NCBI GenBank assembly: GCA_017993335.1
Contig: JAGOMX010000003.1
Span: 790-64,789, forward strand
Origin: Alphaproteobacteria bacterium
Lineage (GTDB): Bacteria; Pseudomonadota; Alphaproteobacteria; JAGOMX01
Direction: 5' to 3'
Length of the DNA: 64,000 nt
In this document: positions 1 through 64,000 of the stretch, in pieces
Numbering within the stretch: the first letter of the stretch is position 1
How the letters are laid out: the number at the start of each line of letters is the position of its first letter
Notes under the pieces: generated by a model
Database searches by the model: none
What the model saw: the letters and a program-made list of their open reading frames with translations, nothing else
What the model was told of the DNA's origin: nothing
Position numbers and translations under genes: made by a program

Positions 1-240
1 CAAGAAAGAGAGCTTGCCAGAATACATGCGAAGATTTATACAACACAAGAAGCTATGCATATATTGCAGGCAGAGTGGTCGTATCTCAATGAGCCTGGTC
101 GTTTGCAAAAACTGGCCTCTAAACATTTGAAGTTGGCCCCGTCGGATTCGGTGCAGTTGGTTGCGTATAAAAACTTGGATGATTTAACTCGTCCTCACAA
201 GGGAACTGCCTTCGGCGAGCTGCAACCTGTTAAGTATTAA
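1..240 (+). CDS. ftsL: Cell division protein FtsL, C-terminal part; the ORF runs in frame from before the window start
   Basis: The frame is open from nt 1 (QERELARIHAKIYTTQEAMHILQAEWSYLNEPGRLQKLASKHL...). The WxYLNxPxRLxxLAxKHLxL motif is typical of alphaproteobacterial FtsL. It lies immediately upstream of ftsI, as in the dcw cluster. Confidence 0.5.
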   Translation, partial: QERELARIHAKIYTTQEAMHILQAEWSYLNEPGRLQKLASKHLKLAPSDSVQLVAYKNLDDLTRPHKGTAFGELQPVKY

Positions 241-259
241 AAAGTAGGATATTTTAGCC

Positions 260-1972
260 TTGTCGTTTCATCCCAAGGTCCTCAATCTTTTTAAAGTGGG
301 GCCGGAAAATCATAGTATTGTTCGCCAGGCCTTAGACATTGCAAAGACACGTCTGCTGTTGGCGATGGCGGGGATGGTATTGGGTTTTGCTCTGGTGACC
401 ATAAAATTAGTTACGGTTACGTGTTTTCATGGTGGACAAGACTATGCCTCTAACGGAAATCAGCATAATGGCTTAAATATGGGGCGTGCTACCTTTAAGG
501 ATCGTAACGGAGAAGTTTTAGCCACAACGATTGCTACGTCATCCTTGTATGCCAATCCCAAAAAAATATTGAATCCTAAGGAGGTCGTCTCCAAGCTTAA
601 AACTGTTTTCCCTCATCTGAATGAGAAGGATGTGCTGGAAAAATTGAAAAGTGATAAGACTTTCTTGTGGATTGTGCGGCATTTGACGCCGCAGCAAAAA
701 TCCGCGGTCATGCGTTTAGGGCAACCGGGTTTAGAGTTCATGCGGGATACGAAAAGGGTGTATCCTTTTGGTGAATTATTATCCCATGCGGTAGGTTTCG
801 TGGACGTGGACAATACAGGTATATCCGGTCTTGAAAAGGGTATGGATCAGCATCTGCGCAGCACTAACGAGCCTGTGGAGTTGTCTTTAGATATACGACT
901 GCAGCATATTTTATTCGATGAACTGCATAAAACAGTCCATAATTTTTCTGCAGAAGGCGGCAGCACGATGATGATGGATATCGTCACCGGCGAAATTTTA
1001 GCGATGGTTTCTTTGCCTGACTTTGATCCAAATAAACCGGTTATTGAAAACCCACAGGCCTTATTTAATCGTAACACGCTAGGCGTTTATGAAATGGGGT
1101 CTTCCATGAAGATTATCAATACGGCTTTAGCGTTACAATCAGGGATAGCGACCATTGAAACAAAATTTGATGCCACGCAGCCCCTGAAGGTTGGTCGGCA
1201 TTTTGTCACCGACTATCATGCCAAGAATACATGGTTAACGGTGGAAGAAATATTTGTGTACTCTTCGAACATCGGCTCTGCGCGGATGGCTTTAAAGGCG
1301 GGTAGCGATAGGCAGAAAAGTTTTATGAAGGAAATAGGATTCTTGCATTCCCAGAAACTAGAAATTCCTGAATTAGCACAACCGCTCGTGCCAATGACGT
1401 GGAAAGAAGCAAATACCATAACGATTTCCTATGGTTATGGTTTATCCGTTTCGCCGTTACATACATCGGTGGCTATTGCGGGTATTGTGAATGAGGGAAA
1501 AATGGTGGAGCAGCCAACCCTTTTAAAACGTAGCCCACAAGAAACAAAATATAAACAGATTGTGAGTTCCGATGTATCTGCAAAAGTTTTAAACTTAATG
1601 CAACAAAGTGTTATCCGTGGAACGAGCCGTAAGGGTTCTGTGCCGGGTATTATGGTCGGGGGCAAAACTGGAACCGCAAACCAGAGGCGTAGCCATGGGC
1701 GGGGGTATATCGCGAATGCGGTGAATACAACATTTGTTTGTGTTTTCCCAGAAAAACCCAAGTATCTGGTCTTTGTTATGTTGGATGGACCAAAAGCTAA
1801 AAAAGAGACTTTTGGTTTTAATACAGCAGGCTGGAATGCGGCACCTTTAGCCTCGAGCATTATTCAAAGGGCAGCCCCTATTTTAGGTGTGTTTCCTGAA
1901 TTAGAAAAACCGAATGAATCCAGTGGCGCAGCCACTTTGCGTCCCGCAGTATTGAAAGATAAACATGAATAA
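260..1972 (+). CDS. ftsI: Peptidoglycan D,D-transpeptidase FtsI (PBP3)
   Basis: 570 aa with an N-terminal TM helix, a PBP dimerisation domain and a transpeptidase domain (KTGTA motif). First gene of the dcw block before murE. Confidence 0.9.
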   Translation: MSFHPKVLNLFKVGPENHSIVRQALDIAKTRLLLAMAGMVLGFALVTIKLVTVTCFHGGQDYASNGNQHNGLNMGRATFKDRNGEVLATTIATSSLYANPKKILNPKEVVSKLKTVFPHLNEKDVLEKLKSDKTFLWIVRHLTPQQKSAVMRLGQPGLEFMRDTKRVYPFGELLSHAVGFVDVDNTGISGLEKGMDQHLRSTNEPVELSLDIRLQHILFDELHKTVHNFSAEGGSTMMMDIVTGEILAMVSLPDFDPNKPVIENPQALFNRNTLGVYEMGSSMKIINTALALQSGIATIETKFDATQPLKVGRHFVTDYHAKNTWLTVEEIFVYSSNIGSARMALKAGSDRQKSFMKEIGFLHSQKLEIPELAQPLVPMTWKEANTITISYGYGLSVSPLHTSVAIAGIVNEGKMVEQPTLLKRSPQETKYKQIVSSDVSAKVLNLMQQSVIRGTSRKGSVPGIMVGGKTGTANQRRSHGRGYIANAVNTTFVCVFPEKPKYLVFVMLDGPKAKKETFGFNTAGWNAAPLASSIIQRAAPILGVFPELEKPNESSGAATLRPAVLKDKHE

Positions 1973-3425
1973 GTCTGATGTTTTGCAGAGTTTTGTGAGT
2001 CAAAATTGTTTTAGTGAGGAGGCAGATTGGGTTGTCACTCGCGTGGTTACGGATTCCAATCAGGCTGTTCCAGACTCTATTTTTGTTGCGCTGCCATCGG
2101 TATGGGAGGGCAAAACAGGGGGTGAGGCTTATATATCGCAAGCTATAAAGAATGGGGCTCGCCTGATTATAACGAAAGAAAATCCCCCACAAAAACGACA
2201 AGACCTGACTTGGATACAAGTGGAGAATCCACACAAAGTATTGTCGCAGTTGGCGAGAAAATTCTATCCAGAACAACCAGAAACAGTTGTTGCGGTTACG
2301 GGGACCAATGGTAAATCATCCATTGTTGATTTCATTTTTCAGATTTGGCAAACCAGCGGATTTTTATCGGCGCGCATGGGGACTATAGGTGTAAAAGATA
2401 GTCTAGGCAGTCTATATGAAGAAACAGCTGGCATGACCACACCGGATGCGGTGACAATTCATCGCACGTTGCAGCGCTTGAAGCAAAATAAAATACAGTA
2501 TTTAGCGATGGAATCTTCCAGTCATGCATTGGTGCAGCATCGTATGGATAGCGTGCAAATAAAATTGGCTTCTTTTACCAATTTAACCCATGAACATTTA
2601 GATTATCATCAGGATATACGCACCTATTTTGCGGCGAAGACTCGTTTGTTTGAAGATATTTTACCGCAAGACGCCATAGCGATTGTGAATGTGGATGATG
2701 CTTATGGCCGGGAATTGGTTGCAAAACTTAAGGCACAATCGAGGACTGTCGTAACCTATGGCGAGACCTCTGCGGATTTTATGTTTACGGTTAAAAATAT
2801 ACACAGCCATGGTATGGATGTTGAGCTTAACATTTACGGGAGATCGTATTCATTGCTCTTTCCCCTAATTGGTAGTTTTCAGATCTCTAATGCGGTTTGC
2901 GCTGTGGCGAATGCGGTGCATTCAGGTGTGGAGGAAAAAGCGGCAGTGCTAGCTCTTGAACATTTACAATCGGTGTCGGGTCGTTTGCAAAAAGTCAGTG
3001 ATCAGGTTTATGTGGATTATGCCCATACCCCAGATGCCTTATCTACAGCTTTAAAAGCTTTGCGCGGTCATTGCTCGGGGGCTTTGTCTGTCGTCTTTGG
3101 CTGTGGGGGAAACCGGGATCCTTTCAAAAGGCCATTGATGGGAAAAATAGCCGCGGAGCTGGCAGATAGAGTTTACATCACCGATGATAATCCCCGGTTT
3201 GAAGACCCAGTCCTCATACGGCAGCAAATTATTGAGGCCTGTCCTGGTGCTTTTAATTTTTCCTCTAGAAAATTAGCTATATATCAAGCTATACAAGACT
3301 TAAGCACTGGTGATATGTTGTTAATTGCCGGTAAAGGGCATGAAACGGGGCAAATTGTTGGCGATGTGACGGAGCCTTTTAACGATACGGATGTGGCGCG
3401 CGAAGCTTTAAGAGAGGATAAATGA
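1965..3425 (+). CDS. murE: UDP-N-acetylmuramoyl-L-alanyl-D-glutamate--2,6-diaminopimelate ligase
   Basis: 486 aa Mur ligase with the GTNGKSS P-loop and a DNPR motif. dcw position between ftsI and murF; overlaps ftsI by 8 nt. Confidence 0.9.
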   Translation: MNKSDVLQSFVSQNCFSEEADWVVTRVVTDSNQAVPDSIFVALPSVWEGKTGGEAYISQAIKNGARLIITKENPPQKRQDLTWIQVENPHKVLSQLARKFYPEQPETVVAVTGTNGKSSIVDFIFQIWQTSGFLSARMGTIGVKDSLGSLYEETAGMTTPDAVTIHRTLQRLKQNKIQYLAMESSSHALVQHRMDSVQIKLASFTNLTHEHLDYHQDIRTYFAAKTRLFEDILPQDAIAIVNVDDAYGRELVAKLKAQSRTVVTYGETSADFMFTVKNIHSHGMDVELNIYGRSYSLLFPLIGSFQISNAVCAVANAVHSGVEEKAAVLALEHLQSVSGRLQKVSDQVYVDYAHTPDALSTALKALRGHCSGALSVVFGCGGNRDPFKRPLMGKIAAELADRVYITDDNPRFEDPVLIRQQIIEACPGAFNFSSRKLAIYQAIQDLSTGDMLLIAGKGHETGQIVGDVTEPFNDTDVAREALREDK

Positions 3426-4846
3426 ATAATCTATGGACGGCGGCGCAGATCAATAAACTATTTTCTTGTGCCTTATCGCCAGAATGGTCTGCAAAAGGCG
3501 TTTCGATTGACTCCCGCAGTTTAGTGCCTGGGCAAATCTATGTGGCGCTTAAAGGGGCTAAATTGGATGGTCATGACTTTGTGTCGGCGGCGGTGGCGGC
3601 TGGAGCTAGTGCGGTTATTGTGGAAAAATCTATGGATGTAGCTGTTCCACAAATACTTGTGGAGAATGCTTTAGATGCCTTGCGACTTTTAGCACAATCG
3701 GCTAGATCTGTGACGGAATCTAAGGTGGCGGGGATCACAGGGAGTGTGGGGAAGACGAGTACGAAAGAGGCCTTACTGTTCATTTTGCAAGACCAGGCGG
3801 CAACGTATGCAACGCCTCGTAGTTTTAATAATCATTGGGGGCTGCCGCTATCTGTGGCGAATATGCCTGGGGATGCTGCCTATAGTATTATTGAAATGGG
3901 CATGAATCATCGCGGTGAAATTGCGGGACATACCCAACTTGCCAGGCCGCATGTGGCGTATATCACGAATATAGAAGCGGTGCATTTGGGCAACTTGGGA
4001 TCTATTCAAGCTATCGCGGAGGCAAAATCAGAAATTTTTGAAGGTCTTGTTCCTGGTGGAATTTGTATTCTCAATAGTGATTCCCAGCAATTAGATGTGT
4101 TGGAGGCCGCCGCAAGAAAAGCTAATCCAGCGGAAATCTGGTTCGTGGGGACAACCGCCAAAGCGAATGTCAGATTATATGAATCAGAAGTGTTTTCAGA
4201 TCATCAAATTGTTCATGCGGATATCGCTGGCGTCAAACTTACCTATCGCTTGAATGTTATGGGGCCCCATTGGGTGTTGAATAGCTTAGGGATTTTAGCG
4301 GTCGTAAAAGCTTTAGGCGCGGATGTAGAATTAGCCGCGGCTAAATTACAAGATTTTCAAGCCATAGCAGGACGTGGTCAAACCCATCTGGTGGATTTAA
4401 CCCATCATCAACAGATTATGGTTATTGATGATAGCTATAATGCGGGACCAGTTTCCATGAAGGCGGCGATTCATGTGCTCGGTCAATCCAAGTTGACACC
4501 GCAAAGCAGGCGAATTGCCGTTTTGGGGGACATGTATGAAATTGGACCACAAGAAGTCGAAGAACATGTAAAATTAGCCGAGATTCTGGTGCAACAGAAT
4601 ATCCATTGCGTTTATACCAGTGGAGCTTTGATGAAAAATTTGTATGATGCGCTTCCAGATTCTATGCGGGGTAGGCATGAGGATGATCCTAAAAAGCTTG
4701 CGGATCTTTTGTTAAAAGAAGTTCAGGCTGGCGATATCTATATGGTGAAAGGATCTCGCGGGGGGTATCAAGAAAAAGGGCGCATGTATGCGGTTGTAGA
4801 GGCTTTATTACAGATGCAAAACGGGAAAAAAGAACGTGCTGTATAA
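3422..4846 (+). CDS. murF: UDP-N-acetylmuramoyl-tripeptide--D-alanyl-D-alanine ligase
   Basis: 474 aa Mur ligase ([10 protein letters not shown]). Overlaps murE by 4 nt; dcw order. Confidence 0.9.
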
Positions 4847-5924
4847 CTTATTATTTCCATACTCTAACGAGATTGCCTTTCTAAACGTATTTAAATACAT
4901 AACGTTTCGTACAGGTGGCGCAATTCTGACAGCTCTTTTGATTAGTTTTGTCATTGGTCCTGGCTTTATTCGGTGGTTGAAGAAAAAGCAGAAAGAGGGC
5001 CAGCCTATACGAGATGATGGCCCGGCTAGTCATCTGCTGACGAAGAAGGGGACACCCACTATGGGTGGGGCGCTCATTCTTGCGGCGTTGAGTATATCGA
5101 CGTTGTTGTGGGCTGATTTAACGAATCCCTATATCTGGGTGACCTTGTTTGTCACGCTGGGGTTTGGTGGTCTGGGGGCTTTTGATGATTATTTGAAATT
5201 AACGAAACGATCCTCGAAGGGTTTATCGGGTAAAATGAAGCTTGTGGGGCAGATCGCGATTTCTCTTGTGGCGGCCTATATTATTGTGATTCTTTCTGAA
5301 CCGGATCTGGCGAATAAAATTGCTATTCCTGTTTTTAAAAATACTTTTTTGAATTTGGGGTGGATGTTTATTCCCTGGGCCATTGTGGTGATGATCGGTG
5401 CGTCGAATGCTGTTAACTTAACAGATGGTTTAGATGGTTTGGCGATCGTTCCGGTTATGATAGCGGCAATGTGTTTTGGACTGATTGCTTATTTGGCCGG
5501 AAATATTGTTTTTTCCGGCTATCTGCAACTCAATTATGTGGCCGGTAGCGGTGAGATTGCTATTCTTTGCGGAGCGGTATTGGGCGCTGGTCTTGGGTTC
5601 TTGTGGTTCAATGCCCCGCCAGCTATGGTTTTTATGGGAGATACAGGGTCTCTGGCTGTGGGCGGTATGTTGGGAACGATAAGTGTTATTACGAAACACG
5701 AGTTAGTCTTGGCGGTCGTCGGTGGGCTGTTTGTCATGGAGACGGTATCTGTCATTATACAGGTTGTCTATTTTAAAATGACGGGCCGTCGTGTATTCTT
5801 AATGGCACCGATTCATCATCATTTTGAAAAAAAGGGCTGGGCGGAGCAAACGATTGTTATTCGTTTTTGGATCATAGCGGCCATATTGGCGTTAGTTGGT
5901 CTTTCCACATTGAAGTTGAGGTAA
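4836..5924 (+). CDS. mraY: Phospho-N-acetylmuramoyl-pentapeptide transferase
   Basis: 362 aa polytopic membrane protein with conserved MraY motifs ([24 protein letters not shown]). dcw position. Confidence 0.95.
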
Positions 5925-5928
5925 CCAC

Positions 5929-7362
5929 ATGATTATCGTTGAGAGCTTTGCCGGACAAAATGTCATCGTTTTGGGATTAGGCCGTACGGGAAAAGCAGCG
6001 GCTCGAGCTATCCAGGCGGGTGGCGGAAACGTCTATGCATGGGATGATAATTCATTGCTGCGTACAGAAGCCAGAAATGCCGATATACAAGTTATGGATC
6101 CATTGCGTTTGGATTGGAAAACGATTGCCGTGCTGGTGATGAGCCCTGGAATACCTCATACCTTTCCTGAGCCTCATCCTGTTGCGGCGAAGGCTCGTAA
6201 TGCTGGTGTACCAATTGTTTCAGATGTGGATCTTTTAGGCCGCACGCAGACCGCGGCGAAATATATTGGTATAACGGGAACCAATGGTAAGTCTACGACC
6301 ACATCTCTTATCGGGCATATTTTAAAGAAAACGCATCAAAATGTAGAAGTGGGCGGTAATATTGGGATTCCGTCTTTAACGTTGGAGCCTTTAGACGCGG
6401 ATGGAATCTATGTGCTGGAAATGTCTTCATTCTTAAATGAATTAACCCGATCCATACGTTTTGATGCGGCCGTTTTATTGAATATTACTCCCGACCATAT
6501 TGATCGGCATGGAAGTATGGAGGGGTATGTGGCGGCCAAGGAATTGATATTCCAAAACCAAAAGCCGGGCAGCATTGCCATTGTCGGTATGGACGATGCA
6601 CGCAGTATGCGTATTTATCATCGTTTAAAGAATAACTCACACACAAAAGTTGTCGGCATTTCAGCGCGTAAAGCGATAAAAGGTGGAATTTATTATAAGG
6701 ATGGTCTTTTGATAGATGACGCGTTCTCTCAACAAGCCATAGTTCTGGACGCCCGCAAGGGAACCAAGTTTATCTTGGGTCTGCACTGGCAGAGCGTTTG
6801 TGCGGCCTATGCAGTGGCTCGACATTTTGGTGTGAGTCGTCCGATGATTCTGGAAAGTATGGAAACTTTTGAAGGGATGGATCATCGCCAACAATATATC
6901 GCGACAATTGACGATGTTCTTTATATTAACGATAGCAAGGCGACAAACATGGCTTCCGCGAAGGAAGCTCTAAACACTTTCCAGGATATTTTTTGGATTC
7001 TGGGTGGTCGGATGAAAGGTGAGAGTTTGAGTAGCCTTTCCGATTATTTCCCTAAAGTTAAAAAGGCTTTTTTGATTGGTGAGGCTATTGATTCCTTTGC
7101 GAGCGTATTCACGTCAGCGGGAGTGCCTTATGAAGAATCAGGGGATTTAGAGCAGGCGGTTCTGGACGCACGTCGAGCGGCTCTGTCTTCTGAATGTGCG
7201 AATCCGACTGTTTTGCTCAGTCCTGCCTGCGCGAGTTTTGATCAGTTTGATAACTTCGAAGAACGGGGCAAGTTGTTTTGCAAAGTGGTTCTCGAATTGC
7301 CCGGTTTGCGCCTGCACCGTGAGGATAAAGAGCAAAAAACGTCTTTTCTAGAGGTGATATAA
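5929..7362 (+). CDS. murD: UDP-N-acetylmuramoylalanine--D-glutamate ligase
   Basis: 477 aa with an N-terminal Rossmann region (VLGLGRTG) and the Mur ligase P-loop GTNGKST. dcw position. Confidence 0.9.
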   Translation: MIIVESFAGQNVIVLGLGRTGKAAARAIQAGGGNVYAWDDNSLLRTEARNADIQVMDPLRLDWKTIAVLVMSPGIPHTFPEPHPVAAKARNAGVPIVSDVDLLGRTQTAAKYIGITGTNGKSTTTSLIGHILKKTHQNVEVGGNIGIPSLTLEPLDADGIYVLEMSSFLNELTRSIRFDAAVLLNITPDHIDRHGSMEGYVAAKELIFQNQKPGSIAIVGMDDARSMRIYHRLKNNSHTKVVGISARKAIKGGIYYKDGLLIDDAFSQQAIVLDARKGTKFILGLHWQSVCAAYAVARHFGVSRPMILESMETFEGMDHRQQYIATIDDVLYINDSKATNMASAKEALNTFQDIFWILGGRMKGESLSSLSDYFPKVKKAFLIGEAIDSFASVFTSAGVPYEESGDLEQAVLDARRAALSSECANPTVLLSPACASFDQFDNFEERGKLFCKVVLELPGLRLHREDKEQKTSFLEVI

Positions 7363-8499
7363 ATGTCAACGACAATCTCCCGCAACGACCGAAGTTTAAT
7401 GGGCCAGTGGTGGTGGACGGTAGATCGCTGGTTATTGGGATCTGTTTGTTTGCTTATGGTTTTGGGGTTGTTGATGTCCTTTGCGGCGAGTCCGTCGGTG
7501 GCCAGTACGCTAAATATTAACCCTTATTATTTTGTTATTCGTCATACGGCATATCTGATTCCATCTATGTTATGCCTTGTGGCGGTTTCCTTGTCTAGCC
7601 CACGGAATATCCGAAGAATTGCTTTAATTTTATTTTTATTCAGTGTGGGCCTTGTGTTAATGACATTGTTTTTTGGTGTGGAGATCAAGGGGGCGCGGCG
7701 ATGGATTTCATTTGCTGGCACGTCCATTCAACCGTCGGAGTTATTAAAACCTGGATTTGCGATTATTACGGCATGGATGTTATCTGAAAAAAGGCTATAT
7801 CCAGAATTTCCTGGGGCTTTGGTCAGTTTTCTGGTCTATATTTTTTCTATTAGTTTGCTGTTGATGCAGCCGGACTTGGGTATGGTTGTTTTGCTGACGC
7901 TTGTGTGGTTTTCCCAGTTATTTTTAGCGGGATTGTCTATGGTCTGGGTTTTCATTGCAGGGGGTCTAGGTGTGGGTGGGCTTGGCTTGGCGTATCTGTT
8001 TCTACCTCACGTAACGAAACGTATAGATCAATTTTTCAATGGGGATGGTGGCGATCGTTTTGGGGATAAATATCAAATTACTCAATCACTAGAAGCCTTC
8101 ATGAGTGGTGGTTTCATGGGGCAGGGTCCGGGGGAAGGTGTTGTTAAGCGGTTTATTCCGGACGCGCATGCGGACTTTGTCTTTGCTGTGGCCGCGGAAG
8201 AGTTTGGTTTTATCTTTTGTGCTTTTCTGATTTTTATATTTTTATTTGTGGTTATTCGCAGCCTATTGCGTGTATTTCGGCAGGATAACCTTTTTGCGAT
8301 TTTAGCGGTGGGTGGATTGGTTTTACAGTTTGGGCTGCAAGCTTTAATCAATATTGCCTCTACGTTAAACTTAATTCCGACCAAGGGCATGACCTTGCCA
8401 TTTTTGAGTTATGGGGGGTCCTCTATCCTTACATTAGCCATATCTATGGGTATGGTTTTGGCTTTAACCCGCCATCATTATAGTGGTGAGAGGTCATGA
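7363..8499 (+). CDS. ftsW: Peptidoglycan glycosyltransferase FtsW (SEDS family)
   Basis: 378 aa multi-TM SEDS protein (PDAHADFVFAV and LPTKGMTLPFLSYGGSS motifs). Start codon immediately follows the murD stop. Confidence 0.9.
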   Translation: MSTTISRNDRSLMGQWWWTVDRWLLGSVCLLMVLGLLMSFAASPSVASTLNINPYYFVIRHTAYLIPSMLCLVAVSLSSPRNIRRIALILFLFSVGLVLMTLFFGVEIKGARRWISFAGTSIQPSELLKPGFAIITAWMLSEKRLYPEFPGALVSFLVYIFSISLLLMQPDLGMVVLLTLVWFSQLFLAGLSMVWVFIAGGLGVGGLGLAYLFLPHVTKRIDQFFNGDGGDRFGDKYQITQSLEAFMSGGFMGQGPGEGVVKRFIPDAHADFVFAVAAEEFGFIFCAFLIFIFLFVVIRSLLRVFRQDNLFAILAVGGLVLQFGLQALINIASTLNLIPTKGMTLPFLSYGGSSILTLAISMGMVLALTRHHYSGERS

Positions 8500-9551
8500 C
8501 ACGTTTTCTGTTTACCGCTGGTGGCACGGGTGGTCATATGTTCCCTGCATCCGTAGTTGCAGAAAAATTGATGGGGTTAGGGCATGAAGTACATTTCTTG
8601 ACGGATGTCAGGGGTGCATCGTATTTACCGGATTCTTTACCTTTTACAGCCTTAGATCTGTCGGCATTAGGAAAACGTAAGTGGTGGAGCCTACCTTTGG
8701 TTTTGGGACAGTTGATGGTGGCATGTCTTTATAGTTTGTCCTATTTTATAAGATTTAAACCCGAAAAAGTCGTTGGATTTGGTGGATATGTGACGTTTCC
8801 TGTTTTGCTGATGTGTAAAATATTTGGAGTGCCTTATTATTTACATGAGCAAAACTCTGTTATGGGTAAAGTGAACCGTTGGTTTTCTCGCACCGCCATG
8901 TGCATCATGACGAGTTTTCCGGATACAATCCCCGATACAGGAGAGCTCGTATACACAGGCCTTCCCGTCCGAGAATCTTTACATGCTTTATCGGCAGAAA
9001 AATATGAGACGCCCGCAAAGGAATTTAATGTTCTGGTGATCGGCGGAAGTCAGGGGGCCTCTATCTTTTCTACCACCATTCCGCCTGCATTACGTATGTT
9101 ATCAGAAAGGGTGCCTATCCCCATCCATGTGCATCAACAATGCCGGGCAGGGGATTTGGATTTTGTGGCACAGGCTTATAAAGATTCAAAAATCACGGCG
9201 CATACGGATGTATTTTTTCAGGATATGAAACAAGCTTATAAAAACGCTCACATCGTTATCTGTCGGGCGGGAGCTTCATCTATTGCAGAACTATGTCTGG
9301 TGGGGAAGCCCGCTCTATTGGTGCCCTTTGCAAAGGCAATGGATGATCACCAAACTTTAAATGCGCAATTCATTACCAAAAACCAAGCCGGTTGGTCCAT
9401 GGCTGAGGCAGACTTTACGCCAGAAGTTTTAGTCAATTTGCTGCAGAAACTCATTCAAGATCAAGACCTTTTGATGCAAGCCAGCGTTGCCATGAAAAAA
9501 TTGGGACAACCAGAGGCAACAAACAAAATTGTCAGCCAGGTTACTCGCTAG
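8496..9551 (+). CDS. murG: UDP-GlcNAc:lipid I N-acetylglucosaminyltransferase
   Basis: 351 aa GT28 protein (GGTGGHMFPA N-terminus). Overlaps ftsW by 4 nt. It is the last dcw gene present; murC/murB/ddl/ftsQAZ are absent from the window. Confidence 0.9.
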   Translation: MTRFLFTAGGTGGHMFPASVVAEKLMGLGHEVHFLTDVRGASYLPDSLPFTALDLSALGKRKWWSLPLVLGQLMVACLYSLSYFIRFKPEKVVGFGGYVTFPVLLMCKIFGVPYYLHEQNSVMGKVNRWFSRTAMCIMTSFPDTIPDTGELVYTGLPVRESLHALSAEKYETPAKEFNVLVIGGSQGASIFSTTIPPALRMLSERVPIPIHVHQQCRAGDLDFVAQAYKDSKITAHTDVFFQDMKQAYKNAHIVICRAGASSIAELCLVGKPALLVPFAKAMDDHQTLNAQFITKNQAGWSMAEADFTPEVLVNLLQKLIQDQDLLMQASVAMKKLGQPEATNKIVSQVTR

Positions 9552-10542
9552 ATGAATCGCCAACGCGTCTTTTTTTCCAATCGGACGTAGCGCTTAGGGT
9601 CTTTTCCATGGTAGACGCATTATCTTTTAGTATGGATATACCGTCTTTATGCGTCAGGTCTTCCGGAAGGGTGCTAACGTTGTTATGGCGAATATCAAGA
9701 AATTGTAAAGCGATTAGCCCAGAAAGTTTATCGGATATAAAATAAAGGTGATTGTTGTTAAGGGTGAGAACCCTTAGTTTGAAGGCTTTTATCTCCCCTA
9801 TATAAATCTCTCTGATATGGTTATCGCTGAGACACAGGAACTCCAGAGCAGGCATCATAAATACTCCCGAGGGCAGAAAAGTTAGGCTCGCGGAGCATAT
9901 AAATAATTTCTGCAGGGCCCTCATGCACACAATCCTGTCGGGTATGTTTGGGATTTGATTATGGGATAAATCTAGCTCCCCAAGTTTATCTAAATTCAGA
10001 AGGGCTGGTGGAAATTCTGTTAGATTATTGTTTTTTAAAGTGAGGATCCTTAAGCCCGCCAAGAACTCAAAGCTGGAAATAAGGGAGGCTAACTGATTTT
10101 TATGTAAGTATAAGGTGTGCAGCTTTGTAAGCCTGCTAAATTTAACGGGTATGGTGTGGAGCATATTGTGGCTTATATCGAGATAAATTAAATGAGTAAG
10201 ACTACCGATCTCATTCGGGATGATAGTGATGTAGTTATGAGATACGTCTAGGTATGTTAGCGAAGAAAGCTGACATATGTCTGTGCTCAGGCGACCTCTG
10301 AAGCGATTTTTTGAAAGGATGAGAGTGGTTATGTTCTTAAAGCTGTGAATTTCATGGGGTAGAGTGAGAAGCTCTTTTTCGGATAAATTAACCTCCGTGC
10401 GCTCGGAATCAAGGGTTAGATCTGCCAGCAAATCTGGAACATCAGATGCACATAAAGAATTTATCGTGATCATCCAGATGAACAAAGCAAATATTGTATT
10501 TTTCACATGCATCCCTATGAAAGCCCCTAGCTTAGCCATCAA
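9541..10542 (-). CDS. Secreted leucine-rich-repeat protein (~11 LRRs); eukaryotic-like, candidate effector
   Basis: 333 aa with an N-terminal hydrophobic signal-like segment. It has tandem 23-24 aa LxxLxxLxLxxNxLxxLPxxI repeats, the same type as Ras-suppressor/YopM/Legionella LRR effectors. Convergent with murG. Confidence 0.75.
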   Translation of the reverse strand: MMAKLGAFIGMHVKNTIFALFIWMITINSLCASDVPDLLADLTLDSERTEVNLSEKELLTLPHEIHSFKNITTLILSKNRFRGRLSTDICQLSSLTYLDVSHNYITIIPNEIGSLTHLIYLDISHNMLHTIPVKFSRLTKLHTLYLHKNQLASLISSFEFLAGLRILTLKNNNLTEFPPALLNLDKLGELDLSHNQIPNIPDRIVCMRALQKLFICSASLTFLPSGVFMMPALEFLCLSDNHIREIYIGEIKAFKLRVLTLNNNHLYFISDKLSGLIALQFLDIRHNNVSTLPEDLTHKDGISILKDNASTMEKTLSATSDWKKRRVGDSSSE

Positions 10543-10597
10543 TCATGCCAGGGAAAATCCTCCGGGTCATTACTTTTTTTAAGTTGTCCCCAACAGT

Positions 10598-10924
10598 TTA
10601 GTGAATCACTGCGTGATGAACGGGAATCTTCTTTATTTCATCGGCTAAATTAAGTTCCGCCTCCCAGAGATCATACGTTTGTTGCATGCGCAGCCACATT
10701 ATGGGGCTATTGTTACAAAAACGCCCTAAGCGCAAAGCCATAGACGGGCTTATGGATTGGGATCCATTTAAAATCCTATGTAGTGTTTGACGAGTAATGC
10801 CAAGTTCTTTGGCTGCTGCGCTTACAGACAGGCCTAAATTTGGTAACACATCTTCCTTTAGTATTTGTCCAGGGTGAGTAGGTGCCCTGTCAGGGCGTCT
10901 TTCAACCAAATATTCTTTCTTCAT
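10598..10924 (-). CDS. higA: HigA-family antitoxin (XRE-type HTH)
   Basis: 108 aa. HTH motif LSVSAAAKELGITRQTLHRILNG. Located immediately downstream of a HigB-like toxin gene (the higBA gene order). Confidence 0.8.
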   Translation of the reverse strand: MKKEYLVERRPDRAPTHPGQILKEDVLPNLGLSVSAAAKELGITRQTLHRILNGSQSISPSMALRLGRFCNNSPIMWLRMQQTYDLWEAELNLADEIKKIPVHHAVIH

Positions 10925-10935
10925 TTTTAATCTCC

Positions 10936-11211
10936 TTAGTGGTATTGCTCAAGATCCACAGCCCACGCATCACTATCTTTCCATTCAAAAGTAATGCACC
11001 ATGGCCCGTTGATATGAACCGTATATCTTTTAGGGCTTCCCAGCAGACTATGGAAATTGAACCCAGGGATGTTCATGTCCTCTGGTTTTTCCGCTTGATC
11101 CAGGGCGTCAAGCCTCCGAATGCATCGGGCGATGAGCTTTTGATCAAGTTTAGAAGACTTTCCGGTTATAAATAGGTCTTTAAGTGCCTTGCTGTGAAAA
11201 CTCTTTATCAT
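10936..11211 (-). CDS. higB: HigB-family toxin (RelE/ParE superfamily mRNA interferase)
   Basis: Starts MIKSFHSKALKDLF... and ends ...WAVDLEQYH, closely resembling HigB-2/plasmid-maintenance-killer proteins. I trimmed the start by 5 codons relative to the ORF track to match HigB N-termini. Confidence 0.75.
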   Translation of the reverse strand: MIKSFHSKALKDLFITGKSSKLDQKLIARCIRRLDALDQAEKPEDMNIPGFNFHSLLGSPKRYTVHINGPWCITFEWKDSDAWAVDLEQYH

Positions 11212-11219
11212 GTTTAACT

Positions 11220-11258
11220 GTAACATATAAAGTTACACATGTAAAGCCTTGTTTTACA
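11220..11258. promoter_or_regulatory. Two adjacent inverted repeats in the higBA leader (TGTAAC-N7-GTTACA and TGTAAA-N7-TTTACA); candidate HigA/HigBA operators
   Basis: Perfect 6-bp arms with identical 7-bp spacing, directly upstream of the higB start. Toxin-antitoxin operons are typically autoregulated through such palindromes. Confidence 0.4.
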
Positions 11259-11510
11259 CAGAAGATGATCTCCCAACCATGTAAATTTATTGTGGGGTGG
11301 TTTATTACCAATTTCAGTATGAATGGTTTTTCATTTCAGAACAATTTTTAGCATTTCGACTGTTGGCGAGAACGCAATTTACGTTTACACTGCAAGTGAG
11401 GTAATTTTTGTTTTTTGCCAACTTTACTTAAAGTCGTCGAAAAAATTAGTAGATTGACGTGGAATATATTTTAACATGATTATCAAGATCGAATATACGA
11501 GGAGCACGAA

Positions 11511-12347
11511 ATGACGTACACGGAAAACCAGGGGCCTTTTGTTATTGTATTGGGCAATGAGAAGGGGGGTACAGGTAAATCTACTGTATCTATGCATATT
11601 TTGGTGCATTTAATGCGCATGGGTTTTAGTGTAGGTAGTGTGGACGTGGATGCAAGACAAGGTACATTTACCCGATATTTGGAAAATAGAGAGGCTTACA
11701 GCAAAGCCCACAACATGAATTTGCTAATGCCTCAGCATGTGTCTCTCACCCGTAGCACGCTGGATAGCACCAAAGAAGCCGAAGCCGAAGAACGGGAAAA
11801 AATCCAAAAAGTATACCAGGATTTATCGCACCACGATTTTATCGTGATTGATACACCTGGTAATGATACGTATTTATCTAGGCTGGCGCATTCTTATGCC
11901 AACGTTATTATCACGCCTGTAAATGATAGTTTCATTGACCTGGACGTGTTGATGAAGATAAAGGATTTGGAGAAAAATATGATCTCCCCCAGCCATTATG
12001 CTGAAATGGTGTGGAACCAAAAGAAAGAGCGGTTGATTCGGGATAAGGTAACCATTGACTGGATTGTGGTGCGAAATCGCTTAAGTAATATTGCTTCCCG
12101 GAACAAGGAAGAAATGTGGCGTGTGTTGCAGCTTTTGTCCAAGCGCATTGGTTTTCGTTTGGGCGAGGGGTTTGCGGAACGAGTTATTTTCCGTGAACTC
12201 TTTCTGACGGGAATGACTCTATTGGATATGGAAGATACAGGACAGGCCTTGAAATTGTCCCATATTGCTGCACGCCAGGAATTGCGGAGTTTATTAAATA
12301 TGCTGAACCTGCCTCAACTGGAGGATAAGCTCAAGCTGGCCAGTTAG
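11511..12347 (+). CDS. mipZ: Division-site positioning ATPase MipZ (ParA/MinD superfamily)
   Basis: 278 aa. The deviant Walker A GNEKGGTGKST, then VDxDxRQxT...YLENR and DWIVVRNRL...LAARQELR, follows Caulobacter MipZ almost motif for motif. Good SD (GAGGAG) upstream. Confidence 0.85.
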   Translation: MTYTENQGPFVIVLGNEKGGTGKSTVSMHILVHLMRMGFSVGSVDVDARQGTFTRYLENREAYSKAHNMNLLMPQHVSLTRSTLDSTKEAEAEEREKIQKVYQDLSHHDFIVIDTPGNDTYLSRLAHSYANVIITPVNDSFIDLDVLMKIKDLEKNMISPSHYAEMVWNQKKERLIRDKVTIDWIVVRNRLSNIASRNKEEMWRVLQLLSKRIGFRLGEGFAERVIFRELFLTGMTLLDMEDTGQALKLSHIAARQELRSLLNMLNLPQLEDKLKLAS

Positions 12348-12770
12348 ATGATCTATATCCTTCTCTTACTTTTGATTGTGGTTTATATGTTTATGCGCTG
12401 GCTTGCTGGCGCGGATTCGGCAGCTTTAGCCTCGGCGGTAAAAATTGTTTTATGGACGGCTTTTATTGTGCTGATGTTTATGTTGATTCTCACGGGCAGG
12501 GCTGTTTCGCCTATATTCATACTTCTGATGGTTTTTGCCGGGGTTGCGATAAGAAAATATTTGAAAAAGCCAAGCGGGGATTCTGACCATATGACACGAG
12601 CAGAAGCCCTGAAAATTCTAGATTTGGGAGACTCTCCGACAAAGGCACAAATTATGGATGCGCACAAACGCCTGATGAAAAAAGTTCACCCGGATACGGG
12701 TGGATCTGTTTATTTAGCACAAAAACTTAACGCAGCCAGAGACATGCTAATAAGGGATAAAAATGAATAA
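12348..12770 (+). CDS. Small two-TM membrane protein with a C-terminal J-domain (DnaJ-like co-chaperone, DjlA-like topology)
   Basis: 140 aa with two hydrophobic helices followed by a J-domain (ILDLGDSPTKAQIMDAHKRLMKKVHPDTGGS). Its start abuts the mipZ stop. Confidence 0.65.
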   Translation: MIYILLLLLIVVYMFMRWLAGADSAALASAVKIVLWTAFIVLMFMLILTGRAVSPIFILLMVFAGVAIRKYLKKPSGDSDHMTRAEALKILDLGDSPTKAQIMDAHKRLMKKVHPDTGGSVYLAQKLNAARDMLIRDKNE

Positions 12771-13527
12771 AAAAGAAAAAATAATTGGCATTTTGGGGGG
12801 TATGGGGCCTGAAGCTGGTGTGATGATGCAGCGATACATTAATCAATCGGCCAAGGCTATATTGCATACCAAACATGATGCGGACTTTCCGGATGTATTA
12901 CATTTTTCCATGCCGAAACACTTACCCGATCGAACAAATTTTCTGATTGGTCTTGAGGCCGAGAATCCAGCGATAGAGGCCGCGAAACAAGCTCTGTTTT
13001 TGGCTCATATCGGACAGCAGTTAGGTAAGGACGTTATTGCTTGCGTGGCTTGTGATACATTTCATGCGAGCGCGATCTGGCAGCTTTTCTGCAAAAACAT
13101 TCAGGCGTGCGACAACTTAACTATGGTTCATATGGTGGATGAAACCATCCAAGAGTTGAAAGATTTTTTGGCTCCCCCAGCCAAGATCGCGATTTTTGGC
13201 ACTATTGGGGGGTTAAAAGAAAAAATCTACGAATCCAGATTGGTGCCTCTGGGCTATGAAATTACCCCCCTGACTTTTCATCAACAGCAAGATATTCATA
13301 AGGCTATTTATGATCCTCACAATGGCCTAAAGGCTCATTCCATGGCAACGGATTTTGCCATTAAGCTGGTGGAGAATGTGACCGCATCCTTAAAAGAACA
13401 AAACGTTCAAAAAATTATTTTAGGCTGTACAGAACTTAGCCTGATTATTTCCTCTACCCATGATGAATTATTTTTAGATCCGATGATGACGGTGGCCAAT
13501 AGGTTGGTTCATTTATATGCGGAATAG
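12763..13527 (+). CDS. Asp/Glu racemase family protein (aspartate racemase-like)
   Basis: 254 aa. The N-terminal GILGGMGPEAG and the second catalytic-cysteine region (ILGCTELS) are typical of aspartate racemases. Overlaps the upstream gene by 8 nt. Confidence 0.75.
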   Translation: MNKKEKIIGILGGMGPEAGVMMQRYINQSAKAILHTKHDADFPDVLHFSMPKHLPDRTNFLIGLEAENPAIEAAKQALFLAHIGQQLGKDVIACVACDTFHASAIWQLFCKNIQACDNLTMVHMVDETIQELKDFLAPPAKIAIFGTIGGLKEKIYESRLVPLGYEITPLTFHQQQDIHKAIYDPHNGLKAHSMATDFAIKLVENVTASLKEQNVQKIILGCTELSLIISSTHDELFLDPMMTVANRLVHLYAE

Positions 13528-13533
13528 TTTATG

Positions 13534-13570
13534 AAAAAAATCGCTCGGAACACGATTATGATCCGAGCGA
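13534..13570 (-). terminator. Rho-independent terminator for the RTX adhesin gene
   Basis: 9-bp stem tcgctcgga/tccgagcga with a 12-nt loop. It is preceded on the plus strand by A7, which is a U-tract on the minus strand, just downstream of the minus-strand stop. Confidence 0.5.
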
Positions 13571-13585
13571 CTATTTGAGGGTTGA

Positions 13586-15811
13586 TTAAGGCTGAGCGAC
13601 GAAAACATGCTCAATGACGCCTAGGTTGTTTTGTAGTAAGGCTATGCCAGTAGGTGTAAGTTGGTCTAGGCGTATCAGCGTTTCATATTCAAAAGAATAG
13701 TTGAGTCCGTTGATAAAAAGTTCTGTTGGACCCACTTCTATTCCGCTACTGCCCGAAACCTCTTGAGCACCAGGTGAGCTTGGGTTGCCTATAATACCAG
13801 CACTTGTCATTATTGCAGAAAAGACCTGGCCATCTGAGGTAGATCCGAAATTAAATGCGATCTCAGTTCCATAACGCATGCTAAAGAATAAATTGGTCTC
13901 CACATCATTTGGCATGTACCCGAATCCGAGCTCGATGTAAGTATTGCTAGCATCCCCACCTAAAAGAATGCTTTGCAAGAATGACACATCCCCTGGATTA
14001 AGCGTGCCGGTTAGGTTTTCAAAAACTGTCTGTACCATTATGTTATTTAAGTCGCTTATCGCCCTCGCATCGCTATAGGTTTTTGCATCTATTACATTTG
14101 TTACTACATCTGGTGCTGTGCCTTCGGATAAAAAGACATCGCTCAAACGACTTAACGGTGGAGGAACATCCGTGACCGTTAAGGTGAATGTATCCATGGC
14201 GGTTGCGCCGGCTCCATCTGTTACGATCACATCAATCGCATAAGGCGTATCGGCAGCAACCGTTGGGGCCGTTCCTGTAATCACGCCGGTAAAAGAATCG
14301 ATGCTCAACCAAGATGGAACCGAAGACCCCAGTGCATAAGTGAGTACATTACCGGTATCTATATCGGATGCAGCGACAGCAAAACTAATAGCTGTGCCCT
14401 CGTCATAGATTTTATCTGTAACGGCCGTAATAATCGGTGCGTCGTTCGTTCCAACCACGCGCAAAGTCAGGTCTCCTGTGCTTGAAGCGCCATATTCGTC
14501 CATTGCCATAATAGGTACTTGGAGTTCAAGTGTTTGTCCTGCAGCTAAGTAATTGTAGGATGGATGGCTCCGGTCAAAGCTAGCCGTGCCGTTGGGATTA
14601 ATGATCAATCCATCCGGTAAAGGACCCATAGGGGTATAGGTTAAGATAGCGCCATCATCTATATCACTAGCCATAAATGACAAATTAAATGCGAAGACAC
14701 CATCGCCTTCGATGAGTGGTGCAATGAGTGCACTTACGACCACTGGTGCATCGTTGGCGCCCATTATTTCAACTCTGATATTCGCGGTGCTCGTGGCTCC
14801 GTGTTCATCGGTTACCATATATTGGGTGGTAACAATCATCGTCTGACCTTGAGCCAAATGATCGTAAGCGGGGTTTGAAGAATCAAAGGTATAGGTGCCA
14901 TCCGCATGAATGACAATACCAGCTGCGGCTACGCCGACAGCGCTATAGGTGAGTACGGCTCCATCATCCGCATCGCTTGTGGCTGGGATTAGGGTTCCGT
15001 TGACAATGCCACCGCCTTCAAAAAACAATGTTGTGAATACGTTAAGAGCTTTTGGCGCATCGTTGGTGCCCACCAAAGTAATCGTTAAGGCTTTTGTGGC
15101 ATCAACCCCACCATTGCCATCGCTGACAGTAAAGGGAATCGTCAACACCAGGGTAGCGCCAGCGGCTAGATGGTTATAAGAGGTGTGTGTGGCATCAAAA
15201 GTATAGCTGCCATTAGGATTCAGAACAAAACCCGCCACAACTGAACTGGTGCTAAAGGTAAGCGTGTCGCCCACGTTGGGATCTACGGCGACCAACTGGC
15301 CAGAAATGGCTGCATCGCCTTCATTAATGTCGAGGGTAGCATTCACCGCGACAGGTGCCTGATTCACAGGACCCTCAATGACGATCTGAATGTTCTCGAT
15401 GTTCACAACGCGTAAATCTATATAGGAAACATAATCTTGAAAGTTAAAGACCGTCTTTTTATTCCAGGTGCTAAAGGCTGTTAGGGCGGCCTGTAAATCT
15501 GCAGCTTGTTGCGCAGTAACCACTAACCGGATTGTGTCGGAGCCTCTTTCCCCATCGTAAAAATCATAAGTGCAGTTATTAAGGTCTATGTTTTCTGTGA
15601 CTTTATGGATGAATATGTCATTGCCATTACCGCCAAGAATAATGTCATCTCCGCTGCCGCCGTCGATAGTATCACTACCATTGCCCGCAAGAATTAAATC
15701 GCTACCGCCACCACCATTAATGAGGTCATCACCATTGCCCGCTAAAATAATATCAGAGCCCGAACCACCCGTTAACGTATTATCACCATTACCACCAACC
15801 AATATTGCCAT
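13586..15811 (-). CDS. Large secreted RTX-type Ca-binding repeat protein with multiple cadherin-like/VCBS-type domains (putative adhesin)
   Basis: 741 aa. The N-terminus carries ~6 GGxGxDxUx nonapeptide repeats (GGSGSDIILAGNGDDLINGGGGSDLILAGNGSD...). These are followed by ≥5 ~100-aa repeats, each ending ...VxGTNDAP. Confidence 0.8.
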   Translation of the reverse strand: MAILVGGNGDNTLTGGSGSDIILAGNGDDLINGGGGSDLILAGNGSDTIDGGSGDDIILGGNGNDIFIHKVTENIDLNNCTYDFYDGERGSDTIRLVVTAQQAADLQAALTAFSTWNKKTVFNFQDYVSYIDLRVVNIENIQIVIEGPVNQAPVAVNATLDINEGDAAISGQLVAVDPNVGDTLTFSTSSVVAGFVLNPNGSYTFDATHTSYNHLAAGATLVLTIPFTVSDGNGGVDATKALTITLVGTNDAPKALNVFTTLFFEGGGIVNGTLIPATSDADDGAVLTYSAVGVAAAGIVIHADGTYTFDSSNPAYDHLAQGQTMIVTTQYMVTDEHGATSTANIRVEIMGANDAPVVVSALIAPLIEGDGVFAFNLSFMASDIDDGAILTYTPMGPLPDGLIINPNGTASFDRSHPSYNYLAAGQTLELQVPIMAMDEYGASSTGDLTLRVVGTNDAPIITAVTDKIYDEGTAISFAVAASDIDTGNVLTYALGSSVPSWLSIDSFTGVITGTAPTVAADTPYAIDVIVTDGAGATAMDTFTLTVTDVPPPLSRLSDVFLSEGTAPDVVTNVIDAKTYSDARAISDLNNIMVQTVFENLTGTLNPGDVSFLQSILLGGDASNTYIELGFGYMPNDVETNLFFSMRYGTEIAFNFGSTSDGQVFSAIMTSAGIIGNPSSPGAQEVSGSSGIEVGPTELFINGLNYSFEYETLIRLDQLTPTGIALLQNNLGVIEHVFVAQP

Positions 15812-15845
15812 GTAACACTCCCTAATAATGATTTACTCATTAATA

Positions 15846-15891
15846 TTGACAGAAATTAATTAATGTTTGGTTAATTTTGTCAAAAAATACT
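15846..15891. promoter_or_regulatory. Inverted repeat TTGACAgAAATTAA-N18-TTAATTTtGTCAA in the divergent promoter region between the adhesin gene and the SBP gene
   Basis: Read directly from the sequence. The 14-bp arms contain TTGACA boxes, so this is a candidate operator or overlapping -35 elements. Confidence 0.3.
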
Positions 15892-16077
15892 TCCTTAAAA
15901 AGTTTCTTCGACCCACTGTATTTGCATAAAAATTTATAATGAAAACAATGACTCCCTACGATTTCCTTGTGATTCAATTCTATTGATTTAAGATGGAAGA
16001 ATATTTCTTAAGGTTTGGTCCGTTGAGATGAGGTCATAAGAAGGTAACTTTTTGGATTTTTAAGCAGAAGGCGTAGA

Positions 16078-16959
16078 ATGAATCGTATTTTTCTTTCTCT
16101 AATGTTCTTGTTTTTGAGCTCATGTGGGTGGGCTCAATCTGAGGTCGCTCCGGCGCCAAGTCCTGAGGATAATCCAGTCGTCTTGCCGGGCAGTTTAACC
16201 TCGCCAGAGATTGAGGCGATTAAAAATGGCGGTGTGTTAAAAATAGCCGTGTTGCGGGAGAATTTACCCCCTTTCTTTTTTAGGAATAAAAAGGATGAAC
16301 TGGAAGGGATTGATATCAGTCTGGCCAAAACCCTTGCTTTAGAGTTAGGTGTGCGGCCGGTTTTTGTGGAGGTGGATAGTTTTGATGCGGTTGTGGAGGA
16401 AGTCTATCAAAAACGTGCGCATATCGGTTTGTCAAAGCTGAGTGTGACCACAAAACGAGCGGAAAAAATCCGATATGTGGGTGGGTATGTCACTTTATCT
16501 AAAGCTTTATTGGTCAATCGATTAGAGTTTAAAAAATTAAGGAATATGGGGGCCAATACACTGGAAGCGGCTTTTAAATTGCCAGGAGTAAAGATTGGGG
16601 TGATTGGGCGTAGCTCCTATGAAACATTTGCACGTATCCTTTTCCCGCTGGCCACGATTAAGAGATACAAAAAGTGGGATGAGCTTGTGGAGGCGACGCT
16701 GAATGGGGAAGTGGTTGCGGCTGTTCGGGATGAATGGGAAATTCGAAAGGCGCTAGATGAAAGGCCTGACTTGCCTCTATATGCAGAGGCTATATTCTTG
16801 AAAAATCAAAACGATCCTATAAAAATTGCTGTGGCATGGGATAGTCTTCAGTTGGGTAATTTTATTGATACTTTTATGTTGCTGAATGAGAAGTACAAAT
16901 TCGACGTCGATAAGCTTCTGAGTACCTATAAGCGGTACAATAAAAATGCAGAGAAATGA
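16078..16959 (+). CDS. Periplasmic solute-binding protein, family 3 (amino-acid-type SBP)
   Basis: 293 aa with a signal peptide and lipobox-like LSSCGW. The SBP_bac_3 fold pattern runs from LKIAVLRENLPPF to IGVIG. Confidence 0.7.
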   Translation: MNRIFLSLMFLFLSSCGWAQSEVAPAPSPEDNPVVLPGSLTSPEIEAIKNGGVLKIAVLRENLPPFFFRNKKDELEGIDISLAKTLALELGVRPVFVEVDSFDAVVEEVYQKRAHIGLSKLSVTTKRAEKIRYVGGYVTLSKALLVNRLEFKKLRNMGANTLEAAFKLPGVKIGVIGRSSYETFARILFPLATIKRYKKWDELVEATLNGEVVAAVRDEWEIRKALDERPDLPLYAEAIFLKNQNDPIKIAVAWDSLQLGNFIDTFMLLNEKYKFDVDKLLSTYKRYNKNAEK

Positions 16960-18281
16960 CATTGATCACAGCCATCCTTCGTAATAAATTTGCTTTTCTA
17001 GGTGGCGCTTTTCTTGGCACATTAATTGGCACGTTTTTCCCCGAAATAGGTCGAAATATGGGGTATGTTAGCGACATTCTGATTGATGTTATGAAGATGT
17101 GCGTTATGCCGATTATTTTAACGTCTATTACGATCAGCTCGGCGCATTTTACAACAGAAAAATCTGGCCAGGCAACGATGCCGATTATTTTGAGCGGATT
17201 TTGTGTTTTATTGATATGCAGTATGATGGGCATGATCGCAGCGGTCTTGTTTCAACCAGGATTTGCCTTGGATACCACGACGAGCCCTTTAATTAAAAAT
17301 GTAGTGGAGGCTTCGGCGCAAAGTACACGTGCAATTAATGAGTCTTTTGATAGCGATTTAACCAGCGGAACCTTGAATATTTTGCTGAGCCTTATACCTA
17401 ATAATATATATGCGGCCTTGGCAGAAAATCGTATTTTGCAGGTTATCAGCTTTGCCATCATTTTGGGCGTATCTTTAGGGCATCATGCAAAAGAAGATGC
17501 AAAAATTCTTGTGCTGATGCAGCAAACACTCGACATATTTTCAAAAATATTCTCTGTCATCGCGTTTATCTTTCCAATCATCATGGTCTGTATTTCCGCC
17601 AAGCATTCCGCGGAGCTGGGGAGTGATATGTTTATCACCATGGGGAAATTTATTCTGGAATTCTATGCGGCCACCACTTTCTTGTTTGTGGTTTTGAGCC
17701 TGATTATGTTTGTGCGCACGAAAACTTCTTTTTCTCAGTGGTATAATATCATCAAAGATCCCTTGATCGTAGCCATCGCCACGCAAAGTAGTGTGGCGTC
17801 TATTCCTACATCCATAAATGCCATGAAGCGATTTAATTACGACCCTAAATTTGTTCAGCTCATTATCCCTTTGGGGTCGCTCATAGGCCGTTATGGCGTT
17901 ATCCTCTATTTTGGCTTTTGTGCAATATTTGCAACGCAAATATATTCGTTAGAATTAAGCTGGAGTGATTATGTGTTGATCATGTTTGTTGCAGTGTTGG
18001 CGGGTGTGTCGACTTCTGGACAATCAAGTACGTTGGGTCTTTCGTCTCTGTCTTTAATTCTCACACCGCTGGGGATACCGTTTGAAAGCATTCAGCCGTT
18101 ACTGATTGCTGTGGATGCGTTTGTAGATCCAGCGAGAAGCTTTACAATTGTGCATACGAGTTGTGTGATTGTATCTTTGGTCGATCAACCAAGGGGTAAG
18201 CCTTTATCTTTAGAAGAAGTGTTTGCTGCGGAACAAGTCCCTATAAAAGCAAGTGGTGGAACGGTTAAGAATGTCGTCTGA
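16956..18281 (+). CDS. Dicarboxylate/amino acid:cation symporter (DAACS, GltP/DctA family)
   Basis: 441 aa with ~8 TM helices plus re-entrant loops. Conserved DAACS segments are present (IDVMKMCVMPIILTSI, QSSVASIPTS, DAFVDPARSFTIVHTS). Overlaps the SBP gene by 4 nt. Confidence 0.85.
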   Translation: MTLITAILRNKFAFLGGAFLGTLIGTFFPEIGRNMGYVSDILIDVMKMCVMPIILTSITISSAHFTTEKSGQATMPIILSGFCVLLICSMMGMIAAVLFQPGFALDTTTSPLIKNVVEASAQSTRAINESFDSDLTSGTLNILLSLIPNNIYAALAENRILQVISFAIILGVSLGHHAKEDAKILVLMQQTLDIFSKIFSVIAFIFPIIMVCISAKHSAELGSDMFITMGKFILEFYAATTFLFVVLSLIMFVRTKTSFSQWYNIIKDPLIVAIATQSSVASIPTSINAMKRFNYDPKFVQLIIPLGSLIGRYGVILYFGFCAIFATQIYSLELSWSDYVLIMFVAVLAGVSTSGQSSTLGLSSLSLILTPLGIPFESIQPLLIAVDAFVDPARSFTIVHTSCVIVSLVDQPRGKPLSLEEVFAAEQVPIKASGGTVKNVV

Positions 18282-18362
18282 GGAGGGGAGTCGGTACGGG
18301 GCGGTAAGCTCTGTCTTACGACAGCCGGATACCGCCCTGTGTACGAATTTATTGGATTTGTA

Positions 18363-18596
18363 TTACATTATGCCTAGCAGGCCCAAAAGAGCTTTTACGC
18401 CAGCTACGCCGACTAAAATGTAGACAACTTTAGCGACCACAGTCCCACCACCAAAGATTTTAGCAACCAAGTCTATGCCCAAAAGGCCAAAAAGTCCCCA
18501 GTTGATACCACCCACGATAAGTAGGATCATGAAAATTTTGTCTAACATCATACCAATGTCCATTATTTCACCTATATTTAATGTTAACAAATACAC
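18363..18596 (-). CDS. DUF378-family small membrane protein
   Basis: 77 aa with two TM helices; GGINWGLFGL...GGGTVVAKVVYILVG matches the DUF378 signature. Confidence 0.55.
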   Translation of the reverse strand: MYLLTLNIGEIMDIGMMLDKIFMILLIVGGINWGLFGLLGIDLVAKIFGGGTVVAKVVYILVGVAGVKALLGLLGIM

Positions 18597-18795
18597 ATTA
18601 TTGTGTATAAATTATATTAACACAAATTAATAAATATTACAATGTAATTTACAAATTGCAAATTTTTACTTAACGAATACTTTTGTTTATTTGCTTATGC
18701 AAAATTAGAATAGCGACTATTTCGTGAAAAAAATTGACAGTTTTCTTGACTCTATATACCCTTTGCCATGTTACGAGACCTATTGGAGAATTCAG

Positions 18796-19743
18796 ATGTT
18801 TAAACGTATTACAATGACGACGGGTGTTTTGGGGATGGCGGTGACTTTGACTGGTTGTCCAAGCCAGACGGATTCGGCCTATCAATCCTCTCACCATAGC
18901 TATTATTCTCATGTTCCCGGGTATGGGCAAAATAGCTATACAAACCACAGTCAGCATTATTCCCAAAATTATTACATGCTCAACCAGAATTTAGCCCATC
19001 AGCAAGAGCAAGAGCGTCAGTATATGAAACAACTGAAGCAAAATAAAAGAATGACAGCGGCACAGAGAAAAATTGCGGAAGACAACTTACGTATGACGCG
19101 CGTTCAATTAGAGGAGAGTCGTGTCCGTTTAGCTGCATTAGAAAACGAAAGACGTGCGCAAGAACAAGCGCAACGGAATCAGAATCAAGCGGCGCGTACC
19201 GCGCAGGTCAATCAAGATGCTCAATTGGCACGCCAGTTACAACAACAAGAAATTCAGGCTTATTATAGGCAGCCGCAACCAGTAGCCAATCCCCATCCTG
19301 CAGCTGCACCTAGTGCGCCGGCTATGCGGGATGTCATGCCTCAGGTACAAGAAAATCCATATCATCGCCCTCCGGCACCAGCGGCAAACCCGGTTCATAA
19401 TCAAGCGTCCGCACCGCCTATGCCTGCTGCACCGCAACCCAATCTGCAAGAAGTTCAGCAAAGGCAAGAAAGGTTGGAGCAAGAAAGACGCGCGCAGCAG
19501 GATTATCAAAGACGGCAAGAAGAGCAAGCCAGGCAACACCAGCAGCAGCTAGCTCAACGTCAGCAAGAGGCCGCAAGAATTGAACAAGAAAATCAAGCCA
19601 GAATGCAACAAGCCATTCAACAGAGCGTAGCTCAACCACAACCACAACCACAAGCAAATGCATTTGAGGCTGAGCTAAAAAAGAAAGTAAAAGAACGTAA
19701 TGAAAGACTAGGCCTCGAGACAGAGCCAGCCGACGTCGAGTAG
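18796..19743 (+). CDS. Gln/Arg/Ala-rich lipoprotein with a long coiled-coil/low-complexity region
   Basis: Start trimmed to MFKRITMTTGVLGMAVTLTGC (signal peptide plus lipobox). The rest is QQ/RR/AQ-rich with heptad-like EQERRAQQ repeats and a poly-Q stretch. No recognisable enzyme domain. Confidence 0.55.
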   Translation: MFKRITMTTGVLGMAVTLTGCPSQTDSAYQSSHHSYYSHVPGYGQNSYTNHSQHYSQNYYMLNQNLAHQQEQERQYMKQLKQNKRMTAAQRKIAEDNLRMTRVQLEESRVRLAALENERRAQEQAQRNQNQAARTAQVNQDAQLARQLQQQEIQAYYRQPQPVANPHPAAAPSAPAMRDVMPQVQENPYHRPPAPAANPVHNQASAPPMPAAPQPNLQEVQQRQERLEQERRAQQDYQRRQEEQARQHQQQLAQRQQEAARIEQENQARMQQAIQQSVAQPQPQPQANAFEAELKKKVKERNERLGLETEPADVE

Positions 19744-19758
19744 AGACTTAACTATTAA

Positions 19759-19794
19759 AAGCGGGAGGCTCGTATGAGCCTCCCGCTTTTTTTA
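19759..19794 (+). terminator. Rho-independent terminator
   Basis: Stem gcgggaggctc / gagcctcccgc with a 4-nt loop, followed by T7. It sits 15 nt after the stop codon. Confidence 0.75.
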
Positions 19795-19863
19795 GGTATG
19801 GCTCCATTAATACAAACTTAAACATATTTTGTTAGAGTTAAGACGTATTCACATGGAGTCAAG

Positions 19864-21393
19864 ATGAACAACCTTTTTATCAACAATATCAAAAAATTTA
19901 GTTCATCTCGGATTTCTGTACAAGGGCAGTCTTATACAGGCGCGCAAATACTACATAAAAAAAACGATGTGGTGAAGTCTCTCTCTGCTTATATTTTCTT
20001 GCCGAATGATCGTGTGGTTCTTGTAGGGGAAGGGGGCTTTGAGTGGCTTTCCTGTTATTTTGCCTTATTAGACTTAAACTTAAAAATTATCCCGATTGAT
20101 GCAGGTTTAGAAACCAAAGTTATTCAAGCAAAAATCAATCAAGCGAGCCCCCGGTATATCCTAAGTCTATCGAAAATGGATTTAGATTTGGGAGGTTTTG
20201 AAGAACATAAACTGGGCGAATCCCTTTATTTTTATCACTGCCAACAGCCGATTGTTCAGCACGAGGATAATGCCTTGATGATGATTGCTTCTTCGGGAAC
20301 GAGTGGCGCAGAAAAATTAATCATGTTGTCGCGGGCAAATATTCAGGCCGTTTTGGATCTTTATGATGAGTTGCTACAAAAAGTCTCCTTTGATTGCGTC
20401 ATGATTTGCCTGCCGATTTCGGCGATATATCCTTTAGCGATTACGTTGGTTTGCTTAAATGCTGGGAAAAAGGTGGTTTTTTGTAATCCTAAAAATGAAA
20501 ACCTCTCTCAAGTGATGATTCGTGAGGAGGTGGAAATTGTTCCCGCCGTTCCTCTAATGCTAGAAATGATTCATAAGGCCATATTTAGTAAAATAGAGAA
20601 TAATCCGTTAAAAAAATGGATTATTCGCCGAATTTTAGATCTCTTTGGATTCATGCGGCGCAGGTGGGCTGTTAATTTAGGGCCTTTTGTCTTAAAGATT
20701 GCGCATAAGCCTTTTGGTGATAAATTGAAATTATTCTTAAGTGGCGGCGCGACATTAAGTGTGAGCACTTTAAAAGATTTTTATAATCTTGGTTTTACCA
20801 TATACGAGGGTTACGGTCTTACGGAAGCGGCTGGATTGGTCACCTATCGCATGGATGATTATTCCGCTTTTGGCACGGTAGGAAAAGTTTCAGATCGTGT
20901 TTTGATGAAAATTTCTGATCAGGATGAAATTCTATTAAAAGGCCCACAGATTTTTTCCGGTTATTTCAATCAACAGAATGAGACCTCATCAGCCTTTGAT
21001 ATGGGGTGGTTTAAAACTGGTGATAAAGGCATGCTTGATGCAAACGGCAATTTGATCGTGAAGGGCCGTATAAAAGATATTATATTTTTATCCGATGAAA
21101 ACGGCTATGCGCCGGAAACTATTGAGGAATACTACAAAGGTATTCCGGGCATAAAAGAATTCATCGTTGTTGGGTGGATTCGAGAAAATACATCTGGTGA
21201 CTATTTAAGTTTAGTCGCTGTTAAAGAAGAGGGTGTGGTCGAATCAAAGGTTTTAGCCGACGTCGAAAGTCATAAAAAACATATTCCTCCACTATTTCAT
21301 ATTCAAGACGTTATTTTTTTGGATGAAATATTGAAAAATAAACTCGGTAAGGTTTGCCGTAACGTTATCAAAGCCAATATAGGGGTAAGGTAA
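19864..21393 (+). CDS. AMP-dependent fatty-acid ligase (acyl-CoA synthetase / FAAL-like), loading enzyme of the NRPS cluster
   Basis: 509 aa with ANL-superfamily cores: SSGTSGAEK (A3), GYGLTEA (A5), FKTGDKG (A7), KGRIKD (A8) and KLGKVCR (A10). Its stop codon is directly followed by the NRPS start. Confidence 0.85.
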   Translation: MNNLFINNIKKFSSSRISVQGQSYTGAQILHKKNDVVKSLSAYIFLPNDRVVLVGEGGFEWLSCYFALLDLNLKIIPIDAGLETKVIQAKINQASPRYILSLSKMDLDLGGFEEHKLGESLYFYHCQQPIVQHEDNALMMIASSGTSGAEKLIMLSRANIQAVLDLYDELLQKVSFDCVMICLPISAIYPLAITLVCLNAGKKVVFCNPKNENLSQVMIREEVEIVPAVPLMLEMIHKAIFSKIENNPLKKWIIRRILDLFGFMRRRWAVNLGPFVLKIAHKPFGDKLKLFLSGGATLSVSTLKDFYNLGFTIYEGYGLTEAAGLVTYRMDDYSAFGTVGKVSDRVLMKISDQDEILLKGPQIFSGYFNQQNETSSAFDMGWFKTGDKGMLDANGNLIVKGRIKDIIFLSDENGYAPETIEEYYKGIPGIKEFIVVGWIRENTSGDYLSLVAVKEEGVVESKVLADVESHKKHIPPLFHIQDVIFLDEILKNKLGKVCRNVIKANIGVR

Positions 21394-24300
21394 ATGTCAC
21401 TGATAAAAAGCGCAAAATTTATCTTTAAAAATCTCGGTAAGTTTTTATCGCAGCAATATGCTTATTCAAGATTTAATTTGCGCCATATGCCGAAAAAAGA
21501 GGATATGTTTAGAGCTTCTAACTGCCAGAAGCGTTTCTATACCCTACAAAGCATGGACGAAAGCAGTGTGGCGTATACGGTGAATGGTGTGGCTACGTAC
21601 ATGGGAAAAATAAATGTAGATGTCTTTCAAAAAGCCATCAATTTAATTACAGAAAAGAATGAAATATTTCGAACGACTTTTGTGCTGACAGAAGAAGGAC
21701 TTATGCAGAAAGTGAACCCTGTTTTTCAGACCACCGTTGGGGTGTATCATCTGGATGACGATTCGGTAGAGGTTGTTGAAAATCTAATGGGAAAAATTAC
21801 GACAGAACCTTTTGATTTGGCGCAATTACCCCTGTTTAGAATCTCACTGATTTTCTTACCTGGTGAACAGGTAAAGCTGCTGACAAATTTTCATCATGCG
21901 ATTTGGGATGCATGGTCTCAATTTAGTTTTTATAAAGAACTCGCGAGGGTCTACAACCAATTAATGCAAGGGGACGACATTAAGCTTGCGGATAAACCTA
22001 TTGACTATAGGCACTATGCTTATGTGGAAGGACAAACCATAGAATCCGGCGATAAAAAGACAATAGCCTATTATTACCAGTACTTGAAAAAATTTGAACC
22101 GATGGATTTTAATTTTATTAAAAGCAAAAACAGTTCAAAAAAGGCACACAATTTCAATGCCTATTTTAGCCATGGAACCGTCAATAATATCAGAAAAAGG
22201 TGTGAGGAATTAAATTGTTCCATGCATGACTTTATGTTGGCATGCTTTTTAATGATGATTTTTAAATACACGCGCAACAATCATGTAGCCTCAATGATTC
22301 CAAGGTTTTCTAGGTTTAATAAAAAGATTCTCAGCGTATATGGCCCTATGTTAAATGCTTTACCGATTATCGTGGATAGCCATGATGATGTGGTGTTTTC
22401 TGATTTTGTGCAATCGGTCAAAACCCAGATACGCACGTTATTTAAATATGATAACATGCCTTACGATTATATTTTAGAGCAAGTACAAAACGAAAAGGAT
22501 GCGCCGTCTATTGGGCCGATTCCTTTATTGTTTAATTATCTGTCTCAGCATTGGTTCAGCGTGGATGATTTTTCTGAATTGGTCTACCTGAAGAATGAAT
22601 TGGTGTCGAAAGAAGTCGACTTTTTGATGGCTTTTTACATTGTCGGGTTTGATCGGAGCAATCAATTGGCTATGAGTGTGACGTATCAAAAAGATAAAAT
22701 CGACTTTAATACAATGAAGATTGTTGTGGATCACTATCGCGCGCTTATACAAAAAGTTTCTAAGGATCCAAGCAAGGCTTTCAAGGATTATGCCCTGGAA
22801 TGTAACGATTTGCCGAACATTCCGAATTATTTATCTTGGCCGAAGTGTCATGCGAGATTCTCTCCGGTTATGAAAAAAATATATGAGAATGCCCTTTCGC
22901 AACCCAATTCAAAAGCGTTGATTACAGGAAATGAGCAGACCTCCTATGGCGAGCTGGCGGATTTAAGCGCATATTATTTTGATCAACTGGAGAGTATAGA
23001 AAAAAATGATGTGGTGGCTATCTCTGGTGTCCGCGATAAACGTTTTTATGCGGCGATGTTAGCGGCTTTATCCGCGGGAGCCACTATTTATATTTTTGAT
23101 CCCAACACGGATAAAAAACTATTGCAGTCTACACTGACACAGATAAATCCAAGATATTGTTTATTGTCCGATACGGCAGATGGTAAATATATCTGGCAAC
23201 TGAAAGAAGTGTTTCATGGGGACGTTACATTTATTTCCTTGGGCGAAAATATAGACCGTGTCCGTATAGAAAATCATCCTATTTTGAACCATGTTGCGCA
23301 CATAAATGAATCGGATCGGGCGTATGTGTGCTCTACGTCTGGTTCAACGGGTGTGCCAAAGATTGTTCAGGTGGCTCACGGTGGTTTATGTCATTTTATT
23401 GAATGGCAGGTCAATCAATTTAAAATTACATCGGACGATACATGCGCACAGCTGACAAATCCTAATTTTGATGTGTGCTACCGGGAAATTTTCACGCCCT
23501 TGTATGCGGGGGGTGTATTAGTTGTTCCGGATTCAGATGATTATCTGACACAAGGTAATTTTTTCCAGTGGCTTATGGATAAAAAAATAACTTTTTTCCA
23601 TACCGTTCCCAGCATTTTAAATTTGCTTTCGGCAGAAATCTCCAATTACGAAGAGTTAGCCTTAACAGAATTGCGTTGGGTTTTTAGTGCTGGAGAGCCC
23701 CTGCATAGTGAATTAATTAAAACAATCCGTAGTCGTGTTTATTATTTTCCGACGCTCGTCAATCTTTATGGTCCTACGGAAACCTGTCTGGCTAAGGCTT
23801 ACTATGTGGTGCCGATGGAATTGAAAGAGGGGGTTCAGCCCGTCGGAAATCCATTGCCCAAGACAGAGATATATGTATTAAATTCCACCGGAACAATTTG
23901 CGGAATGGGAGAAGCAGGCGAGATTCATATCCGTCCTCCCTTTACCGTGTTGGGTTATTTAGATGGTAATCCTGAAAAATTTAAAATCAATCCACATACC
24001 CAAAATGAAACGGATAAAATCTATGCGACGGGTGACTTGGGGTATTGGGATGATAAGGGTCTATTGCACGTCATTGGTCGTCTGGATGATCAGGTGAAAA
24101 TTAATGGTATACGGGTGGAATTAGACGCTATTAAGCAAGCGATCATGAAACACCCAGATGTGCGGATGGCAGCGGTTATTTATGATGCCAATAAACTAAC
24201 CGCATTTTATAGCTTAAAAGAAATGCCTCAAGAAACTCTTCAGAGCAGTATTCAGGCACATACCCTTGATCTATTGCCTCCCCATATGCATCCGAATTCT

Positions 24301-25836
24301 TTTGTCGAGCTGGATGAAATTCCTTTGCTGCCGTCTGGAAAAATAAACAAACGAGCCTTAAAGGCTATGGTTGTTGCCCCGACAGAAGAAGCTCCCATAA
24401 CCTTGCCTGTCACGCAGACGGAAAAGAAGCTCTATGAAATATGGGCTGCCGTGCTGAAAAATGATAAGGTTTCAACAACAGCCCCCCATAAAAACGTTGG
24501 TTTGAATTCTTTACTCGTCATTCAGGTGATTTTAAGTATTAAAAAACACATGAAACTTACGATTAAACCGATCGAATTTGTTCAATATAAAAACTTGAAA
24601 GAAATAGCTCAACTGATCGATAGTCGCGCAGGTGTCGTGCAGGAGGATGAAAGTTTAGTCTCCTTTAAGACGGTTAAAGAATTAAAAGCTCTTGTGCCTG
24701 TTGTGCAAGATCTAGAAAACTTAAAACCGGCGAATCCTGTCCATGCACATATCTTTTTAACAGGAATGCCAGGATTTTTAGGATGTTACTTATTAAGGGA
24801 TCTGTTGCAAACCTACCCGAAGGCAAAGATCTCGATCCTTATTCGTGCCAAAGATATAGATGAAGCAAAATTGCGTATGGAAGAGGCTTTCCAGCGCATG
24901 TCTTATAAGCCCAGTCCTGACGATTGGCAACGTATCGACATCTGCATCGGAGATTTACAGCAAGCTAATTTTGGCTTTACTCAAGAAAATTACCAGAGAC
25001 TGGCTGAAAGTGTGGATAGCATTTATCATGCGGGGGCCTTTGTGAACTTTTTGTATGATTATGAGGCTTTAGAAAAGGCAAATGTCTTTGGTACTCATGA
25101 AGTGATTCGTCTGGCAAGTGCGCATCAAGTTAAGCCTATCAGTTATGTCTCCACAGCGGGTATCTTTCCAGCTCGAAAAGAATTTGTCGACAAGTACATC
25201 CAGGAAGATTTTGATATAGATTTTGGCGACGAGCAACGACTGTATGGTGGGTATGCTCAAACCAAGTGGGTTGCCGAAAAATTGATGCATGGGGCTGCAG
25301 AAAAGGGCATACCTATTTCTGTTTATCGATTGGGCCGTATTGGTGGAGATTCCCAAACAGGTTTTTGGCCGCAGAATGATTTTATTTATTGCTTCTTAAA
25401 AACAGTGCATGATCTATCTTCTATTCCGGATCTACCCTTAAAGATAGATCTTTTGCCTGTAGATCTAGCCTCTAAAATTATAGTGGAGATTGAAAAGGCC
25501 TCGCCTTATCAAAACCGTAGCTATAACTTAATTAATCCGAATAGAATCTCCATCACAGAGATGCAAGGCATATTAAGCAACGGCAATTCGAAACCCAGTA
25601 TTGATCCTTACGTACAATGGCGTCAAAAGATTATTGATAGTTTATCTAGTGATAAACCTGCAGCGCTGGGTGCTTTTGTGGGGCTGTTACCGGAAGAGCA
25701 TACAGCATTGCCGCGATTGCAGTATGATCGTTTGTTTGCGGTAGATAACGTATTAGAGGCCTTACAAGGTACGAATGTGGTCTTTACGGCTATCGACAAG
25801 ACGCTTATCCAAAAGTATTTAAATCCTGATGAATAG
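21394..25836 (+). CDS. Single-module nonribosomal peptide synthetase, domain order C-A-T(PCP)-R (terminal thioester reductase)
   Basis: 1480 aa. The C domain has HHAIWDAWS (HHxxxDxxS). The A domain has YVCSTSGSTGVPK, NLYGPTE, YATGDLGYWD and GRLDDQVKINGIRVEL. The PCP has the LGG(x)S-like motif, matched by ...VGLNSLLVIQ. The C-terminal SDR-type reductase has FLTGMPGFLG (TGxxGxxG) and YAQTK (YxxxK). Confidence 0.9.
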   Translation: MSLIKSAKFIFKNLGKFLSQQYAYSRFNLRHMPKKEDMFRASNCQKRFYTLQSMDESSVAYTVNGVATYMGKINVDVFQKAINLITEKNEIFRTTFVLTEEGLMQKVNPVFQTTVGVYHLDDDSVEVVENLMGKITTEPFDLAQLPLFRISLIFLPGEQVKLLTNFHHAIWDAWSQFSFYKELARVYNQLMQGDDIKLADKPIDYRHYAYVEGQTIESGDKKTIAYYYQYLKKFEPMDFNFIKSKNSSKKAHNFNAYFSHGTVNNIRKRCEELNCSMHDFMLACFLMMIFKYTRNNHVASMIPRFSRFNKKILSVYGPMLNALPIIVDSHDDVVFSDFVQSVKTQIRTLFKYDNMPYDYILEQVQNEKDAPSIGPIPLLFNYLSQHWFSVDDFSELVYLKNELVSKEVDFLMAFYIVGFDRSNQLAMSVTYQKDKIDFNTMKIVVDHYRALIQKVSKDPSKAFKDYALECNDLPNIPNYLSWPKCHARFSPVMKKIYENALSQPNSKALITGNEQTSYGELADLSAYYFDQLESIEKNDVVAISGVRDKRFYAAMLAALSAGATIYIFDPNTDKKLLQSTLTQINPRYCLLSDTADGKYIWQLKEVFHGDVTFISLGENIDRVRIENHPILNHVAHINESDRAYVCSTSGSTGVPKIVQVAHGGLCHFIEWQVNQFKITSDDTCAQLTNPNFDVCYREIFTPLYAGGVLVVPDSDDYLTQGNFFQWLMDKKITFFHTVPSILNLLSAEISNYEELALTELRWVFSAGEPLHSELIKTIRSRVYYFPTLVNLYGPTETCLAKAYYVVPMELKEGVQPVGNPLPKTEIYVLNSTGTICGMGEAGEIHIRPPFTVLGYLDGNPEKFKINPHTQNETDKIYATGDLGYWDDKGLLHVIGRLDDQVKINGIRVELDAIKQAIMKHPDVRMAAVIYDANKLTAFYSLKEMPQETLQSSIQAHTLDLLPPHMHPNSFVELDEIPLLPSGKINKRALKAMVVAPTEEAPITLPVTQTEKKLYEIWAAVLKNDKVSTTAPHKNVGLNSLLVIQVILSIKKHMKLTIKPIEFVQYKNLKEIAQLIDSRAGVVQEDESLVSFKTVKELKALVPVVQDLENLKPANPVHAHIFLTGMPGFLGCYLLRDLLQTYPKAKISILIRAKDIDEAKLRMEEAFQRMSYKPSPDDWQRIDICIGDLQQANFGFTQENYQRLAESVDSIYHAGAFVNFLYDYEALEKANVFGTHEVIRLASAHQVKPISYVSTAGIFPARKEFVDKYIQEDFDIDFGDEQRLYGGYAQTKWVAEKLMHGAAEKGIPISVYRLGRIGGDSQTGFWPQNDFIYCFLKTVHDLSSIPDLPLKIDLLPVDLASKIIVEIEKASPYQNRSYNLINPNRISITEMQGILSNGNSKPSIDPYVQWRQKIIDSLSSDKPAALGAFVGLLPEEHTALPRLQYDRLFAVDNVLEALQGTNVVFTAIDKTLIQKYLNPDE

Positions 25837-26476
25837 CTGGGTAGAGTGTCTCATCGATTTAAATCCTGGCGCACCGCGAGACGTTTTGTGGAAGAGTATA
25901 GATTTGCCGCCGTATTTATCCTTAAGCTACGAACCTCGTCAATCCCAGTTTATTGCTGGCCGTATTTGTGCGGCTCGTGGAATAGAAAAATTGACGGGCC
26001 ATTTAGATATACCCGCCTGGAATGATGATGAAAGCCCTTGTTGGCCAGAAGGCATTGTCGGATCCATCGCCCATACAGATAATCATGCGATAGCTGTGGT
26101 GGGAAGATCTCATGCTTTTACCAGTTTAGGTGTCGATATAGAAAGTTTAGCTGTGGATGAGGCTGTTATTCGATCCATTGAAAGTGAAGTGCTGGTCGGT
26201 GGTGAAATGAATCTATTTTCCTCCATGGACCAAAATACGCATAAACAAAATATGCTTTCGGTTTTTTGTATAAAAGAAGCCGTCTTTAAATGCTTATATC
26301 CTGTGGTTCAGGAGCTATTCGATTTTGACGCCGTGGAGGTTGTAGATCCGGATTTGATGTATGGTAGGAATCAAATACGCATACGAAAAAATTTTTCCCC
26401 CACGTTAAACTTGGAATACCTCAGTTGCCGTGTCCGATTGCAGAATAATCTAGTGTATGTTGTTGTAAATATTTAA
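25829..26476 (+). CDS. 4'-phosphopantetheinyl transferase (Sfp/EntD type)
   Basis: 215 aa. GVDIESL and FCIKEAVFKC (the PPTase (W/F)xxKEAxxK motif). Overlaps the NRPS gene by 8 nt. Confidence 0.8.
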   Translation: MNSWVECLIDLNPGAPRDVLWKSIDLPPYLSLSYEPRQSQFIAGRICAARGIEKLTGHLDIPAWNDDESPCWPEGIVGSIAHTDNHAIAVVGRSHAFTSLGVDIESLAVDEAVIRSIESEVLVGGEMNLFSSMDQNTHKQNMLSVFCIKEAVFKCLYPVVQELFDFDAVEVVDPDLMYGRNQIRIRKNFSPTLNLEYLSCRVRLQNNLVYVVVNI

Positions 26477-26520
26477 CTATAAATTAAATAAGTGTTGTTA
26501 AAATATAATATATAGTAAGT

Positions 26521-27006
26521 GTGAGGATAATATATATGGATAACAATGTAAGTGTTTTGCAAAATAATAACGATTCTAGCGTTCGTTATGCTGGTTTCTG
26601 GCTCCGTTTTTCTGCTTCTTTTATAGATGGTCTATTTGTATTGTTTCTTGTTTTATTGATGATGTTCATTGTGGGGTTGCCTATCCTGGCTTCAGGAAAT
26701 GAAAATACTGAACCCAGCGGCGTATTTTCCATTTTTACTGTGATCGTTACGTTTGTCTTTCCCTTTTTATATGAGCCGGTCATGCATAGTTCGAAATACC
26801 AGGCGACGGTCGGCATGATGGCTCTGAACTTAAAGATTGTGGATCTGGAGCATAAGAAGATATCCTTTTGGCGAGCCTTGGGCCGTTATTTAGCAACCAT
26901 TATATCGAGTTTGATACTATATATTGGTTTTATCATGATTGCCTTTACGGAAAAAAAGCAGGGCCTGCATGATATGATCGCTGGCACCCTTGTCATACGT
27001 GAGTAA
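26521..27006 (+). CDS. RDD-family membrane protein
   Basis: 161 aa with 3 TM helices; the RYAGFWLRFSASFIDGL opening is typical of RDD domains. Confidence 0.65.
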   Translation: MRIIYMDNNVSVLQNNNDSSVRYAGFWLRFSASFIDGLFVLFLVLLMMFIVGLPILASGNENTEPSGVFSIFTVIVTFVFPFLYEPVMHSSKYQATVGMMALNLKIVDLEHKKISFWRALGRYLATIISSLILYIGFIMIAFTEKKQGLHDMIAGTLVIRE

Positions 27007-27017
27007 TATAAGAGACC

Positions 27018-27359
27018 TCATTTAAAATAATGAGGGGACAGCATTTTTATCTCCACGGACAGGATCACATCCTGTTCGCTGGGGATTTCTTTTTTTATCA
27101 GCTCCAGCAGCAATTGCCCTGTATGATTCAAAACCTCCGCTGTTCTTCCGGCCATGATTCTGACTTTTACATGGACAAAGGCCTGATCTGATTGACCGTC
27201 GGTGATATAAAATTTATCCAGGCATGAAAATTGTGTTCGACAGCTTGCGCGATCGGCGGGCAAATTATCGACCAGTAGGGTATGTATCGGATCACCTAAC
27301 GCGAGTAATTTTTCAGAATTTTTTAGGTTGGTTGTGTATTCGATGCTGATTTGAGGCAT
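27018..27359 (-). CDS. 5-carboxymethyl-2-hydroxymuconate isomerase-like tautomerase
   Basis: 113 aa. The MPQISIEY N-terminus (catalytic Pro1) and DGQSDQAFVHVKVRIMAGRTAEV...LLELIK align with E. coli HpcD. Confidence 0.75.
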   Translation of the reverse strand: MPQISIEYTTNLKNSEKLLALGDPIHTLLVDNLPADRASCRTQFSCLDKFYITDGQSDQAFVHVKVRIMAGRTAEVLNHTGQLLLELIKKEIPSEQDVILSVEIKMLSPHYFK

Positions 27360-27374
27360 ATGGGGTTCCTTATT

Positions 27375-28430
27375 TTAAAAGCTCATTTCTATCAATCGGG
27401 AGGCAGTTCTGGCAAAAAACTCATGATTTTTGCCGGATTTATACAGCTGATCTGGCTCGGCTTCAGCAGATAAGACGAGGTTGCGTCCTTGATCATAAAT
27501 CACATCTATCAGCGTAATGAAGCGCTTGGCTTGATTGTGCATAGATGAATCCATAACGGGAATGTTTTCTAAAAAGATAGTATGAAAGTGGTGAACGATA
27601 GATAAATAATCGACCGCTCCTAAATTTGTGTCGCAGAGGTCCTTAAAAGTCGTCCTGACGATGCCGTTCGCCACGCAAGGAAATGTAAGATTCCGGCCCT
27701 TTACGATGAGGTTCTCGGTTGTGCTTTTATGACCGTTGGATAACAAGGTGAAGAGCTGCGAAAGGGCGGTATCGGTTTCAGGGGTTAAAGGGTAAAAGTA
27801 TCTTTTGTGTTGACGCAAAATGGCTCTTCGATAGTCTGTGTCTCCACTCAACTCATATACATTACAATACTCTTTTAAGGTATCCATAAAGGGTAAGAAG
27901 CGATCCCGGTGCAATCCGCCCTCATACAATCCATCCGGATGTTGATTCGAGGTGGCCACAACAACCGTACCTAACTCAAATAAACGAGAGAAGAGCCTGC
28001 CCAAAATCATGGCATCCGCAATATCACAAACGTGGAATTCATCAAAGCAAAGGACTTGTGCCTTGTGTGCAATTTCTGTGGCGAGCGTTTCTATGGGAGA
28101 GTCTTGGCCTGTGGCGATTTCTTTTAATCTTTGATGCACTTGTTTTTGCATAAAGCTGTGAAAGTGGTATCTTTTCTTTCTTTTGATTTCCAAGTTATGA
28201 AAAAACCAATCCATCAGCATGGTTTTTCCTCGACCCACCGACCCATAGATATATAAGCCCTTTAACGGAGAAGACTTGCGCAAACGGTTGAATAGTTTTT
28301 GCGATAAACTCATCTGACTATTTTGCTGTAATTCCAGCTGTAGGGTTTCAAGGGCATGCTGAATGGTTTGCTGGTGCATATCCAGCTGCGGTAAGTCCAG
28401 GGATATTTTCGGGTTTACGTGTCTGCCCAT
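27375..28430 (-). CDS. zapE: AFG1-like ATPase ZapE
   Basis: 351 aa. Walker A YIYGSVGRGKTMLMD, Walker B LCFDEF, and the overall AFG1 family pattern. Confidence 0.85.
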   Translation of the reverse strand: MGRHVNPKISLDLPQLDMHQQTIQHALETLQLELQQNSQMSLSQKLFNRLRKSSPLKGLYIYGSVGRGKTMLMDWFFHNLEIKRKKRYHFHSFMQKQVHQRLKEIATGQDSPIETLATEIAHKAQVLCFDEFHVCDIADAMILGRLFSRLFELGTVVVATSNQHPDGLYEGGLHRDRFLPFMDTLKEYCNVYELSGDTDYRRAILRQHKRYFYPLTPETDTALSQLFTLLSNGHKSTTENLIVKGRNLTFPCVANGIVRTTFKDLCDTNLGAVDYLSIVHHFHTIFLENIPVMDSSMHNQAKRFITLIDVIYDQGRNLVLSAEAEPDQLYKSGKNHEFFARTASRLIEMSF

Positions 28431-31162
28431 GTCTGACCTATACCTGAATCCACAACGATGGGAACCTTTAAGGAAACGGCTGATTCCATAAGGGGTTTAA
28501 CCACGGAGATGGTTGCTTCTAACTGGTGATCGGGGACTTCAAAAATCAGTTCGTCGTGGATCTGCAATAACATTTTTGCGTCTAGATTTTCCAGACTTAA
28601 GGCCGCATGGACTTGAATCATGGCTTTTTTAATGAGATCCGATACGGTCCCTTGCAGCGGTGCATTGATGGCGGCTCGTTCTGCAAAGCCGCGGCGGGAA
28701 GGATTTTTATCGTTTATCTCTGGTAGAAAGCACTTGCGGCCAAAAAGGGTTTTGACATACCCATATTCATGCGCAGTTTGTTTTTGGGCTTCCATATAAG
28801 TTTTGATGCCTGGATAGCGTTCTAAATAGACGTTGATAAACTTAGCCGCATCCGAGCGCGGAATACGCAGCTGACGAGATAATCCATGGGCACTCATGCC
28901 GTAGATAATCCCAAAGTTTATCACCTTGGCCCGGCTACGCATTTCTGAATCCACTTGTTCTATCGGCACACCAAAAACCTCTGACGCGGTTATTTTGTGA
29001 ATATCATAGTTATGATGAAAGGCATATTGCAGTTGGGGGATATCGGCCATATGAGCCAATAGGCGCAGCTCAATTTGAGAATAATCTAAGGATAGCAATT
29101 TGTGTCCAGCTGCGGCCTCAAAAGCGCCACGAATTTTAACGCCTTCCTCTGAATGAACAGGGATGTTTTGCAAGTTTGGGTTATTAGAAGAAAGCCGGCC
29201 AGTGGATGTGACCGTCATGCCAAACGATGTATGAATCCGACCTGTCTTGCGATTAATTTGTAAAGGCAGGGCATCCGTATATGTGCTCTTCAATTTCGCC
29301 AAGTGACGCCAATCTAAAATGACGGAGGGTAGGGCATGGCCTTGCGCGGCTAAATCTTCCAGGATATCGGCTCCCGTAGAAAAGGCTCCCGTTTTGGAGC
29401 TTTTTTTGCCCACATCTAATCCCATCTCCTCAAATAAAATGTCGGCCAATTGCTTGGGCGAGGCAATGTTAAACTCTCGCCCAGCCATGTGATAAATCTC
29501 TTTTTCCAATAGGGCGAGGCGTGCAGAAAAATCCGCACTCATGGCTTTTAGCTTTTGTACATTTACGCCAATTCCCGTTGCCTCCATTTGTGCCAGCACG
29601 GATATCATCGGCTTGTCCAGTGTTTCATAGACCGTGGATTGGGATTCTTTCACCAGTCGGGTTTTTAAGAAATTATATAAACGGCCGGTTATATCGGCAT
29701 CTTCGGCCGCATACTTGCAGGCCGCCTCTAAAGGAACCTCATCAAAGGTGAGTTGACTTTTTCCTTTGCCCGCCACATCTGAAAAAGGAATGGTTTGATA
29801 GTCCAGAAATAATCTAGCCAACTCATCCATGCCATGCCCATGGGTCGTGCCATCCAGCACATAAGACATGACCATGGTATCTTCAATGGGGGAAATCTCC
29901 ACCCCATACCGGCGCATCACCAGCATATCGTATTTAATGTTTTGTCCAATTTTTATAATCGCGGCATTTTCCAAGAGGGGCTTAAGCGCGGTGAGTGCCT
30001 CGTTCATCGGTATTTGTACCATGTCGTCGGCTTTATGATCAAAATCGAATAGATCTTTTTTGCGAGCCCGATGGCCGAGGGGAATATAACAGGCGGAACC
30101 TTCTTCTACCGACAAAGATATCCCAACGAGGTCCACAGACATCGGGTCTAACCCGGTCGTCTCCGTATCAAAGACCACGTAACCGCAGTCCACTATCTTT
30201 TGTATCCAGCGCTGCAATGCGGGCATGTCTTGGATCAGTTCATAGTGACCGCTTTTGTGCACGGGCGCATCGGGTAATTCCCCGCCCAATTTAAAACCAC
30301 GTTTTTCTAGCCGTGCCTTCACAGCTGTAAATTTTTGTTCGTTTAAGAAGGCTAGCAGTTCAACCTCATGAGGCTCTGTAAAGACAAATGACGCAATAGA
30401 TTCTTCCACCGGCACATCTTTTTTTAATGTTACGAGCTGATAGCTTAGACGCGCATTGTGAGCATTTTCCTGTAGCTTTTCACGGCGTTTTGGTTGTTTT
30501 ATCTCATGGGCATGGGCGAGTAAATTTTCTAAATCGCCATAGGTTTGGATGAGTTCAGCCGCAGTCTTTATACCAATTCCTGGCACACCCGGTACGTTAT
30601 CACTGGAATCACCAGCTAAAGCCTGGACGTCAATCACCTTATTGGGCGTCACGCCAAACTTCTCGAAGACTTCGGCGATACCAATGTCTCTGTTTCGGAT
30701 GGGGTCGAACATAACAATTTTTTCTGTGACCAGCTGCATCAAATCTTTATCCGATGATAAAATGGTTACATCCATATCTTGCGCCACGGCAATCTCTGCG
30801 TAGGTTGCAATTAAATCATCGGCCTCAAATCCTGGCATTTCCACCATGGCCACATTAAAGGCTTTACAAGCTTCCCGTACGAGGGAAAACTGCGGAATAA
30901 GCTCTATAGGTGTTTCTTCCCGGTTGGCTTTATATTCCGAATAAATCTCATTACGAAATGTTTTGCGAGAGCTATCAAAGACAACTGCGATATGATCTGC
31001 TTTCATATCCAGGATCAATTTGATCAACATATTCGTAAAGCCCAAAACCGCGTTTATGGGAGTGCCATCAGGTCGTGTTAACGGAGGCAAAGCATGAAAG
31101 GCTCTGAAAATATAACCAGAGCCATCTACCAGATATAAGTGATTTTTATTTTTTTCTGTCAT
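28415..31162 (-). CDS. polA: DNA polymerase I
   Basis: 915 aa with a 5'-3' exonuclease N-terminus (LYLVDGSGYIFRAFHA), a 3'-5' exonuclease region, and polymerase motifs A (LLSLDYSQIELR) and B (RRGFAERAAINAPLQGTVSD). Confidence 0.95.
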   Translation of the reverse strand: MTEKNKNHLYLVDGSGYIFRAFHALPPLTRPDGTPINAVLGFTNMLIKLILDMKADHIAVVFDSSRKTFRNEIYSEYKANREETPIELIPQFSLVREACKAFNVAMVEMPGFEADDLIATYAEIAVAQDMDVTILSSDKDLMQLVTEKIVMFDPIRNRDIGIAEVFEKFGVTPNKVIDVQALAGDSSDNVPGVPGIGIKTAAELIQTYGDLENLLAHAHEIKQPKRREKLQENAHNARLSYQLVTLKKDVPVEESIASFVFTEPHEVELLAFLNEQKFTAVKARLEKRGFKLGGELPDAPVHKSGHYELIQDMPALQRWIQKIVDCGYVVFDTETTGLDPMSVDLVGISLSVEEGSACYIPLGHRARKKDLFDFDHKADDMVQIPMNEALTALKPLLENAAIIKIGQNIKYDMLVMRRYGVEISPIEDTMVMSYVLDGTTHGHGMDELARLFLDYQTIPFSDVAGKGKSQLTFDEVPLEAACKYAAEDADITGRLYNFLKTRLVKESQSTVYETLDKPMISVLAQMEATGIGVNVQKLKAMSADFSARLALLEKEIYHMAGREFNIASPKQLADILFEEMGLDVGKKSSKTGAFSTGADILEDLAAQGHALPSVILDWRHLAKLKSTYTDALPLQINRKTGRIHTSFGMTVTSTGRLSSNNPNLQNIPVHSEEGVKIRGAFEAAAGHKLLSLDYSQIELRLLAHMADIPQLQYAFHHNYDIHKITASEVFGVPIEQVDSEMRSRAKVINFGIIYGMSAHGLSRQLRIPRSDAAKFINVYLERYPGIKTYMEAQKQTAHEYGYVKTLFGRKCFLPEINDKNPSRRGFAERAAINAPLQGTVSDLIKKAMIQVHAALSLENLDAKMLLQIHDELIFEVPDHQLEATISVVKPLMESAVSLKVPIVVDSGIGQTWADT

Positions 31163-31225
31163 CTATCTGGAATAGCACAGCTCACGCCAAAGGCAAACAG
31201 CAAATATGGCGTAAAGTTTAATGAC

Positions 31226-32557
31226 TTAATTTTTTGGCACATACATCACGACTTCAATCGGGCGGAGTTCGTTGTCATCGGATATATTGAAGATGTGCAT
31301 TTGCTCGCCCGGGATAATAAAGTTTTCATCCATGGTTGCCTCGAAGAGAATGACGCCTTTAGCCGGGGCTAATTGTAGCTTATCATTTCCAGAGACCATT
31401 TGACGTTCTAGACCTAAAACCCGTGTATCCATAGCGCTCGTTACAAAAGAATCTGTAACAATAACGCAATTCTTAACCCAGTTGGAGAGATCCTGCATGG
31501 ACATACTGTTGGAGGCTTTGGCACCAAGAATGTAGGTTTGTCCCAGCCATTCTTTGCGCAGAAGGAGAGAAAAATCACGACCTTTTTTAACGAAAGGTAC
31601 AACGGCATAGCCTTCTTGGATGCGGTCGATCATTAAGAAGATAAAGTTTACCACCTGATCATAAGTCGCCTCAAGCCTGTCATGATCATAGGCATCAAAA
31701 ATAGGTGGGATCTGTGAGGGGTGTAAGGCCGCTACATGCCCGGCGAGGCCACATAAACTGATGTATAACTGAAAAGGGTGTGCGACTTGAGAGTTAAGGT
31801 TGGCCTCGAACGGGATTAACCCTGTGGATAGGGCGCGCACCGCATCTTCAGCGTCCCTGGTCATATAGCCTTCGGTGCGGCTGAGCATTCGTTCAGAAAG
31901 ATAGGCAACTTTCTCGCGTATGCGTGAGCATATAAATATACATTTTTTACCTAACGCAGAGTTCTTGGTAACCTTTAAAACGGGTGGAATATAATCTTTA
32001 CGTATGTAGGCATTGGATTCCCTTTGTAGGCTCATCAGCGGAAAGCAGGCAAACGTACTCGGTGGTTTTGTTCCCACAAACAACGAGGCATTTGGAACCA
32101 GTCGGGGGATACGAATTTGTCCGGAGCCTGTGTTTTCATCCACCACATCTCGGCCCTCGACAGAGCTAAAACGGGACTCATTATTATTGGCATTTGCACT
32201 GCCGTGGATGTAACGGGGTATGCCTAAATAGATAGTTTGCGGGCCCTTTTCAAAATCACTTTCATAAGGGGTGAGGTCTAAAGAAATGTGCTCGCCTTCA
32301 CTGGCATAGGATGAAATCACCGTTGAATCCGGCATAATGGCTTCAAGACCTGTAATCTGCAGTATGCCGTTTACCAATAAAGAGTCTTCAATTTCCAGAA
32401 AGCGTAAACCCCAGTGATAAGGTGATATTTCCGATATGTGAAAATCTAACAACTCCTGTTGACGGACATCGTTCTGTTGAAAGTGTTGGGGCAGCAATAG
32501 CATGCCTTCATGCCACTGGATTGCGTCTGTTTTCAGTTTAATCACGTTCAACCTCAC
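31226..32557 (-). CDS. tssK: Type VI secretion baseplate protein TssK-like (ImpJ/VasE family)
   Basis: 443 aa. The N-terminal ...IQWHEGMLLLPQHFQQND... is the hallmark TssK opening (compare WxEGMFLxPQHFQQ), and the length matches TssK (~445 aa). Confidence 0.7.
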   Translation of the reverse strand: MRLNVIKLKTDAIQWHEGMLLLPQHFQQNDVRQQELLDFHISEISPYHWGLRFLEIEDSLLVNGILQITGLEAIMPDSTVISSYASEGEHISLDLTPYESDFEKGPQTIYLGIPRYIHGSANANNNESRFSSVEGRDVVDENTGSGQIRIPRLVPNASLFVGTKPPSTFACFPLMSLQRESNAYIRKDYIPPVLKVTKNSALGKKCIFICSRIREKVAYLSERMLSRTEGYMTRDAEDAVRALSTGLIPFEANLNSQVAHPFQLYISLCGLAGHVAALHPSQIPPIFDAYDHDRLEATYDQVVNFIFLMIDRIQEGYAVVPFVKKGRDFSLLLRKEWLGQTYILGAKASNSMSMQDLSNWVKNCVIVTDSFVTSAMDTRVLGLERQMVSGNDKLQLAPAKGVILFEATMDENFIIPGEQMHIFNISDDNELRPIEVVMYVPKN

Positions 32558-33078
32558 TCTGATTCTTTATGGTATTCGATAATAGGGTCATAGCTTTTTT
32601 CTTCATAGGTTTCGAACCCATCTCGCATGAGGTGAATAACCAAATTTTCCTGGGTGCCAATGACTTTTCTATGGTCGCCCGGTGCGATAAAGCGGGCAAA
32701 TATAACCGCGCCCAAAGGGCTCGTCTTTTTGTATCTGAGTTTTTCAAAGTTTACGCTTCTGCCAGGAACCACTTCCCAATGAAAGACTTCAATGGCTTGT
32801 GGAAAATCTCTTTTAATTTGCTGGATGCTCTCGAAGTATTTCTCAGCGTTCATCGCCATGACGATTTTCAGGAGATTCTCATCATACACAGCAATTAAAT
32901 CTACGGCGGTTGCGGATGTCTGGTTGGCATCGCTATCGACCTGAAGGCTCACGCTATCGGTATAAAAGCTCGGGCTAATCGGGCCGATGCACCCACTTAA
33001 GACAAAAGCAAAACCCAAGGCAAGCCATGTGACAGGACGGAATAAATTAGATGTTGGCTGAATCGTTGGACATATCAT
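32554..33078 (-). CDS. TssJ-like outer-membrane lipoprotein (putative T6SS lipoprotein)
   Basis: 174 aa with a signal peptide and lipobox LSGC. The mature ~140 aa follows the TssJ sequence pattern, comparing LIAVYDENLLK...EVFHWEVVPGRSVNFE...LGAVIFARFIAPGDHRKV with P. aeruginosa TssJ1 LVVRLYQLKS...LVLRPGETRTLEW...FVGVVAGYRDLDRARW. Overlaps tssK by 4 nt. Confidence 0.5.
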   Translation of the reverse strand: MICPTIQPTSNLFRPVTWLALGFAFVLSGCIGPISPSFYTDSVSLQVDSDANQTSATAVDLIAVYDENLLKIVMAMNAEKYFESIQQIKRDFPQAIEVFHWEVVPGRSVNFEKLRYKKTSPLGAVIFARFIAPGDHRKVIGTQENLVIHLMRDGFETYEEKSYDPIIEYHKESE

Positions 33079-33974
33079 GAGCCAGATTCCTTTGGATTAC
33101 CTTGTGTCATCGTGACTTTACCCCAAAGCGCATATGGCTTTGGTAGTTTCGTGAGGTAGGTCTTTGCCTCCGCGTAGGTCTTAAAATTTCCCGCATTAAT
33201 GACGTAGTTGGTTCTGGATTCAATATTCGTTGTTGTGCCAATAAATGTGGGTATCTTTAGCTTTTCCAGTTCTGCTCGCATACTTTCTGCTTGTGTCCTG
33301 GAGTCGGTTTGACCAATTTCTACGGTATAGAATGAGGAGGGTGCCGTTGAATCCAAGGGTGGACGAGTGATTGCCGTTGTAGCTGCCTGGGTTGTTTTTT
33401 CGGTTTCGCCCTTTAAAGTTTTAACTTCATCTTTCAGATTCGCAGCGGAACTTTTAACCTCGATCGCCTGGCCTGTGACGTCGTTGACGGCCGCGGCGCC
33501 TGGAACATTAGACTCCGCCAGTTGTGAGGTTATGTTTTGCGCCATCTGGGCGAGGCGATCACCTTCCTCAGCAGGTTCCTGTGATTCCGCAGGCTTTGGT
33601 GCTGCCGCTGTTTCTTTCTTCTCTGCCGCAGCAGCTTGTTTTTTTTGTTCGATAGCTTGCGGGAAGAAAGCGTATGACACTAAAAATCCAGCCGCAAAAA
33701 AACATAAGCCCATCATGGCTGAACCGATGAGGATAGAGATAACTGTCGTGCGTCCCATGGTGATCGTGATCCGTTCGTCTTGAGGTAAGGGAGTGTTCGA
33801 ATAATTAGATGTACCTGATTCCGGCAAGGCAGAGGCTATAGCGGCGTCTTCTTCCTTAGGGGAAACAGCTTTTAAATAGGCGGGTATATCGGGTTTTTCT
33901 GAGTCATTGTTATAACGCAGACTTTTGCTACGGGAGTTTAGACGTTCCGATTTTGAATCCCTTGGGGTCGCCAT
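33075..33974 (-). CDS. Bitopic inner-membrane protein with a periplasmic Ala/Glu-rich linker and a C-terminal SPOR (peptidoglycan-binding) domain
   Basis: 299 aa. A ~75-aa cytoplasmic N-terminus is followed by one TM helix (VISILIGSAMMGLCFFAAGFLV). The C-terminal ~75 aa fit the SPOR fold pattern (YTVEIGQTDSRTQAESMRAELEKL...YVINAGNFKTYAEAKTYLTKL). Overlaps the lipoprotein gene by 4 nt. Confidence 0.65.
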   Translation of the reverse strand: MATPRDSKSERLNSRSKSLRYNNDSEKPDIPAYLKAVSPKEEDAAIASALPESGTSNYSNTPLPQDERITITMGRTTVISILIGSAMMGLCFFAAGFLVSYAFFPQAIEQKKQAAAAEKKETAAAPKPAESQEPAEEGDRLAQMAQNITSQLAESNVPGAAAVNDVTGQAIEVKSSAANLKDEVKTLKGETEKTTQAATTAITRPPLDSTAPSSFYTVEIGQTDSRTQAESMRAELEKLKIPTFIGTTTNIESRTNYVINAGNFKTYAEAKTYLTKLPKPYALWGKVTMTQGNPKESGS

Positions 33975-34066
33975 GGTGCCTCTGTTCTTTAATTATTACT
34001 TTTTTATTAACGTATCACGGGATGGTTCACCCTGACAAGGCCATATGGAAGGGTTCAGGACAAAAT

Positions 34067-35215
34067 TTACTTATAAACGGATTTATATACTTCCAAGGTA
34101 TGGCTGCACATTTTTGTTTTTGTGTACGTTGCTGTAACAAAGGCTCTAGCCGTTGCGGCGTAGAGATTTGTTTCTTGCGGGGTCAGGCTGAAAACTTCCC
34201 GGATGCAGGTGGCTAAGTCTAGGCTATCTTTATTACGGAATTTCCATCCCGTCTCCTTATGTGTAATTAAGTGACGAGGCTCACCAATGTCAGAGGCGAT
34301 AATGGGCGTGCCCATGGCTTGTGATTCGATGATTACGCGGCCAAACGCTTCGGCTTGTGTTGTGGGGCAGACGACCATATCCGCAAGAGCATAAGCGGTC
34401 GGCATGTCTTGTGTGGCAGGTTGAATCAGAATGCGCTTGTTCAGCTTTAAGTTGTTAATCTTTTCCTGTAGTTCCCCCATATAAGCAGAACGGTTTTCTT
34501 GCCCGCCTAAAAGCACAGCTGTCCATTCAAGATCTTGCAGGTGATATAGGGCGTCAATGAGCACGTGATGGCCCTTTAGCCGAGTCATGCGGGCTGGCAT
34601 TAAAATGATTTTTGCAGGACCGTCAATTCCCCAAGATTTCTTTAAGTGTTGCTTCTCTTTTTCTTGGATATTTTGTGGATCAAAAAAAACTTCATCAATA
34701 CCTCGGGGAATGAGATGCAGCTTTGTCCCGTAAGATTTAAGGGTTTGCGGATAATTTTTAAGGACATACGTCATCATAAAATTAGAAATAATAATCGTGT
34801 CTGTTGTGCGTACCATGATGGAGTTATAAAACCGCTTCAAAAAATTGCGAGCGCTATGGTGGCCATGAAAGGTTGTTATAAACGGAATCCCACATTTTTT
34901 TGCGGCAAAATAAGCAATCCACGCGGGCCAACGAGATCGAGCATGAATAAGGCCAATCTGGTTTTCTTGAATGATTTTGCACAACTGACGAAAAATCCCC
35001 CATGCCTTGAAAATCGATTTATTCTGCAAGGGGAGGGTAATATGTGTGGCACCCTTGTCGCAGGCTTCTTTGGCTTTTGATCCTCCGGAGGAGGCAATAA
35101 AAGAAATGTGGCCTTCTTGTACCAGACTGTGAGAAATAGCCAATGTGCCTTCTTCGACACCACCGGTGCCAAAGGATGGTAAAATTTGTAAAATCCTCAT
35201 TTTAATCATAGTCAT
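34067..35215 (-). CDS. Glycosyltransferase family 4 (GT-B fold)
   Basis: 382 aa with a C-terminal EX7E-type motif (EAFGRVIIESQAMGTPII) and an N-terminal glycine-rich sugar-donor region. Confidence 0.8.
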   Translation of the reverse strand: MTMIKMRILQILPSFGTGGVEEGTLAISHSLVQEGHISFIASSGGSKAKEACDKGATHITLPLQNKSIFKAWGIFRQLCKIIQENQIGLIHARSRWPAWIAYFAAKKCGIPFITTFHGHHSARNFLKRFYNSIMVRTTDTIIISNFMMTYVLKNYPQTLKSYGTKLHLIPRGIDEVFFDPQNIQEKEKQHLKKSWGIDGPAKIILMPARMTRLKGHHVLIDALYHLQDLEWTAVLLGGQENRSAYMGELQEKINNLKLNKRILIQPATQDMPTAYALADMVVCPTTQAEAFGRVIIESQAMGTPIIASDIGEPRHLITHKETGWKFRNKDSLDLATCIREVFSLTPQETNLYAATARAFVTATYTKTKMCSHTLEVYKSVYK

Positions 35216-35272
35216 AACCTTTGTTCAGGTAGAAAATCTTAAAAGCATAGTAACCGTTAAGCCCGAGATATC

Positions 35273-35456
35273 CAGGGCCTACGCATGAAAATTGCACAAA
35301 AACCTGTCACATCTGCGCAAGGAGTGCGGCGCAGCCGCTACAGTATTGATATATTGCAGAGGCTTCGCCTCACATGTTGCGCTGGACACCTGCCTTCGCA
35401 GGTGTGACAGGTGTGGACGTCACTTCCTCTCTTAAATTTTTCATGCGTAGGCCCTG
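35273..35456. mobile_element. MITE-like non-autonomous element, family A (copy A1), with perfect 19-bp TIRs and a 10-bp target-site duplication
   Basis: TIRs are cagggcctacgcatgaaaa ... ttttcatgcgtaggccctg. The element is flanked by the direct repeat ccgagatatc (35263-35272 and 35457-35466). Its internal sequence is shared with the copies at 62156 and 60902. Confidence 0.7.
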
Positions 35457-35530
35457 CCGAGATATCGTTTTGACTCAGGGTGAGCTTGTGATAGTATATA
35501 TAGTATCGATAATTATGATATGCAAAAAAA

Positions 35531-36724
35531 ATGAATGATACGCGTAAATATATATTATTCGGAACGCTAGGCGTTATAGGCTTGCTAACGATTCTTGGGC
35601 TGTGGTGGCGATATGCCGGATCCGGGTCGGGTTCTCCTATGGGGTCAGCAATTGCTGTTGAGATCGAAGAGGTGCGCATGGGCTCTATCGTGCAGCGCAT
35701 TAAGGTTGTGGGCACCTTGCGGGCCGATAACGAGGTTACCATTCATCCGGAAATTGATGGTCGTATCAAAAAAATAAACTTCCAAGAAGGTCAATTGGTG
35801 AATGCTGGCGATCCTTTGGTGGAGATCGAGGATGCTTCTTATCAGGCCAAATCTAAAGAAGCACAAGCCCTGCTGAACTTTGCCAAATTGGAGCTGGATC
35901 GCTATACGCGGTTAACAGATCAAAGCGCGGGTTCCTTAAAAAATAAGGAAAGAGCACAATCGGAGTTATTGCAGGCAGAGGCTCGTTATGCCCAGGCAGC
36001 GTTGCAGCTAGAGCATACAATTATAAAGGCGCCTTTTACCGGTTATGTGGGGCTGAAGCAGTTCAGCGTGGGTGCGCTTATTGATCCACGGATAGAGTTG
36101 CTCACGATCGTAGACGTGGATCCTATAAAGGTTGACTATCGTGTGCCGGCGAAATACTTGCGTTCTTTAAGCAAGGGACAAGAAGTGAAAGTTACGGTAG
36201 ACAGCTTTCCAGATGAAATTTTTCGGGCGCGGATTGATGCCTTGGATCCTAAGGTTGACTCTGCGGCGAACAGTGTTCTCGTGAGGGCCTTAATTCCTAA
36301 TAAAGATGGCCGCTTGAAGCCAGGGTTGTTTGCCCGGGTGGATATGGTTGTGGGGTCTAAGGATGACGCTCTTTTGCTGCCGGAATCCTCTGTGTTGACA
36401 TCCGGGGATGAATCCTCTGTTTATGTGGTTGAGGAGGCAGACACGCCTAATGGTAAAGTATCCTATGCACGAAAAGTTCAAGTGGTTGTCGGCATAAGTG
36501 AATCTGGTATTGTGGAGATCCAAAGAGGTTTAAAAGACAAGGAAAAAGTTATTTCTGTCGGACAAACAAAAGTACAAAACGGATATCCAGTGCGGATTGT
36601 TAATGACATTAATGATGAGAGCGAATTTGACGAAAGCTTAAATAAAATGTCAACGGCAGATAAGGCAGAAAAACCTAAAGAAAATGCTGGTTCATCGTCT
36701 GAAGAAGGCGATAAAAATCAATAA
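35531..36724 (+). CDS. RND efflux periplasmic adaptor (membrane fusion protein, HlyD/AcrA family)
   Basis: 397 aa with an N-terminal TM/signal, a coiled-coil hairpin and a lipoyl/beta-barrel region (PGLFARVDMVVG). Located upstream of the RND pump gene. Confidence 0.85.
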   Translation: MNDTRKYILFGTLGVIGLLTILGLWWRYAGSGSGSPMGSAIAVEIEEVRMGSIVQRIKVVGTLRADNEVTIHPEIDGRIKKINFQEGQLVNAGDPLVEIEDASYQAKSKEAQALLNFAKLELDRYTRLTDQSAGSLKNKERAQSELLQAEARYAQAALQLEHTIIKAPFTGYVGLKQFSVGALIDPRIELLTIVDVDPIKVDYRVPAKYLRSLSKGQEVKVTVDSFPDEIFRARIDALDPKVDSAANSVLVRALIPNKDGRLKPGLFARVDMVVGSKDDALLLPESSVLTSGDESSVYVVEEADTPNGKVSYARKVQVVVGISESGIVEIQRGLKDKEKVISVGQTKVQNGYPVRIVNDINDESEFDESLNKMSTADKAEKPKENAGSSSEEGDKNQ

Positions 36725-36742
36725 AAATAAGAGTGTCATTTC

Positions 36743-39700
36743 ATGAAACTTACTGAAATTTGTATTTCTAGGCCGGTCTTATCGACAGTGTTGTCTTTGT
36801 TGCTGGTTGTCGTTGGGTATGTCAGCTATTCGCGGTTGCAGGTTCGTCAATATCCTAAAATTGACTATCCTGTGATGAGTGTGCGTACGTCTTTTGAAGG
36901 CGCCAGTCCGGACATTATTGAATCACAAATTACAAAGCCATTAGAAAATGCTCTGCTGGGTATTAATGGGATTGATACCATTACCTCTGAAAGCGGCAAT
37001 GGCGAAAGTAAGATTTCTATTGTTTTTAAAGTTAATCGTGACATTGAGGATGCGGCAAACGATGTGCGGGATAAAGTAAACCGTGCAAGGGCCAGTTTTC
37101 CCAGTGATGTAGCAAACTCGGAAATACGTAAGTCCGATGCGGATGCCGTACCGATGATGAACTTGGTTCTTTATGCGGATAACGATAAGGTGAACGTCAA
37201 TCAAATGAATGACTATGCCAAAAATGTCTTGGAGAACCAGATCCAAGTCGTCCCTGGTGTGGCGGCGGTGGACAGATGGGGGGGTGGCGAATTTAAAATG
37301 TATATTCGCCTAGATCCTTTGAAATTGGCTAACTTAAAGATATCTCCGGAAGATGTGGCGCGAGCCTTAAAGGATCAAACCTTTGAAAGACCTGCGGGTT
37401 ATTTAACGACGGACGATAAACAAATTACGGTGACGACAAAGGCGGCTTTGCGGACGGAGGAAGAGTTTAGCAATGTGGTCATTGAAGAGCGAGATGGCTA
37501 CTTAATTCGTATCAGTGATGTGGCTTCAGAAGTTAAATTTGACGCGGTAGAAAACCAGTTTTATGTGCGTTACAATGGCAAGGATGCGGTTACGATGGCT
37601 GTAACCCGCCAATCGACAGCCAATGACCTGGAAATATCTCAGGCTATCTATAAATTATTACCCAAGTTACAACGGGAAATGCCATCCGGGATGCTGTTGG
37701 ATGTGGCGAGTGATAACTCTATCTTTATTGAAAGATCTGTAGATGAGGTTTATGAAACCATCGTTATTGCCTTTATCCTTGTATTGCTAGTGATCCTGGT
37801 GTTTTTGCGTTCGGTGCGTGGTGCGGTGATTGTCTTGCTGCCTATACCGCTATCGTTGATTGGGGCTTGCGCCATTATATATGTGTTCGGATTTAGTATT
37901 AACATTCTGACTCTTTTAGCGATGGTTATGGCCATTGGCCTGGTGGTGGATGACGCCATTGTCGTTTTGGAAAACATCTATCGATACATAGAAGACGGCA
38001 TGGAGCCTATGGCGGCGGCCTATAAAGGATCCAAAGAAATTGCTTCAGCCGTTGTTGCCATGACGATTACGTTGGCAGCGGTGTATTTGCCCATTGCTAT
38101 GTCGCCGGGTGAAACGGGAAAAACCTTTACAGAATTTGCCGTAACGTTAGCTGGGGCTGTATTGATATCGGGTTTCGTGGCCTTGACTCTGTCGCCGATG
38201 ATGTGTTCGCGGTTTTTGAAAAAGCATGCGGAAATAAAAGAATTAAAATTCATCGAGAATTTTTTAAATCGAGTGGACGAGCGGTACGTGAGTTCCTTGA
38301 AAAAAACATCTAGAATTACCATCCTTTTGTGTGGTTTTGGTATTGCGGCGTTTGGTGCTGTCGTGGGCATTAACATGAAACAAGATGCCTCCACCCCCGA
38401 AGACCAAGGTACGATTAAGGCTACGGCGTTTCCGCCTAAAGGTGCCAGTTTAGCTTATATCAGCAAGTATATGACACAAGCTGAAAAAATAATCATGGAT
38501 GATGAAGAATGGCCAGGCCGCAAGGCATTTGTAAAGGATCTCTTGCCAATCTTGGAGTCTATCAACAAGTATGTGACACAAGCTGAAAAAATAATTAAGA
38601 AAGAGGGCGAATGGAAGGGTAGCGAGCCATTTGCAACGAATTTTCTGTCGATCTTCGTTGGTGTCAATAAGCATGTGGCCGTTGCCGAAACAATAATAGA
38701 GGACATGAAAAAAGGAAATGGCGGACAGCAGTCTGTCGCCGATCTCTCGTCGAATTTAGTTTTTATCAATAAGTATATGACATTAGCTGAAAAGATGATC
38801 AAGGAAGAGGAAGCAAAAAATGGGGCCAAGCCATCTCTAGCCGATCTCTTATCGGCCTTTGTTTCGATCAACAAGTATGTAGCGCAGGCTGGAAAAATAA
38901 TTACAGACGAGCAGAAAGAGCATGATGGCAAACGATCTGTAACCAAGCTATTATCCATAATTCAAACTCGTGGTGATACTTCGTTTAGAGGTGTTTTGTT
39001 GCCATGGGAGGAAAGATCTCGTTCCTCTATGAAAATTGCGGAAGCTTTGCAACCCAGATTAAAGGATATTACAGGGTTATCGTTAAATTTAAGGGGATTT
39101 GGTCGTTCCTTTGGCGGTGGATCAAAAGATAAACCCGTGAGTCTCGTCATTCAGTCTAATAAGTCATATGAAGATTTAATATCCGTTTTTGCGCAGTTTG
39201 CCTCGAACTTATCCAAGATGCCGGGTATAGCTGAGCGTAGCGTGGAGCAGACGAACTTATCCGAAGAACAAGAATATGCGATTAGAATTGATCGAGAAAA
39301 AGCTGCCTCTTTAAATGTGGATGTTATTCGCGTCGGTGAGACATTAGATACTCTGATCAGTGGGCGTCCTGTGACCTTCTTTAAATCCGATAGTATTCGT
39401 TATCCTGTAACCGTAGAGCTGGATCAGCAATATAGAAAAACACGGGAAGATATATCGGCCTTATACATCCGTAGTGTGCGCAACAACAAGGCGACGATGG
39501 TTCCTTTGACGGAGATCGTTTCCGTAGAGCGCCAGTTAGTGCCGCCATTAATTGCGCACGTGGGCGGTTTGCGTGCTTTAAGTATCTGGGCGGATGTGGA
39601 GTCGGGCTATGGTTTGGGTGACGTGTTGAACCGAGCGCAGGAAATGGCGTTTAACACATTACCAGAAGGTTCCCGTATGGAGTTTGTGGGCGGAAGTAAA

Positions 39701-40294
39701 AGCTTTTTAGAAGAAAGCGCAAACCTGATCTGGATTTTTGTCTTCGCGATCGTATTCATCTATTTGGTCTTGTCCGCACAGTATGAAAGCTTTATTGATC
39801 CGTTAATTATTATGATCAGCGTGCCTTTGTCATTGGTGGGTGGTATTCTGTTCTTGCTGGTGTTTGGTGGATCTTTCCAGTCCTCCGTATTGTTTATCGA
39901 AACAACAGGTACATTAACGATATTTGCAAAAATTGGTTTAGTGACCTTGATAGGTTTGATCACCAAGCATGGTATTCTGATTGTGGAATTTGCAAACGCG
40001 AAAGTTGCAGAAGGTAAAGACAGAATTTCCGCCGTTGTAGAAGCCGCCGGCGTTCGATTGCGCCCCATATTGATGACAACCTTTGCTATGGTATTAGGGG
40101 CTGTCCCCCTCGTTCTGGCCGATGGCGCCGGCAGCGAATCCCGCCGGCAAATTGGATCGGTTATCGTGGGTGGCATGTCTTTGGGAACGATCTTTACCCT
40201 ATACGTCGTCCCAGCCGTATATGTATATGTGACGACGGAAAACATAAAATACGTGCTGACGCTACAATTCTTGCGCAAAATGAAAGTGGCTTAA
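36743..40294 (+). CDS. RND-family efflux pump (AcrB/HAE1-like) carrying a ~190-aa tandem-repeat insertion in periplasmic loop 2
   Basis: 1183 aa, i.e. ~140 aa longer than canonical AcrB. It has 12 TM segments in two 6-TM bundles and the PEDQG motif after TM7. Five ~39-aa repeats are then inserted (L..x..INKYVxQAEKII...G....L) before the conserved sequence resumes. Confidence 0.9.
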   Translation: MKLTEICISRPVLSTVLSLLLVVVGYVSYSRLQVRQYPKIDYPVMSVRTSFEGASPDIIESQITKPLENALLGINGIDTITSESGNGESKISIVFKVNRDIEDAANDVRDKVNRARASFPSDVANSEIRKSDADAVPMMNLVLYADNDKVNVNQMNDYAKNVLENQIQVVPGVAAVDRWGGGEFKMYIRLDPLKLANLKISPEDVARALKDQTFERPAGYLTTDDKQITVTTKAALRTEEEFSNVVIEERDGYLIRISDVASEVKFDAVENQFYVRYNGKDAVTMAVTRQSTANDLEISQAIYKLLPKLQREMPSGMLLDVASDNSIFIERSVDEVYETIVIAFILVLLVILVFLRSVRGAVIVLLPIPLSLIGACAIIYVFGFSINILTLLAMVMAIGLVVDDAIVVLENIYRYIEDGMEPMAAAYKGSKEIASAVVAMTITLAAVYLPIAMSPGETGKTFTEFAVTLAGAVLISGFVALTLSPMMCSRFLKKHAEIKELKFIENFLNRVDERYVSSLKKTSRITILLCGFGIAAFGAVVGINMKQDASTPEDQGTIKATAFPPKGASLAYISKYMTQAEKIIMDDEEWPGRKAFVKDLLPILESINKYVTQAEKIIKKEGEWKGSEPFATNFLSIFVGVNKHVAVAETIIEDMKKGNGGQQSVADLSSNLVFINKYMTLAEKMIKEEEAKNGAKPSLADLLSAFVSINKYVAQAGKIITDEQKEHDGKRSVTKLLSIIQTRGDTSFRGVLLPWEERSRSSMKIAEALQPRLKDITGLSLNLRGFGRSFGGGSKDKPVSLVIQSNKSYEDLISVFAQFASNLSKMPGIAERSVEQTNLSEEQEYAIRIDREKAASLNVDVIRVGETLDTLISGRPVTFFKSDSIRYPVTVELDQQYRKTREDISALYIRSVRNNKATMVPLTEIVSVERQLVPPLIAHVGGLRALSIWADVESGYGLGDVLNRAQEMAFNTLPEGSRMEFVGGSKSFLEESANLIWIFVFAIVFIYLVLSAQYESFIDPLIIMISVPLSLVGGILFLLVFGGSFQSSVLFIETTGTLTIFAKIGLVTLIGLITKHGILIVEFANAKVAEGKDRISAVVEAAGVRLRPILMTTFAMVLGAVPLVLADGAGSESRRQIGSVIVGGMSLGTIFTLYVVPAVYVYVTTENIKYVLTLQFLRKMKVA
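38440..38960 (+). repeat. Intragenic tandem repeat (~117-nt unit x ~5) within the RND pump gene
   Basis: Repeated nucleotide blocks ...atcaacaagtatgtgacacaagctgaaaaaataat... encode the INKY..AEKII protein repeat. Confidence 0.7.
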
Positions 40295-40320
40295 GAAGGT
40301 CATTTTATAACATATTGTTG

Positions 40321-40528
40321 TAGACTAAGTATGCAGCCCCGTCATCCTGATCGAAGCTCAGCGTTAGCTGAGTGAGAGAAGGATCCAGGCACACAAGTGC
40401 CACTTTAGTGGCTCTATATAGTCTATAAAGAGTCGCTTTCGCGACGCTCTTGCGCCTGGATTCTTCGCTAACTCCGCTGGCGCGGAGCCGCACTCAGAAT
40501 GACGGGAGGGGGTAATGATACTTATTTA
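40321..40528. mobile_element. MITE-like element, family B (copy B1)
   Basis: TIRs are ccccgtcatcctga ... tcagaatgacggg. Its two arms are reverse complements of the arms of the copy at 51731-51932 (opposite orientation), and it has flanking atgatacttattta-type sequence. Confidence 0.6.
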
Positions 40529-40562
40529 GGATAAATAGTTCTATTTTACGTGACGTTCCGTT

Positions 40563-41678
40563 CTACCCGCCAATCTCCACCAGCTCATAGGCGGTGCTTC
40601 GGCCGCCGGCTGTGCCTTTTTTTAGGATATTTTTTTCGATGAGGTCTTGGATATCGCGGGAGGCAGAGTCTTGTGAGCATTTGCACATTTTTGCCCATTT
40701 GGTTGAGGTAAGGCTGCCGTATAGTTTTTCGTCTAGAAGGTGATTCAACATAAACCTTTGGCGCTCGTTCAGGTGCATCTTATTTAAGGTATTCCAATAG
40801 TGTGTCTTATGAAAAACCCGATTGAGGCTGTCATTTGCGGTTTGGACGGCGCGTAATAAACAGTTGAGGTACCACTCTAACCAATAGGTTATATCCATAT
40901 GGGTATTTTTTTGTGTATGTTCTAGATGTTGGTAATAGTCTTCCCGTTCCTTTTGAATTTGTGCCGATAAGCTATAAAATCGTTTAGACGTATTTTCTGA
41001 ACGTGCCAACAGTAAGTCGCATAAAGCCCTGCCTATGCGGCCATTGCCATCATCGAAGGGGTGAATGGTTTCAAACCATATATGAGCAATCCCTGCCTTT
41101 AGAACTAAATCTATGTTTTGATCTTCATTGTACCAATCCATAAAACGTTGCATTTCTTGTGGAACAATTTCTGGTGACGGAGCCTGAAAATGGATGCGTT
41201 CTTTGCCCATGCGACCAGAAACGATTTGCATAACGCCTTTGCGCCAATCGGCTATGGTGATTTTGTTGAAACCACTGCGGCCTCCTGGAAATAAAAGGCT
41301 ATGCCAGGCGAATAGCCGATCTGGGGTTAAGGGGTGTTGGTAGTTCGTGGTTGCGTCCAGGACCATCTCGACAACACCATCTACGTCCCGGGGTGAGGAT
41401 ATAAGACCCGCTGTGTCTAACCCTAAATGCCTGGCAACGGAAGATCGCACTTGCTCATAGTTGAGGTGTTCACCTTCAATTTCGCTGGATTTTATAACAT
41501 CATTTGTATAGGTCAACAACATGGTTTCGCGTCGTAAGTCAAAGCCAGTCGCCTCCATGCGTCCGCCTAGCATGCCTTGTTGATAACGAAACTGTGCGAG
41601 CAAATTACCAATACGGGCGCTATCCCAAATAAACTGAGGCCATTGGGGGAGTTGATGTATGTAGGTCACGTGATCCAT
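40563..41678 (-). CDS. Fic-family protein (class II, with N-terminal inhibitory helix)
   Basis: 371 aa. The core Fic motif is HPFDDGNGRIGRAL. An upstream SSEIEG sequence fits the [ST]xxxE[GN] inhibitory motif. The C-terminus has a winged-helix-like domain. Confidence 0.85.
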   Translation of the reverse strand: MDHVTYIHQLPQWPQFIWDSARIGNLLAQFRYQQGMLGGRMEATGFDLRRETMLLTYTNDVIKSSEIEGEHLNYEQVRSSVARHLGLDTAGLISSPRDVDGVVEMVLDATTNYQHPLTPDRLFAWHSLLFPGGRSGFNKITIADWRKGVMQIVSGRMGKERIHFQAPSPEIVPQEMQRFMDWYNEDQNIDLVLKAGIAHIWFETIHPFDDGNGRIGRALCDLLLARSENTSKRFYSLSAQIQKEREDYYQHLEHTQKNTHMDITYWLEWYLNCLLRAVQTANDSLNRVFHKTHYWNTLNKMHLNERQRFMLNHLLDEKLYGSLTSTKWAKMCKCSQDSASRDIQDLIEKNILKKGTAGGRSTAYELVEIGG

Positions 41679-41730
41679 GATGTGTTTGGCTATAATTTAT
41701 TATTTGAATACCCTCATTATATCACCCTTA

Positions 41731-41868
41731 TGCGGAGTTTGCTAGCATAATCACCGCATTCTTTGCGGATATTGTGCCGAGTATTCTCCGCATTCTTTAT
41801 AAAATTGCGGAGAATAGGGGGTGTAATATACGCAAAGAATGCGGAGAATGTCTGGGTTATTCTCCGCA
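41731..41868. promoter_or_regulatory. Array of ≥6 copies, in both orientations, of a 10-bp motif ATTCTCCGCA / TGCGGAGAAT (with a variant CCGCATTCTTTGCGG) in the fic / SBP divergent promoter region
   Basis: Read directly. Motif copies at 41731, 41755-41769, 41783-41798, 41806-41815, 41831-41850 and 41859-41868 form nested inverted repeats. Confidence 0.35.
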
Positions 41869-41939
41869 GGCTAAATTTTTTTACGTGATGTCCGAATAGG
41901 AAAAACTTGTCATTCCAGTCTGAAGGCGGTAGTGTTATC

Positions 41940-42731
41940 ATGACTTTAAAAAAGGAAAATATGATGTTAAATAAAGTATTTTGCACGCTTTTTCTCGTCC
42001 CCTTGTTGTTGGTTGGATGTGGTGAAGAAAAAAAAGAAAACGCCGGTTCTAAACCTAAACTCTCGATGGTGACATCTGCGGATTACCCGCCTTTTGAATT
42101 TTTTATAACGGAAGGCTCCAGTGCTAAAATAGCTGGCTTAGACATGGATATTGCCCATCGTGTTGCCGAATACTTGGGCTATGAAATAGAAACGAAGGAT
42201 GTGGATTTTACAACTGTGATTCCTTTGGTGCAATCCGGGCAGGCAGATTTTGCGATGGCGGGCATAACGCCGACACAGGACCGTGAGAAAGATCTTTCCT
42301 TCAGCCAGCCTTATTACTTTATGAACAATGTGATGATCCATCGTATCGACAACGATTTTATTCGGCGAGGCGATTACAAAGGCGTACGCATTATTGTGCA
42401 ATTGGGATCGTTGCATGAGCAATATGCCAAGATATGGCAGCAACAAAACCCGGGCTCGACGGTTTTAACGTTAAATAAGTTAGGTGATGCGGTGCAAGAA
42501 CTTCTTGCGGGCAGGGCAGATGGCATTATTTGTGATGAAACGCCATCTAAGTCCTATATAAGCAAATATAGTCAGGAACTGACCATGCAAAATTTAGAAG
42601 GGGAAAGCTTTGGGCTTGCCATTGCTTTTAAGAAGGGCTCTCCCTTGGTGATCGATTTTAATCGAGCTTTGGATCATCTAAATGAGATTGGAGCGTTGGA
42701 CGAAATTATCAATAAATGGCTAGCGCAGTAG
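41940..42731 (+). CDS. Amino-acid ABC-transporter-type periplasmic substrate-binding lipoprotein (SBP family 3)
   Basis: Signal peptide plus lipobox (LLLVGCGEE). The SBP_bac_3 pattern is present (SADYPPFEF...GLDMDIAHRVAEYLG...GITPTQDRE). I trimmed the start to the first ATG (MTLKK); the ORF-track start is a TTG. Confidence 0.75.
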   Translation: MTLKKENMMLNKVFCTLFLVPLLLVGCGEEKKENAGSKPKLSMVTSADYPPFEFFITEGSSAKIAGLDMDIAHRVAEYLGYEIETKDVDFTTVIPLVQSGQADFAMAGITPTQDREKDLSFSQPYYFMNNVMIHRIDNDFIRRGDYKGVRIIVQLGSLHEQYAKIWQQQNPGSTVLTLNKLGDAVQELLAGRADGIICDETPSKSYISKYSQELTMQNLEGESFGLAIAFKKGSPLVIDFNRALDHLNEIGALDEIINKWLAQ

Positions 42732-42771
42732 GTTGTTTGTCTATTAAACGTTAAGATAAAAGGTATTAAGA

Positions 42772-43605
42772 ATGAATCATGTGGTTTTAATAGATTGTCC
42801 AGATGGTAAGGGGTTGATTTCGAAGATAACGAACGTGCTCTTTCAGAATGATTTAAATATCGTTGCCAATGGCGAATATGTAGATCGGCAACATAACTTA
42901 TTTTTTATGCGCACGGAGGTAGAAGGCCAGGTGCGCCAGGATAAGCTGCAATCGGAGCTAGAGGCCGTTCTGCCTGCGGGGGCTCATGTAAGGATTTCCT
43001 CACAAACTCCGAAGAAAATTGTTCTGATCGCAACCAAGGAAGCTCATTGTTTAGGGGATTTATTGGTGCGTTGTTGGCATGGCGGTCTGAATGCTCATGT
43101 GCAAGCGGTCGTCAGTAACCATGATGTCTTAAAAGATTTAGTCAATCGTTTTGATATTCCCTATCATTTCATCCCTCATGAGGGCATGGAGCGTCGTGCG
43201 CATGAAATAGAGCTGGAGCATATTTTGGATGCTTATCAACCCGATTATATTGTTCTGGCCAAATATATGCGTATCCTGTCGGAAGAGTTTACGGCTAAGT
43301 ATGAGCATAGAATGATAAACATTCATCATTCCTTCTTGCCAGCTTTTATCGGGGCTAAACCTTATCAGCAAGCCTTTGTGCGCGGGGTGAAAATTATTGG
43401 GGCTACGGCGCATTTTGTTAATTCTGATTTAGACGAGGGGCCTATTATTACCCAGCAAGTTATACCCGTCGATCATGCTTTCAGCGCAGAGGATATGGCT
43501 AAAGCGGGTGAAGACGTGGAAAAAATTACGCTATCGAATGCCTTGCGACTCGTCCTGGAGGATAGAGTGTTCGTCAGCGGTAACCGCACGGTGGTATTTG
43601 ATTAG
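42772..43605 (+). CDS. purU: Formyltetrahydrofolate deformylase
   Basis: 277 aa with an N-terminal ACT domain and a formyltransferase core (HHSFLPAF, GAKPYQQA, GATAHFV). Confidence 0.85.
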   Translation: MNHVVLIDCPDGKGLISKITNVLFQNDLNIVANGEYVDRQHNLFFMRTEVEGQVRQDKLQSELEAVLPAGAHVRISSQTPKKIVLIATKEAHCLGDLLVRCWHGGLNAHVQAVVSNHDVLKDLVNRFDIPYHFIPHEGMERRAHEIELEHILDAYQPDYIVLAKYMRILSEEFTAKYEHRMINIHHSFLPAFIGAKPYQQAFVRGVKIIGATAHFVNSDLDEGPIITQQVIPVDHAFSAEDMAKAGEDVEKITLSNALRLVLEDRVFVSGNRTVVFD

Positions 43606-43628
43606 ACGCAATTCAGAAAGGTTTTTTT

Positions 43629-44822
43629 ATGTCATCGACGTATGTACAATATTTAGAAGATGAGTTGGTTGTATTAAAAGAATCTGGTCTTTTTAAGGCA
43701 GAAAAAACAATTTCCTCCCAACAATCCTCGCACATCGAGGTGCTTGGTGCGCGACATGAGGAAATTATTAACCTGTGTGCGAATAATTATTTAGGCTTGG
43801 CGAATCATCGTGAAATTATAGATGCCGCCCATGAATCCCTAGAAGACTTCGGTCATGGCATGGCATCGGTTCGCTTTATTTGTGGTACGCAGCTACCCCA
43901 TAAAAGATTAGAAGAGCGCCTGAGTCAGTTTTTGCAGAAAGAGGATACGATCGTATATTCTTCGTGTTACAGTGCGACGTTGGGATTGTTTCAGGCTTTA
44001 ATGGGCCCGGAGGATGCAATTATAAGTGATGCCTTAAATCATGCCTGTTTAATTGATGGCATACGGTTAAGCAAAGCTGAAAAACATGTGTATGTGCACG
44101 GGGATATGGCGGATTTGGAGGCCAAGCTTCAGCAAACTCAAGGCGCTCGTTTTCGTTTGATCGCTACGGACGGCGTTTTTTCTATGGATGGTTATGTGGC
44201 TAAATTACCTGAGATTTGCGATTTGGCTGAAAAATATAACGCTTTAGTTATGGTGGATGACTCACACGGGGTCGGAGTTTTGGGTGAAAAAGGCGCAGGA
44301 AGCCCAGATTTTATGGGAGTTGCGGATCGTGTGGACATTTTAACGGGTACATTGGGAAAAGCTTTGGGTGGTTCTGCTGGTGGCTATGTGGCGGGTCAGC
44401 GCCCTGTGATTGAATGGTTGCGACAAAAATCGAGGACGTATTTATTTTCCAATTCATTGCCCCCAGTTTTATGCGCAGGCTCGATCAAAGCCATAGATTT
44501 GGTTGAGCAAAGCGATACCTTGTTGAAGACTTTACAAGAAAATTCCCAGTATTTCCGCCGGGAAATGGAAGCTTTAGGGTTTCAGTTGTTGCCAGGAGCG
44601 CACCCTATTATCCCCATTATGTTAGGGGATGCGAAGCAGGCACAACTTATGGCGGCGCAGCTATACGAAGAAGGTATTTATGTGGTTGGTTTTTCCTATC
44701 CGGTTGTCCCCATGGGCCAGGCCCGCATCCGTGTTCAGATTAGCGCTGCACACACTCGCCAAGACCTAGAAAAGGCAATTTTCGCTTTTGCCTGTGTGGG
44801 GCGTCGTTTAGGGATTATATAA
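43629..44822 (+). CDS. kbl: 2-amino-3-ketobutyrate CoA ligase (glycine C-acetyltransferase)
   Basis: 397 aa. It aligns along its whole length with E. coli Kbl (CANNYLGLANH, SVRFICGTQ, ATDGVFSMDG, ITGTLGKALGG, YLFSNSLPP, QARIRVQISAAHT). Confidence 0.9.
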   Translation: MSSTYVQYLEDELVVLKESGLFKAEKTISSQQSSHIEVLGARHEEIINLCANNYLGLANHREIIDAAHESLEDFGHGMASVRFICGTQLPHKRLEERLSQFLQKEDTIVYSSCYSATLGLFQALMGPEDAIISDALNHACLIDGIRLSKAEKHVYVHGDMADLEAKLQQTQGARFRLIATDGVFSMDGYVAKLPEICDLAEKYNALVMVDDSHGVGVLGEKGAGSPDFMGVADRVDILTGTLGKALGGSAGGYVAGQRPVIEWLRQKSRTYLFSNSLPPVLCAGSIKAIDLVEQSDTLLKTLQENSQYFRREMEALGFQLLPGAHPIIPIMLGDAKQAQLMAAQLYEEGIYVVGFSYPVVPMGQARIRVQISAAHTRQDLEKAIFAFACVGRRLGII

Positions 44823-44966
44823 TGAGGCCATTTCAAAACGTCTTTTTTGGGTGATTTCGTCGTCAATGTTCCGCTTCCGGTGCTCACGTACGAAGAGGTA
44901 CGCTGCGCTCCGGTTCTCACCTTTCCTATAAATTCCTCCAAAAAAGCCAATTTTGAAATGGCCTCA
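44823..44966. mobile_element. MITE-like element, family C (copy C1), abutting the kbl stop codon
   Basis: TIRs are tgaggccatttcaaaacg ... (c)agttttgaaatggcctca. It is >90% identical to the copy at 50231-50375. Confidence 0.65.
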
Positions 44967-45232
44967 TAATTTAAATCCCGTTAACTATTTATTAAATTCA
45001 TATATGTAGAATTTCCAGGTGCTAGATAGCCTCGTACGTTCAGCACAAAAGCTCGCGGAGTTTATAGTAAGACTATTTAACGCGTGCAAGGATTGTTCCA
45101 TATGGGCTCTCCTATAAATGAGAGGTGTATATTGACCTCTCATTTATTTTGATCAGATATTTTACCCTCATTTATCAAAAACATCGGATTTGCATCTGGT
45201 CAGTTGGCCTTTATCTTGCTTTAATAGAGGCG

Positions 45233-46015
45233 ATGAAAAATATATATGTCGTCAGTCTTATGTTTTTGGTGCTCTTGCCAGATCTTTTGGCGAGTAACTT
45301 GTGCACGGGGCATATTAAGCGTATCGAGAGATTAGAAGGCATTCCCCATAACCTATTGCTGGCCATGGCTCATGTGGAGTCTGGGCGTTATGATGCGACG
45401 CGGAAATCTGTTGAGCCTTGGCCGTGGACAGTGCAATCACAGGGAAAATCTAACTATTTTAATTCCCGGCACGAGGCTGTGTCTTATGTGCATGAGCTGA
45501 TGAAAAAAGGGATTAAAAATATCGATATCGGTTGTATGCAAATGAATGTGGAGCACCACAGTCATAAATTCCCCAGTATTGATCATATGTTTGATCCCGG
45601 TTTAAACGTCGGACAGGGGGCTAAATATTTAAAACAGCTAAAAGAACAAAAAAAACAAGGGTGGTCGACGGCTGTCGGTAACTATCATTCTTTTACCCCA
45701 GAATTTCATGATCGATATAAGACAAAAGTGTTCAAGAAGCTTGCGCAAGTCAACAACCAACCGGGCGTTTATTCCGCTAAACTGGAGGCCTCTAAAGGTA
45801 GTCTGTATGGCAGGTCAGAAACAACTCCAGCGGATTACAGGGTGAATGCATCGTTGTATTCATATTCTCGGTCCCATGGTTTGACAGGGGCAAGGAAGCC
45901 CGTTCAGCCGAGAATCCATAAAGTGGTTAAAAATACGACCAAAAGTCGTGTCGCTATGATGAAAAGTCGAGGAATCAAAGGTCTCGAGTTTATGGAAAAA
46001 AGTGAAGAACCATAA
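45233..46015 (+). CDS. Lytic transglycosylase (SLT-domain protein)
   Basis: Start trimmed to MKNIYVVSLMFLVLLPDLLA (signal peptide). The SLT signature LLLAMAHVESG is present, followed by a G..M..M-type catalytic region (GCMQMN). Confidence 0.7.
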   Translation: MKNIYVVSLMFLVLLPDLLASNLCTGHIKRIERLEGIPHNLLLAMAHVESGRYDATRKSVEPWPWTVQSQGKSNYFNSRHEAVSYVHELMKKGIKNIDIGCMQMNVEHHSHKFPSIDHMFDPGLNVGQGAKYLKQLKEQKKQGWSTAVGNYHSFTPEFHDRYKTKVFKKLAQVNNQPGVYSAKLEASKGSLYGRSETTPADYRVNASLYSYSRSHGLTGARKPVQPRIHKVVKNTTKSRVAMMKSRGIKGLEFMEKSEEP

Positions 46016-46035
46016 AACTCGAGAGTCGATAATCT

Positions 46036-46314
46036 TTAGGCCGCATCCTTAACCGCAGAGGCTTTTTTCTCAGCCAGGTCCAGGGCGTGCATATATGTGT
46101 CGAGCAGGTGCTCCAGCTCGCTGCGTTCGTCAGTGTTCATTTTTCTTAATTTAATGACCTGACGCATAACTTTGATATCAAAACCTGCACCTTTGGCCTC
46201 GGCAAATACTTCGCGTACGTCTTGGGATAGAGCGACCTTATCCTCTTCGAGGCGTTCAATTCTTTCAATAAATTGTCTCAAGTGTTGTGCTGTTGAATGA
46301 TCTACAGTTTCCAT
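46036..46314 (-). CDS. gapR: GapR/DUF2312-family DNA-binding protein (alphaproteobacterial nucleoid-associated protein)
   Basis: 92 aa. LRQFIERIERLEEDKVALSQDVREVFAEAKGAGFDIKVMRQVIKLRKM is a near-canonical DUF2312 sequence. Confidence 0.8.
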   Translation of the reverse strand: METVDHSTAQHLRQFIERIERLEEDKVALSQDVREVFAEAKGAGFDIKVMRQVIKLRKMNTDERSELEHLLDTYMHALDLAEKKASAVKDAA

Positions 46315-46461
46315 TGCTATTCTCCGCGAAAAAGATTACTCATTAATGATGAACCTACCATAGACCTGTCTTGCAAAAAATACAAGATGACGTCATGCTT
46401 TTTTTGCGTAATTATGGATTAGGGTAACCATAAAGTTCATCATTTACGTAAGGATAAAAAA

Positions 46462-64000: not shown

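Follow-up and report, generated by a model that had tools for sequence, protein, structure and literature searches.

The dcw cluster stops directly after murG in the 64-kb stretch of alphaproteobacterial DNA analysed here (the window), and a comparison with related contigs showed that this split is an old trait common to a clade. We favour an explanation, with a probability of about 0.75, in which the split was ancestral and clade-wide, the LRR gene that now meets murG would have been inherited vertically, and a later rearrangement and a higBA cassette of horizontal origin would have been added at the junction beyond it.

Gene content of the dcw half-cluster

The 5′ half of the cluster, (ftsL) ftsI murE murF mraY murD ftsW murG, was identified by NCBIfam and Pfam matches at positions 55..9551 of the plus strand. 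Curated equivalog or subfamily cut-offs were exceeded by MurE (1965-3425; 525.7 bits against a cut-off of 476), MurF (3422-4846; 372 against 288.6), MraY (4836-5924; 407 against 192), MurD (5929-7362; 361 against 212), FtsW (7363-8499; 338 against 337.5) and MurG (8496-9551; 261.9 against 250.25), that is, by all dcw genes but two. FtsL (55-240) gave a partial, sub-threshold match (40.5 against 50), and FtsI (260-1972) matched at family level, under every equivalog cut-off. These genes run in the canonical order from ftsL to murG on a single strand, abutting or overlapping one another, and are followed by an LRR gene (minus strand), higA and higB (minus strand) and mipZ (plus strand). The gene identities and coordinates given in the original prediction were right, FtsL being the one protein that did not pass its curated HMM threshold.

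No murC, ftsA or ftsZ was found in the 64-kb window, either by tblastn with MurC, FtsA and FtsZ of locus L007, for which the sole match was a Mur-ligase paralogue at 2169-3080, or by Pfam scans of the larger ORFs. murG is not directly followed by murC-murB-ddl-ftsQ-ftsA-ftsZ, and no murC remnant was found between murG and mipZ. The truncation after murG, which had been read from the window alone, was confirmed by these searches.

The split after murG in relatives and outgroups

The dcw cluster stops at murG in every sampled relative whose MurG is at least 46% identical to that of the window. These relatives are the sister contig L001 (57%), P0003's contig (49%), L002-L004 (49%) and L005/L006 (46%), and all of them have a dcw order identical to that of the window and an identical end point after murG. 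The gene that follows murG is convergent yet unrelated among the split lineages (a methyltransferase, an RPE65-family protein, a trypsin-like protein and one without known identity), and neither the LRR gene nor higBA lies beside murG in these relatives, except for the LRR gene in L001. No murC, ftsA or ftsZ was found within up to 10 kb downstream of murG in the split relatives. The sample of the split clade consists of metagenomic contigs, from five lineages counting the window, and the contexts of P0004, P0005, P0006, P0008 and P0011 were left out of the comparison.

In the nearest outgroups, L088, L087 and L089 (MurG 42-44% identical), the order murG-murC-murB-ddl-ftsQ-ftsA-ftsZ is intact. 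A GTDB scan with the window MurG alone gave no matches, and a scan of GTDB species representatives with a MurG alignment retrieved distant Alphaproteobacteria, at most 41% identical among the matches listed. These loci served as a background set only; among the matches listed, murC directly follows murG in 74 of the 80 ordinary alphaproteobacterial loci. In a simple NJ tree of MurG, drawn without support values, the split-bearing sequences grouped into one clade, whose sister was a lineage with an intact cluster. Since the split occurs in relatives that carry neither the LRR gene nor higBA, and the outgroups are intact, it is ancestral to a clade, and these data suggest one single origin. The original prediction had proposed that an insertion of the LRR gene and higBA broke the cluster. 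This did not hold on synteny comparison, as P0003's contig, L002-L004 and L005/L006 end at the same point without either gene.

The LRR gene convergent with murG

The gene that meets murG in the window (9541..10542, minus strand; probable start ATG 10512) encodes a protein with 11 LRR repeats (LRR_8, 100.6 bits against a cut-off of 27; LRR_4, 87.9 bits). The tandem repeats are 23-24 aa each and of the type LxxLxLxxNxLxxLPxxI, and the protein, which ends about 30 aa past the last repeat, amounts to a bare LRR domain, 323-333 aa long. Its N-terminus, judged by eye, is Sec signal-peptide-like (MHVKNTIFALFIWMITINSLCA/SD), and the product may be a Sec-exported protein-binding solenoid; a single-sequence AlphaFold model was poor (pLDDT 51). 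The ends of murG and the LRR gene, with their stop codons, share 11 nt (9541-9551), as would fit a junction settled long ago.

An LRR gene is also found in the sister contig L001, at 7110-8105 on the minus strand, one gene from murG and on the same strand as that of the window. It encodes 331 aa with a signal-peptide-like N-terminus. The two proteins aligned without gaps over 288 aa at 35% identity (E 1e-49), with a better score than any generic LRR match, and their identity was 36% in register versus 18-26% when shifted by whole repeats. The generic matches, at 32-38% identity, were longer proteins that aligned out of register in several pieces. A word-index search for homologues of the LRR protein returned generic LRR proteins only and missed the L001 protein itself, so it is no help in tracing orthologs. 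LRR genes recombine and converge easily. The comparison with this one sister contig suggests that the two genes are orthologous, and the shared position and orientation of the gene in the sister show that it is not a recent insertion. Its codon use was the most atypical of the minus-strand genes (z = -4.1), which could point to a foreign origin; its GC3 skew was in line with the resident minus-strand genes, and the gene was probably inherited vertically.

The mipZ side and the synteny breakpoint

mipZ (11511..12347, plus strand; PF09140, 334.8 bits) encodes a ParA-like ATPase of division-plane positioning, which is 80-91% identical to its counterparts in relatives and about 60% identical across the class. 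It heads a conserved block of mipZ, dnaJ-like, racemase, SBP3, SDF and DUF378 genes, which is present in L090, L091, L093, L094 and L095, the last being the one further informative locus from a metagenome scan with MipZ. The leader and promoter region of mipZ (11360..11510, plus strand) is conserved as well. It aligned to positions 2571-2733 of L090 with 69% identity over 167 columns (E 6e-15), and homology resumes at 11360, which is the mipZ-side edge of the breakpoint.

Two neighbours of this region are displaced in the window. In L090, L093 and L094, a divergent gene, here called gene X, stands directly upstream of mipZ, while in the window gene X (18724..19743, plus strand) lies 7 kb downstream. 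It was located by tblastn matches of the 319-aa protein of L090, the 507-aa protein of L094 and the 280/266-aa proteins of L093, and neither Pfam nor NCBIfam gave it a family. The LRR gene of the sister genome lies directly against polA, while in the window the CHMI-AFG1-polA block (27021..31162, minus strand) places polA beside tssK, 18 kb from the LRR gene; the 50 bp upstream of the window polA are conserved with L001. The polA fragments of L001, whose contig ends at codon 82, and of L090, which starts near codon 104, are complementary and non-overlapping and come from the same SRA run, suggesting that the two contigs belong to one genome.

mipZ was seen beside the dcw half-cluster in no relative, and the documented breakpoint falls beyond the LRR gene, on its mipZ side, rather than where murG ends. 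The rearrangement that had been predicted for this neighbourhood is thereby seen in the displacement of gene X and polA. Its proposed link to the abundant repeats of the window failed, as the dispersed repeats all lie at 35-62 kb, with none at this or the other breakpoints. We also considered a single recent large inversion of 10.5-31.2 kb relative to the sister. It was rejected, because at least two or three events are needed to explain the block order, and because the ends carry no inverted repeats and the GC skew is uniformly positive.

The higBA cassette

The higBA cassette sits exactly at this synteny breakpoint. It forms a lineage-specific segment of about 0.8 kb (10543..11359) comprising higA, higB and their upstream region, without a counterpart in the sister or other relatives: blastn and tblastn from L001, L090, L093, L094 and L095 gave no match within it, and higA and higB were absent from all 94 loci scanned, as well as from L095. 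higA (10598..10924, minus strand) encodes an Xre-type HTH antitoxin (TIGR02607, 106 bits against 47.7; HTH_3), and higB (10936..11226, minus strand; likely true start ATG 11211, MIKSF...) encodes a toxin of the RelE/ParE superfamily (PF05015, 42.4 bits against 27, profile positions 1-85 of 91). The toxin gene comes first, with higB upstream of higA and an 11-nt gap between them. Of the murG-mipZ interval, only this segment is specific to the window lineage.

HigB is 62-67% identical to RelE/ParE toxins on plasmids of Rhizobium, Thioclava and Martelella, compared with a maximum of 41% for MurG against any alphaproteobacterium among the GTDB species-representative matches listed. HigA is at most 57% identical to plasmid-borne HigA. 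The codon use of higB was atypical (z = -3.0 against the other minus-strand genes), that of higA was not (+0.2), and both genes had a GC3 skew of +0.04 to +0.07 versus -0.01 to -0.36 for the other minus-strand genes. These features point to a horizontal origin of higBA, and parsimony favours its gain in the window lineage over a loss in the sister. Plasmid-borne relatives and absence from related loci agree with the original prediction of an accessory, mobile-type module.

Upstream of higB, a consensus scan and direct reading located promoter-like hexamers (-35 TTTACA, -10 TACAGT; 11217..11245, minus strand), which are overlapped by a perfect palindrome, TGTAAC-N7-GTTACA, at 11219-11237. This region is a candidate autoregulated higBA promoter/operator. 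The promoter-like sites, 3 found versus 5.8 expected, are not statistically distinct from chance, and over 9.3-11.7 kb, promoters and terminators were predicted no more often than expected by chance.

Insertion signatures and composition at the site

The hallmarks of a genomic island, namely an integrase or transposase, a tRNA target and flanking direct repeats, were lacking: no integrase or transposase was found among the ORFs at 9.5-11.5 kb, and no tRNA in the window. Rfam gave no match in 9-12 kb. The repeats at the site are short and at chance level. There is a 13/15 inverted repeat between 10583-10597 and 11359-11373, but the right arm of it falls within the conserved mipZ leader.

A deviation in GC content and codon usage had been suggested as a check across 9.5-11.3 kb. 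There was no GC anomaly (0.41-0.44 at the site against a window mean of 0.44), and the GC skew was uniformly positive across the junction; codon use deviated for the LRR gene and higB, and not for higA. The codon-use z-scores were computed within strand. A reading in which the minus-strand genes are all foreign by codon use was rejected as a strand-skew effect.

Discussion

In the explanation that we favour, a common ancestor of an uncultured alphaproteobacterial clade would have had its dcw cluster divided in two just behind murG. The mraZ...murG half would have stayed tightly linked, and its 3′ end would meet a convergent gene that differs per lineage and that, in the window lineage and its sister, would be the vertically inherited 11-repeat LRR gene. 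Later rearrangements, of at least two events, may have reshuffled the adjacent mipZ...polA region and put mipZ beside the LRR gene in the window lineage, and a higB-higA cassette of about 0.8 kb and horizontal origin would have come to lie at exactly the LRR-mipZ junction. As a type II toxin-antitoxin module the cassette looks intact, and it carries a promoter-like region and a palindrome of its own. HigB is expected from its homology to act as a ribosome-dependent mRNA endonuclease, with HigA neutralising it and repressing the promoter; we infer all biochemical functions of these genes from their sequences.

A recent insertion of the LRR gene and higBA between murG and murC, which broke the cluster or came with the rearrangement that did, would account for two non-dcw genes at the break, for codon use that is atypical in both the LRR gene and higB, for the close plasmid homologues of HigB and for the rearranged state of the region. 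We consider it very improbable, as the same split is present in four related lineages, three with neither gene and L001 with the LRR gene only, at the same site as in the window. A remnant of murC is absent, the site has no integrase, transposase, tRNA or long repeat, the GC skew stays positive throughout the junction, and the 11-nt overlap of murG with the LRR gene fits an old junction. A chimeric contig, with a false join from assembly or binning at either the higBA junction or the murG end, is harder still to credit. The source is a MAG, and the window MurG had no exact match in the contig index, which leaves the exact junction without a second assembly; however, dcw ends at murG in five independent relative assemblies, murG and the LRR gene overlap within an unbroken sequence, the flanking genes show uniform codon use, GC content and GC skew are likewise uniform, and 9-12 kb holds no repeat able to mislead an assembler.

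The remaining alternatives concern the parts of the interval. The LRR genes of the window and L001 might be non-orthologous, gained independently at an accessory-gene hotspot downstream of the dcw half-cluster, given that each lineage has a different gene downstream of murG, that the 35% identity of the LRR proteins is near that of generic matches (32-38%), and that the LRR gene has atypical codon use. This is unlikely in view of the gapless end-to-end alignment of proteins with equal length, repeat number and signal-peptide-like N-terminus, whose in-register match is clearly above any shifted register, while the generic matches are longer, out of register and piecewise; the GC3 skew of the gene is also that of resident minus-strand genes. 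Slightly less plausible again is that higBA is ancestral here and was lost from the sister and the other relatives. Toxin-antitoxin modules are often lost, and the LRR-side junction is known from one sister contig only, but no related locus examined contains higBA, and the resemblance of HigB to plasmid toxins far exceeds that of the core proteins to any outgroup. Moreover, in no relative do the flanking blocks adjoin, which leaves higBA without an ancestral locus that it could have occupied.

The ancestral split with later additions, as favoured here, corrects an inviting story: a conserved cluster broken at foreign-looking genes suggests an insertion, while the relatives show an old break with incidental neighbours. 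The separation of murG from murC offers a modest phylogenetic marker of an uncultured alphaproteobacterial clade, and the locus illustrates neatly how a toxin-antitoxin cassette can lie exactly at a synteny breakpoint. The events are those of ordinary genome evolution and call for no new mechanism or family. It is a long shot that the loss of murG-murC linkage is clade-defining and that the exported LRR protein was kept for an envelope, division or host role jointly with the dcw half-operon, for instance by convergent-transcription coupling, with the chance juxtaposition of mipZ bringing two division loci under shared local control. In that reading the clade, whose gene content includes T6SS-like genes, RTX adhesins and an NRPS, would possibly be host-associated.

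Comparison with known systems

Surveys have described the dcw cluster as broken into sub-clusters in several phyla (PMC8871954; gene order is discussed in PMC10214165). The window follows the pattern of these surveys, an ancient cluster in sub-clusters with the order kept inside the surviving mraZ...murG half. It differs from most Alphaproteobacteria, which have a single dcw cluster, in that the break falls precisely between murG and murC, in one uncultured clade.

The LRR protein shares 'eukaryote-like' 23-residue repeats and partial HMM matches with Xanthomonas XopAE/XopAC/XopL, Leptospira LIC_11051-like proteins and internalins, but it scores far under every cut-off of these families. It did not qualify as a T3SS LRR effector (XopAE, XopAC, XopL, SlrP, SspH2), the best match being 114 bits to XopAE against 600. 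No effector domain (E3 ligase, Fic, NEL, XL-box) was found in the protein, and only the LRR region matched. T3SS, T4SS and T6SS effectors normally carry no Sec-type signal peptide, whereas the window protein has a Sec-type signal-peptide-like N-terminus.

In higBA modules, the 'reverse' order, with the toxin gene before the antitoxin gene, is typical. The window pair agrees with HigB-HigA type II modules in that both proteins pass family thresholds, the toxin gene comes first with an 11-nt gap, the closest homologues are plasmid-borne, and a palindrome overlaps the promoter-like region. It differs in appearing as a chromosomal, solitary copy without mobile-element genes around it, at a synteny breakpoint. 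Like the Caulobacter-type MipZ, a ParA-like FtsZ inhibitor, the window MipZ matches PF09140 over its full length (334.8 bits); unlike a conserved linkage, the position of its gene by the dcw half-cluster would be a lineage-specific by-product of rearrangement.

Gene content between murG and mipZ

Gene content was determined from an ORF map and from HMM scans with Pfam and NCBIfam profiles, scored against curated cut-offs. On the plus strand, ftsI (260-1972) is followed by murE (1965-3425), murF (3422-4846), mraY (4836-5924), murD (5929-7362), ftsW (7363-8499) and murG (8496-9551), these six all scoring above their cut-offs, while a short upstream ORF (55-240, +) is an ftsL candidate with a partial, below-threshold FtsL match. 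Past murG lies a 333-codon ORF on the minus strand encoding a leucine-rich repeat (LRR) protein (9541-10542; LRR_8, 100.6 bits), which overlaps murG by 11 nt at the stop codons. It is followed by higA (10598-10924, -; TIGR02607, 106 bits against a cut-off of 47.7), higB (10936-11226, -; PF05015, 42.4 bits against 27) and mipZ (11511-12347, +; PF09140, 334.8 bits). No murC fragment was found between murG and mipZ, and murC, ftsA and ftsZ were absent from the whole 64-kb window. These results bear out the gene content and the truncation of dcw past murG given in the original prediction.

The dcw split is older than the LRR and higBA genes at this locus

The truncation had been attributed to insertion of the LRR gene and higBA, and we compared synteny with relatives at this point. 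The closest MurG relative is 57% identical to that of the window, followed by a group at 46-49% and a remainder at 45% or less; the lineage is poorly sampled. On the contigs of all the closest relatives, dcw has the canonical order and ends at murG, past which lies a convergent gene that varies in kind and often overlaps the murG stop codon: a methyltransferase and then an LRR gene in the sister genome (contig L001, 57%), an RPE65-family gene next to an NCBI MurG relative (P0003, 49%), a trypsin-like gene in L002-L004 (49%) and two genes without a family match in L005/L006 (GCA_041738135.1, 46%). No murC, ftsA or ftsZ was found in any of these in the stretch downstream of murG, which extends to 10 kb at most. 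In the next lineages out (L088, L087 and L089; MurG 42-44%), murG-murC-murB-ddl-ftsQ-ftsA-ftsZ is intact, and murC lies immediately 3' of murG in 74 of 80 GTDB loci from ordinary Alphaproteobacteria and about 1.9 kb downstream in one more. A simple neighbour-joining tree of MurG groups the sequences from split clusters in one clade, with an intact-cluster lineage as its sister. Since the split is common to relatives that carry neither the LRR gene nor higBA, it predates the presence of both genes here. The split is thus ancestral. Such relatives were the finding that the original prediction had itself set as its refutation, and the model in which the LRR/higBA insertion broke dcw is essentially refuted.

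A different, independent contraction of dcw is seen in five other loci (L014, L016, L019, L021 and L038), where murC is absent past murG and ftsA is kept about 2 kb downstream, together with ftsZ in three of them. Four of these sources are MAGs; the five comprise an animal-rectum MAG, two MAGs labelled 'Azospirillum' or Azospirillaceae and two unclassified Alphaproteobacteria. The outgroup clusters of L087 (2932-5760) and L089 (2934-5759) encode a fused MurE-MurF of about 942 aa and lack a murD gene between mraY and ftsW; MurE-MurF chimeras have been described (PMC10214165).

The LRR gene probably has an ortholog in the sister genome

The LRR protein carries eleven repeats of 23-24 residues each, preceded by a Sec signal-peptide-like N-terminus, as judged by eye, if translation starts at ATG 10512. 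The LRR gene of L001 (331 aa, with a signal-peptide-like N-terminus) has the same orientation, and the one gene between it and murG is that of a class I SAM methyltransferase (L001 6169-6930, -), a sister-lineage-specific insertion absent from the window. This insertion indicates that the spot downstream of murG takes new genes repeatedly, and independent acquisition of the two LRR genes at such a hotspot is possible. It is less likely than common descent, as the two proteins correspond repeat by repeat. They align over 288 residues with zero gaps (35% identity, E 1e-49), while generic LRR proteins from the database are longer and give weaker alignments that break into several segments out of register. 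Identity of the arrays is 36% in register and falls to 18-26% when they are offset by one to three full repeat units, indicating a one-to-one correspondence of the eleven repeats. On these alignments, the two genes are probably orthologous, and an LRR gene probably stood beside murG already in the common ancestor of the window and L001, so that the recency ascribed to this gene did not hold. Among the minus-strand genes, the LRR gene deviates most in synonymous codon usage (z = -4.1), and its GC3 skew is in line with that of resident minus-strand genes; it may have come from a foreign source long ago, but a recent arrival is unlikely.

The predicted protein belongs to none of the named effector families in NCBIfam (best match 114 bits against a cut-off of 600, in the LRR region only). 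A Sec-type signal peptide would argue against direct delivery by a T3SS or T6SS, and the product is most likely an exported protein-binding solenoid.

The higBA cassette is lineage-specific

Neither the related nor the background loci examined contain a homologue of higA or higB. In the DNA comparison, the 150 bp 5' of mipZ (11360-11510) are conserved with sister contig L090 (69% identity, E 6e-15), and nothing in the sister contigs matches the sequence between the LRR start and 11359. The lineage-specific segment (10543-11359, about 0.8 kb) comprises higA, higB and some 130 bp of their 5' flank. HigB is closest to plasmid RelE/ParE toxins of Rhizobium, Thioclava and Martelella (62-67% identity) and HigA reaches up to 57% with plasmid HigA; for MurG, identity to alphaproteobacteria is at most 41% among the matches listed in a scan of GTDB species representatives. 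Codon usage of higB is atypical (z = -3.0), and both genes are without the negative GC3 skew typical of most other minus-strand genes, although these statistics are weak for such short genes. Taken together, the plasmid-like identities and the codon and GC3 signals favour horizontal acquisition of higBA, in agreement with the accessory nature originally proposed for it.

The module looks intact, with full profile coverage, the toxin gene first and an 11-nt spacer. A perfect palindrome, TGTAAC-N7-GTTACA (11219-11237), statistically not distinguishable from chance and overlapped by a -35/-10-like pair, is a plausible candidate for the HigA operator. Around the cassette we found no integrase or transposase, no tRNA or ncRNA and no convincing flanking repeat. 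An imperfect inverted repeat at its edges (10583-10597 / 11359-11373, 13 of 15 nt; core CCAACAGT / ACTGTTGG) is probably fortuitous, because its right arm lies inside the mipZ leader conserved in L090.

The cassette lies at a synteny breakpoint

MipZ relatives are 80-91% identical. Their gene order, taken from L090, L091, L093, L094 and L095, is <RDD <X mipZ> dnaJ-like> (racemase>) SBP3> SDF> <DUF378 <CHMI <AFG1 <polA (>, plus strand; <, minus strand). X, a gene without a Pfam or NCBIfam family, is always divergent from mipZ in relatives and is its conserved upstream neighbour in three of them (L090 1410-2369; L094 8448-9971; L093 7651-9407). It is displaced in the window only, lying 7 kb 3' of mipZ and reading in the same direction (18724-19743, +), followed by an NRPS island (19864-26476), RDD and then <CHMI <AFG1 <polA <tssK.

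Contigs L001 and L090 share one sequencing run; L001 stops at polA codon 82 and L090 starts near codon 104, indicating that they carry complementary pieces of one polA. The inferred join reads murG> <MTase <LRR polA> AFG1> CHMI> DUF378> ... <mipZ X>. In this sister order, polA adjoins LRR and mipZ lies about 7 kb off and points the other way; in the window, LRR-higBA adjoins mipZ and polA lies 18 kb off. The two orders differ by a minimum of two or three inversions or transpositions, and the rearrangement that had been suspected here is confirmed by the order of mipZ, X and polA. GC skew stays positive along the whole window and the breakpoints carry no repeats, so the rearrangements are not recent. 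The position of mipZ beside the dcw half-cluster is lineage-specific and should not be taken as functional linkage.

The NRPS island, between X and RDD, encodes an A-domain protein (19864-21393), a C-A-T-R module of 1480 aa (21394-25836) and a phosphopantetheinyl transferase (25829-26476); its GC content (0.39-0.42) is below the window mean, and it is absent from the mipZ regions of all relatives. Racemase and SBP3, adjacent in L090 and L091, are separated in the window by a gene for a 741-aa RTX/cadherin/VCBS-repeat protein (13586-15811, -). The block adjoining polA, a TssK/VasE-like T6SS baseplate gene with two upstream genes (31226-33974, -), is conserved in order in L094 (3176-5958; TssK 76% identical).

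The dcw break had also been linked to the repeats of the window, a link that fails on their location. Dispersed repeats of several families (70-200 nt, direct and inverted, with identity reaching 99%, seemingly between genes and palindromic in part) are confined to 35-62 kb (35363-35458, 40338-40536, 44819-44975, 50227-50383, 51716-51945, 55551-55674, 60900-61085 and 62272-62383), with none near the murG-mipZ junction. A tandem array of about eight 66-nt units (52424-52951) lies within overlapping ORFs (52070-52963).

Discussion

A single gain of higBA is the more parsimonious reading, compared with an ancestral pair that was lost several times. The cassette sits exactly at the LRR/mipZ breakpoint; it may have come with a rearrangement or have settled in an intergenic gap that tolerates insertions. 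Chimerism of the contig is unlikely, since the sequence runs on unbroken with uniform composition and dcw ends at the same point in five independent assemblies from relatives; this end is more secure than the higBA junction.

We propose that an ancestral split of dcw was followed by the establishment of a conserved, predicted exported LRR neighbour, and that a toxin-antitoxin cassette, which would have been acquired horizontally, came to lie at a rearrangement junction. Splitting of dcw into sub-clusters that keep their internal order is known in other phyla (PMC8871954). The locus reflects unexceptional genome evolution in a sparsely sampled clade, and all of its elements are of known kinds.

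Follow-up and report, generated by a model that had tools for sequence, protein, structure and literature searches.

Organization of the gene cluster

What might be made by three adjacent genes which, within the window (the whole 64-kb stretch of DNA analysed), encode an acyl-activating enzyme of the ANL superfamily, an NRPS and a phosphopantetheinyl transferase (PPTase)? The three intact genes most likely represent a self-contained lipo-amino-acid assembly line with reductive release. Its design is already known in kind and its enzyme family is rare.

The genes, like all features described below, are located on the + strand, in the order ANL (19864-21393, 509 aa), NRPS (21394-25836, 1480 aa) and PPTase (25829-26476, 215 aa). 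The first two abut (spacing 0 nt; the stop codon is followed by ATG), and the second and third overlap by 8 nt (spacing −8 nt). The first-pass annotation had described three tightly packed genes with all of the catalytic parts of a minimal assembly line, and both the exact ORFs and the motifs bear this out. None of the three translations contains an internal stop and the NRPS has no frameshift that would mark it as a pseudogene; its length compares with 1485, 1485 and 1517 aa in its relatives.

The 5′ boundary of the operon is marked by the intrinsic terminator of an upstream lipoprotein gene (19757..19797), which has a 15-bp perfect stem followed by U7 (−33.3 kcal/mol; z = −6.9 versus shuffles). 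The G+C content of the cluster is the minimum of the window (0.399 versus 0.442), and the GC3 of its genes is 0.38–0.40, versus 0.447 ± 0.023 for the other genes. Among ORFs of at least 60 aa in the 64-kb window, no further NRPS, ANL, carrier protein or PPTase was found. A gene for a small membrane protein of the RDD family (26536..27006; Pfam RDD, 2.7e-26) begins 59 nt downstream of the operon. The spacer preceding it is AT-rich with a possible promoter, a hairpin (27016-27035) follows it, and the gene is absent from the related loci; its membership of the operon is uncertain.

Domains and catalytic residues of the three proteins

The NRPS is a single module with the architecture C-A-T-R, as annotated previously, according to both Pfam and NCBIfam. 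It starts with a basic extension of about 35 aa (21394..21498; KFIxKNLxKxLSQQY), which all four family members share. The extension precedes the Pfam Condensation match (from aa 36) and could conceivably be a docking or membrane helix. The condensation domain that follows (aa 36-467; 21499..22794; Pfam 1.5e-61) carries the active site HHAIWDA, in which H167, H168 and D172 do not vary within the family. When a profile built from the family's four C domains was compared with solved C domains, BacC (202) and the LCL domain TycC6 (183) scored higher than the starter domains of surfactin synthetase (118) and RzmA (68). The C domain is thus LCL-like by sequence and a starter domain by position only, so that, of the starter-C lipoinitiation proposed earlier, the place at the head of the line stands and the sequence class does not. 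This LCL-like character would allow more than one form of donor, which counts against our preferred explanation.

The adenylation domain (aa 498-993; 22885..24372) is recognized by AMP-binding (2.3e-53; aa 498-856) and AMP-binding_C (aa 915-983), and scores 284.6 with the NCBIfam amino-acid adenylation model TIGR01733, under the cut-off of 317.4. Its core motifs are TSGSTGVPK, FDVCYRE, NLYGPTE, YATGDLG, GRLDDQVKINGIRVEL and PSGKINK. The thiolation (carrier) domain (24427..24618; PP-binding 2.6e-8, aa 1012-1075) has its attachment serine, S1039, within GLNSL, and the family shows no variation at G1036, S1039 or L1040.

The terminal SDR-type thioester reductase domain (24748..25824) was identified by NAD_binding_4 (8.9e-58; aa 1122-1363) and by TIGR01746 (258.5, above the curated NCBIfam cut-off of 213). 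It contains TGMPGFLG, R1151, S1253/T1254 and the YxxxK pair within YAQTK (Y1287 and K1291), and these named residues are invariant in the family. Among solved R domains, the closest is that of MxaA (205 bits), followed by CAR (92), Mtb Nrp (89) and AusA (56). The MxaA R domain yields a primary alcohol via two reductions.

The PPTase (25829..26476) belongs to the Sfp group (EntD/PptT-like), in agreement with the initial assignment; both of its domains, 4PPT_N (4.8e-15) and ACPS (5.8e-11), exceed the Pfam cut-off, its motifs are GSIAHT, GVDIE and FCIKEAVFK, and the closest solved structure is EntD (87 bits).

The ANL enzyme (19864..21393; Pfam AMP-binding 1.9e-35) has the motifs SSGTSGAEK, YEGYGLTE, FKTGD, GRIKD and NKLGK, kept in all four family members. 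Beyond the family, its nearest relatives in a large database are ANL–PP-binding–PlsC acyltransferase fusions and long-chain acyl-CoA synthetases, and its solved relatives in the PDB, of which FadD13 is the best, are all CoA ligases. No FAAL was present among the PDB matches at E ≤ 1e-10, and the enzyme groups with long-chain acyl-CoA and acyl-carrier synthetases rather than with FAALs. Judging by these relatives, it probably ligates a long-chain fatty acid to CoA or to a carrier. A fatty-acid-type role, as first suggested, is plausible, but the enzyme falls below every NCBIfam equivalog cut-off (the top model, MenE, reaches 154 bits versus a cut-off of 330), and the assignment of its acyl substrate is therefore tentative, which is a further point against our preferred explanation.

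Distribution of the ANL–NRPS pair

The ANL–NRPS pair was found in just three other metagenome loci (L001, L002 and L005), in two gene orders; a search of 185,579 species-representative genomes gave no case of it. The NRPSs of these loci are 30-41% and the ANLs 33-40% identical to those of the window. The ANL gene is the only one that always accompanies the NRPS gene, whichever the gene order; no PPTase gene was seen beside the pair in the three loci. The pair is adjoined by fatty-acid hydroxylase and patatin genes in L001 and by an acyl-CoA-dehydrogenase-like gene in L005, and these lipid genes speak for a role of the ANL in fatty acid activation.

With regard to the host, its DNA polymerase I shares 72-77% identity with metagenome proteins and 58-60% with those of Kiloniellaceae, Magnetovibrio and Pelagibius. 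After the metagenome proteins, it is by sequence closest to free-living Rhodospirillales-like taxa, and the proposal of an amoeba-associated bacterium with a reduced genome found no support.

Specificity of the adenylation domain

The specificity pocket (23470..23796) is formed by D693, V694, R697, H736, F764, A766, L791, L799 and A800, together with K801 (position 332); the tenth code residue, K983 (position 517), is encoded downstream of the main pocket (24340-24342). Asp235 (D693) and Lys517, the absence of which was to count against the original proposal, are thus both present. Motif anchoring combined with pairwise alignment gave the code DVRHFALLAK plus Lys332. Applied to other loci, the same extractor returned the standard codes for Gly, Ser, Phe, Asp and His. 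The code and Lys332 are identical in all four NRPSs of the family, though their A domains are just 36-44% identical. A literature search for the code strings gave no match.

The combination of Arg239 and His278 occurs in 7 of 315 other A domains (from 160 other loci), and Lys332 in five of the 315, every one of them inside this set of seven. The set contains McyB module 2 (code DARHVGIFVK), which incorporates iso-linked D-MeAsp/Asp in microcystin biosynthesis. When whole domains are scored, the A domains nearest to that of the window are those of L074, L119, L036 and L160, all with Arg239 and His278 and three of the four with Lys332; in L119, the nine readable code residues are the same as in the window. 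Genes for Asp/Glu racemases (L074 and L160) and for isocitrate-lyase-like proteins (L036, L074 and L119) are confined to loci of this set; the 64-kb window contains no isocitrate-lyase-like gene. McyB module 2 overall is hardly closer to the A domain of the window than the average A domain (score 449 versus a median of 404), and the link between them is drawn through the pocket residues and the intermediate relatives L074, L119, L036 and L160. The microcystin structure is described in PMC2564945.

The triad Arg239/His278/Lys332 and the racemase and isocitrate-lyase-like neighbours of the set point to an acidic, probably Asp-like amino acid, and an Asp-type substrate is, in our estimation, an even call; a neutral proteinogenic amino acid is an unlikely substrate on the evidence of the pocket. 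In a pocket of the McyB-module-2 class (Asp235, Arg239, His278 and Lys332) the side-chain carboxyl may be thioesterified and the α-carboxylate left free, and loading of this kind is a tentative suggestion that we regard as rather doubtful.

Two upstream regions could be connected with such a substrate. One (12763..13527), a gene of the aspartate racemase family (TIGR00035 asp_race, 110.3 versus a cut-off of 93.1; cysteate racemase CuyB, 106.5, under its cut-off of 190), is located 6.3 kb upstream of the operon and possibly supplies a D-Asp-type substrate; because it is not adjacent to the operon, this tie is one that we infer. The other region (16078..18281), 1.6 kb upstream and likewise not adjacent, encodes a solute-binding protein and a DctA/GltP-like dicarboxylate/amino-acid:cation symporter (Pfam SBP_bac_3 and SDF; NCBIfam DctA 136 and GltP 109 bits, both under cut-off). 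The racemase and transporter genes may be unrelated to the operon.

Predicted pathway and alternative explanations

Judged by its motifs and family scores, the EntD-like PPTase would generate the holo form of the single T domain, modified at Ser1039. The ANL would adenylate a medium- or long-chain fatty acid, as its homologs and neighbouring genes suggest, and transfer it either to CoA or to a carrier protein from another locus, the 64-kb window having no stand-alone carrier gene. The A domain would charge the T domain with an acidic amino acid of the aspartate type, and the C domain (HHAIWDA), whose N-terminal position is evident, would acylate the amine of the tethered amino acid from the presumed donor. 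The R domain, whose catalytic residues are present, would then use NAD(P)H for a reductive release that yields the N-acyl amino aldehyde and possibly, after a further reduction, the alcohol. The N-acyl amino aldehyde or alcohol expected at the outset is thereby narrowed to a predicted N-fatty-acyl aldehyde or alcohol derived from aspartate (or a similar acidic amino acid).

The architecture and intact catalytic residues, the tight gene coupling, the upstream terminator and the retention of the ANL–NRPS pair in three independent metagenome loci argue for an assembly line. We are highly confident in predicting that an acylating C-A-T-R line is at work, and somewhat favour a fatty acyl group as the donor; the whole reading (fatty acid plus Asp-like amino acid, reductive release, three-gene operon) has an even chance of being correct.

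The same line may handle a neutral, serine-like amino acid and form a lipid of the N-acyl serinal/serinol type or an N-acyl amino aldehyde resembling protease inhibitors, which we consider improbable, though the least so of the rivals. The C-A-T-R architecture suits it equally; DVRHFALLAK has 6 of 10 residues (D235, V236, H278, F299, L322 and K517) in common with DVWHFSLVDK, the EntF-type serine code, and the similar Ser codes DVWHISLVDK and DVWHISLIDK were recovered in other loci. However, Arg, Ala and Ala stand where a serine code has its defining Trp239, Ser301 and Asp331, Lys332 is extra, and the closest A domains (L074, L119, L036 and L160) occur in racemase/isocitrate-lyase-like loci and not with serine modules. 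Slightly less probable still is a non-fatty acyl group, with the ANL activating an aryl, dicarboxylic or short-chain acid to give an amino aldehyde capped in the manner of myxochelin or tilimycin. The best NCBIfam models of the ANL do include MenE (o-succinylbenzoate-CoA ligase) and malonyl-CoA synthase, its PDB matches include malonyl-, oxalyl- and coumaroyl-CoA ligases, and no whole-protein model fits the NRPS better than MxcG. These models nevertheless score far under cut-off, mainly over the conserved C-terminal half, the large-database neighbours of the ANL are the PlsC fusions and proteins named long-chain acyl-CoA synthetase, the lipid genes of the related loci speak against such a donor, and the window contains neither aryl-acid biosynthesis genes nor an aryl carrier protein.

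That the NRPS forms the last module of a split line, receiving an aminoacyl or peptidyl donor from an NRPS elsewhere while the ANL has another role, is quite unlikely. The LCL-type scores of the C domain are what this would lead one to expect, but there is no second NRPS in the 64-kb window, nor was one seen among the ORFs and gene calls in the sequence flanking the pair in L001, L002 and L005 (flank ORFs domain-scanned in part), and the ANL is always beside the NRPS in both gene orders. Least probable is a decaying, non-functional remnant of horizontal transfer, with which the low G+C content agrees; the frames are full-length and the catalytic motifs are all intact and invariant across relatives only 30-41% identical.

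Comparison with known systems

The myxochelin NRPS MxcG is likewise a single C-A-T-R module, in which the tethered amino acid is N-acylated and then reductively released. Its NCBIfam model aligns over aa 40-1477 of the window NRPS, but the score (459 bits versus a cut-off of 2300) indicates that the latter is not an MxcG orthologue. MxcG loads lysine, and an aryl carrier supplies its 2,3-dihydroxybenzoyl group. In contrast, the window has no DHB genes or aryl carrier, and combines a fatty-acid-type ANL partner with an acidic-substrate-type pocket. Lipopeptide lipoinitiation systems (surfactin SrfA-A and RzmA) also have an N-terminal C domain that acylates the first amino acid and a separate acyl-activating enzyme, there an acyl-CoA ligase; the window C domain, however, is nearer to the LCL type than to their starter domains, and release is by R rather than TE.

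McyB module 2 (D-erythro-β-methyl-iso-Asp/iso-Asp) has in common with the window A domain Asp235, Arg239/His278/Lys332 (DARHVGIFVK versus DVRHFALLAK) and the motif HFIxW...F...FDxxxRE. The two A domains are 32% identical, and the McyB module is an internal elongation module without an R domain; loading through the side-chain carboxyl is a McyB-module-2-like trait that we infer for the window NRPS. The α-aminoadipate reductases Lys2/Lys5 reduce a tethered acidic amino acid by A-T-R with a dedicated PPTase, as is predicted here (TIGR03443, 371 bits, under the cut-off of 1030), but Lys2 lacks a C domain and an acyl partner and serves primary metabolism.

Acinetobacter baumannii AB3403 (ABBFA_003403) is, like the window enzyme, a stand-alone single-module NRPS. 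Of the PDB matches to the window C domain, that of AB3403 is one of the better ones, scoring 59 bits alone and 117 when the profile was used. Its operon also encodes an acyl-CoA synthetase, an acyl-CoA dehydrogenase and a PPTase. AB3403 differs in ending with a TE and in having a carrier protein of its own in the operon, and has low sequence similarity. The fragin/valdiazen ham cluster, the products of which are a signal and an antifungal (PMC5878181), is similar in architecture, with reductive release by the A-T-R protein HamD and N-acylation by a C domain; unlike in the window, the starter C domain HamF is free-standing and acts once release and transamination have taken place, and the amino acid derives from valine.

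Organization and integrity of the operon

The ORF list places the three genes of the cluster exactly where the first-pass annotation had put them. They encode an ANL acyl-activating enzyme (19864-21393, + strand; 509 aa; Pfam AMP-binding), a nonribosomal peptide synthetase (NRPS; 21394-25836, + strand; 1480 aa; Pfam Condensation, AMP-binding, AMP-binding_C, PP-binding and NAD_binding_4) and a phosphopantetheinyl transferase (PPTase; 25829-26476, + strand; 215 aa; Pfam 4PPT_N and ACPS), with Pfam E-values ranging from 1e-8 to 1e-61. The NRPS gene starts at the base directly 3' of the ANL stop codon and overlaps the PPTase gene by 8 nt. The translations of all three genes are free of internal stops. 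The three defects that the first-pass annotation had named as fatal to its reading (loss of Asp235 or Lys517 from the A domain, loss of YxxxK from the R domain, and frameshifts) were all looked for, and none was found. The catalytic residues of the NRPS named below do not vary when the protein is aligned with its three relatives, at only 30-41% identity. In the database the NRPS is annotated as a 'thioester reductase domain-containing protein' of an alphaproteobacterial MAG, on a contig of 66,421 bp; a look-up by its exact sequence gave no record.

An intrinsic terminator (19757-19797; a mismatch-free 15-bp hairpin and a U7 tract; -33 kcal/mol, z = -6.9) ends the upstream lipoprotein gene, and the operon therefore begins afresh at approx. 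19800. This terminator was missed by the promoter consensus scan, which gave no improvement over shuffles, and was confirmed by folding. The lipoprotein-like gene itself (18796-19743), whose 3' end lies at the terminator, encodes a signal peptide ending in LTGC and a long Gln/Pro/Ala-rich, low-complexity, coiled-coil-like body, and has no Pfam or NCBIfam match. Downstream of the operon, at a distance of 59 nt, lies the gene for an RDD-family membrane protein (26536-27006), and behind it a hairpin that also serves a convergent gene. No second NRPS, ANL enzyme, carrier protein or PPTase was found among the window ORFs of at least 60 aa by phmmer, with the NRPS, the ANL enzyme, the PPTase, the window T domain and Escherichia coli AcpP as queries. 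The operon is real, intact and self-contained, and of a known general kind, combining acyl activation, an acylating C-A-T-R synthetase and a dedicated PPTase.

Domains of the NRPS and the PPTase

The C-A-T-R architecture is borne out by the presence of the catalytic motifs of all four domains and by Pfam and NCBIfam support. The C domain (Pfam Condensation, 1.5e-61) has the active site HHAIWDA, in which H167, H168 and D172 are invariant in the four relatives. The first-pass annotation had assigned it to the starter type, and this holds by position only: it is the sole C domain and the first domain of the protein, and no other NRPS was found in the window or the flanks. By sequence class the assignment is not supported. 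A profile of the four family C domains scored highest against BacC (201.7) and TycC6 (182.7), the latter a C domain of the LCL type, and lower against the starter C domains of surfactin synthetase (8f7h; 118.2) and RzmA (7c1h; 67.9); a single-sequence search gave the same ranking. Judged by these profile scores rather than by phylogeny, the predicted placement of the C domain is outside the classical starter group. As the first and only C domain, it must nevertheless acylate the tethered amino acid. All four NRPSs also carry, 5' of this domain, a conserved, basic and amphipathic N-terminal stretch of approx. 35 aa (KFIxKNLxKxLSQQY; 21394-21498 in the window), which may form a helix for docking or for membrane binding.

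The T domain contains the motif GLNSL with an invariant S1039 (Pfam PP-binding, 34.4 bits against a cut-off of 20.8). In the R domain the YxxxK motif is present as YAQTK (Y1287, K1291), together with TGMPGFLG, R1151 and STAG; TGMPGFLG, STAG and YAQTK are invariant in the family, and the domain scores 258.5 with NCBIfam TIGR01746 (cut-off 213.35). Its closest match is the R domain of myxalamid MxaA (205 bits), well ahead of those of carboxylic acid reductase (92 bits), Mycobacterium tuberculosis Nrp (89 bits) and AusA (56 bits). The MxaA R domain performs two reductions to give a primary alcohol. By analogy, this likeness gives a hint, but only a hint, that release as an alcohol may be favoured over release as an aldehyde.

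The claim of a dedicated Sfp-type PPTase agrees with the two-lobed 4PPT_N and ACPS architecture (55.8 and 42.9 bits, both above the Pfam cut-offs), the motifs GSIAHT, GVDIE and FCIKEAVFK, and the closest PDB entry, EntD (87 bits). Since the NCBIfam cut-offs for EntD and PptT were not reached, the enzyme is a member of the Sfp group (EntD/PptT-like), not an orthologue of either.

The acyl-activating enzyme

The ANL core motifs SSGTSGAEK, YEGYGLTE, FKTGD, GRIKD and NKLGK are all present and are kept across the family. The nearest relatives of the enzyme outside the family are fusions of approx. 870 aa, in which an AMP-binding domain is joined to a PP-binding domain and a PlsC-type acyltransferase; next come hundreds of JGI and NCBI proteins named long-chain acyl-CoA synthetase (26-33% identity). 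The fusions (proteins P0075-P0080, P0083 and P0085, one of them from a Legionellales MAG) seem to combine, in a single protein, the whole path from free fatty acid to phospholipid. The solved relatives are CoA ligases throughout, the best being the fatty-acyl-CoA synthetase FadD13 of M. tuberculosis, and no fatty acyl-AMP ligase was found among them at E<=1e-10. Every cut-off of the NCBIfam equivalog models was missed, including those of the best long-chain model, NF004837 (142.7 against 476), and of the top-scoring model, nominally MenE (154 against 330).

The substrate of the ANL enzyme is most likely a fatty acid, a reading with somewhat better than even chances. It is favoured because the relatives are of the fatty-acid type and because lipid genes adjoin the ANL/NRPS pair at two related loci (L001 and L005). 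The closest outgroup has a fused carrier domain as its acceptor, and there is no carrier gene nearby; the acyl donor could therefore be acyl-CoA, or acyl-ACP formed on the housekeeping carrier. A siderophore reading was rejected, the window containing neither aryl-acid nor carrier genes.

The specificity pocket of the A domain

Both anchoring residues of the A domain are in place, Asp235 as D693 (in FDVCYRE) and Lys517 as K983 (in PSGK), and the other core motifs read TSGSTGVPK, NLYGPTE, YATGDLG and GRLDDQVKINGIRVEL (GRLDDQVK motif). With NCBIfam TIGR01733 the domain scores 284.6, slightly below the domain cut-off of 317.4. The ten Stachelhaus positions were anchored on the conserved motifs, and the extractor, checked on 323 A domains of the fetched loci, returned the codes for Gly, Ser, Phe, Asp and His in their standard form. 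The window code, DVRHFALLAK, is identical in all four family members. The A domains of the family share 36-44% identity, and retention of the same code at this distance argues for one conserved substrate. A full-text search of a literature library gave no match for the code DVRHFALLAK or for DARHVGIFVK (see below), nor for a C-A-T-R synthetase with a fatty acyl group.

The pocket residues D693, R697 (Arg239), H736 (His278) and K801 (Lys332) are invariant in the family, and the same four residues occur in module 2 of McyB. Among the 315 A domains of 160 non-family loci, which served as the comparison set, Arg239 and His278 occur together in seven (L036, L057, L058, L069, L074, L119 and L160) and Lys332 in five, all inside this set. 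L057 and L058 are mcyB loci of Microcystis, with the second-module code DARHVGIFVK. Under the established collinear model of microcystin synthesis, this module incorporates D-erythro-beta-methyl-iso-Asp, which the Asp3 variants replace with iso-Asp. The iso-linked residue of microcystin has a free alpha-carboxylate (PMC2564945). According to a review, VinN binds 3-methyl-Asp as a beta-amino acid, with basic residues at positions 330/331 (PMC11253843), which provides a precedent for basic pocket-floor residues serving a free carboxylate.

The invariant basic residues have to be weighed against two observations. At six positions the window code agrees with a serine code, which speaks against an acidic substrate. 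The link to McyB in particular is weakened by the whole-domain comparison, in which McyB module 2 scores 449 against a median of 404 for A domains and so is barely closer than average. The closest whole-domain relatives of the window A domain come instead from four other members of the Arg239/His278 set, namely L119 (39% identity; code DVRHFALLA-), L074 (38.5%; DARHFALMIK), L160 (34.7%; DARHLSLMTK) and L036 (34.5%; DVRHLALMAK). On the pocket residues, we consider the chances to be evenly balanced that the A domain accepts an acidic, aspartate-type amino acid. That this substrate would be held in the orientation of McyB module 2, with the side-chain carboxyl activated, we regard as doubtful.

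Racemase and lyase genes near related A domains

Across 165 loci, Asp/Glu racemase genes were found only in L074 and L160, and genes of the isocitrate-lyase/PEP-mutase superfamily only in L036, L074 and L119. A racemase and/or lyase-type gene thus accompanies an Arg239/His278 A domain at L074 (3905-11101), L119 (1132-4862), L036 (2779-12962) and L160 (9353-15431), and lies directly 5' of the module in L074, L119 and L160, the loci whose layout was examined. The A domains of these four loci mostly carry Lys332. The loci belong to unrelated NRPS clusters, found in the cyanobacterium Leptothoe kymatousa, in a MAG of a gammaproteobacterium and on JGI contigs. The PF13714 genes beside these A domains were also considered as true PEP mutases of phosphonate metabolism; this was rejected, as they encode the lyase motif EDQxRPRxCGH, not EDKxxxxxNS.

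These racemase and lyase genes could supply methyl-Asp-like building blocks by a route that has gone unrecognised. The Arg239/His278/Lys332 signature, taken with this gene link, could serve genome mining as a practical rule by which acidic substrates are predicted. The window contains no isocitrate-lyase-like gene, and no racemase or MeAsp-supply gene was found on the short family contigs. An asp_race-family gene (12763-13527), scoring above the TIGR00035 cut-off, lies 6.3 kb 5' of the operon and outside it; its identification as MurI was rejected, since it passes the asp_race model. A DctA/GltP-like symporter gene (16956-18281) also lies 5' of the operon and is not part of it.

Relatives, rarity and origin of the operon

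A word-indexed search recovered one full-length relative of the NRPS (P0002, 34% identical), and a search with the ANL enzyme added two further family ANLs, P0073 (38%) and P0074 (35%). The contigs of all three relatives carry the same ANL/NRPS gene pair. At L001 the ANL gene precedes the NRPS gene with a 4-nt overlap, and genes for a fatty-acid hydroxylase and a patatin-like phospholipase lie 5' of the pair; at L005 the order is the same, with a gene for a 704-aa acyl-CoA-dehydrogenase-like protein on the 5' side; at L002 to L004 the NRPS gene comes before the ANL gene. The retention of the pair across deep divergence and in two gene orders argues for a functional unit. Among the family loci, PPTase and RDD genes adjoin the pair in the window only.

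Patterns derived from the four-sequence alignment were used to scan one genome per species (n=185,579) and JGI metagenome contigs. The 160 loci returned were at best 27-32% identical, and none had the family pocket signature or a close ANL. The family found therefore comprises four loci, with none among the 185,579 species-representative genomes, and is rare and deeply divergent. When residues 1-1200 of the NRPS were searched exhaustively against 1.84 billion representatives, giant multi-module synthetases took up all of the best 150 matches, since each module adds to the score; this search is therefore uninformative on family size.

The G+C content of the operon is 0.399 against 0.442 for the window, the lowest of any 6.6-kb stretch or nearly so, and its GC3 is 0.38-0.40 against 0.447 +/- 0.023. 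The related loci have G+C contents of 0.36-0.42. Horizontal acquisition from a donor of lower G+C content is plausible.

Host organism and other genes of the window

The first-pass annotation had placed the operon in an amoeba-associated bacterium. DNA polymerase I does not bear this out: it is 72-77% identical to JGI metagenome proteins and 58-60% identical to those of Kiloniellaceae, Magnetovibrio and Pelagibius, and the matches listed include no name from the Holosporales, the Rickettsiales or an amoeba symbiont.

Positions 260-10542 of the window contain a complete run of division and cell-wall genes (FtsI, MurE, MurF, MraY, MurD, FtsW and MurG), in which murC was not identified directly after murG, and then, on the opposite strand, the gene for a 333-aa leucine-rich-repeat protein (9541-10542). 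Other genes encode a 741-aa RTX/cadherin/Ig-repeat protein (13586-15811), a TssK/VasE homologue of type VI secretion (31226-32557), an RND efflux adaptor and permease (35531-40294), a Fic/DUF4172 protein (40563-41678) and MipZ. The permease (1183 aa) matches RND models of approx. 1010-1050 aa in two separate stretches, with an apparent insertion. A small DUF378 membrane protein (18363-18563, - strand; 66 aa) is encoded between the transporter and lipoprotein genes. Neither Rfam nor tRNA scanning gave a match in the window. MipZ, the type VI secretion gene, the leucine-rich-repeat protein, the RTX/cadherin adhesin, the Fic protein and the RND pump are compatible with host interaction but no proof of it; the RTX/cadherin/Ig-repeat, TssK/VasE and Fic/DUF4172 genes are candidates for a role in contact with a host or other cells.

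Predicted product and comparison with known systems

Among small lipo-amino aldehydes and alcohols there are signalling molecules, inhibitors of proteases and lipids of membranes. One specific product of the operon would be an N-fatty-acyl-aspartate-beta-semialdehyde or an N-acyl-homoserine, formed by McyB-like loading through the beta-carboxyl and MxaA-like reduction, although we judge this outcome improbable. In this scheme, the A domain would thioesterify the beta-carboxyl of Asp, as in McyB module 2, and the C domain would N-acylate the tethered Asp. The MxaA-like R domain would then reduce the side-chain thioester to the semialdehyde, and a second reduction would yield N-acyl-homoserine. 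If true, this would constitute a LuxI-independent NRPS route to open-ring molecules of the acyl-homoserine-lactone type or to gamma-hydroxy-lactone tautomers. If the pocket reading holds, the product would fall in the N-acyl aspartate semialdehyde/homoserine class, and we know of no link yet made between this class and an NRPS. At 6.6 kb and with its own PPTase, the operon is open to direct expression.

The synthetase differs from the known systems that it most resembles in outline. It is not an orthologue of MxcG (NF038078), reaching 459 bits against a cut-off of 2300, and it scores 371.5 against 1030.1 bits with the model of Lys2-type alpha-aminoadipate reductase (TIGR03443), from which it also differs in having an N-terminal C domain. 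To our knowledge, an acidic, McyB-module-2-like pocket that is conserved and stands together with a terminal reductase and an acylating C domain is an uncharacterised arrangement; if the pocket has been read correctly, we know of no earlier case in which these two domains surround an A domain of the iso-Asp type.

Follow-up and report, generated by a model that had tools for sequence, protein, structure and literature searches.

Insertion sequences (ISs) of the ISAs1 family are entered in the ISfinder family table with CAGGG ends and with direct repeats (DRs) of 8-10 bp. A member of this family, ISArsp11, carries a 19-bp inverted repeat (IR), CAGGGCTGATGCAAAGTCG, which starts with CAGGGCT, and has a 10-bp DR (PMC6305408, Table 3). 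Among the described bacterial MITEs, QMITE2 of Coxiella burnetii displays TIRs of 23-29 bp, mostly 7-9-bp DRs and a GTAG REP that is the target of IS1111; its origin was left undetermined by the authors (Wachter et al. 2018, PMC5896051). QMITE1 measures 300-400 bp, has 2-4-bp DRs and encodes DUF1658 peptides (PMC5896051). An ISAs1-derived MITE is not mentioned in the review PMC10969869 (full-text search for 'ISAs1'), nor is one described in the full texts that were searched for ISAs1 together with MITE terms.

The 64-kb window analysed here, i.e. the whole stretch of DNA under consideration, has a G+C content of ~44%, and exact-sequence protein matches on its contig are MBP6985103, MBP6985122, MBP6985124 and MBP6985127. 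It contains three dispersed copies of a repeat, designated family A, which are smaller than 500 bp, lack a transposase gene, and possess TIRs as well as target-site duplications (TSDs) of fixed length and variable sequence (Table 1). These are non-coding MITEs, mobile DNA of an ordinary kind carried by an uncultured alphaproteobacterium, and it is very probably an ISAs1-family transposase of the DDE type that has mobilised these non-autonomous elements in trans.

Table 1. Coordinates of family A elements, their parts and surroundings in the window, and loci from other genomes and metagenomes (L numbers) that carry the same type of end.
Feature	Position or source	Strand	Length	Ends or sequence	Remarks
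MITE copy 1	35273..35456	+	184 bp		short L-type left arm; diverged core
Copy 1 TIRs	35273-35291 / 35438-35456		19 bp		both perfect
Copy 1 left TSD	35263..35272			CCGAGATATC	direct sequence reading
Copy 1 right TSD	35457..35466			CCGAGATATC	direct sequence reading
MITE copy 2	60902..61126	-	225 bp		both TIRs decayed
Copy 2 left TSD	60892..60901			GCGGTAGAGG	loop and 3' arm of rplS terminator hairpin
Copy 2 right TSD	61127..61136			GCGGTAGAGG	followed by TGATTTTTT, the remaining terminator 3' arm and U-tract
5' half of split bidirectional terminator	60875..60889	+		AAAATCACCTTTACC	
MITE copy 3	62156..62383	+	228 bp		
Copy 3 TIRs	62156-62174 / 62365-62383				both perfect
Copy 3 left TSD	62146..62155			AACTTCAGAC	direct sequence reading
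Copy 3 right TSD	62384..62393			AACTTCAGAC	direct sequence reading
Copy 3 core	62227..62308	+			68/79 (86%) identical to copy 2 core, ~60977-61054
Inner hairpin module	60950..60976	+	27 nt	GTCATACCTGCGCAGGCAGGTATCCAG	8-bp stem, 4-nt loop
Module partners and equivalents	61055-61081; 62200-62226; 62309-62335; 35382-35408	-; +; -; -			
Solo TIR	53066..53084	-		CAGGACTTACGCATGAAAA	2 mismatches
Family B repeats	40338-40539; 51716-51945; 55551-55674				ends unlike family A
GT4 gene	34067-35209	-			start at 35209; Pfam Glyco_transf_4 and Glycos_transf_1
RND efflux-adaptor gene	start at 35531	+			
rplS	60401-60850				Ribosomal_L19
ORF convergent with rplS	61191-61499				
Cytidylyltransferase-like gene	start at 62051	-			
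Hypothetical gene	start at 62556	+			
IS, L109	genome contig, 103-1893		1791 bp	TAGGGCCTACGCATGAAAA / CAGGGCC...	TSD none
IS, L124	metagenome		1193 bp	left perfect, right 1 mismatch	TSD none
IS, L125	metagenome		1200 bp	CAGGGCAACCGCATGAAAA	TSD CATTTTAAAG, 10 bp
IS, L138	via transposase homologues		1189 bp	TAGGGCC... / CAGGGCC...	TSD none
IS, L139/L140	via transposase homologues		1196 bp	CAGGGCCTACGCATGAAAA, perfect at both ends	TSD CCCCTGTCAA, 10 bp
IS, L142/L143	two complete MAG chromosomes		1188 bp	CAGGGCTTACGCATGAAAA	TSD GGTATTTTAG, 10 bp
MITE, L030	Legionellales		164 bp		TSD 10
MITE, L053	Legionella londiniensis		168 bp		TSD 9/10 matching; related end at L018
MITE, L025	Legionellaceae, Legionellales		176 bp		TSD 10
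MITE, L055	Prosthecobacter		241 bp		TSD 9
MITE, L064	Bacillota		287 bp		TSD 9
MITE, L071			357 bp		TSD 9
MITE, L090	Verrucomicrobiaceae		362 bp		TSD 9

The TIR common to family A, CAGGGCCTACGCATGAAAA (19 bp; 19-20 bp by some counts), occurs six times in the window when up to 3 mismatches are allowed, against 0.01 expected from shuffled sequence. The first-pass annotation had delimited the three elements exactly as they are read directly from the sequence, and had credited all of them with perfect 19-bp TIRs; this is correct for copies 1 and 3, whereas the left TIR of copy 2 (CAATACCTACGTATGAAAA) has 4 mismatches and its right TIR (AAGAGCTTACGCATGAAAA) has 3. The 10-bp TSDs that it reported are perfect (10/10) in all three copies, differ in sequence from copy to copy and are located exactly at the element boundaries; by our own arithmetic, chance would produce a perfect 10-mer at a given position with a probability of ~1e-6, and one is seen here three times. 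The solo TIR, previously placed at 53054-53073, is found a few positions further on, on the minus strand. Because the adjacent sequence resembles neither family A arm, this TIR is the remnant of a different element with the same end type; a second TIR was looked for over 4 kb of upstream sequence, with as many as 6 mismatches allowed, and none was detected. Searches with nhmmer, using each copy as query, gave no additional copies in the window, six-frame peptides of the elements matched no Pfam family (E of 1 or below), and no matches to Rfam were obtained at gathering or permissive thresholds. A full-text literature search with the TIR string returned unrelated chance matches only.

Co-oriented by their arms, the elements are composed of a TIR, an L arm, a 27-nt hairpin module, a core, the inverted module, an R arm and a second TIR, the L arm of copy 3 being AGACACAGAACAGTCACGAGTA and its R arm ...TGTGGACGTCACTTCCTCTCTTAAAT. 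The hairpin module (consensus GTCAYnCCTGCGnAGGCAGGnRTCCAG) occurs five times in the window, always inside family A, with none expected in shuffled sequence, and its pairing is kept by compensated changes (ATACCTGC/GCAGGTAT versus ACACCTGC/GCAGGTGT). Each whole element forms one long palindrome with two asymmetric arms. The nested internal inverted repeats described earlier are real (35 nt, 89%; 31 nt, 84%), and all three copies are predicted to fold into long hairpins, far more stable than shuffled sequence (z -9.4 to -9.6; energies of -95.6, -97.3 and -109.5 kcal/mol).

Copies 2 and 3 have a core of ~80 nt; that of copy 1 measures 47 nt. Copies 1 and 3 agree in their right arms at 45/45 positions, and the arms of copy 2 are reversed relative to both. 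Since the cores of copies 2 and 3 match in the same genomic orientation (68/79, z 46) while their arms match solely in the opposite orientation (33/39 and 25/26), one of these two copies carries its core flipped with respect to the arms; the simplest cause would be a template switch, or recombination, at the inner inverted repeats. The core hairpins of copy 1 are palindromic and fit either orientation. A portion of the family A core is similar to another family of palindromic repeats in the window, family B. A 20-nt match to the arm of copy 1 at 56527-56546 falls within the opening codons of a gene, lacks a TIR and was taken as chance.

The 17-mer GGRCYTACGCATGAAAA, scanned over 185,579 species genomes, was found at no fewer than 113 loci; since ~280 chance 17-mer matches are expected in 596 Gb (own arithmetic), raw match counts mean little. 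Among the matches listed, the CA extension was present in 65/114 versus 1/16 expected, and the matches are therefore non-random; many of them are situated at contig ends. The full-length ISs that carry such ends are listed in Table 1. The 381-aa transposase of the IS on the genome contig (L109) comprises the Pfam domains DDE_Tnp_1_assoc and DDE_Tnp_1. With the NCBIfam model NF033564 (transpos_ISAs1, 'ISAs1 family transposase'), the cutoff of which is 70, this protein reaches 341.6 bits, and transposase fragments that abut the same TIR in L010, L026, L029, L033, L074 and L081 are all ISAs1-type. In L124, the TAG stop codon of the transposase lies inside the right IR (...KKIFHA*; read by eye). 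L109 also bears a passenger gene, 23S_rRNA_IVP. The transposase clade is large, with thousands of homologues, many of them on stand-alone contigs of ~1.19 kb; L139/L140, L142/L143 and L124 represent the ~1.19-kb clade. ISAs1, IS1358 and the H-repeat element ISEc1 also belong to the ISAs1 family.

The end of family A is identical to that of L139/L140 over 19/19 positions and shows 1 mismatch to those of L142/L143, L124 and L109; family A, L125, L139/L140 and L142/L143 are alike in TSD length (10 bp). The first-pass annotation had reasoned that a 10-bp TSD points to a specific transposase with its gene elsewhere and had proposed a search for an IS with matching TIRs, and both ideas were borne out by ISAs1-family ISs that share the 19-bp TIR and the 10-bp TSDs, found in other genomes. 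The following observations count against the ISAs1 reading: L109, L124 and L138 are full-length and carry this TIR, and yet have no TSD; no ISAs1 transposase is encoded in the 64-kb window, where tblastn with such a protein gave no credible match; and the family A arms are unlike the ends of the sampled ISs beyond ~23 nt. Because of this last difference, family A is not a simple internal-deletion derivative of the ISs that were recovered.

According to the proposed mechanism, an ISAs1-family transposase would recognise the 19-bp TIR CAGGGCYTACGCATGAAAA at both ends of the element, excise or copy it, and integrate it at cuts staggered by 10 bp, upon which gap repair of the staggered cuts would generate the 10-bp TSD. 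Mobilisation would thus take place in trans, the cognate transposase is presumably present in this genome or was so formerly, and neighbouring genes may be affected. With their perfect TIRs and TSDs, copies 1 and 3 look transposition-competent. For a MAG repeat that had been uncharacterised, this supplies a definite mechanism together with a family of partner enzymes.

The same ends delimit other MITEs elsewhere (Table 1), including elements with an ISAs1-type TIR in Coxiellaceae (L042 and L102). Like family A, these have the 19-bp end, TSDs of 9-10 bp, sizes between 148 and 362 bp and palindromic interiors; unlike family A, their interiors show no detectable similarity to it. As the interiors are unrelated, MITEs have arisen repeatedly on the same IS ends, and the elements represent independent births rather than one MITE family. 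A nearly invariant 19-bp ISAs1-type end has accordingly spawned unrelated MITEs in Legionellales, in Holosporales/Rickettsiales-like alphaproteobacteria, in Verrucomicrobiota and in others. Cyanobacterial matches (YAGGACTTACGC..., 5-bp TSD) were set aside as a different MITE family, and matches in Dyella, Rhodanobacter and Frateuria, which share one flank (CGCCACCATGAA), probably correspond to one conserved locus and not to elements.

The gene context of the copies differs from what had been annotated. Because the GT4 gene is encoded on the minus strand, copy 1 is located upstream of its start, at a distance of 64 nt, and not after the gene as had been stated; it also lies 75 nt upstream of the divergent RND efflux-adaptor gene on the plus strand. 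Copy 3 is likewise inserted between divergent starts, those of the cytidylyltransferase-like and the hypothetical gene, and a position at a gene 3' end, earlier attributed to the copies in general, holds for copy 2 alone, which sits after rplS, between this gene and a convergent ORF. Consensus scans revealed neither a promoter-like site inside any element nor an intrinsic-terminator-like site formed by a whole element; within the elements, terminator-like sites were confined to stem-loops of 5 bp in the copy 2 and copy 3 cores.

When copy 2 and one TSD are removed in silico, AAAATCACCTTTACC-TCGC-GGTAGAGGTGATTTTTT is restored, and this rplS site is a textbook bidirectional intrinsic terminator between convergent genes (-20.4 kcal/mol). 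At this site the element did not supply a terminator; copy 2 landed in a pre-existing rplS terminator hairpin. No comparable hairpin was obtained for the reconstructed pre-insertion sites of copies 1 and 3. In the MFE fold of 60868-61146, the stretch 60875-60889 pairs with 61129-61143 around the MITE hairpin (-122.3 kcal/mol, z -11.4), and the re-formed outer stem ends directly before the U-tract, so that the rplS terminator may survive the insertion as a branched stem.

Copy 2 is present at the same site in all metagenome contigs that are 96-100% identical to the window. Being common to these strains, it is an old insertion, which decays independently in each lineage: in the ~96% lineage (four samples) its left TIR has become CAAGCTCTACGCATGAAAA and the entire core is lost, with CTGTCATACCTGC-CTTC-GCAGGTATGACAG as the remainder. 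Copy 3 is present in lineages that are 96-98% identical (L134, L135). Its left flank differs in L135, a 97.7% identical strain (...TTCAAAGAGA joined to AGGGCC), which would mean that there is a further copy, that the region was rearranged or that the assembly is chimeric here. The related-strain contigs, identified via exact-protein look-ups of flanking genes, all include the copy or terminate within it, and none has an empty site; given this, and the retention of copies 2 and 3 in the 96-98% lineages, there is no sign of recent mobility. Four contigs of the same-strain sample SRR11088487 end inside elements. The family A elements therefore break short-read assemblies of this organism, and they mark strain lineages. 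The family-specific arm CCTCTCTTAAATTTTTCATRCGTAGG gave 0 matches in a JGI metagenome scan. Viral contigs yielded one uninformative match, at a contig end.

The functional suggestion of the first-pass annotation amounts to an alternative in which host selection maintains the elements at their sites as RNA or DNA structures (sRNA genes, terminators or hairpins that stabilise RNA), their transposition being of no present-day relevance. The very stable hairpins of all copies (-96 to -110 kcal/mol, z about -9.5), whose 27-nt inner hairpin is kept paired by compensated changes, would suit such a role, as would the retention of copies 2 and 3 in strains 96-98% identical and the placement of copy 2 between rplS and the convergent ORF, where the old stem re-forms before the U-tract in the MFE fold. 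However, two of the three copies lie in divergent 5' regions and not at 3' ends, the elements themselves have no trailing U-tract and none was recognised as a terminator in the scan, and the terminator at copy 2 is older than the insertion. The absence of Rfam matches, the coreless copy 2 of the ~96% lineage and the lineage-specific decay of its TIRs, which looks like neutral decay, point in the same direction, and we consider a structural role as the reason for these elements quite unlikely. Another reading, which we would put forward as speculation with a low chance of being right, is that family A is a modular chimera, in which ISAs1-type ends and arms surround an invertible palindromic core cassette exchanged with or captured from family B, MITE interiors of this lineage being shuffled from one family to another through recombination at shared hairpin modules (...ATCCAG / CTGGAT...). 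If this were true, insertion into a terminator loop with a TSD could leave termination intact, and the elements could be tolerated, or even used, as terminator add-ons.

Two further explanations concern the mode of spread. The missing partner in the window, and the arms that differ from sampled ISAs1 ISs past the TIR, could also be accommodated if a transposase of another family that makes ~10-bp duplications (e.g. IS4- or IS1634-like) mobilised the MITE and the ISAs1 match were coincidental. Such a coincidence is highly improbable, as the full 19-20-nt end is identical to that of several independent ISAs1-family ISs which make 10-bp TSDs, the chance of a 19-mer identity is negligible, and every transposase fragment next to this TIR is of ISAs1 type. 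Alternatively, the interior of short GC-rich hairpin modules (GTCAY...ATCCAG) and the likeness of part of the core to family B might be taken to indicate REP/BIME-like extragenic palindromes, whose spread would depend on recombination or on a RAYT (Y1) transposase and not on cut-and-paste movement of TIR elements. REPs are not known to make TSDs, and this class is recognised by the lack of both TIRs and TSDs and by its association with a RAYT; family A, however, has TIRs and TSDs, the 10-bp duplications being perfect in all three copies and directly adjoining the TIRs, its ends equal IS ends, and no RAYT-like gene was noticed among the window ORFs read, which leaves this explanation with a practically negligible probability. 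Mobilisation in trans by an ISAs1-family transposase is thus retained as the preferred reading.

Compared with known systems, family A shares with the ISAs1-family ISs the ends beginning 5'-CAGGG, the 19-bp IRs and the 10-bp direct repeats; unlike these ISs, which encode a transposase, its 184-228 bp elements are non-autonomous passengers. Correia/CREE, RUP, ERIC, Nezha and MITEAba12 are similar in architecture and in their predicted hairpin RNAs, and as for classical bacterial MITEs in general, insertion near genes makes promoter or terminator effects possible; the parent ISs of these MITEs belong to other families than that of family A, and their ends and TSD lengths are different (PMC10969869). 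QMITE1 was discarded because it differs in size and in DR length and because translations of family A gave no Pfam match to DUF1658 (E of 1 or below). Similar to family A, QMITE2 is small (150-190 bp), with TIRs and unique DRs of variable sequence, gives long hairpin transcripts (predicted folds in the case of family A), and is intergenic with strain-conserved insertion sites; its truncated REP-like 'small' versions are comparable with the core-deleted copy 2 of the ~96% lineage. By published description, the two differ in TIR length (23-29 versus 19-20 bp) and DR length (7-9 versus 10 bp), and the host of QMITE2 is a gammaproteobacterium whereas that of family A is an alphaproteobacterium. 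As the host is not Coxiella and the published features differ in this comparison by description, family A was identified with neither QMITE1 nor QMITE2. An ISAs1-type TIR was found in Coxiellaceae MAGs and in a Coxiella tick endosymbiont (L042, L054, L087, L102), and a link between QMITE2 and ISAs1-type ends may therefore exist. Nothing in these results alters the knowledge of how MITEs work; judged from its sequence, family A appears to be a canonical MITE, the partner family of which can now be named as ISAs1.

The three palindromic repeats of family B, a second repeat family in the window, display arms that are 89% complementary between copies over 142 nt, as determined by repeat analysis of the window, and copy B2 is a palindrome in its own right with 58-nt arms. 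Approximately 40 nt of the family B core (ATCCAGGCGCAAGAGTGCCGCGCAGGCGGCTCCTTAT) can be aligned to the cores of the ISAs1-type MITEs (family A). For the best pairs the alignment score was matched in 0 of 200 shuffles (z of approximately 6), and for the weaker pairs in 1 to 4 of 200. This alignment hints that core modules are common to repeat families with different termini.

Repeats and motif cluster in the window
Feature	Coordinates	Structure	Associated genes
Family B palindromic repeat	40338-40539	ends of type CCCGTCATYCTGA...	
Family B palindromic repeat	51716-51945	ends of type CCCGTCATYCTGA...	
Family B palindromic repeat	55551-55674	ends of type CCCGTCATYCTGA...	
Third repeat family	44815-44975	157 nt	43629-44822
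Third repeat family	50227-50383	157 nt	48902-50233
TGCGGAGAAT-type motif cluster	41751-41868	inverted and direct copies (47-nt arms, 3-nt spacer)	40563-41678 (minus strand); 41907-42731 (plus strand)
Tandem repeats	38458-38865	102 nt (34 aa) each, diverged (...INKYVTQAEKII...)	ORF 36743-40294
Tandem repeats	52424-52951	at least six of 66 nt (22 aa), 87% matching	ORF 52070-52963

The orthologues of window 60902-60972 in strains approximately 96% identical, from four independent samples (L116, L119, L120 and L122), carry the family A MITE downstream of rplS (copy 2) with its core deleted, along with half the inner repeat, such that only a tight hairpin remains, and the edges of this deletion display an ACCTGC/ACTTGC microhomology. 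The L135 contig (97.7% identity; L135 1-400 versus window 62051-62160) contains copy 3 together with the right TSD; the left flank consists of unrelated sequence in which the TSD match is absent. Either two copies have rearranged with each other, or this is an additional copy, or the assembly is chimeric at this repeat.

The two copies of the third repeat family share 94% identity, each contains 37-nt inverted arms (GGCCATTTCAAAA...TTTTGAAATGGCC), and each starts at a gene's stop codon. The TGCGGAGAAT-type motif cluster, which is located in the region between two divergent genes, may constitute an operator array. Tandem repeats were also found inside two genes. One encodes an unusually long RND transporter (AcrB-like, PF00873) of 1183 aa, in which the 34-aa repeats are placed between two ACR_tran matches; in the other, the translated 22-aa repeats (LSDCTQITNAGLAHLS...) look like leucine-rich repeats, and the solo ISAs1-type TIR lies approximately 100 nt downstream of this ORF.

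Outside the window, the full-length ISAs1-family IS of L109, a gammaproteobacterial MAG locus, measures 1791 bp versus the usual approximately 1190 bp, and carries inside it (L109 235-633) a passenger gene whose product is a 23S rRNA-intervening-sequence (four-helix-bundle) protein. Ends similar to the ISAs1-type TIR (YAGGACTTACGC...) were also found on cyanobacterial MITEs of 103-197 bp in Calothrix, Nostoc, Anabaena and Leptolyngbyaceae (loci L004, L007, L013, L015, L020, L021, L035, L036, L038, L045, L066, L086, L092, L099 and L108); most of these copies display 5-bp duplications, and they represent a family separate from the ISAs1-type elements.

Follow-up and report, generated by a model that had tools for sequence, protein, structure and literature searches.

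We describe an AcrB-type RND efflux permease of 1183 aa in which a segment of the pump's own PC1 subdomain, comprising its first helix, the following loop and its second strand (α1-loop-β2), is present in five tandem copies, resulting in 143 additional residues predicted to fold into an antiparallel four-helix bundle. The gene lies in the window analysed here, i.e. a stretch of 64 kb to which all nucleotide coordinates refer, taken from a metagenome-assembled genome deposited at NCBI as 'Alphaproteobacteria bacterium', in which the exact 1183-aa protein is on record. The reading we favour as a whole, and which we regard as moderately probable, is a tandem self-amplification giving rise to a folded bundle that is kept by selection and acts mostly by steric means. 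The transporter family itself is well known; the novelty lies in the structural variant, a self-duplicated PC1 element.

The permease is encoded by an uninterrupted open reading frame (36743..40294, + strand) and matches the Pfam family ACR_tran (PF00873) with 831.5 bits (cut-off 28; E = 1.1e-249), the match covering both halves of the protein in two stretches with the insert in between. Among solved structures, 83 distinct RND chains of the PDB match the permease, the best ones being BpeF (7wlv; E = 2e-134) and MdtB (9lyq). A full-length AF2 model based on an 84-sequence alignment (pLDDT 87.5, pTM 0.79) was compared by Foldseek to CmeB, AcrD, OqxB, MtrD, BpeF and AcrB, yielding target-normalised TM-scores of 0.88-0.93. 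The model predicts for the protein the twelve-TM fold of AcrB-type RND permeases with two large periplasmic loops forming the porter and docking domains. The initial annotation of an AcrB-like pump of 1183 aa is confirmed. The residues D403, D404, K1075, R1105 and T1112 occupy invariant columns in the 84 sequences; from the motifs VVDDAIV, TKHGILIVEF and RLRPILMT we take these to be the equivalents of the AcrB proton-relay residues D407, D408, K940, R971 and T978. The best NCBIfam models score below their cut-offs (NF033617 RND_permease_2, 985.3 versus 1250; TIGR00915 HAE1, 645.1 versus 940.35), and we therefore assign the permease to no subfamily or substrate class. Homologues of the pump bearing organism names stem from Paracaedimonas, Caedibacter, Caedimonas, Bealeia and further Holosporales-like symbionts.

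A gene for a periplasmic adaptor (MFP; 397 aa; 35531..36724, + strand) ends 18 nt upstream of the pump gene and is recognised by the Pfam models HlyD_D23/HlyD_3 and by the NCBIfam model RND_mfp (TIGR01730; 249.6 bits versus a cut-off of 94.9), a cognate adaptor encoded beside the permease being a feature of tripartite RND efflux systems. With its syntenic orthologue in the locus L002 the adaptor shares 68% identity and, compared to this orthologue, it carries no insertion matching that of the pump. An outer-membrane factor of the TolC/OprM type is encoded neither adjacent to the pump nor by any of the 14 ORFs of the 64-kb window screened with Pfam; genes for outer-membrane factors are frequently unlinked to pump genes. 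In comparison to L002, the neighbourhood is devoid of ABC permease and ATPase genes, indicating gene loss. The closest pump relative, P0002 (78% identical), is located on a contig sharing the gene order glycosyltransferase, adaptor, RND permease, solute-binding protein, which identifies it as a true orthologue. Between both pumps dN amounts to 0.175 with dS being saturated, and this, together with the intact reading frame and the invariant proton-relay residues, suggests that the gene is functional.

The array consists of five tandem units starting at aa 573, 607, 641, 675 and 709, defined by the anchor motif [IV][SN]K[YH][MV], and spans 38459-38968 (+ strand) within the permease ORF. The units begin shortly past the segment PEDQG...PPKGASL, the PEDQG motif being located at aa 552 after TM7. 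They are spaced by exactly 34 aa or 102 nt with zero indels between the copies. The repeat far exceeds what chance would produce: at the DNA level self-identity is 0.59-0.64 at lags of 102, 204, 306 and 408 nt, compared to 0.27 ± 0.03 for the in-frame background (z = 10.6-12.6), the BLOSUM autocorrelation of the protein gives z = 8.1-8.5 at lags of 34, 68, 102 and 136 aa, and both TRF and a second repeat finder return a period of 102. The initial annotation had correctly reported five repeats soon after PEDQG...PPKGASL past TM7; the period of about 39 aa or 117 nt it had proposed gives no signal (z = 0.3 at a lag of 39 aa, z = 1.0 at a lag of 117 nt), and the array runs slightly past the end of the location it had given, 38400-38960. 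The copies show 29-50% residue identity and 55-72% nucleotide identity to each other. Copy 1 (aa 573-606; 38459..38560), copy 2 (aa 607-640; 38561..38662; 72% nucleotide identity to copy 1), copy 3 (aa 641-674; 38663..38764; the most diverged one), copy 4 (aa 675-708; 38765..38866) and copy 5 (aa 709-742; 38867..38968) all lie on the + strand.

Comparison with homologues reveals where the unit comes from. We aligned the pump with 83 homologues of 46-78% identity by MAFFT and found a single query-specific insertion of at least three residues in the whole protein, namely aa 590-732 (143 aa; 38510..38938, + strand), for which four long helices are predicted. Each of the 83 homologues has exactly one unit, in P0002 being GANLEF-INKYMQRAEKLILAEPEVEKLLSMIQT-RGDTSF. 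The 143 extra residues are accounted for by four extra units (136 aa) and by a loop between helix and strand which exceeds that of the relatives by 7 residues; removal of aa 590-732 leaves a protein of 1040 aa, the usual length of RND permeases. The repeat unit is the pump's own PC1 α1-loop-β2 segment, and the initial view of a module grafted onto the pump has to be abandoned. An origin from foreign DNA or a mobile element is ruled out by the unit being homologous to the native segment and by the GC content of the array, which equals that of the remainder of the gene. If the helix halves are scored against the nine closest homologues, copies 1 to 5 reach 44.1, 41.7, 23.9, 37.1 and 34.8, and for the strand halves copy 5 (KLLSIIQT) reaches 28.7 with all other copies scoring at most 10.8. 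By these scores, copy 1 has the most ancestral-looking helix and copy 5, by a wide margin, the most ancestral-looking strand.

The AF2 model agrees with this assignment. It places, in this order, a strand at aa 553-563, a helix at aa 570-585, four helices at aa 591-620, 628-656, 662-693 and 700-727, and two strands at aa 733-741 and 746-752. The first strand (38399..38431, + strand; assigned by DSSP on the model) is predicted to be the native PC1 strand β1, its columns being occupied in all homologues. The helix of copy 1 (within aa 570-585) is modelled at the position of the native α1, and the strand of copy 5 (aa 733-741) at that of the native β2. The strand segments of copies 1-4 are each predicted to be fused with the helix of the following copy, resulting in four helices of 28-32 residues. 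Confidence for the insert within the full-length model is moderate, 10-residue block means ranging from 59 to 80; aa 586-732 modelled alone form an up-down four-helix bundle with a pLDDT of 89 and a pTM of 0.83, in which the predicted helices are antiparallel and compactly packed. Both predictions support the helical nature of the repeat region, and the normal RND sequence resumes behind it, both as initially suggested. In the model, PC1 is not an uninterrupted module of normal length, 143 residues being located between α1 and β2; the 143 query-specific alignment columns likewise speak against a merely divergent PC1 of normal length, which the initial annotation had named as an observation that would contradict it. 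Comparison of the bundle with single-chain ROP, plant pectin methylesterase/invertase inhibitors and talin rod domains reveals a generic bundle likeness and no sequence relationship, identity being no more than 13%; since thousands of bundles fit equally well, no function can be transferred from these matches. The placement of the insertion between α1 and β2 is suggested by the AF2 register and by the conservation of the individual copies, the register possibly following the placement of the homologues by MAFFT.

For the location on the pump we used a full-length phmmer alignment, in which residues 7-579 of the query align with AcrB residues 5-593 with an offset of 14; with this offset and the AcrB sequence, the insert presumably follows approximately AcrB residue 603 in the loop connecting C-α1 and C-β2. 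In AcrB, the switch loop follows strand C-β2. On its own, the de-inserted PC1/PC2 region gave no match to the PDB by phmmer at E ≤ 0.01, this porter region being too diverged. In the porter subdomains of AcrB-type pumps both helices are external and the β-sheet is inside, lining the pockets (PMC8277102). Based on this arrangement and on the fold topology, the insert would be located outside the substrate-access cleft, on the outward helical face of PC1. The first description of a repeat insertion in periplasmic loop 2 is supported in that the insertion is unique, helical and early in the loop, i.e. in PC1, and is not supported in its placement at the substrate-access region. Assuming 1.5 Å per residue, helices of 28-32 residues correspond to an estimated bundle length of 42-48 Å, compared to a porter domain of about 40 Å in height. 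In AcrAB-TolC, according to cryo-EM and in situ data, the adaptor is in contact with PC1 and PC2, with protomer I associating with PC1 through its membrane-proximal domain (PMC8934357). Of the effects proposed initially, on substrate capture and on adaptor interaction, this lends indirect support to the possible adaptor effect only. What a bundle on this face would plausibly alter is the docking of the adaptor or the rim at the entrance of the cleft, and not the binding pockets.

With HAE-1-type pumps such as MdtB/MdtC, BpeF, OqxB, AcrB and MexB, the protein shares the full-length homology, the predicted fold, the proton-relay residues and the upstream adaptor gene; it differs from these in the 143 extra residues within PC1. 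Ferredoxin-like porter modules are described to accept whole extra subdomains, sometimes all-helical ones, in their loops (PMC8277102). The tolerance of a porter loop towards a spliced-in subdomain is shared with the PN2/PC2 docking domains of AcrB, the helical subdomains of HpnN, NPC1, PTCH1 and DISP1, the P1 head of SecDF and the β-hairpins of FtsX and NPC1 (PMC8277102). The insertion points described for porter modules are β2-β3, β1-α1 (small hairpins) and, in SecDF, α2-β4, and the fold of PC1 is described as continuous (PMC8277102). Here, by contrast, the insertion would be at α1-β2 according to the AF2 register, a point absent from those listed, and the inserted units are lineage-specific tandem copies of the module's own α1-β2 segment, neither a foreign nor an ancient subdomain.

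The copies are old. Synonymous divergence between them is dS 0.48-1.7, and all relatives are single-copy, from which we conclude that the amplification is lineage-specific, i.e. occurred after the split from the P0002 lineage, yet old; dS to the closest orthologue being saturated, no closer date than after that split can be given. We reject ongoing phase variation by slippage, the copies being too diverged. In all ten copy pairs pN/pS is below 1 (0.44-0.76), with p < 0.05 in a one-sided Fisher test for six pairs, which are not independent of each other. The constraint is distributed unevenly along the unit: pN/pS is 0.30-0.34 for the helix halves of the extra copies, 0.65 for their former strand halves and 0.78 for the loops over all five copies. 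Judged from these ratios, the extra helices are under purifying selection, much weaker than that acting on the rest of the pump, a pattern in agreement with a folded module. Its cause may be a positive role or just selection against misfolding of a protein of essential length.

The five-unit array is a singleton, being observed in one sequence from one sample and found in no relative and in no solved pump structure. None of the 120 best homologues exceeds 1117 aa, and the solved RND chains among the sequence and structure matches comprise about 1024-1069 residues. Searching 1.84 billion representative proteins by phmmer with the 182-aa repeat region returned no match at E ≤ 0.001, suggesting that no other representative protein contains the module in multiple copies; in this search a single unit of 27-34 aa does not have the length needed for a score, and single-copy representatives hide those relatives which share more than 50% identity with them. 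Scans of GTDB genomes and JGI metagenomes with aa 540-800 returned pattern matches and no relative with the insert confirmed by tblastn; the search for homologous insertions in related genomes, proposed initially as a check, thus found none in the aligned homologues or in either collection, and it yielded no copy-number variants. The insert has no significant match to Pfam or PDB sequences, and in the literature we found no report of an RND pump with tandem repeats or with a four-helix-bundle insertion, nor any paper for the sequencing run SRR11088487.

Taken together, we favour a model in which the 102-nt α1-loop-β2 segment of an otherwise ordinary, intact HAE-1-like pump gene was expanded in frame to five copies once the lineage had split from its closest sampled relative. 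The native fold would most likely retain the copy 1 helix together with the copy 5 strand, everything in between being extruded, and the strand segments of copies 1-4 would have become N-terminal extensions of the next helix. The four helices of about 30 residues would pack as an antiparallel four-helix bundle and, their number being even, the chain would return to its starting point. Bundles would be located on the outer, helical face of PC1, three per trimer, with the pump probably still working as a proton-driven tripartite exporter together with the adjacent adaptor. We suggest the bundle being a folded appendage maintained by purifying selection, its most likely effect being steric, in that it would reshape the docking surface used by the adaptor's membrane-proximal domain beside the PC1/PC2 cleft entrance; it would take no part in substrate binding or proton coupling. 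Counting against this model, no second strain or relative was found to carry the insert and the adaptor shows no matching change.

The strongest of the competing explanations, in our view still an unlikely one, is that the array is a neutral passenger, generated by slippage or unequal recombination, fixed by drift in an endosymbiont-like lineage of small population size and tolerated on an exposed face without any role, the constraint reflecting no more than the need to keep the pump from misfolding. The array being a singleton, with no insert match among the 1.84 billion representatives and in the GTDB and JGI scans, speaks for such a passenger, as do the lack of a compensating change in the adaptor, the relatedness of the pump to homologues from Holosporales/Paracaedibacter-like symbionts and the gene loss in the neighbourhood in comparison to L002. 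Its pN/pS values (0.44-0.76) are moreover far above the level of the rest of the gene (dN of 0.175 with saturated dS), and the loops are nearly neutral. However, a neutral insert of 429 nt should erode or collapse by recombination while its copies are still similar, and here five in-register, indel-free copies persist up to the inter-copy dS given above. The constraint on the extra helix halves argues in the same direction, as does the well-packed bundle that is confidently predicted from the sequence.

The selective maintenance of a folded, mostly steric appendage can also be carried further, to a new periplasmic domain born by self-amplification, with strands having switched to helix at an insertion site used by no described porter module, and with the bundle being adaptive by providing a new docking or regulatory surface for the adaptor or another partner, thereby altering the assembly of the complex or the substrate route to the cleft. 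We offer this extension tentatively and give it a little less weight than the passenger.

An improbable variant retains the same amplification and assumes another topology, in which native helix and native strand both belong to copy 5, contiguous as in the ancestor, and copies 1-4 are located between β1 and α1. Copy 5 does keep all core-facing helix positions conserved across copies and homologues (I, Y, A, I, I) and is contiguous with the ancestral-like strand, β1-α1 is one of two hotspots documented for insertions into porter modules (PMC8277102), and the AF2 register might have been set by the MAFFT placement of the homologues. Against it, the helix score with the closest homologues is higher for copy 1 than for copy 5 (44.1 versus 34.8), H570-585 is in the AF2 model a short native helix of its own and H700-727 a long, uninterrupted bundle helix, and aa 586-732, helix 5 included, are predicted to yield a full four-helix bundle with a pLDDT of 89.

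An expanded repeat created by assembly or a decaying pseudogene is very improbable, although the sequence is metagenome-assembled and known from one sample only: nucleotide differences between the copies amount to 28-45% of positions, too many for an assembler to mis-collapse or mis-expand them, a Logan contig assembled independently from SRR11088487 agrees base for base with window positions 35428-40366 over all 4939 nt, largely disposing of the artefact which the initial annotation had considered, and the ORF is intact with conserved catalytic residues and a pN/pS below 1.

RND pumps belong to the most thoroughly studied membrane transporters, and the porter subdomains are seen as modules having only few conserved insertion points. 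The permease described here seems to gain an entire helical subdomain at another point, assembled from the module's own sequence. If the prediction of an extruded four-helix bundle holds, the permease would be a clean natural case of domain birth by internal tandem duplication, in which an ancestral KLLSMIQT-like peptide forms a β-strand in a single copy and belongs to an α-helix in the remaining ones. Presumably located on the PC1 face which in AcrAB-TolC touches the membrane-proximal domain of the adaptor, the insert could be used as a natural tool to gauge the degree of change that the pump-adaptor interface tolerates.

Outside its query-specific insert, the 1183-aa RND permease carries an extra loop of approximately 10-17 residues between two C-terminal transmembrane helices (RND aa ~1042-1058; ~39866-39916), which is the only part of the full-length AlphaFold2 model of the pump with pLDDT values below 50. 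This loop is common to the closest clade (P0002-P0017), which includes the closest orthologue P0002, and missing from the more distant homologues inspected; it is a feature of the clade and not peculiar to the pump of the window. The segment leading from the second PC1 strand, beta2, to a conserved Trp (RND aa 741-755; window 38960-39010) we take to be the equivalent of the AcrB switch loop, and it is apparently about 6 residues shorter than in E. coli AcrB.

The membrane fusion protein (adaptor) encoded directly upstream of the pump ends in an acidic/lysine-rich, low-complexity C-terminal tail of ~40 residues (36600-36724; adaptor aa ~358-397). As the adaptor orthologue on L002, the syntenic contig encoding P0002, has a similar form of this acidic/lysine-rich tail, the tail is unrelated to the pump insert. 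On the minus strand, an antisense ORF of 167 aa (38455-38958), itself repetitive, spans the repeat array of the pump exactly; it is probably not a gene but a by-product of the codon composition of the pump repeats.

We also compared the gene order 3' of the pump (window 40563-41678, minus strand, and 41907-43605, plus strand) with L002 (5852-8834). A Fic/DUF4172 gene separates the RND gene from a solute-binding-protein gene in the window, and no gene is present at this position between the corresponding genes of L002. Conversely, for the ABC permease and ATPase genes of L002 there is no counterpart in the gap of 40 nt that separates the binding-protein and formyltransferase genes of the window. 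The solute-binding protein of the window appears orphaned.

The window has further notable genes. At 19864-25836 (plus strand), the gene for a stand-alone adenylating enzyme precedes that for an NRPS-like protein of 1480 aa, which has condensation, adenylation, carrier and reductase domains; others encode a type VI secretion VasE/TssK-like protein (31226-32557, minus strand) and an RTX/cadherin-like repeat protein (13586-15811, minus strand). A 297-aa leucine-rich repeat (LRR) protein (52070-52963, plus strand; Pfam LRR_6) contains a tandem repeat (52490-52899) of approximately six near-identical (87%) leucine-rich units of 66 nt/22 aa each (LSDCTQITNAGLAHLS...), and this array is far younger than the tandem array of the pump. 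Eukaryote-like LRRs of this type are common in protist symbionts.
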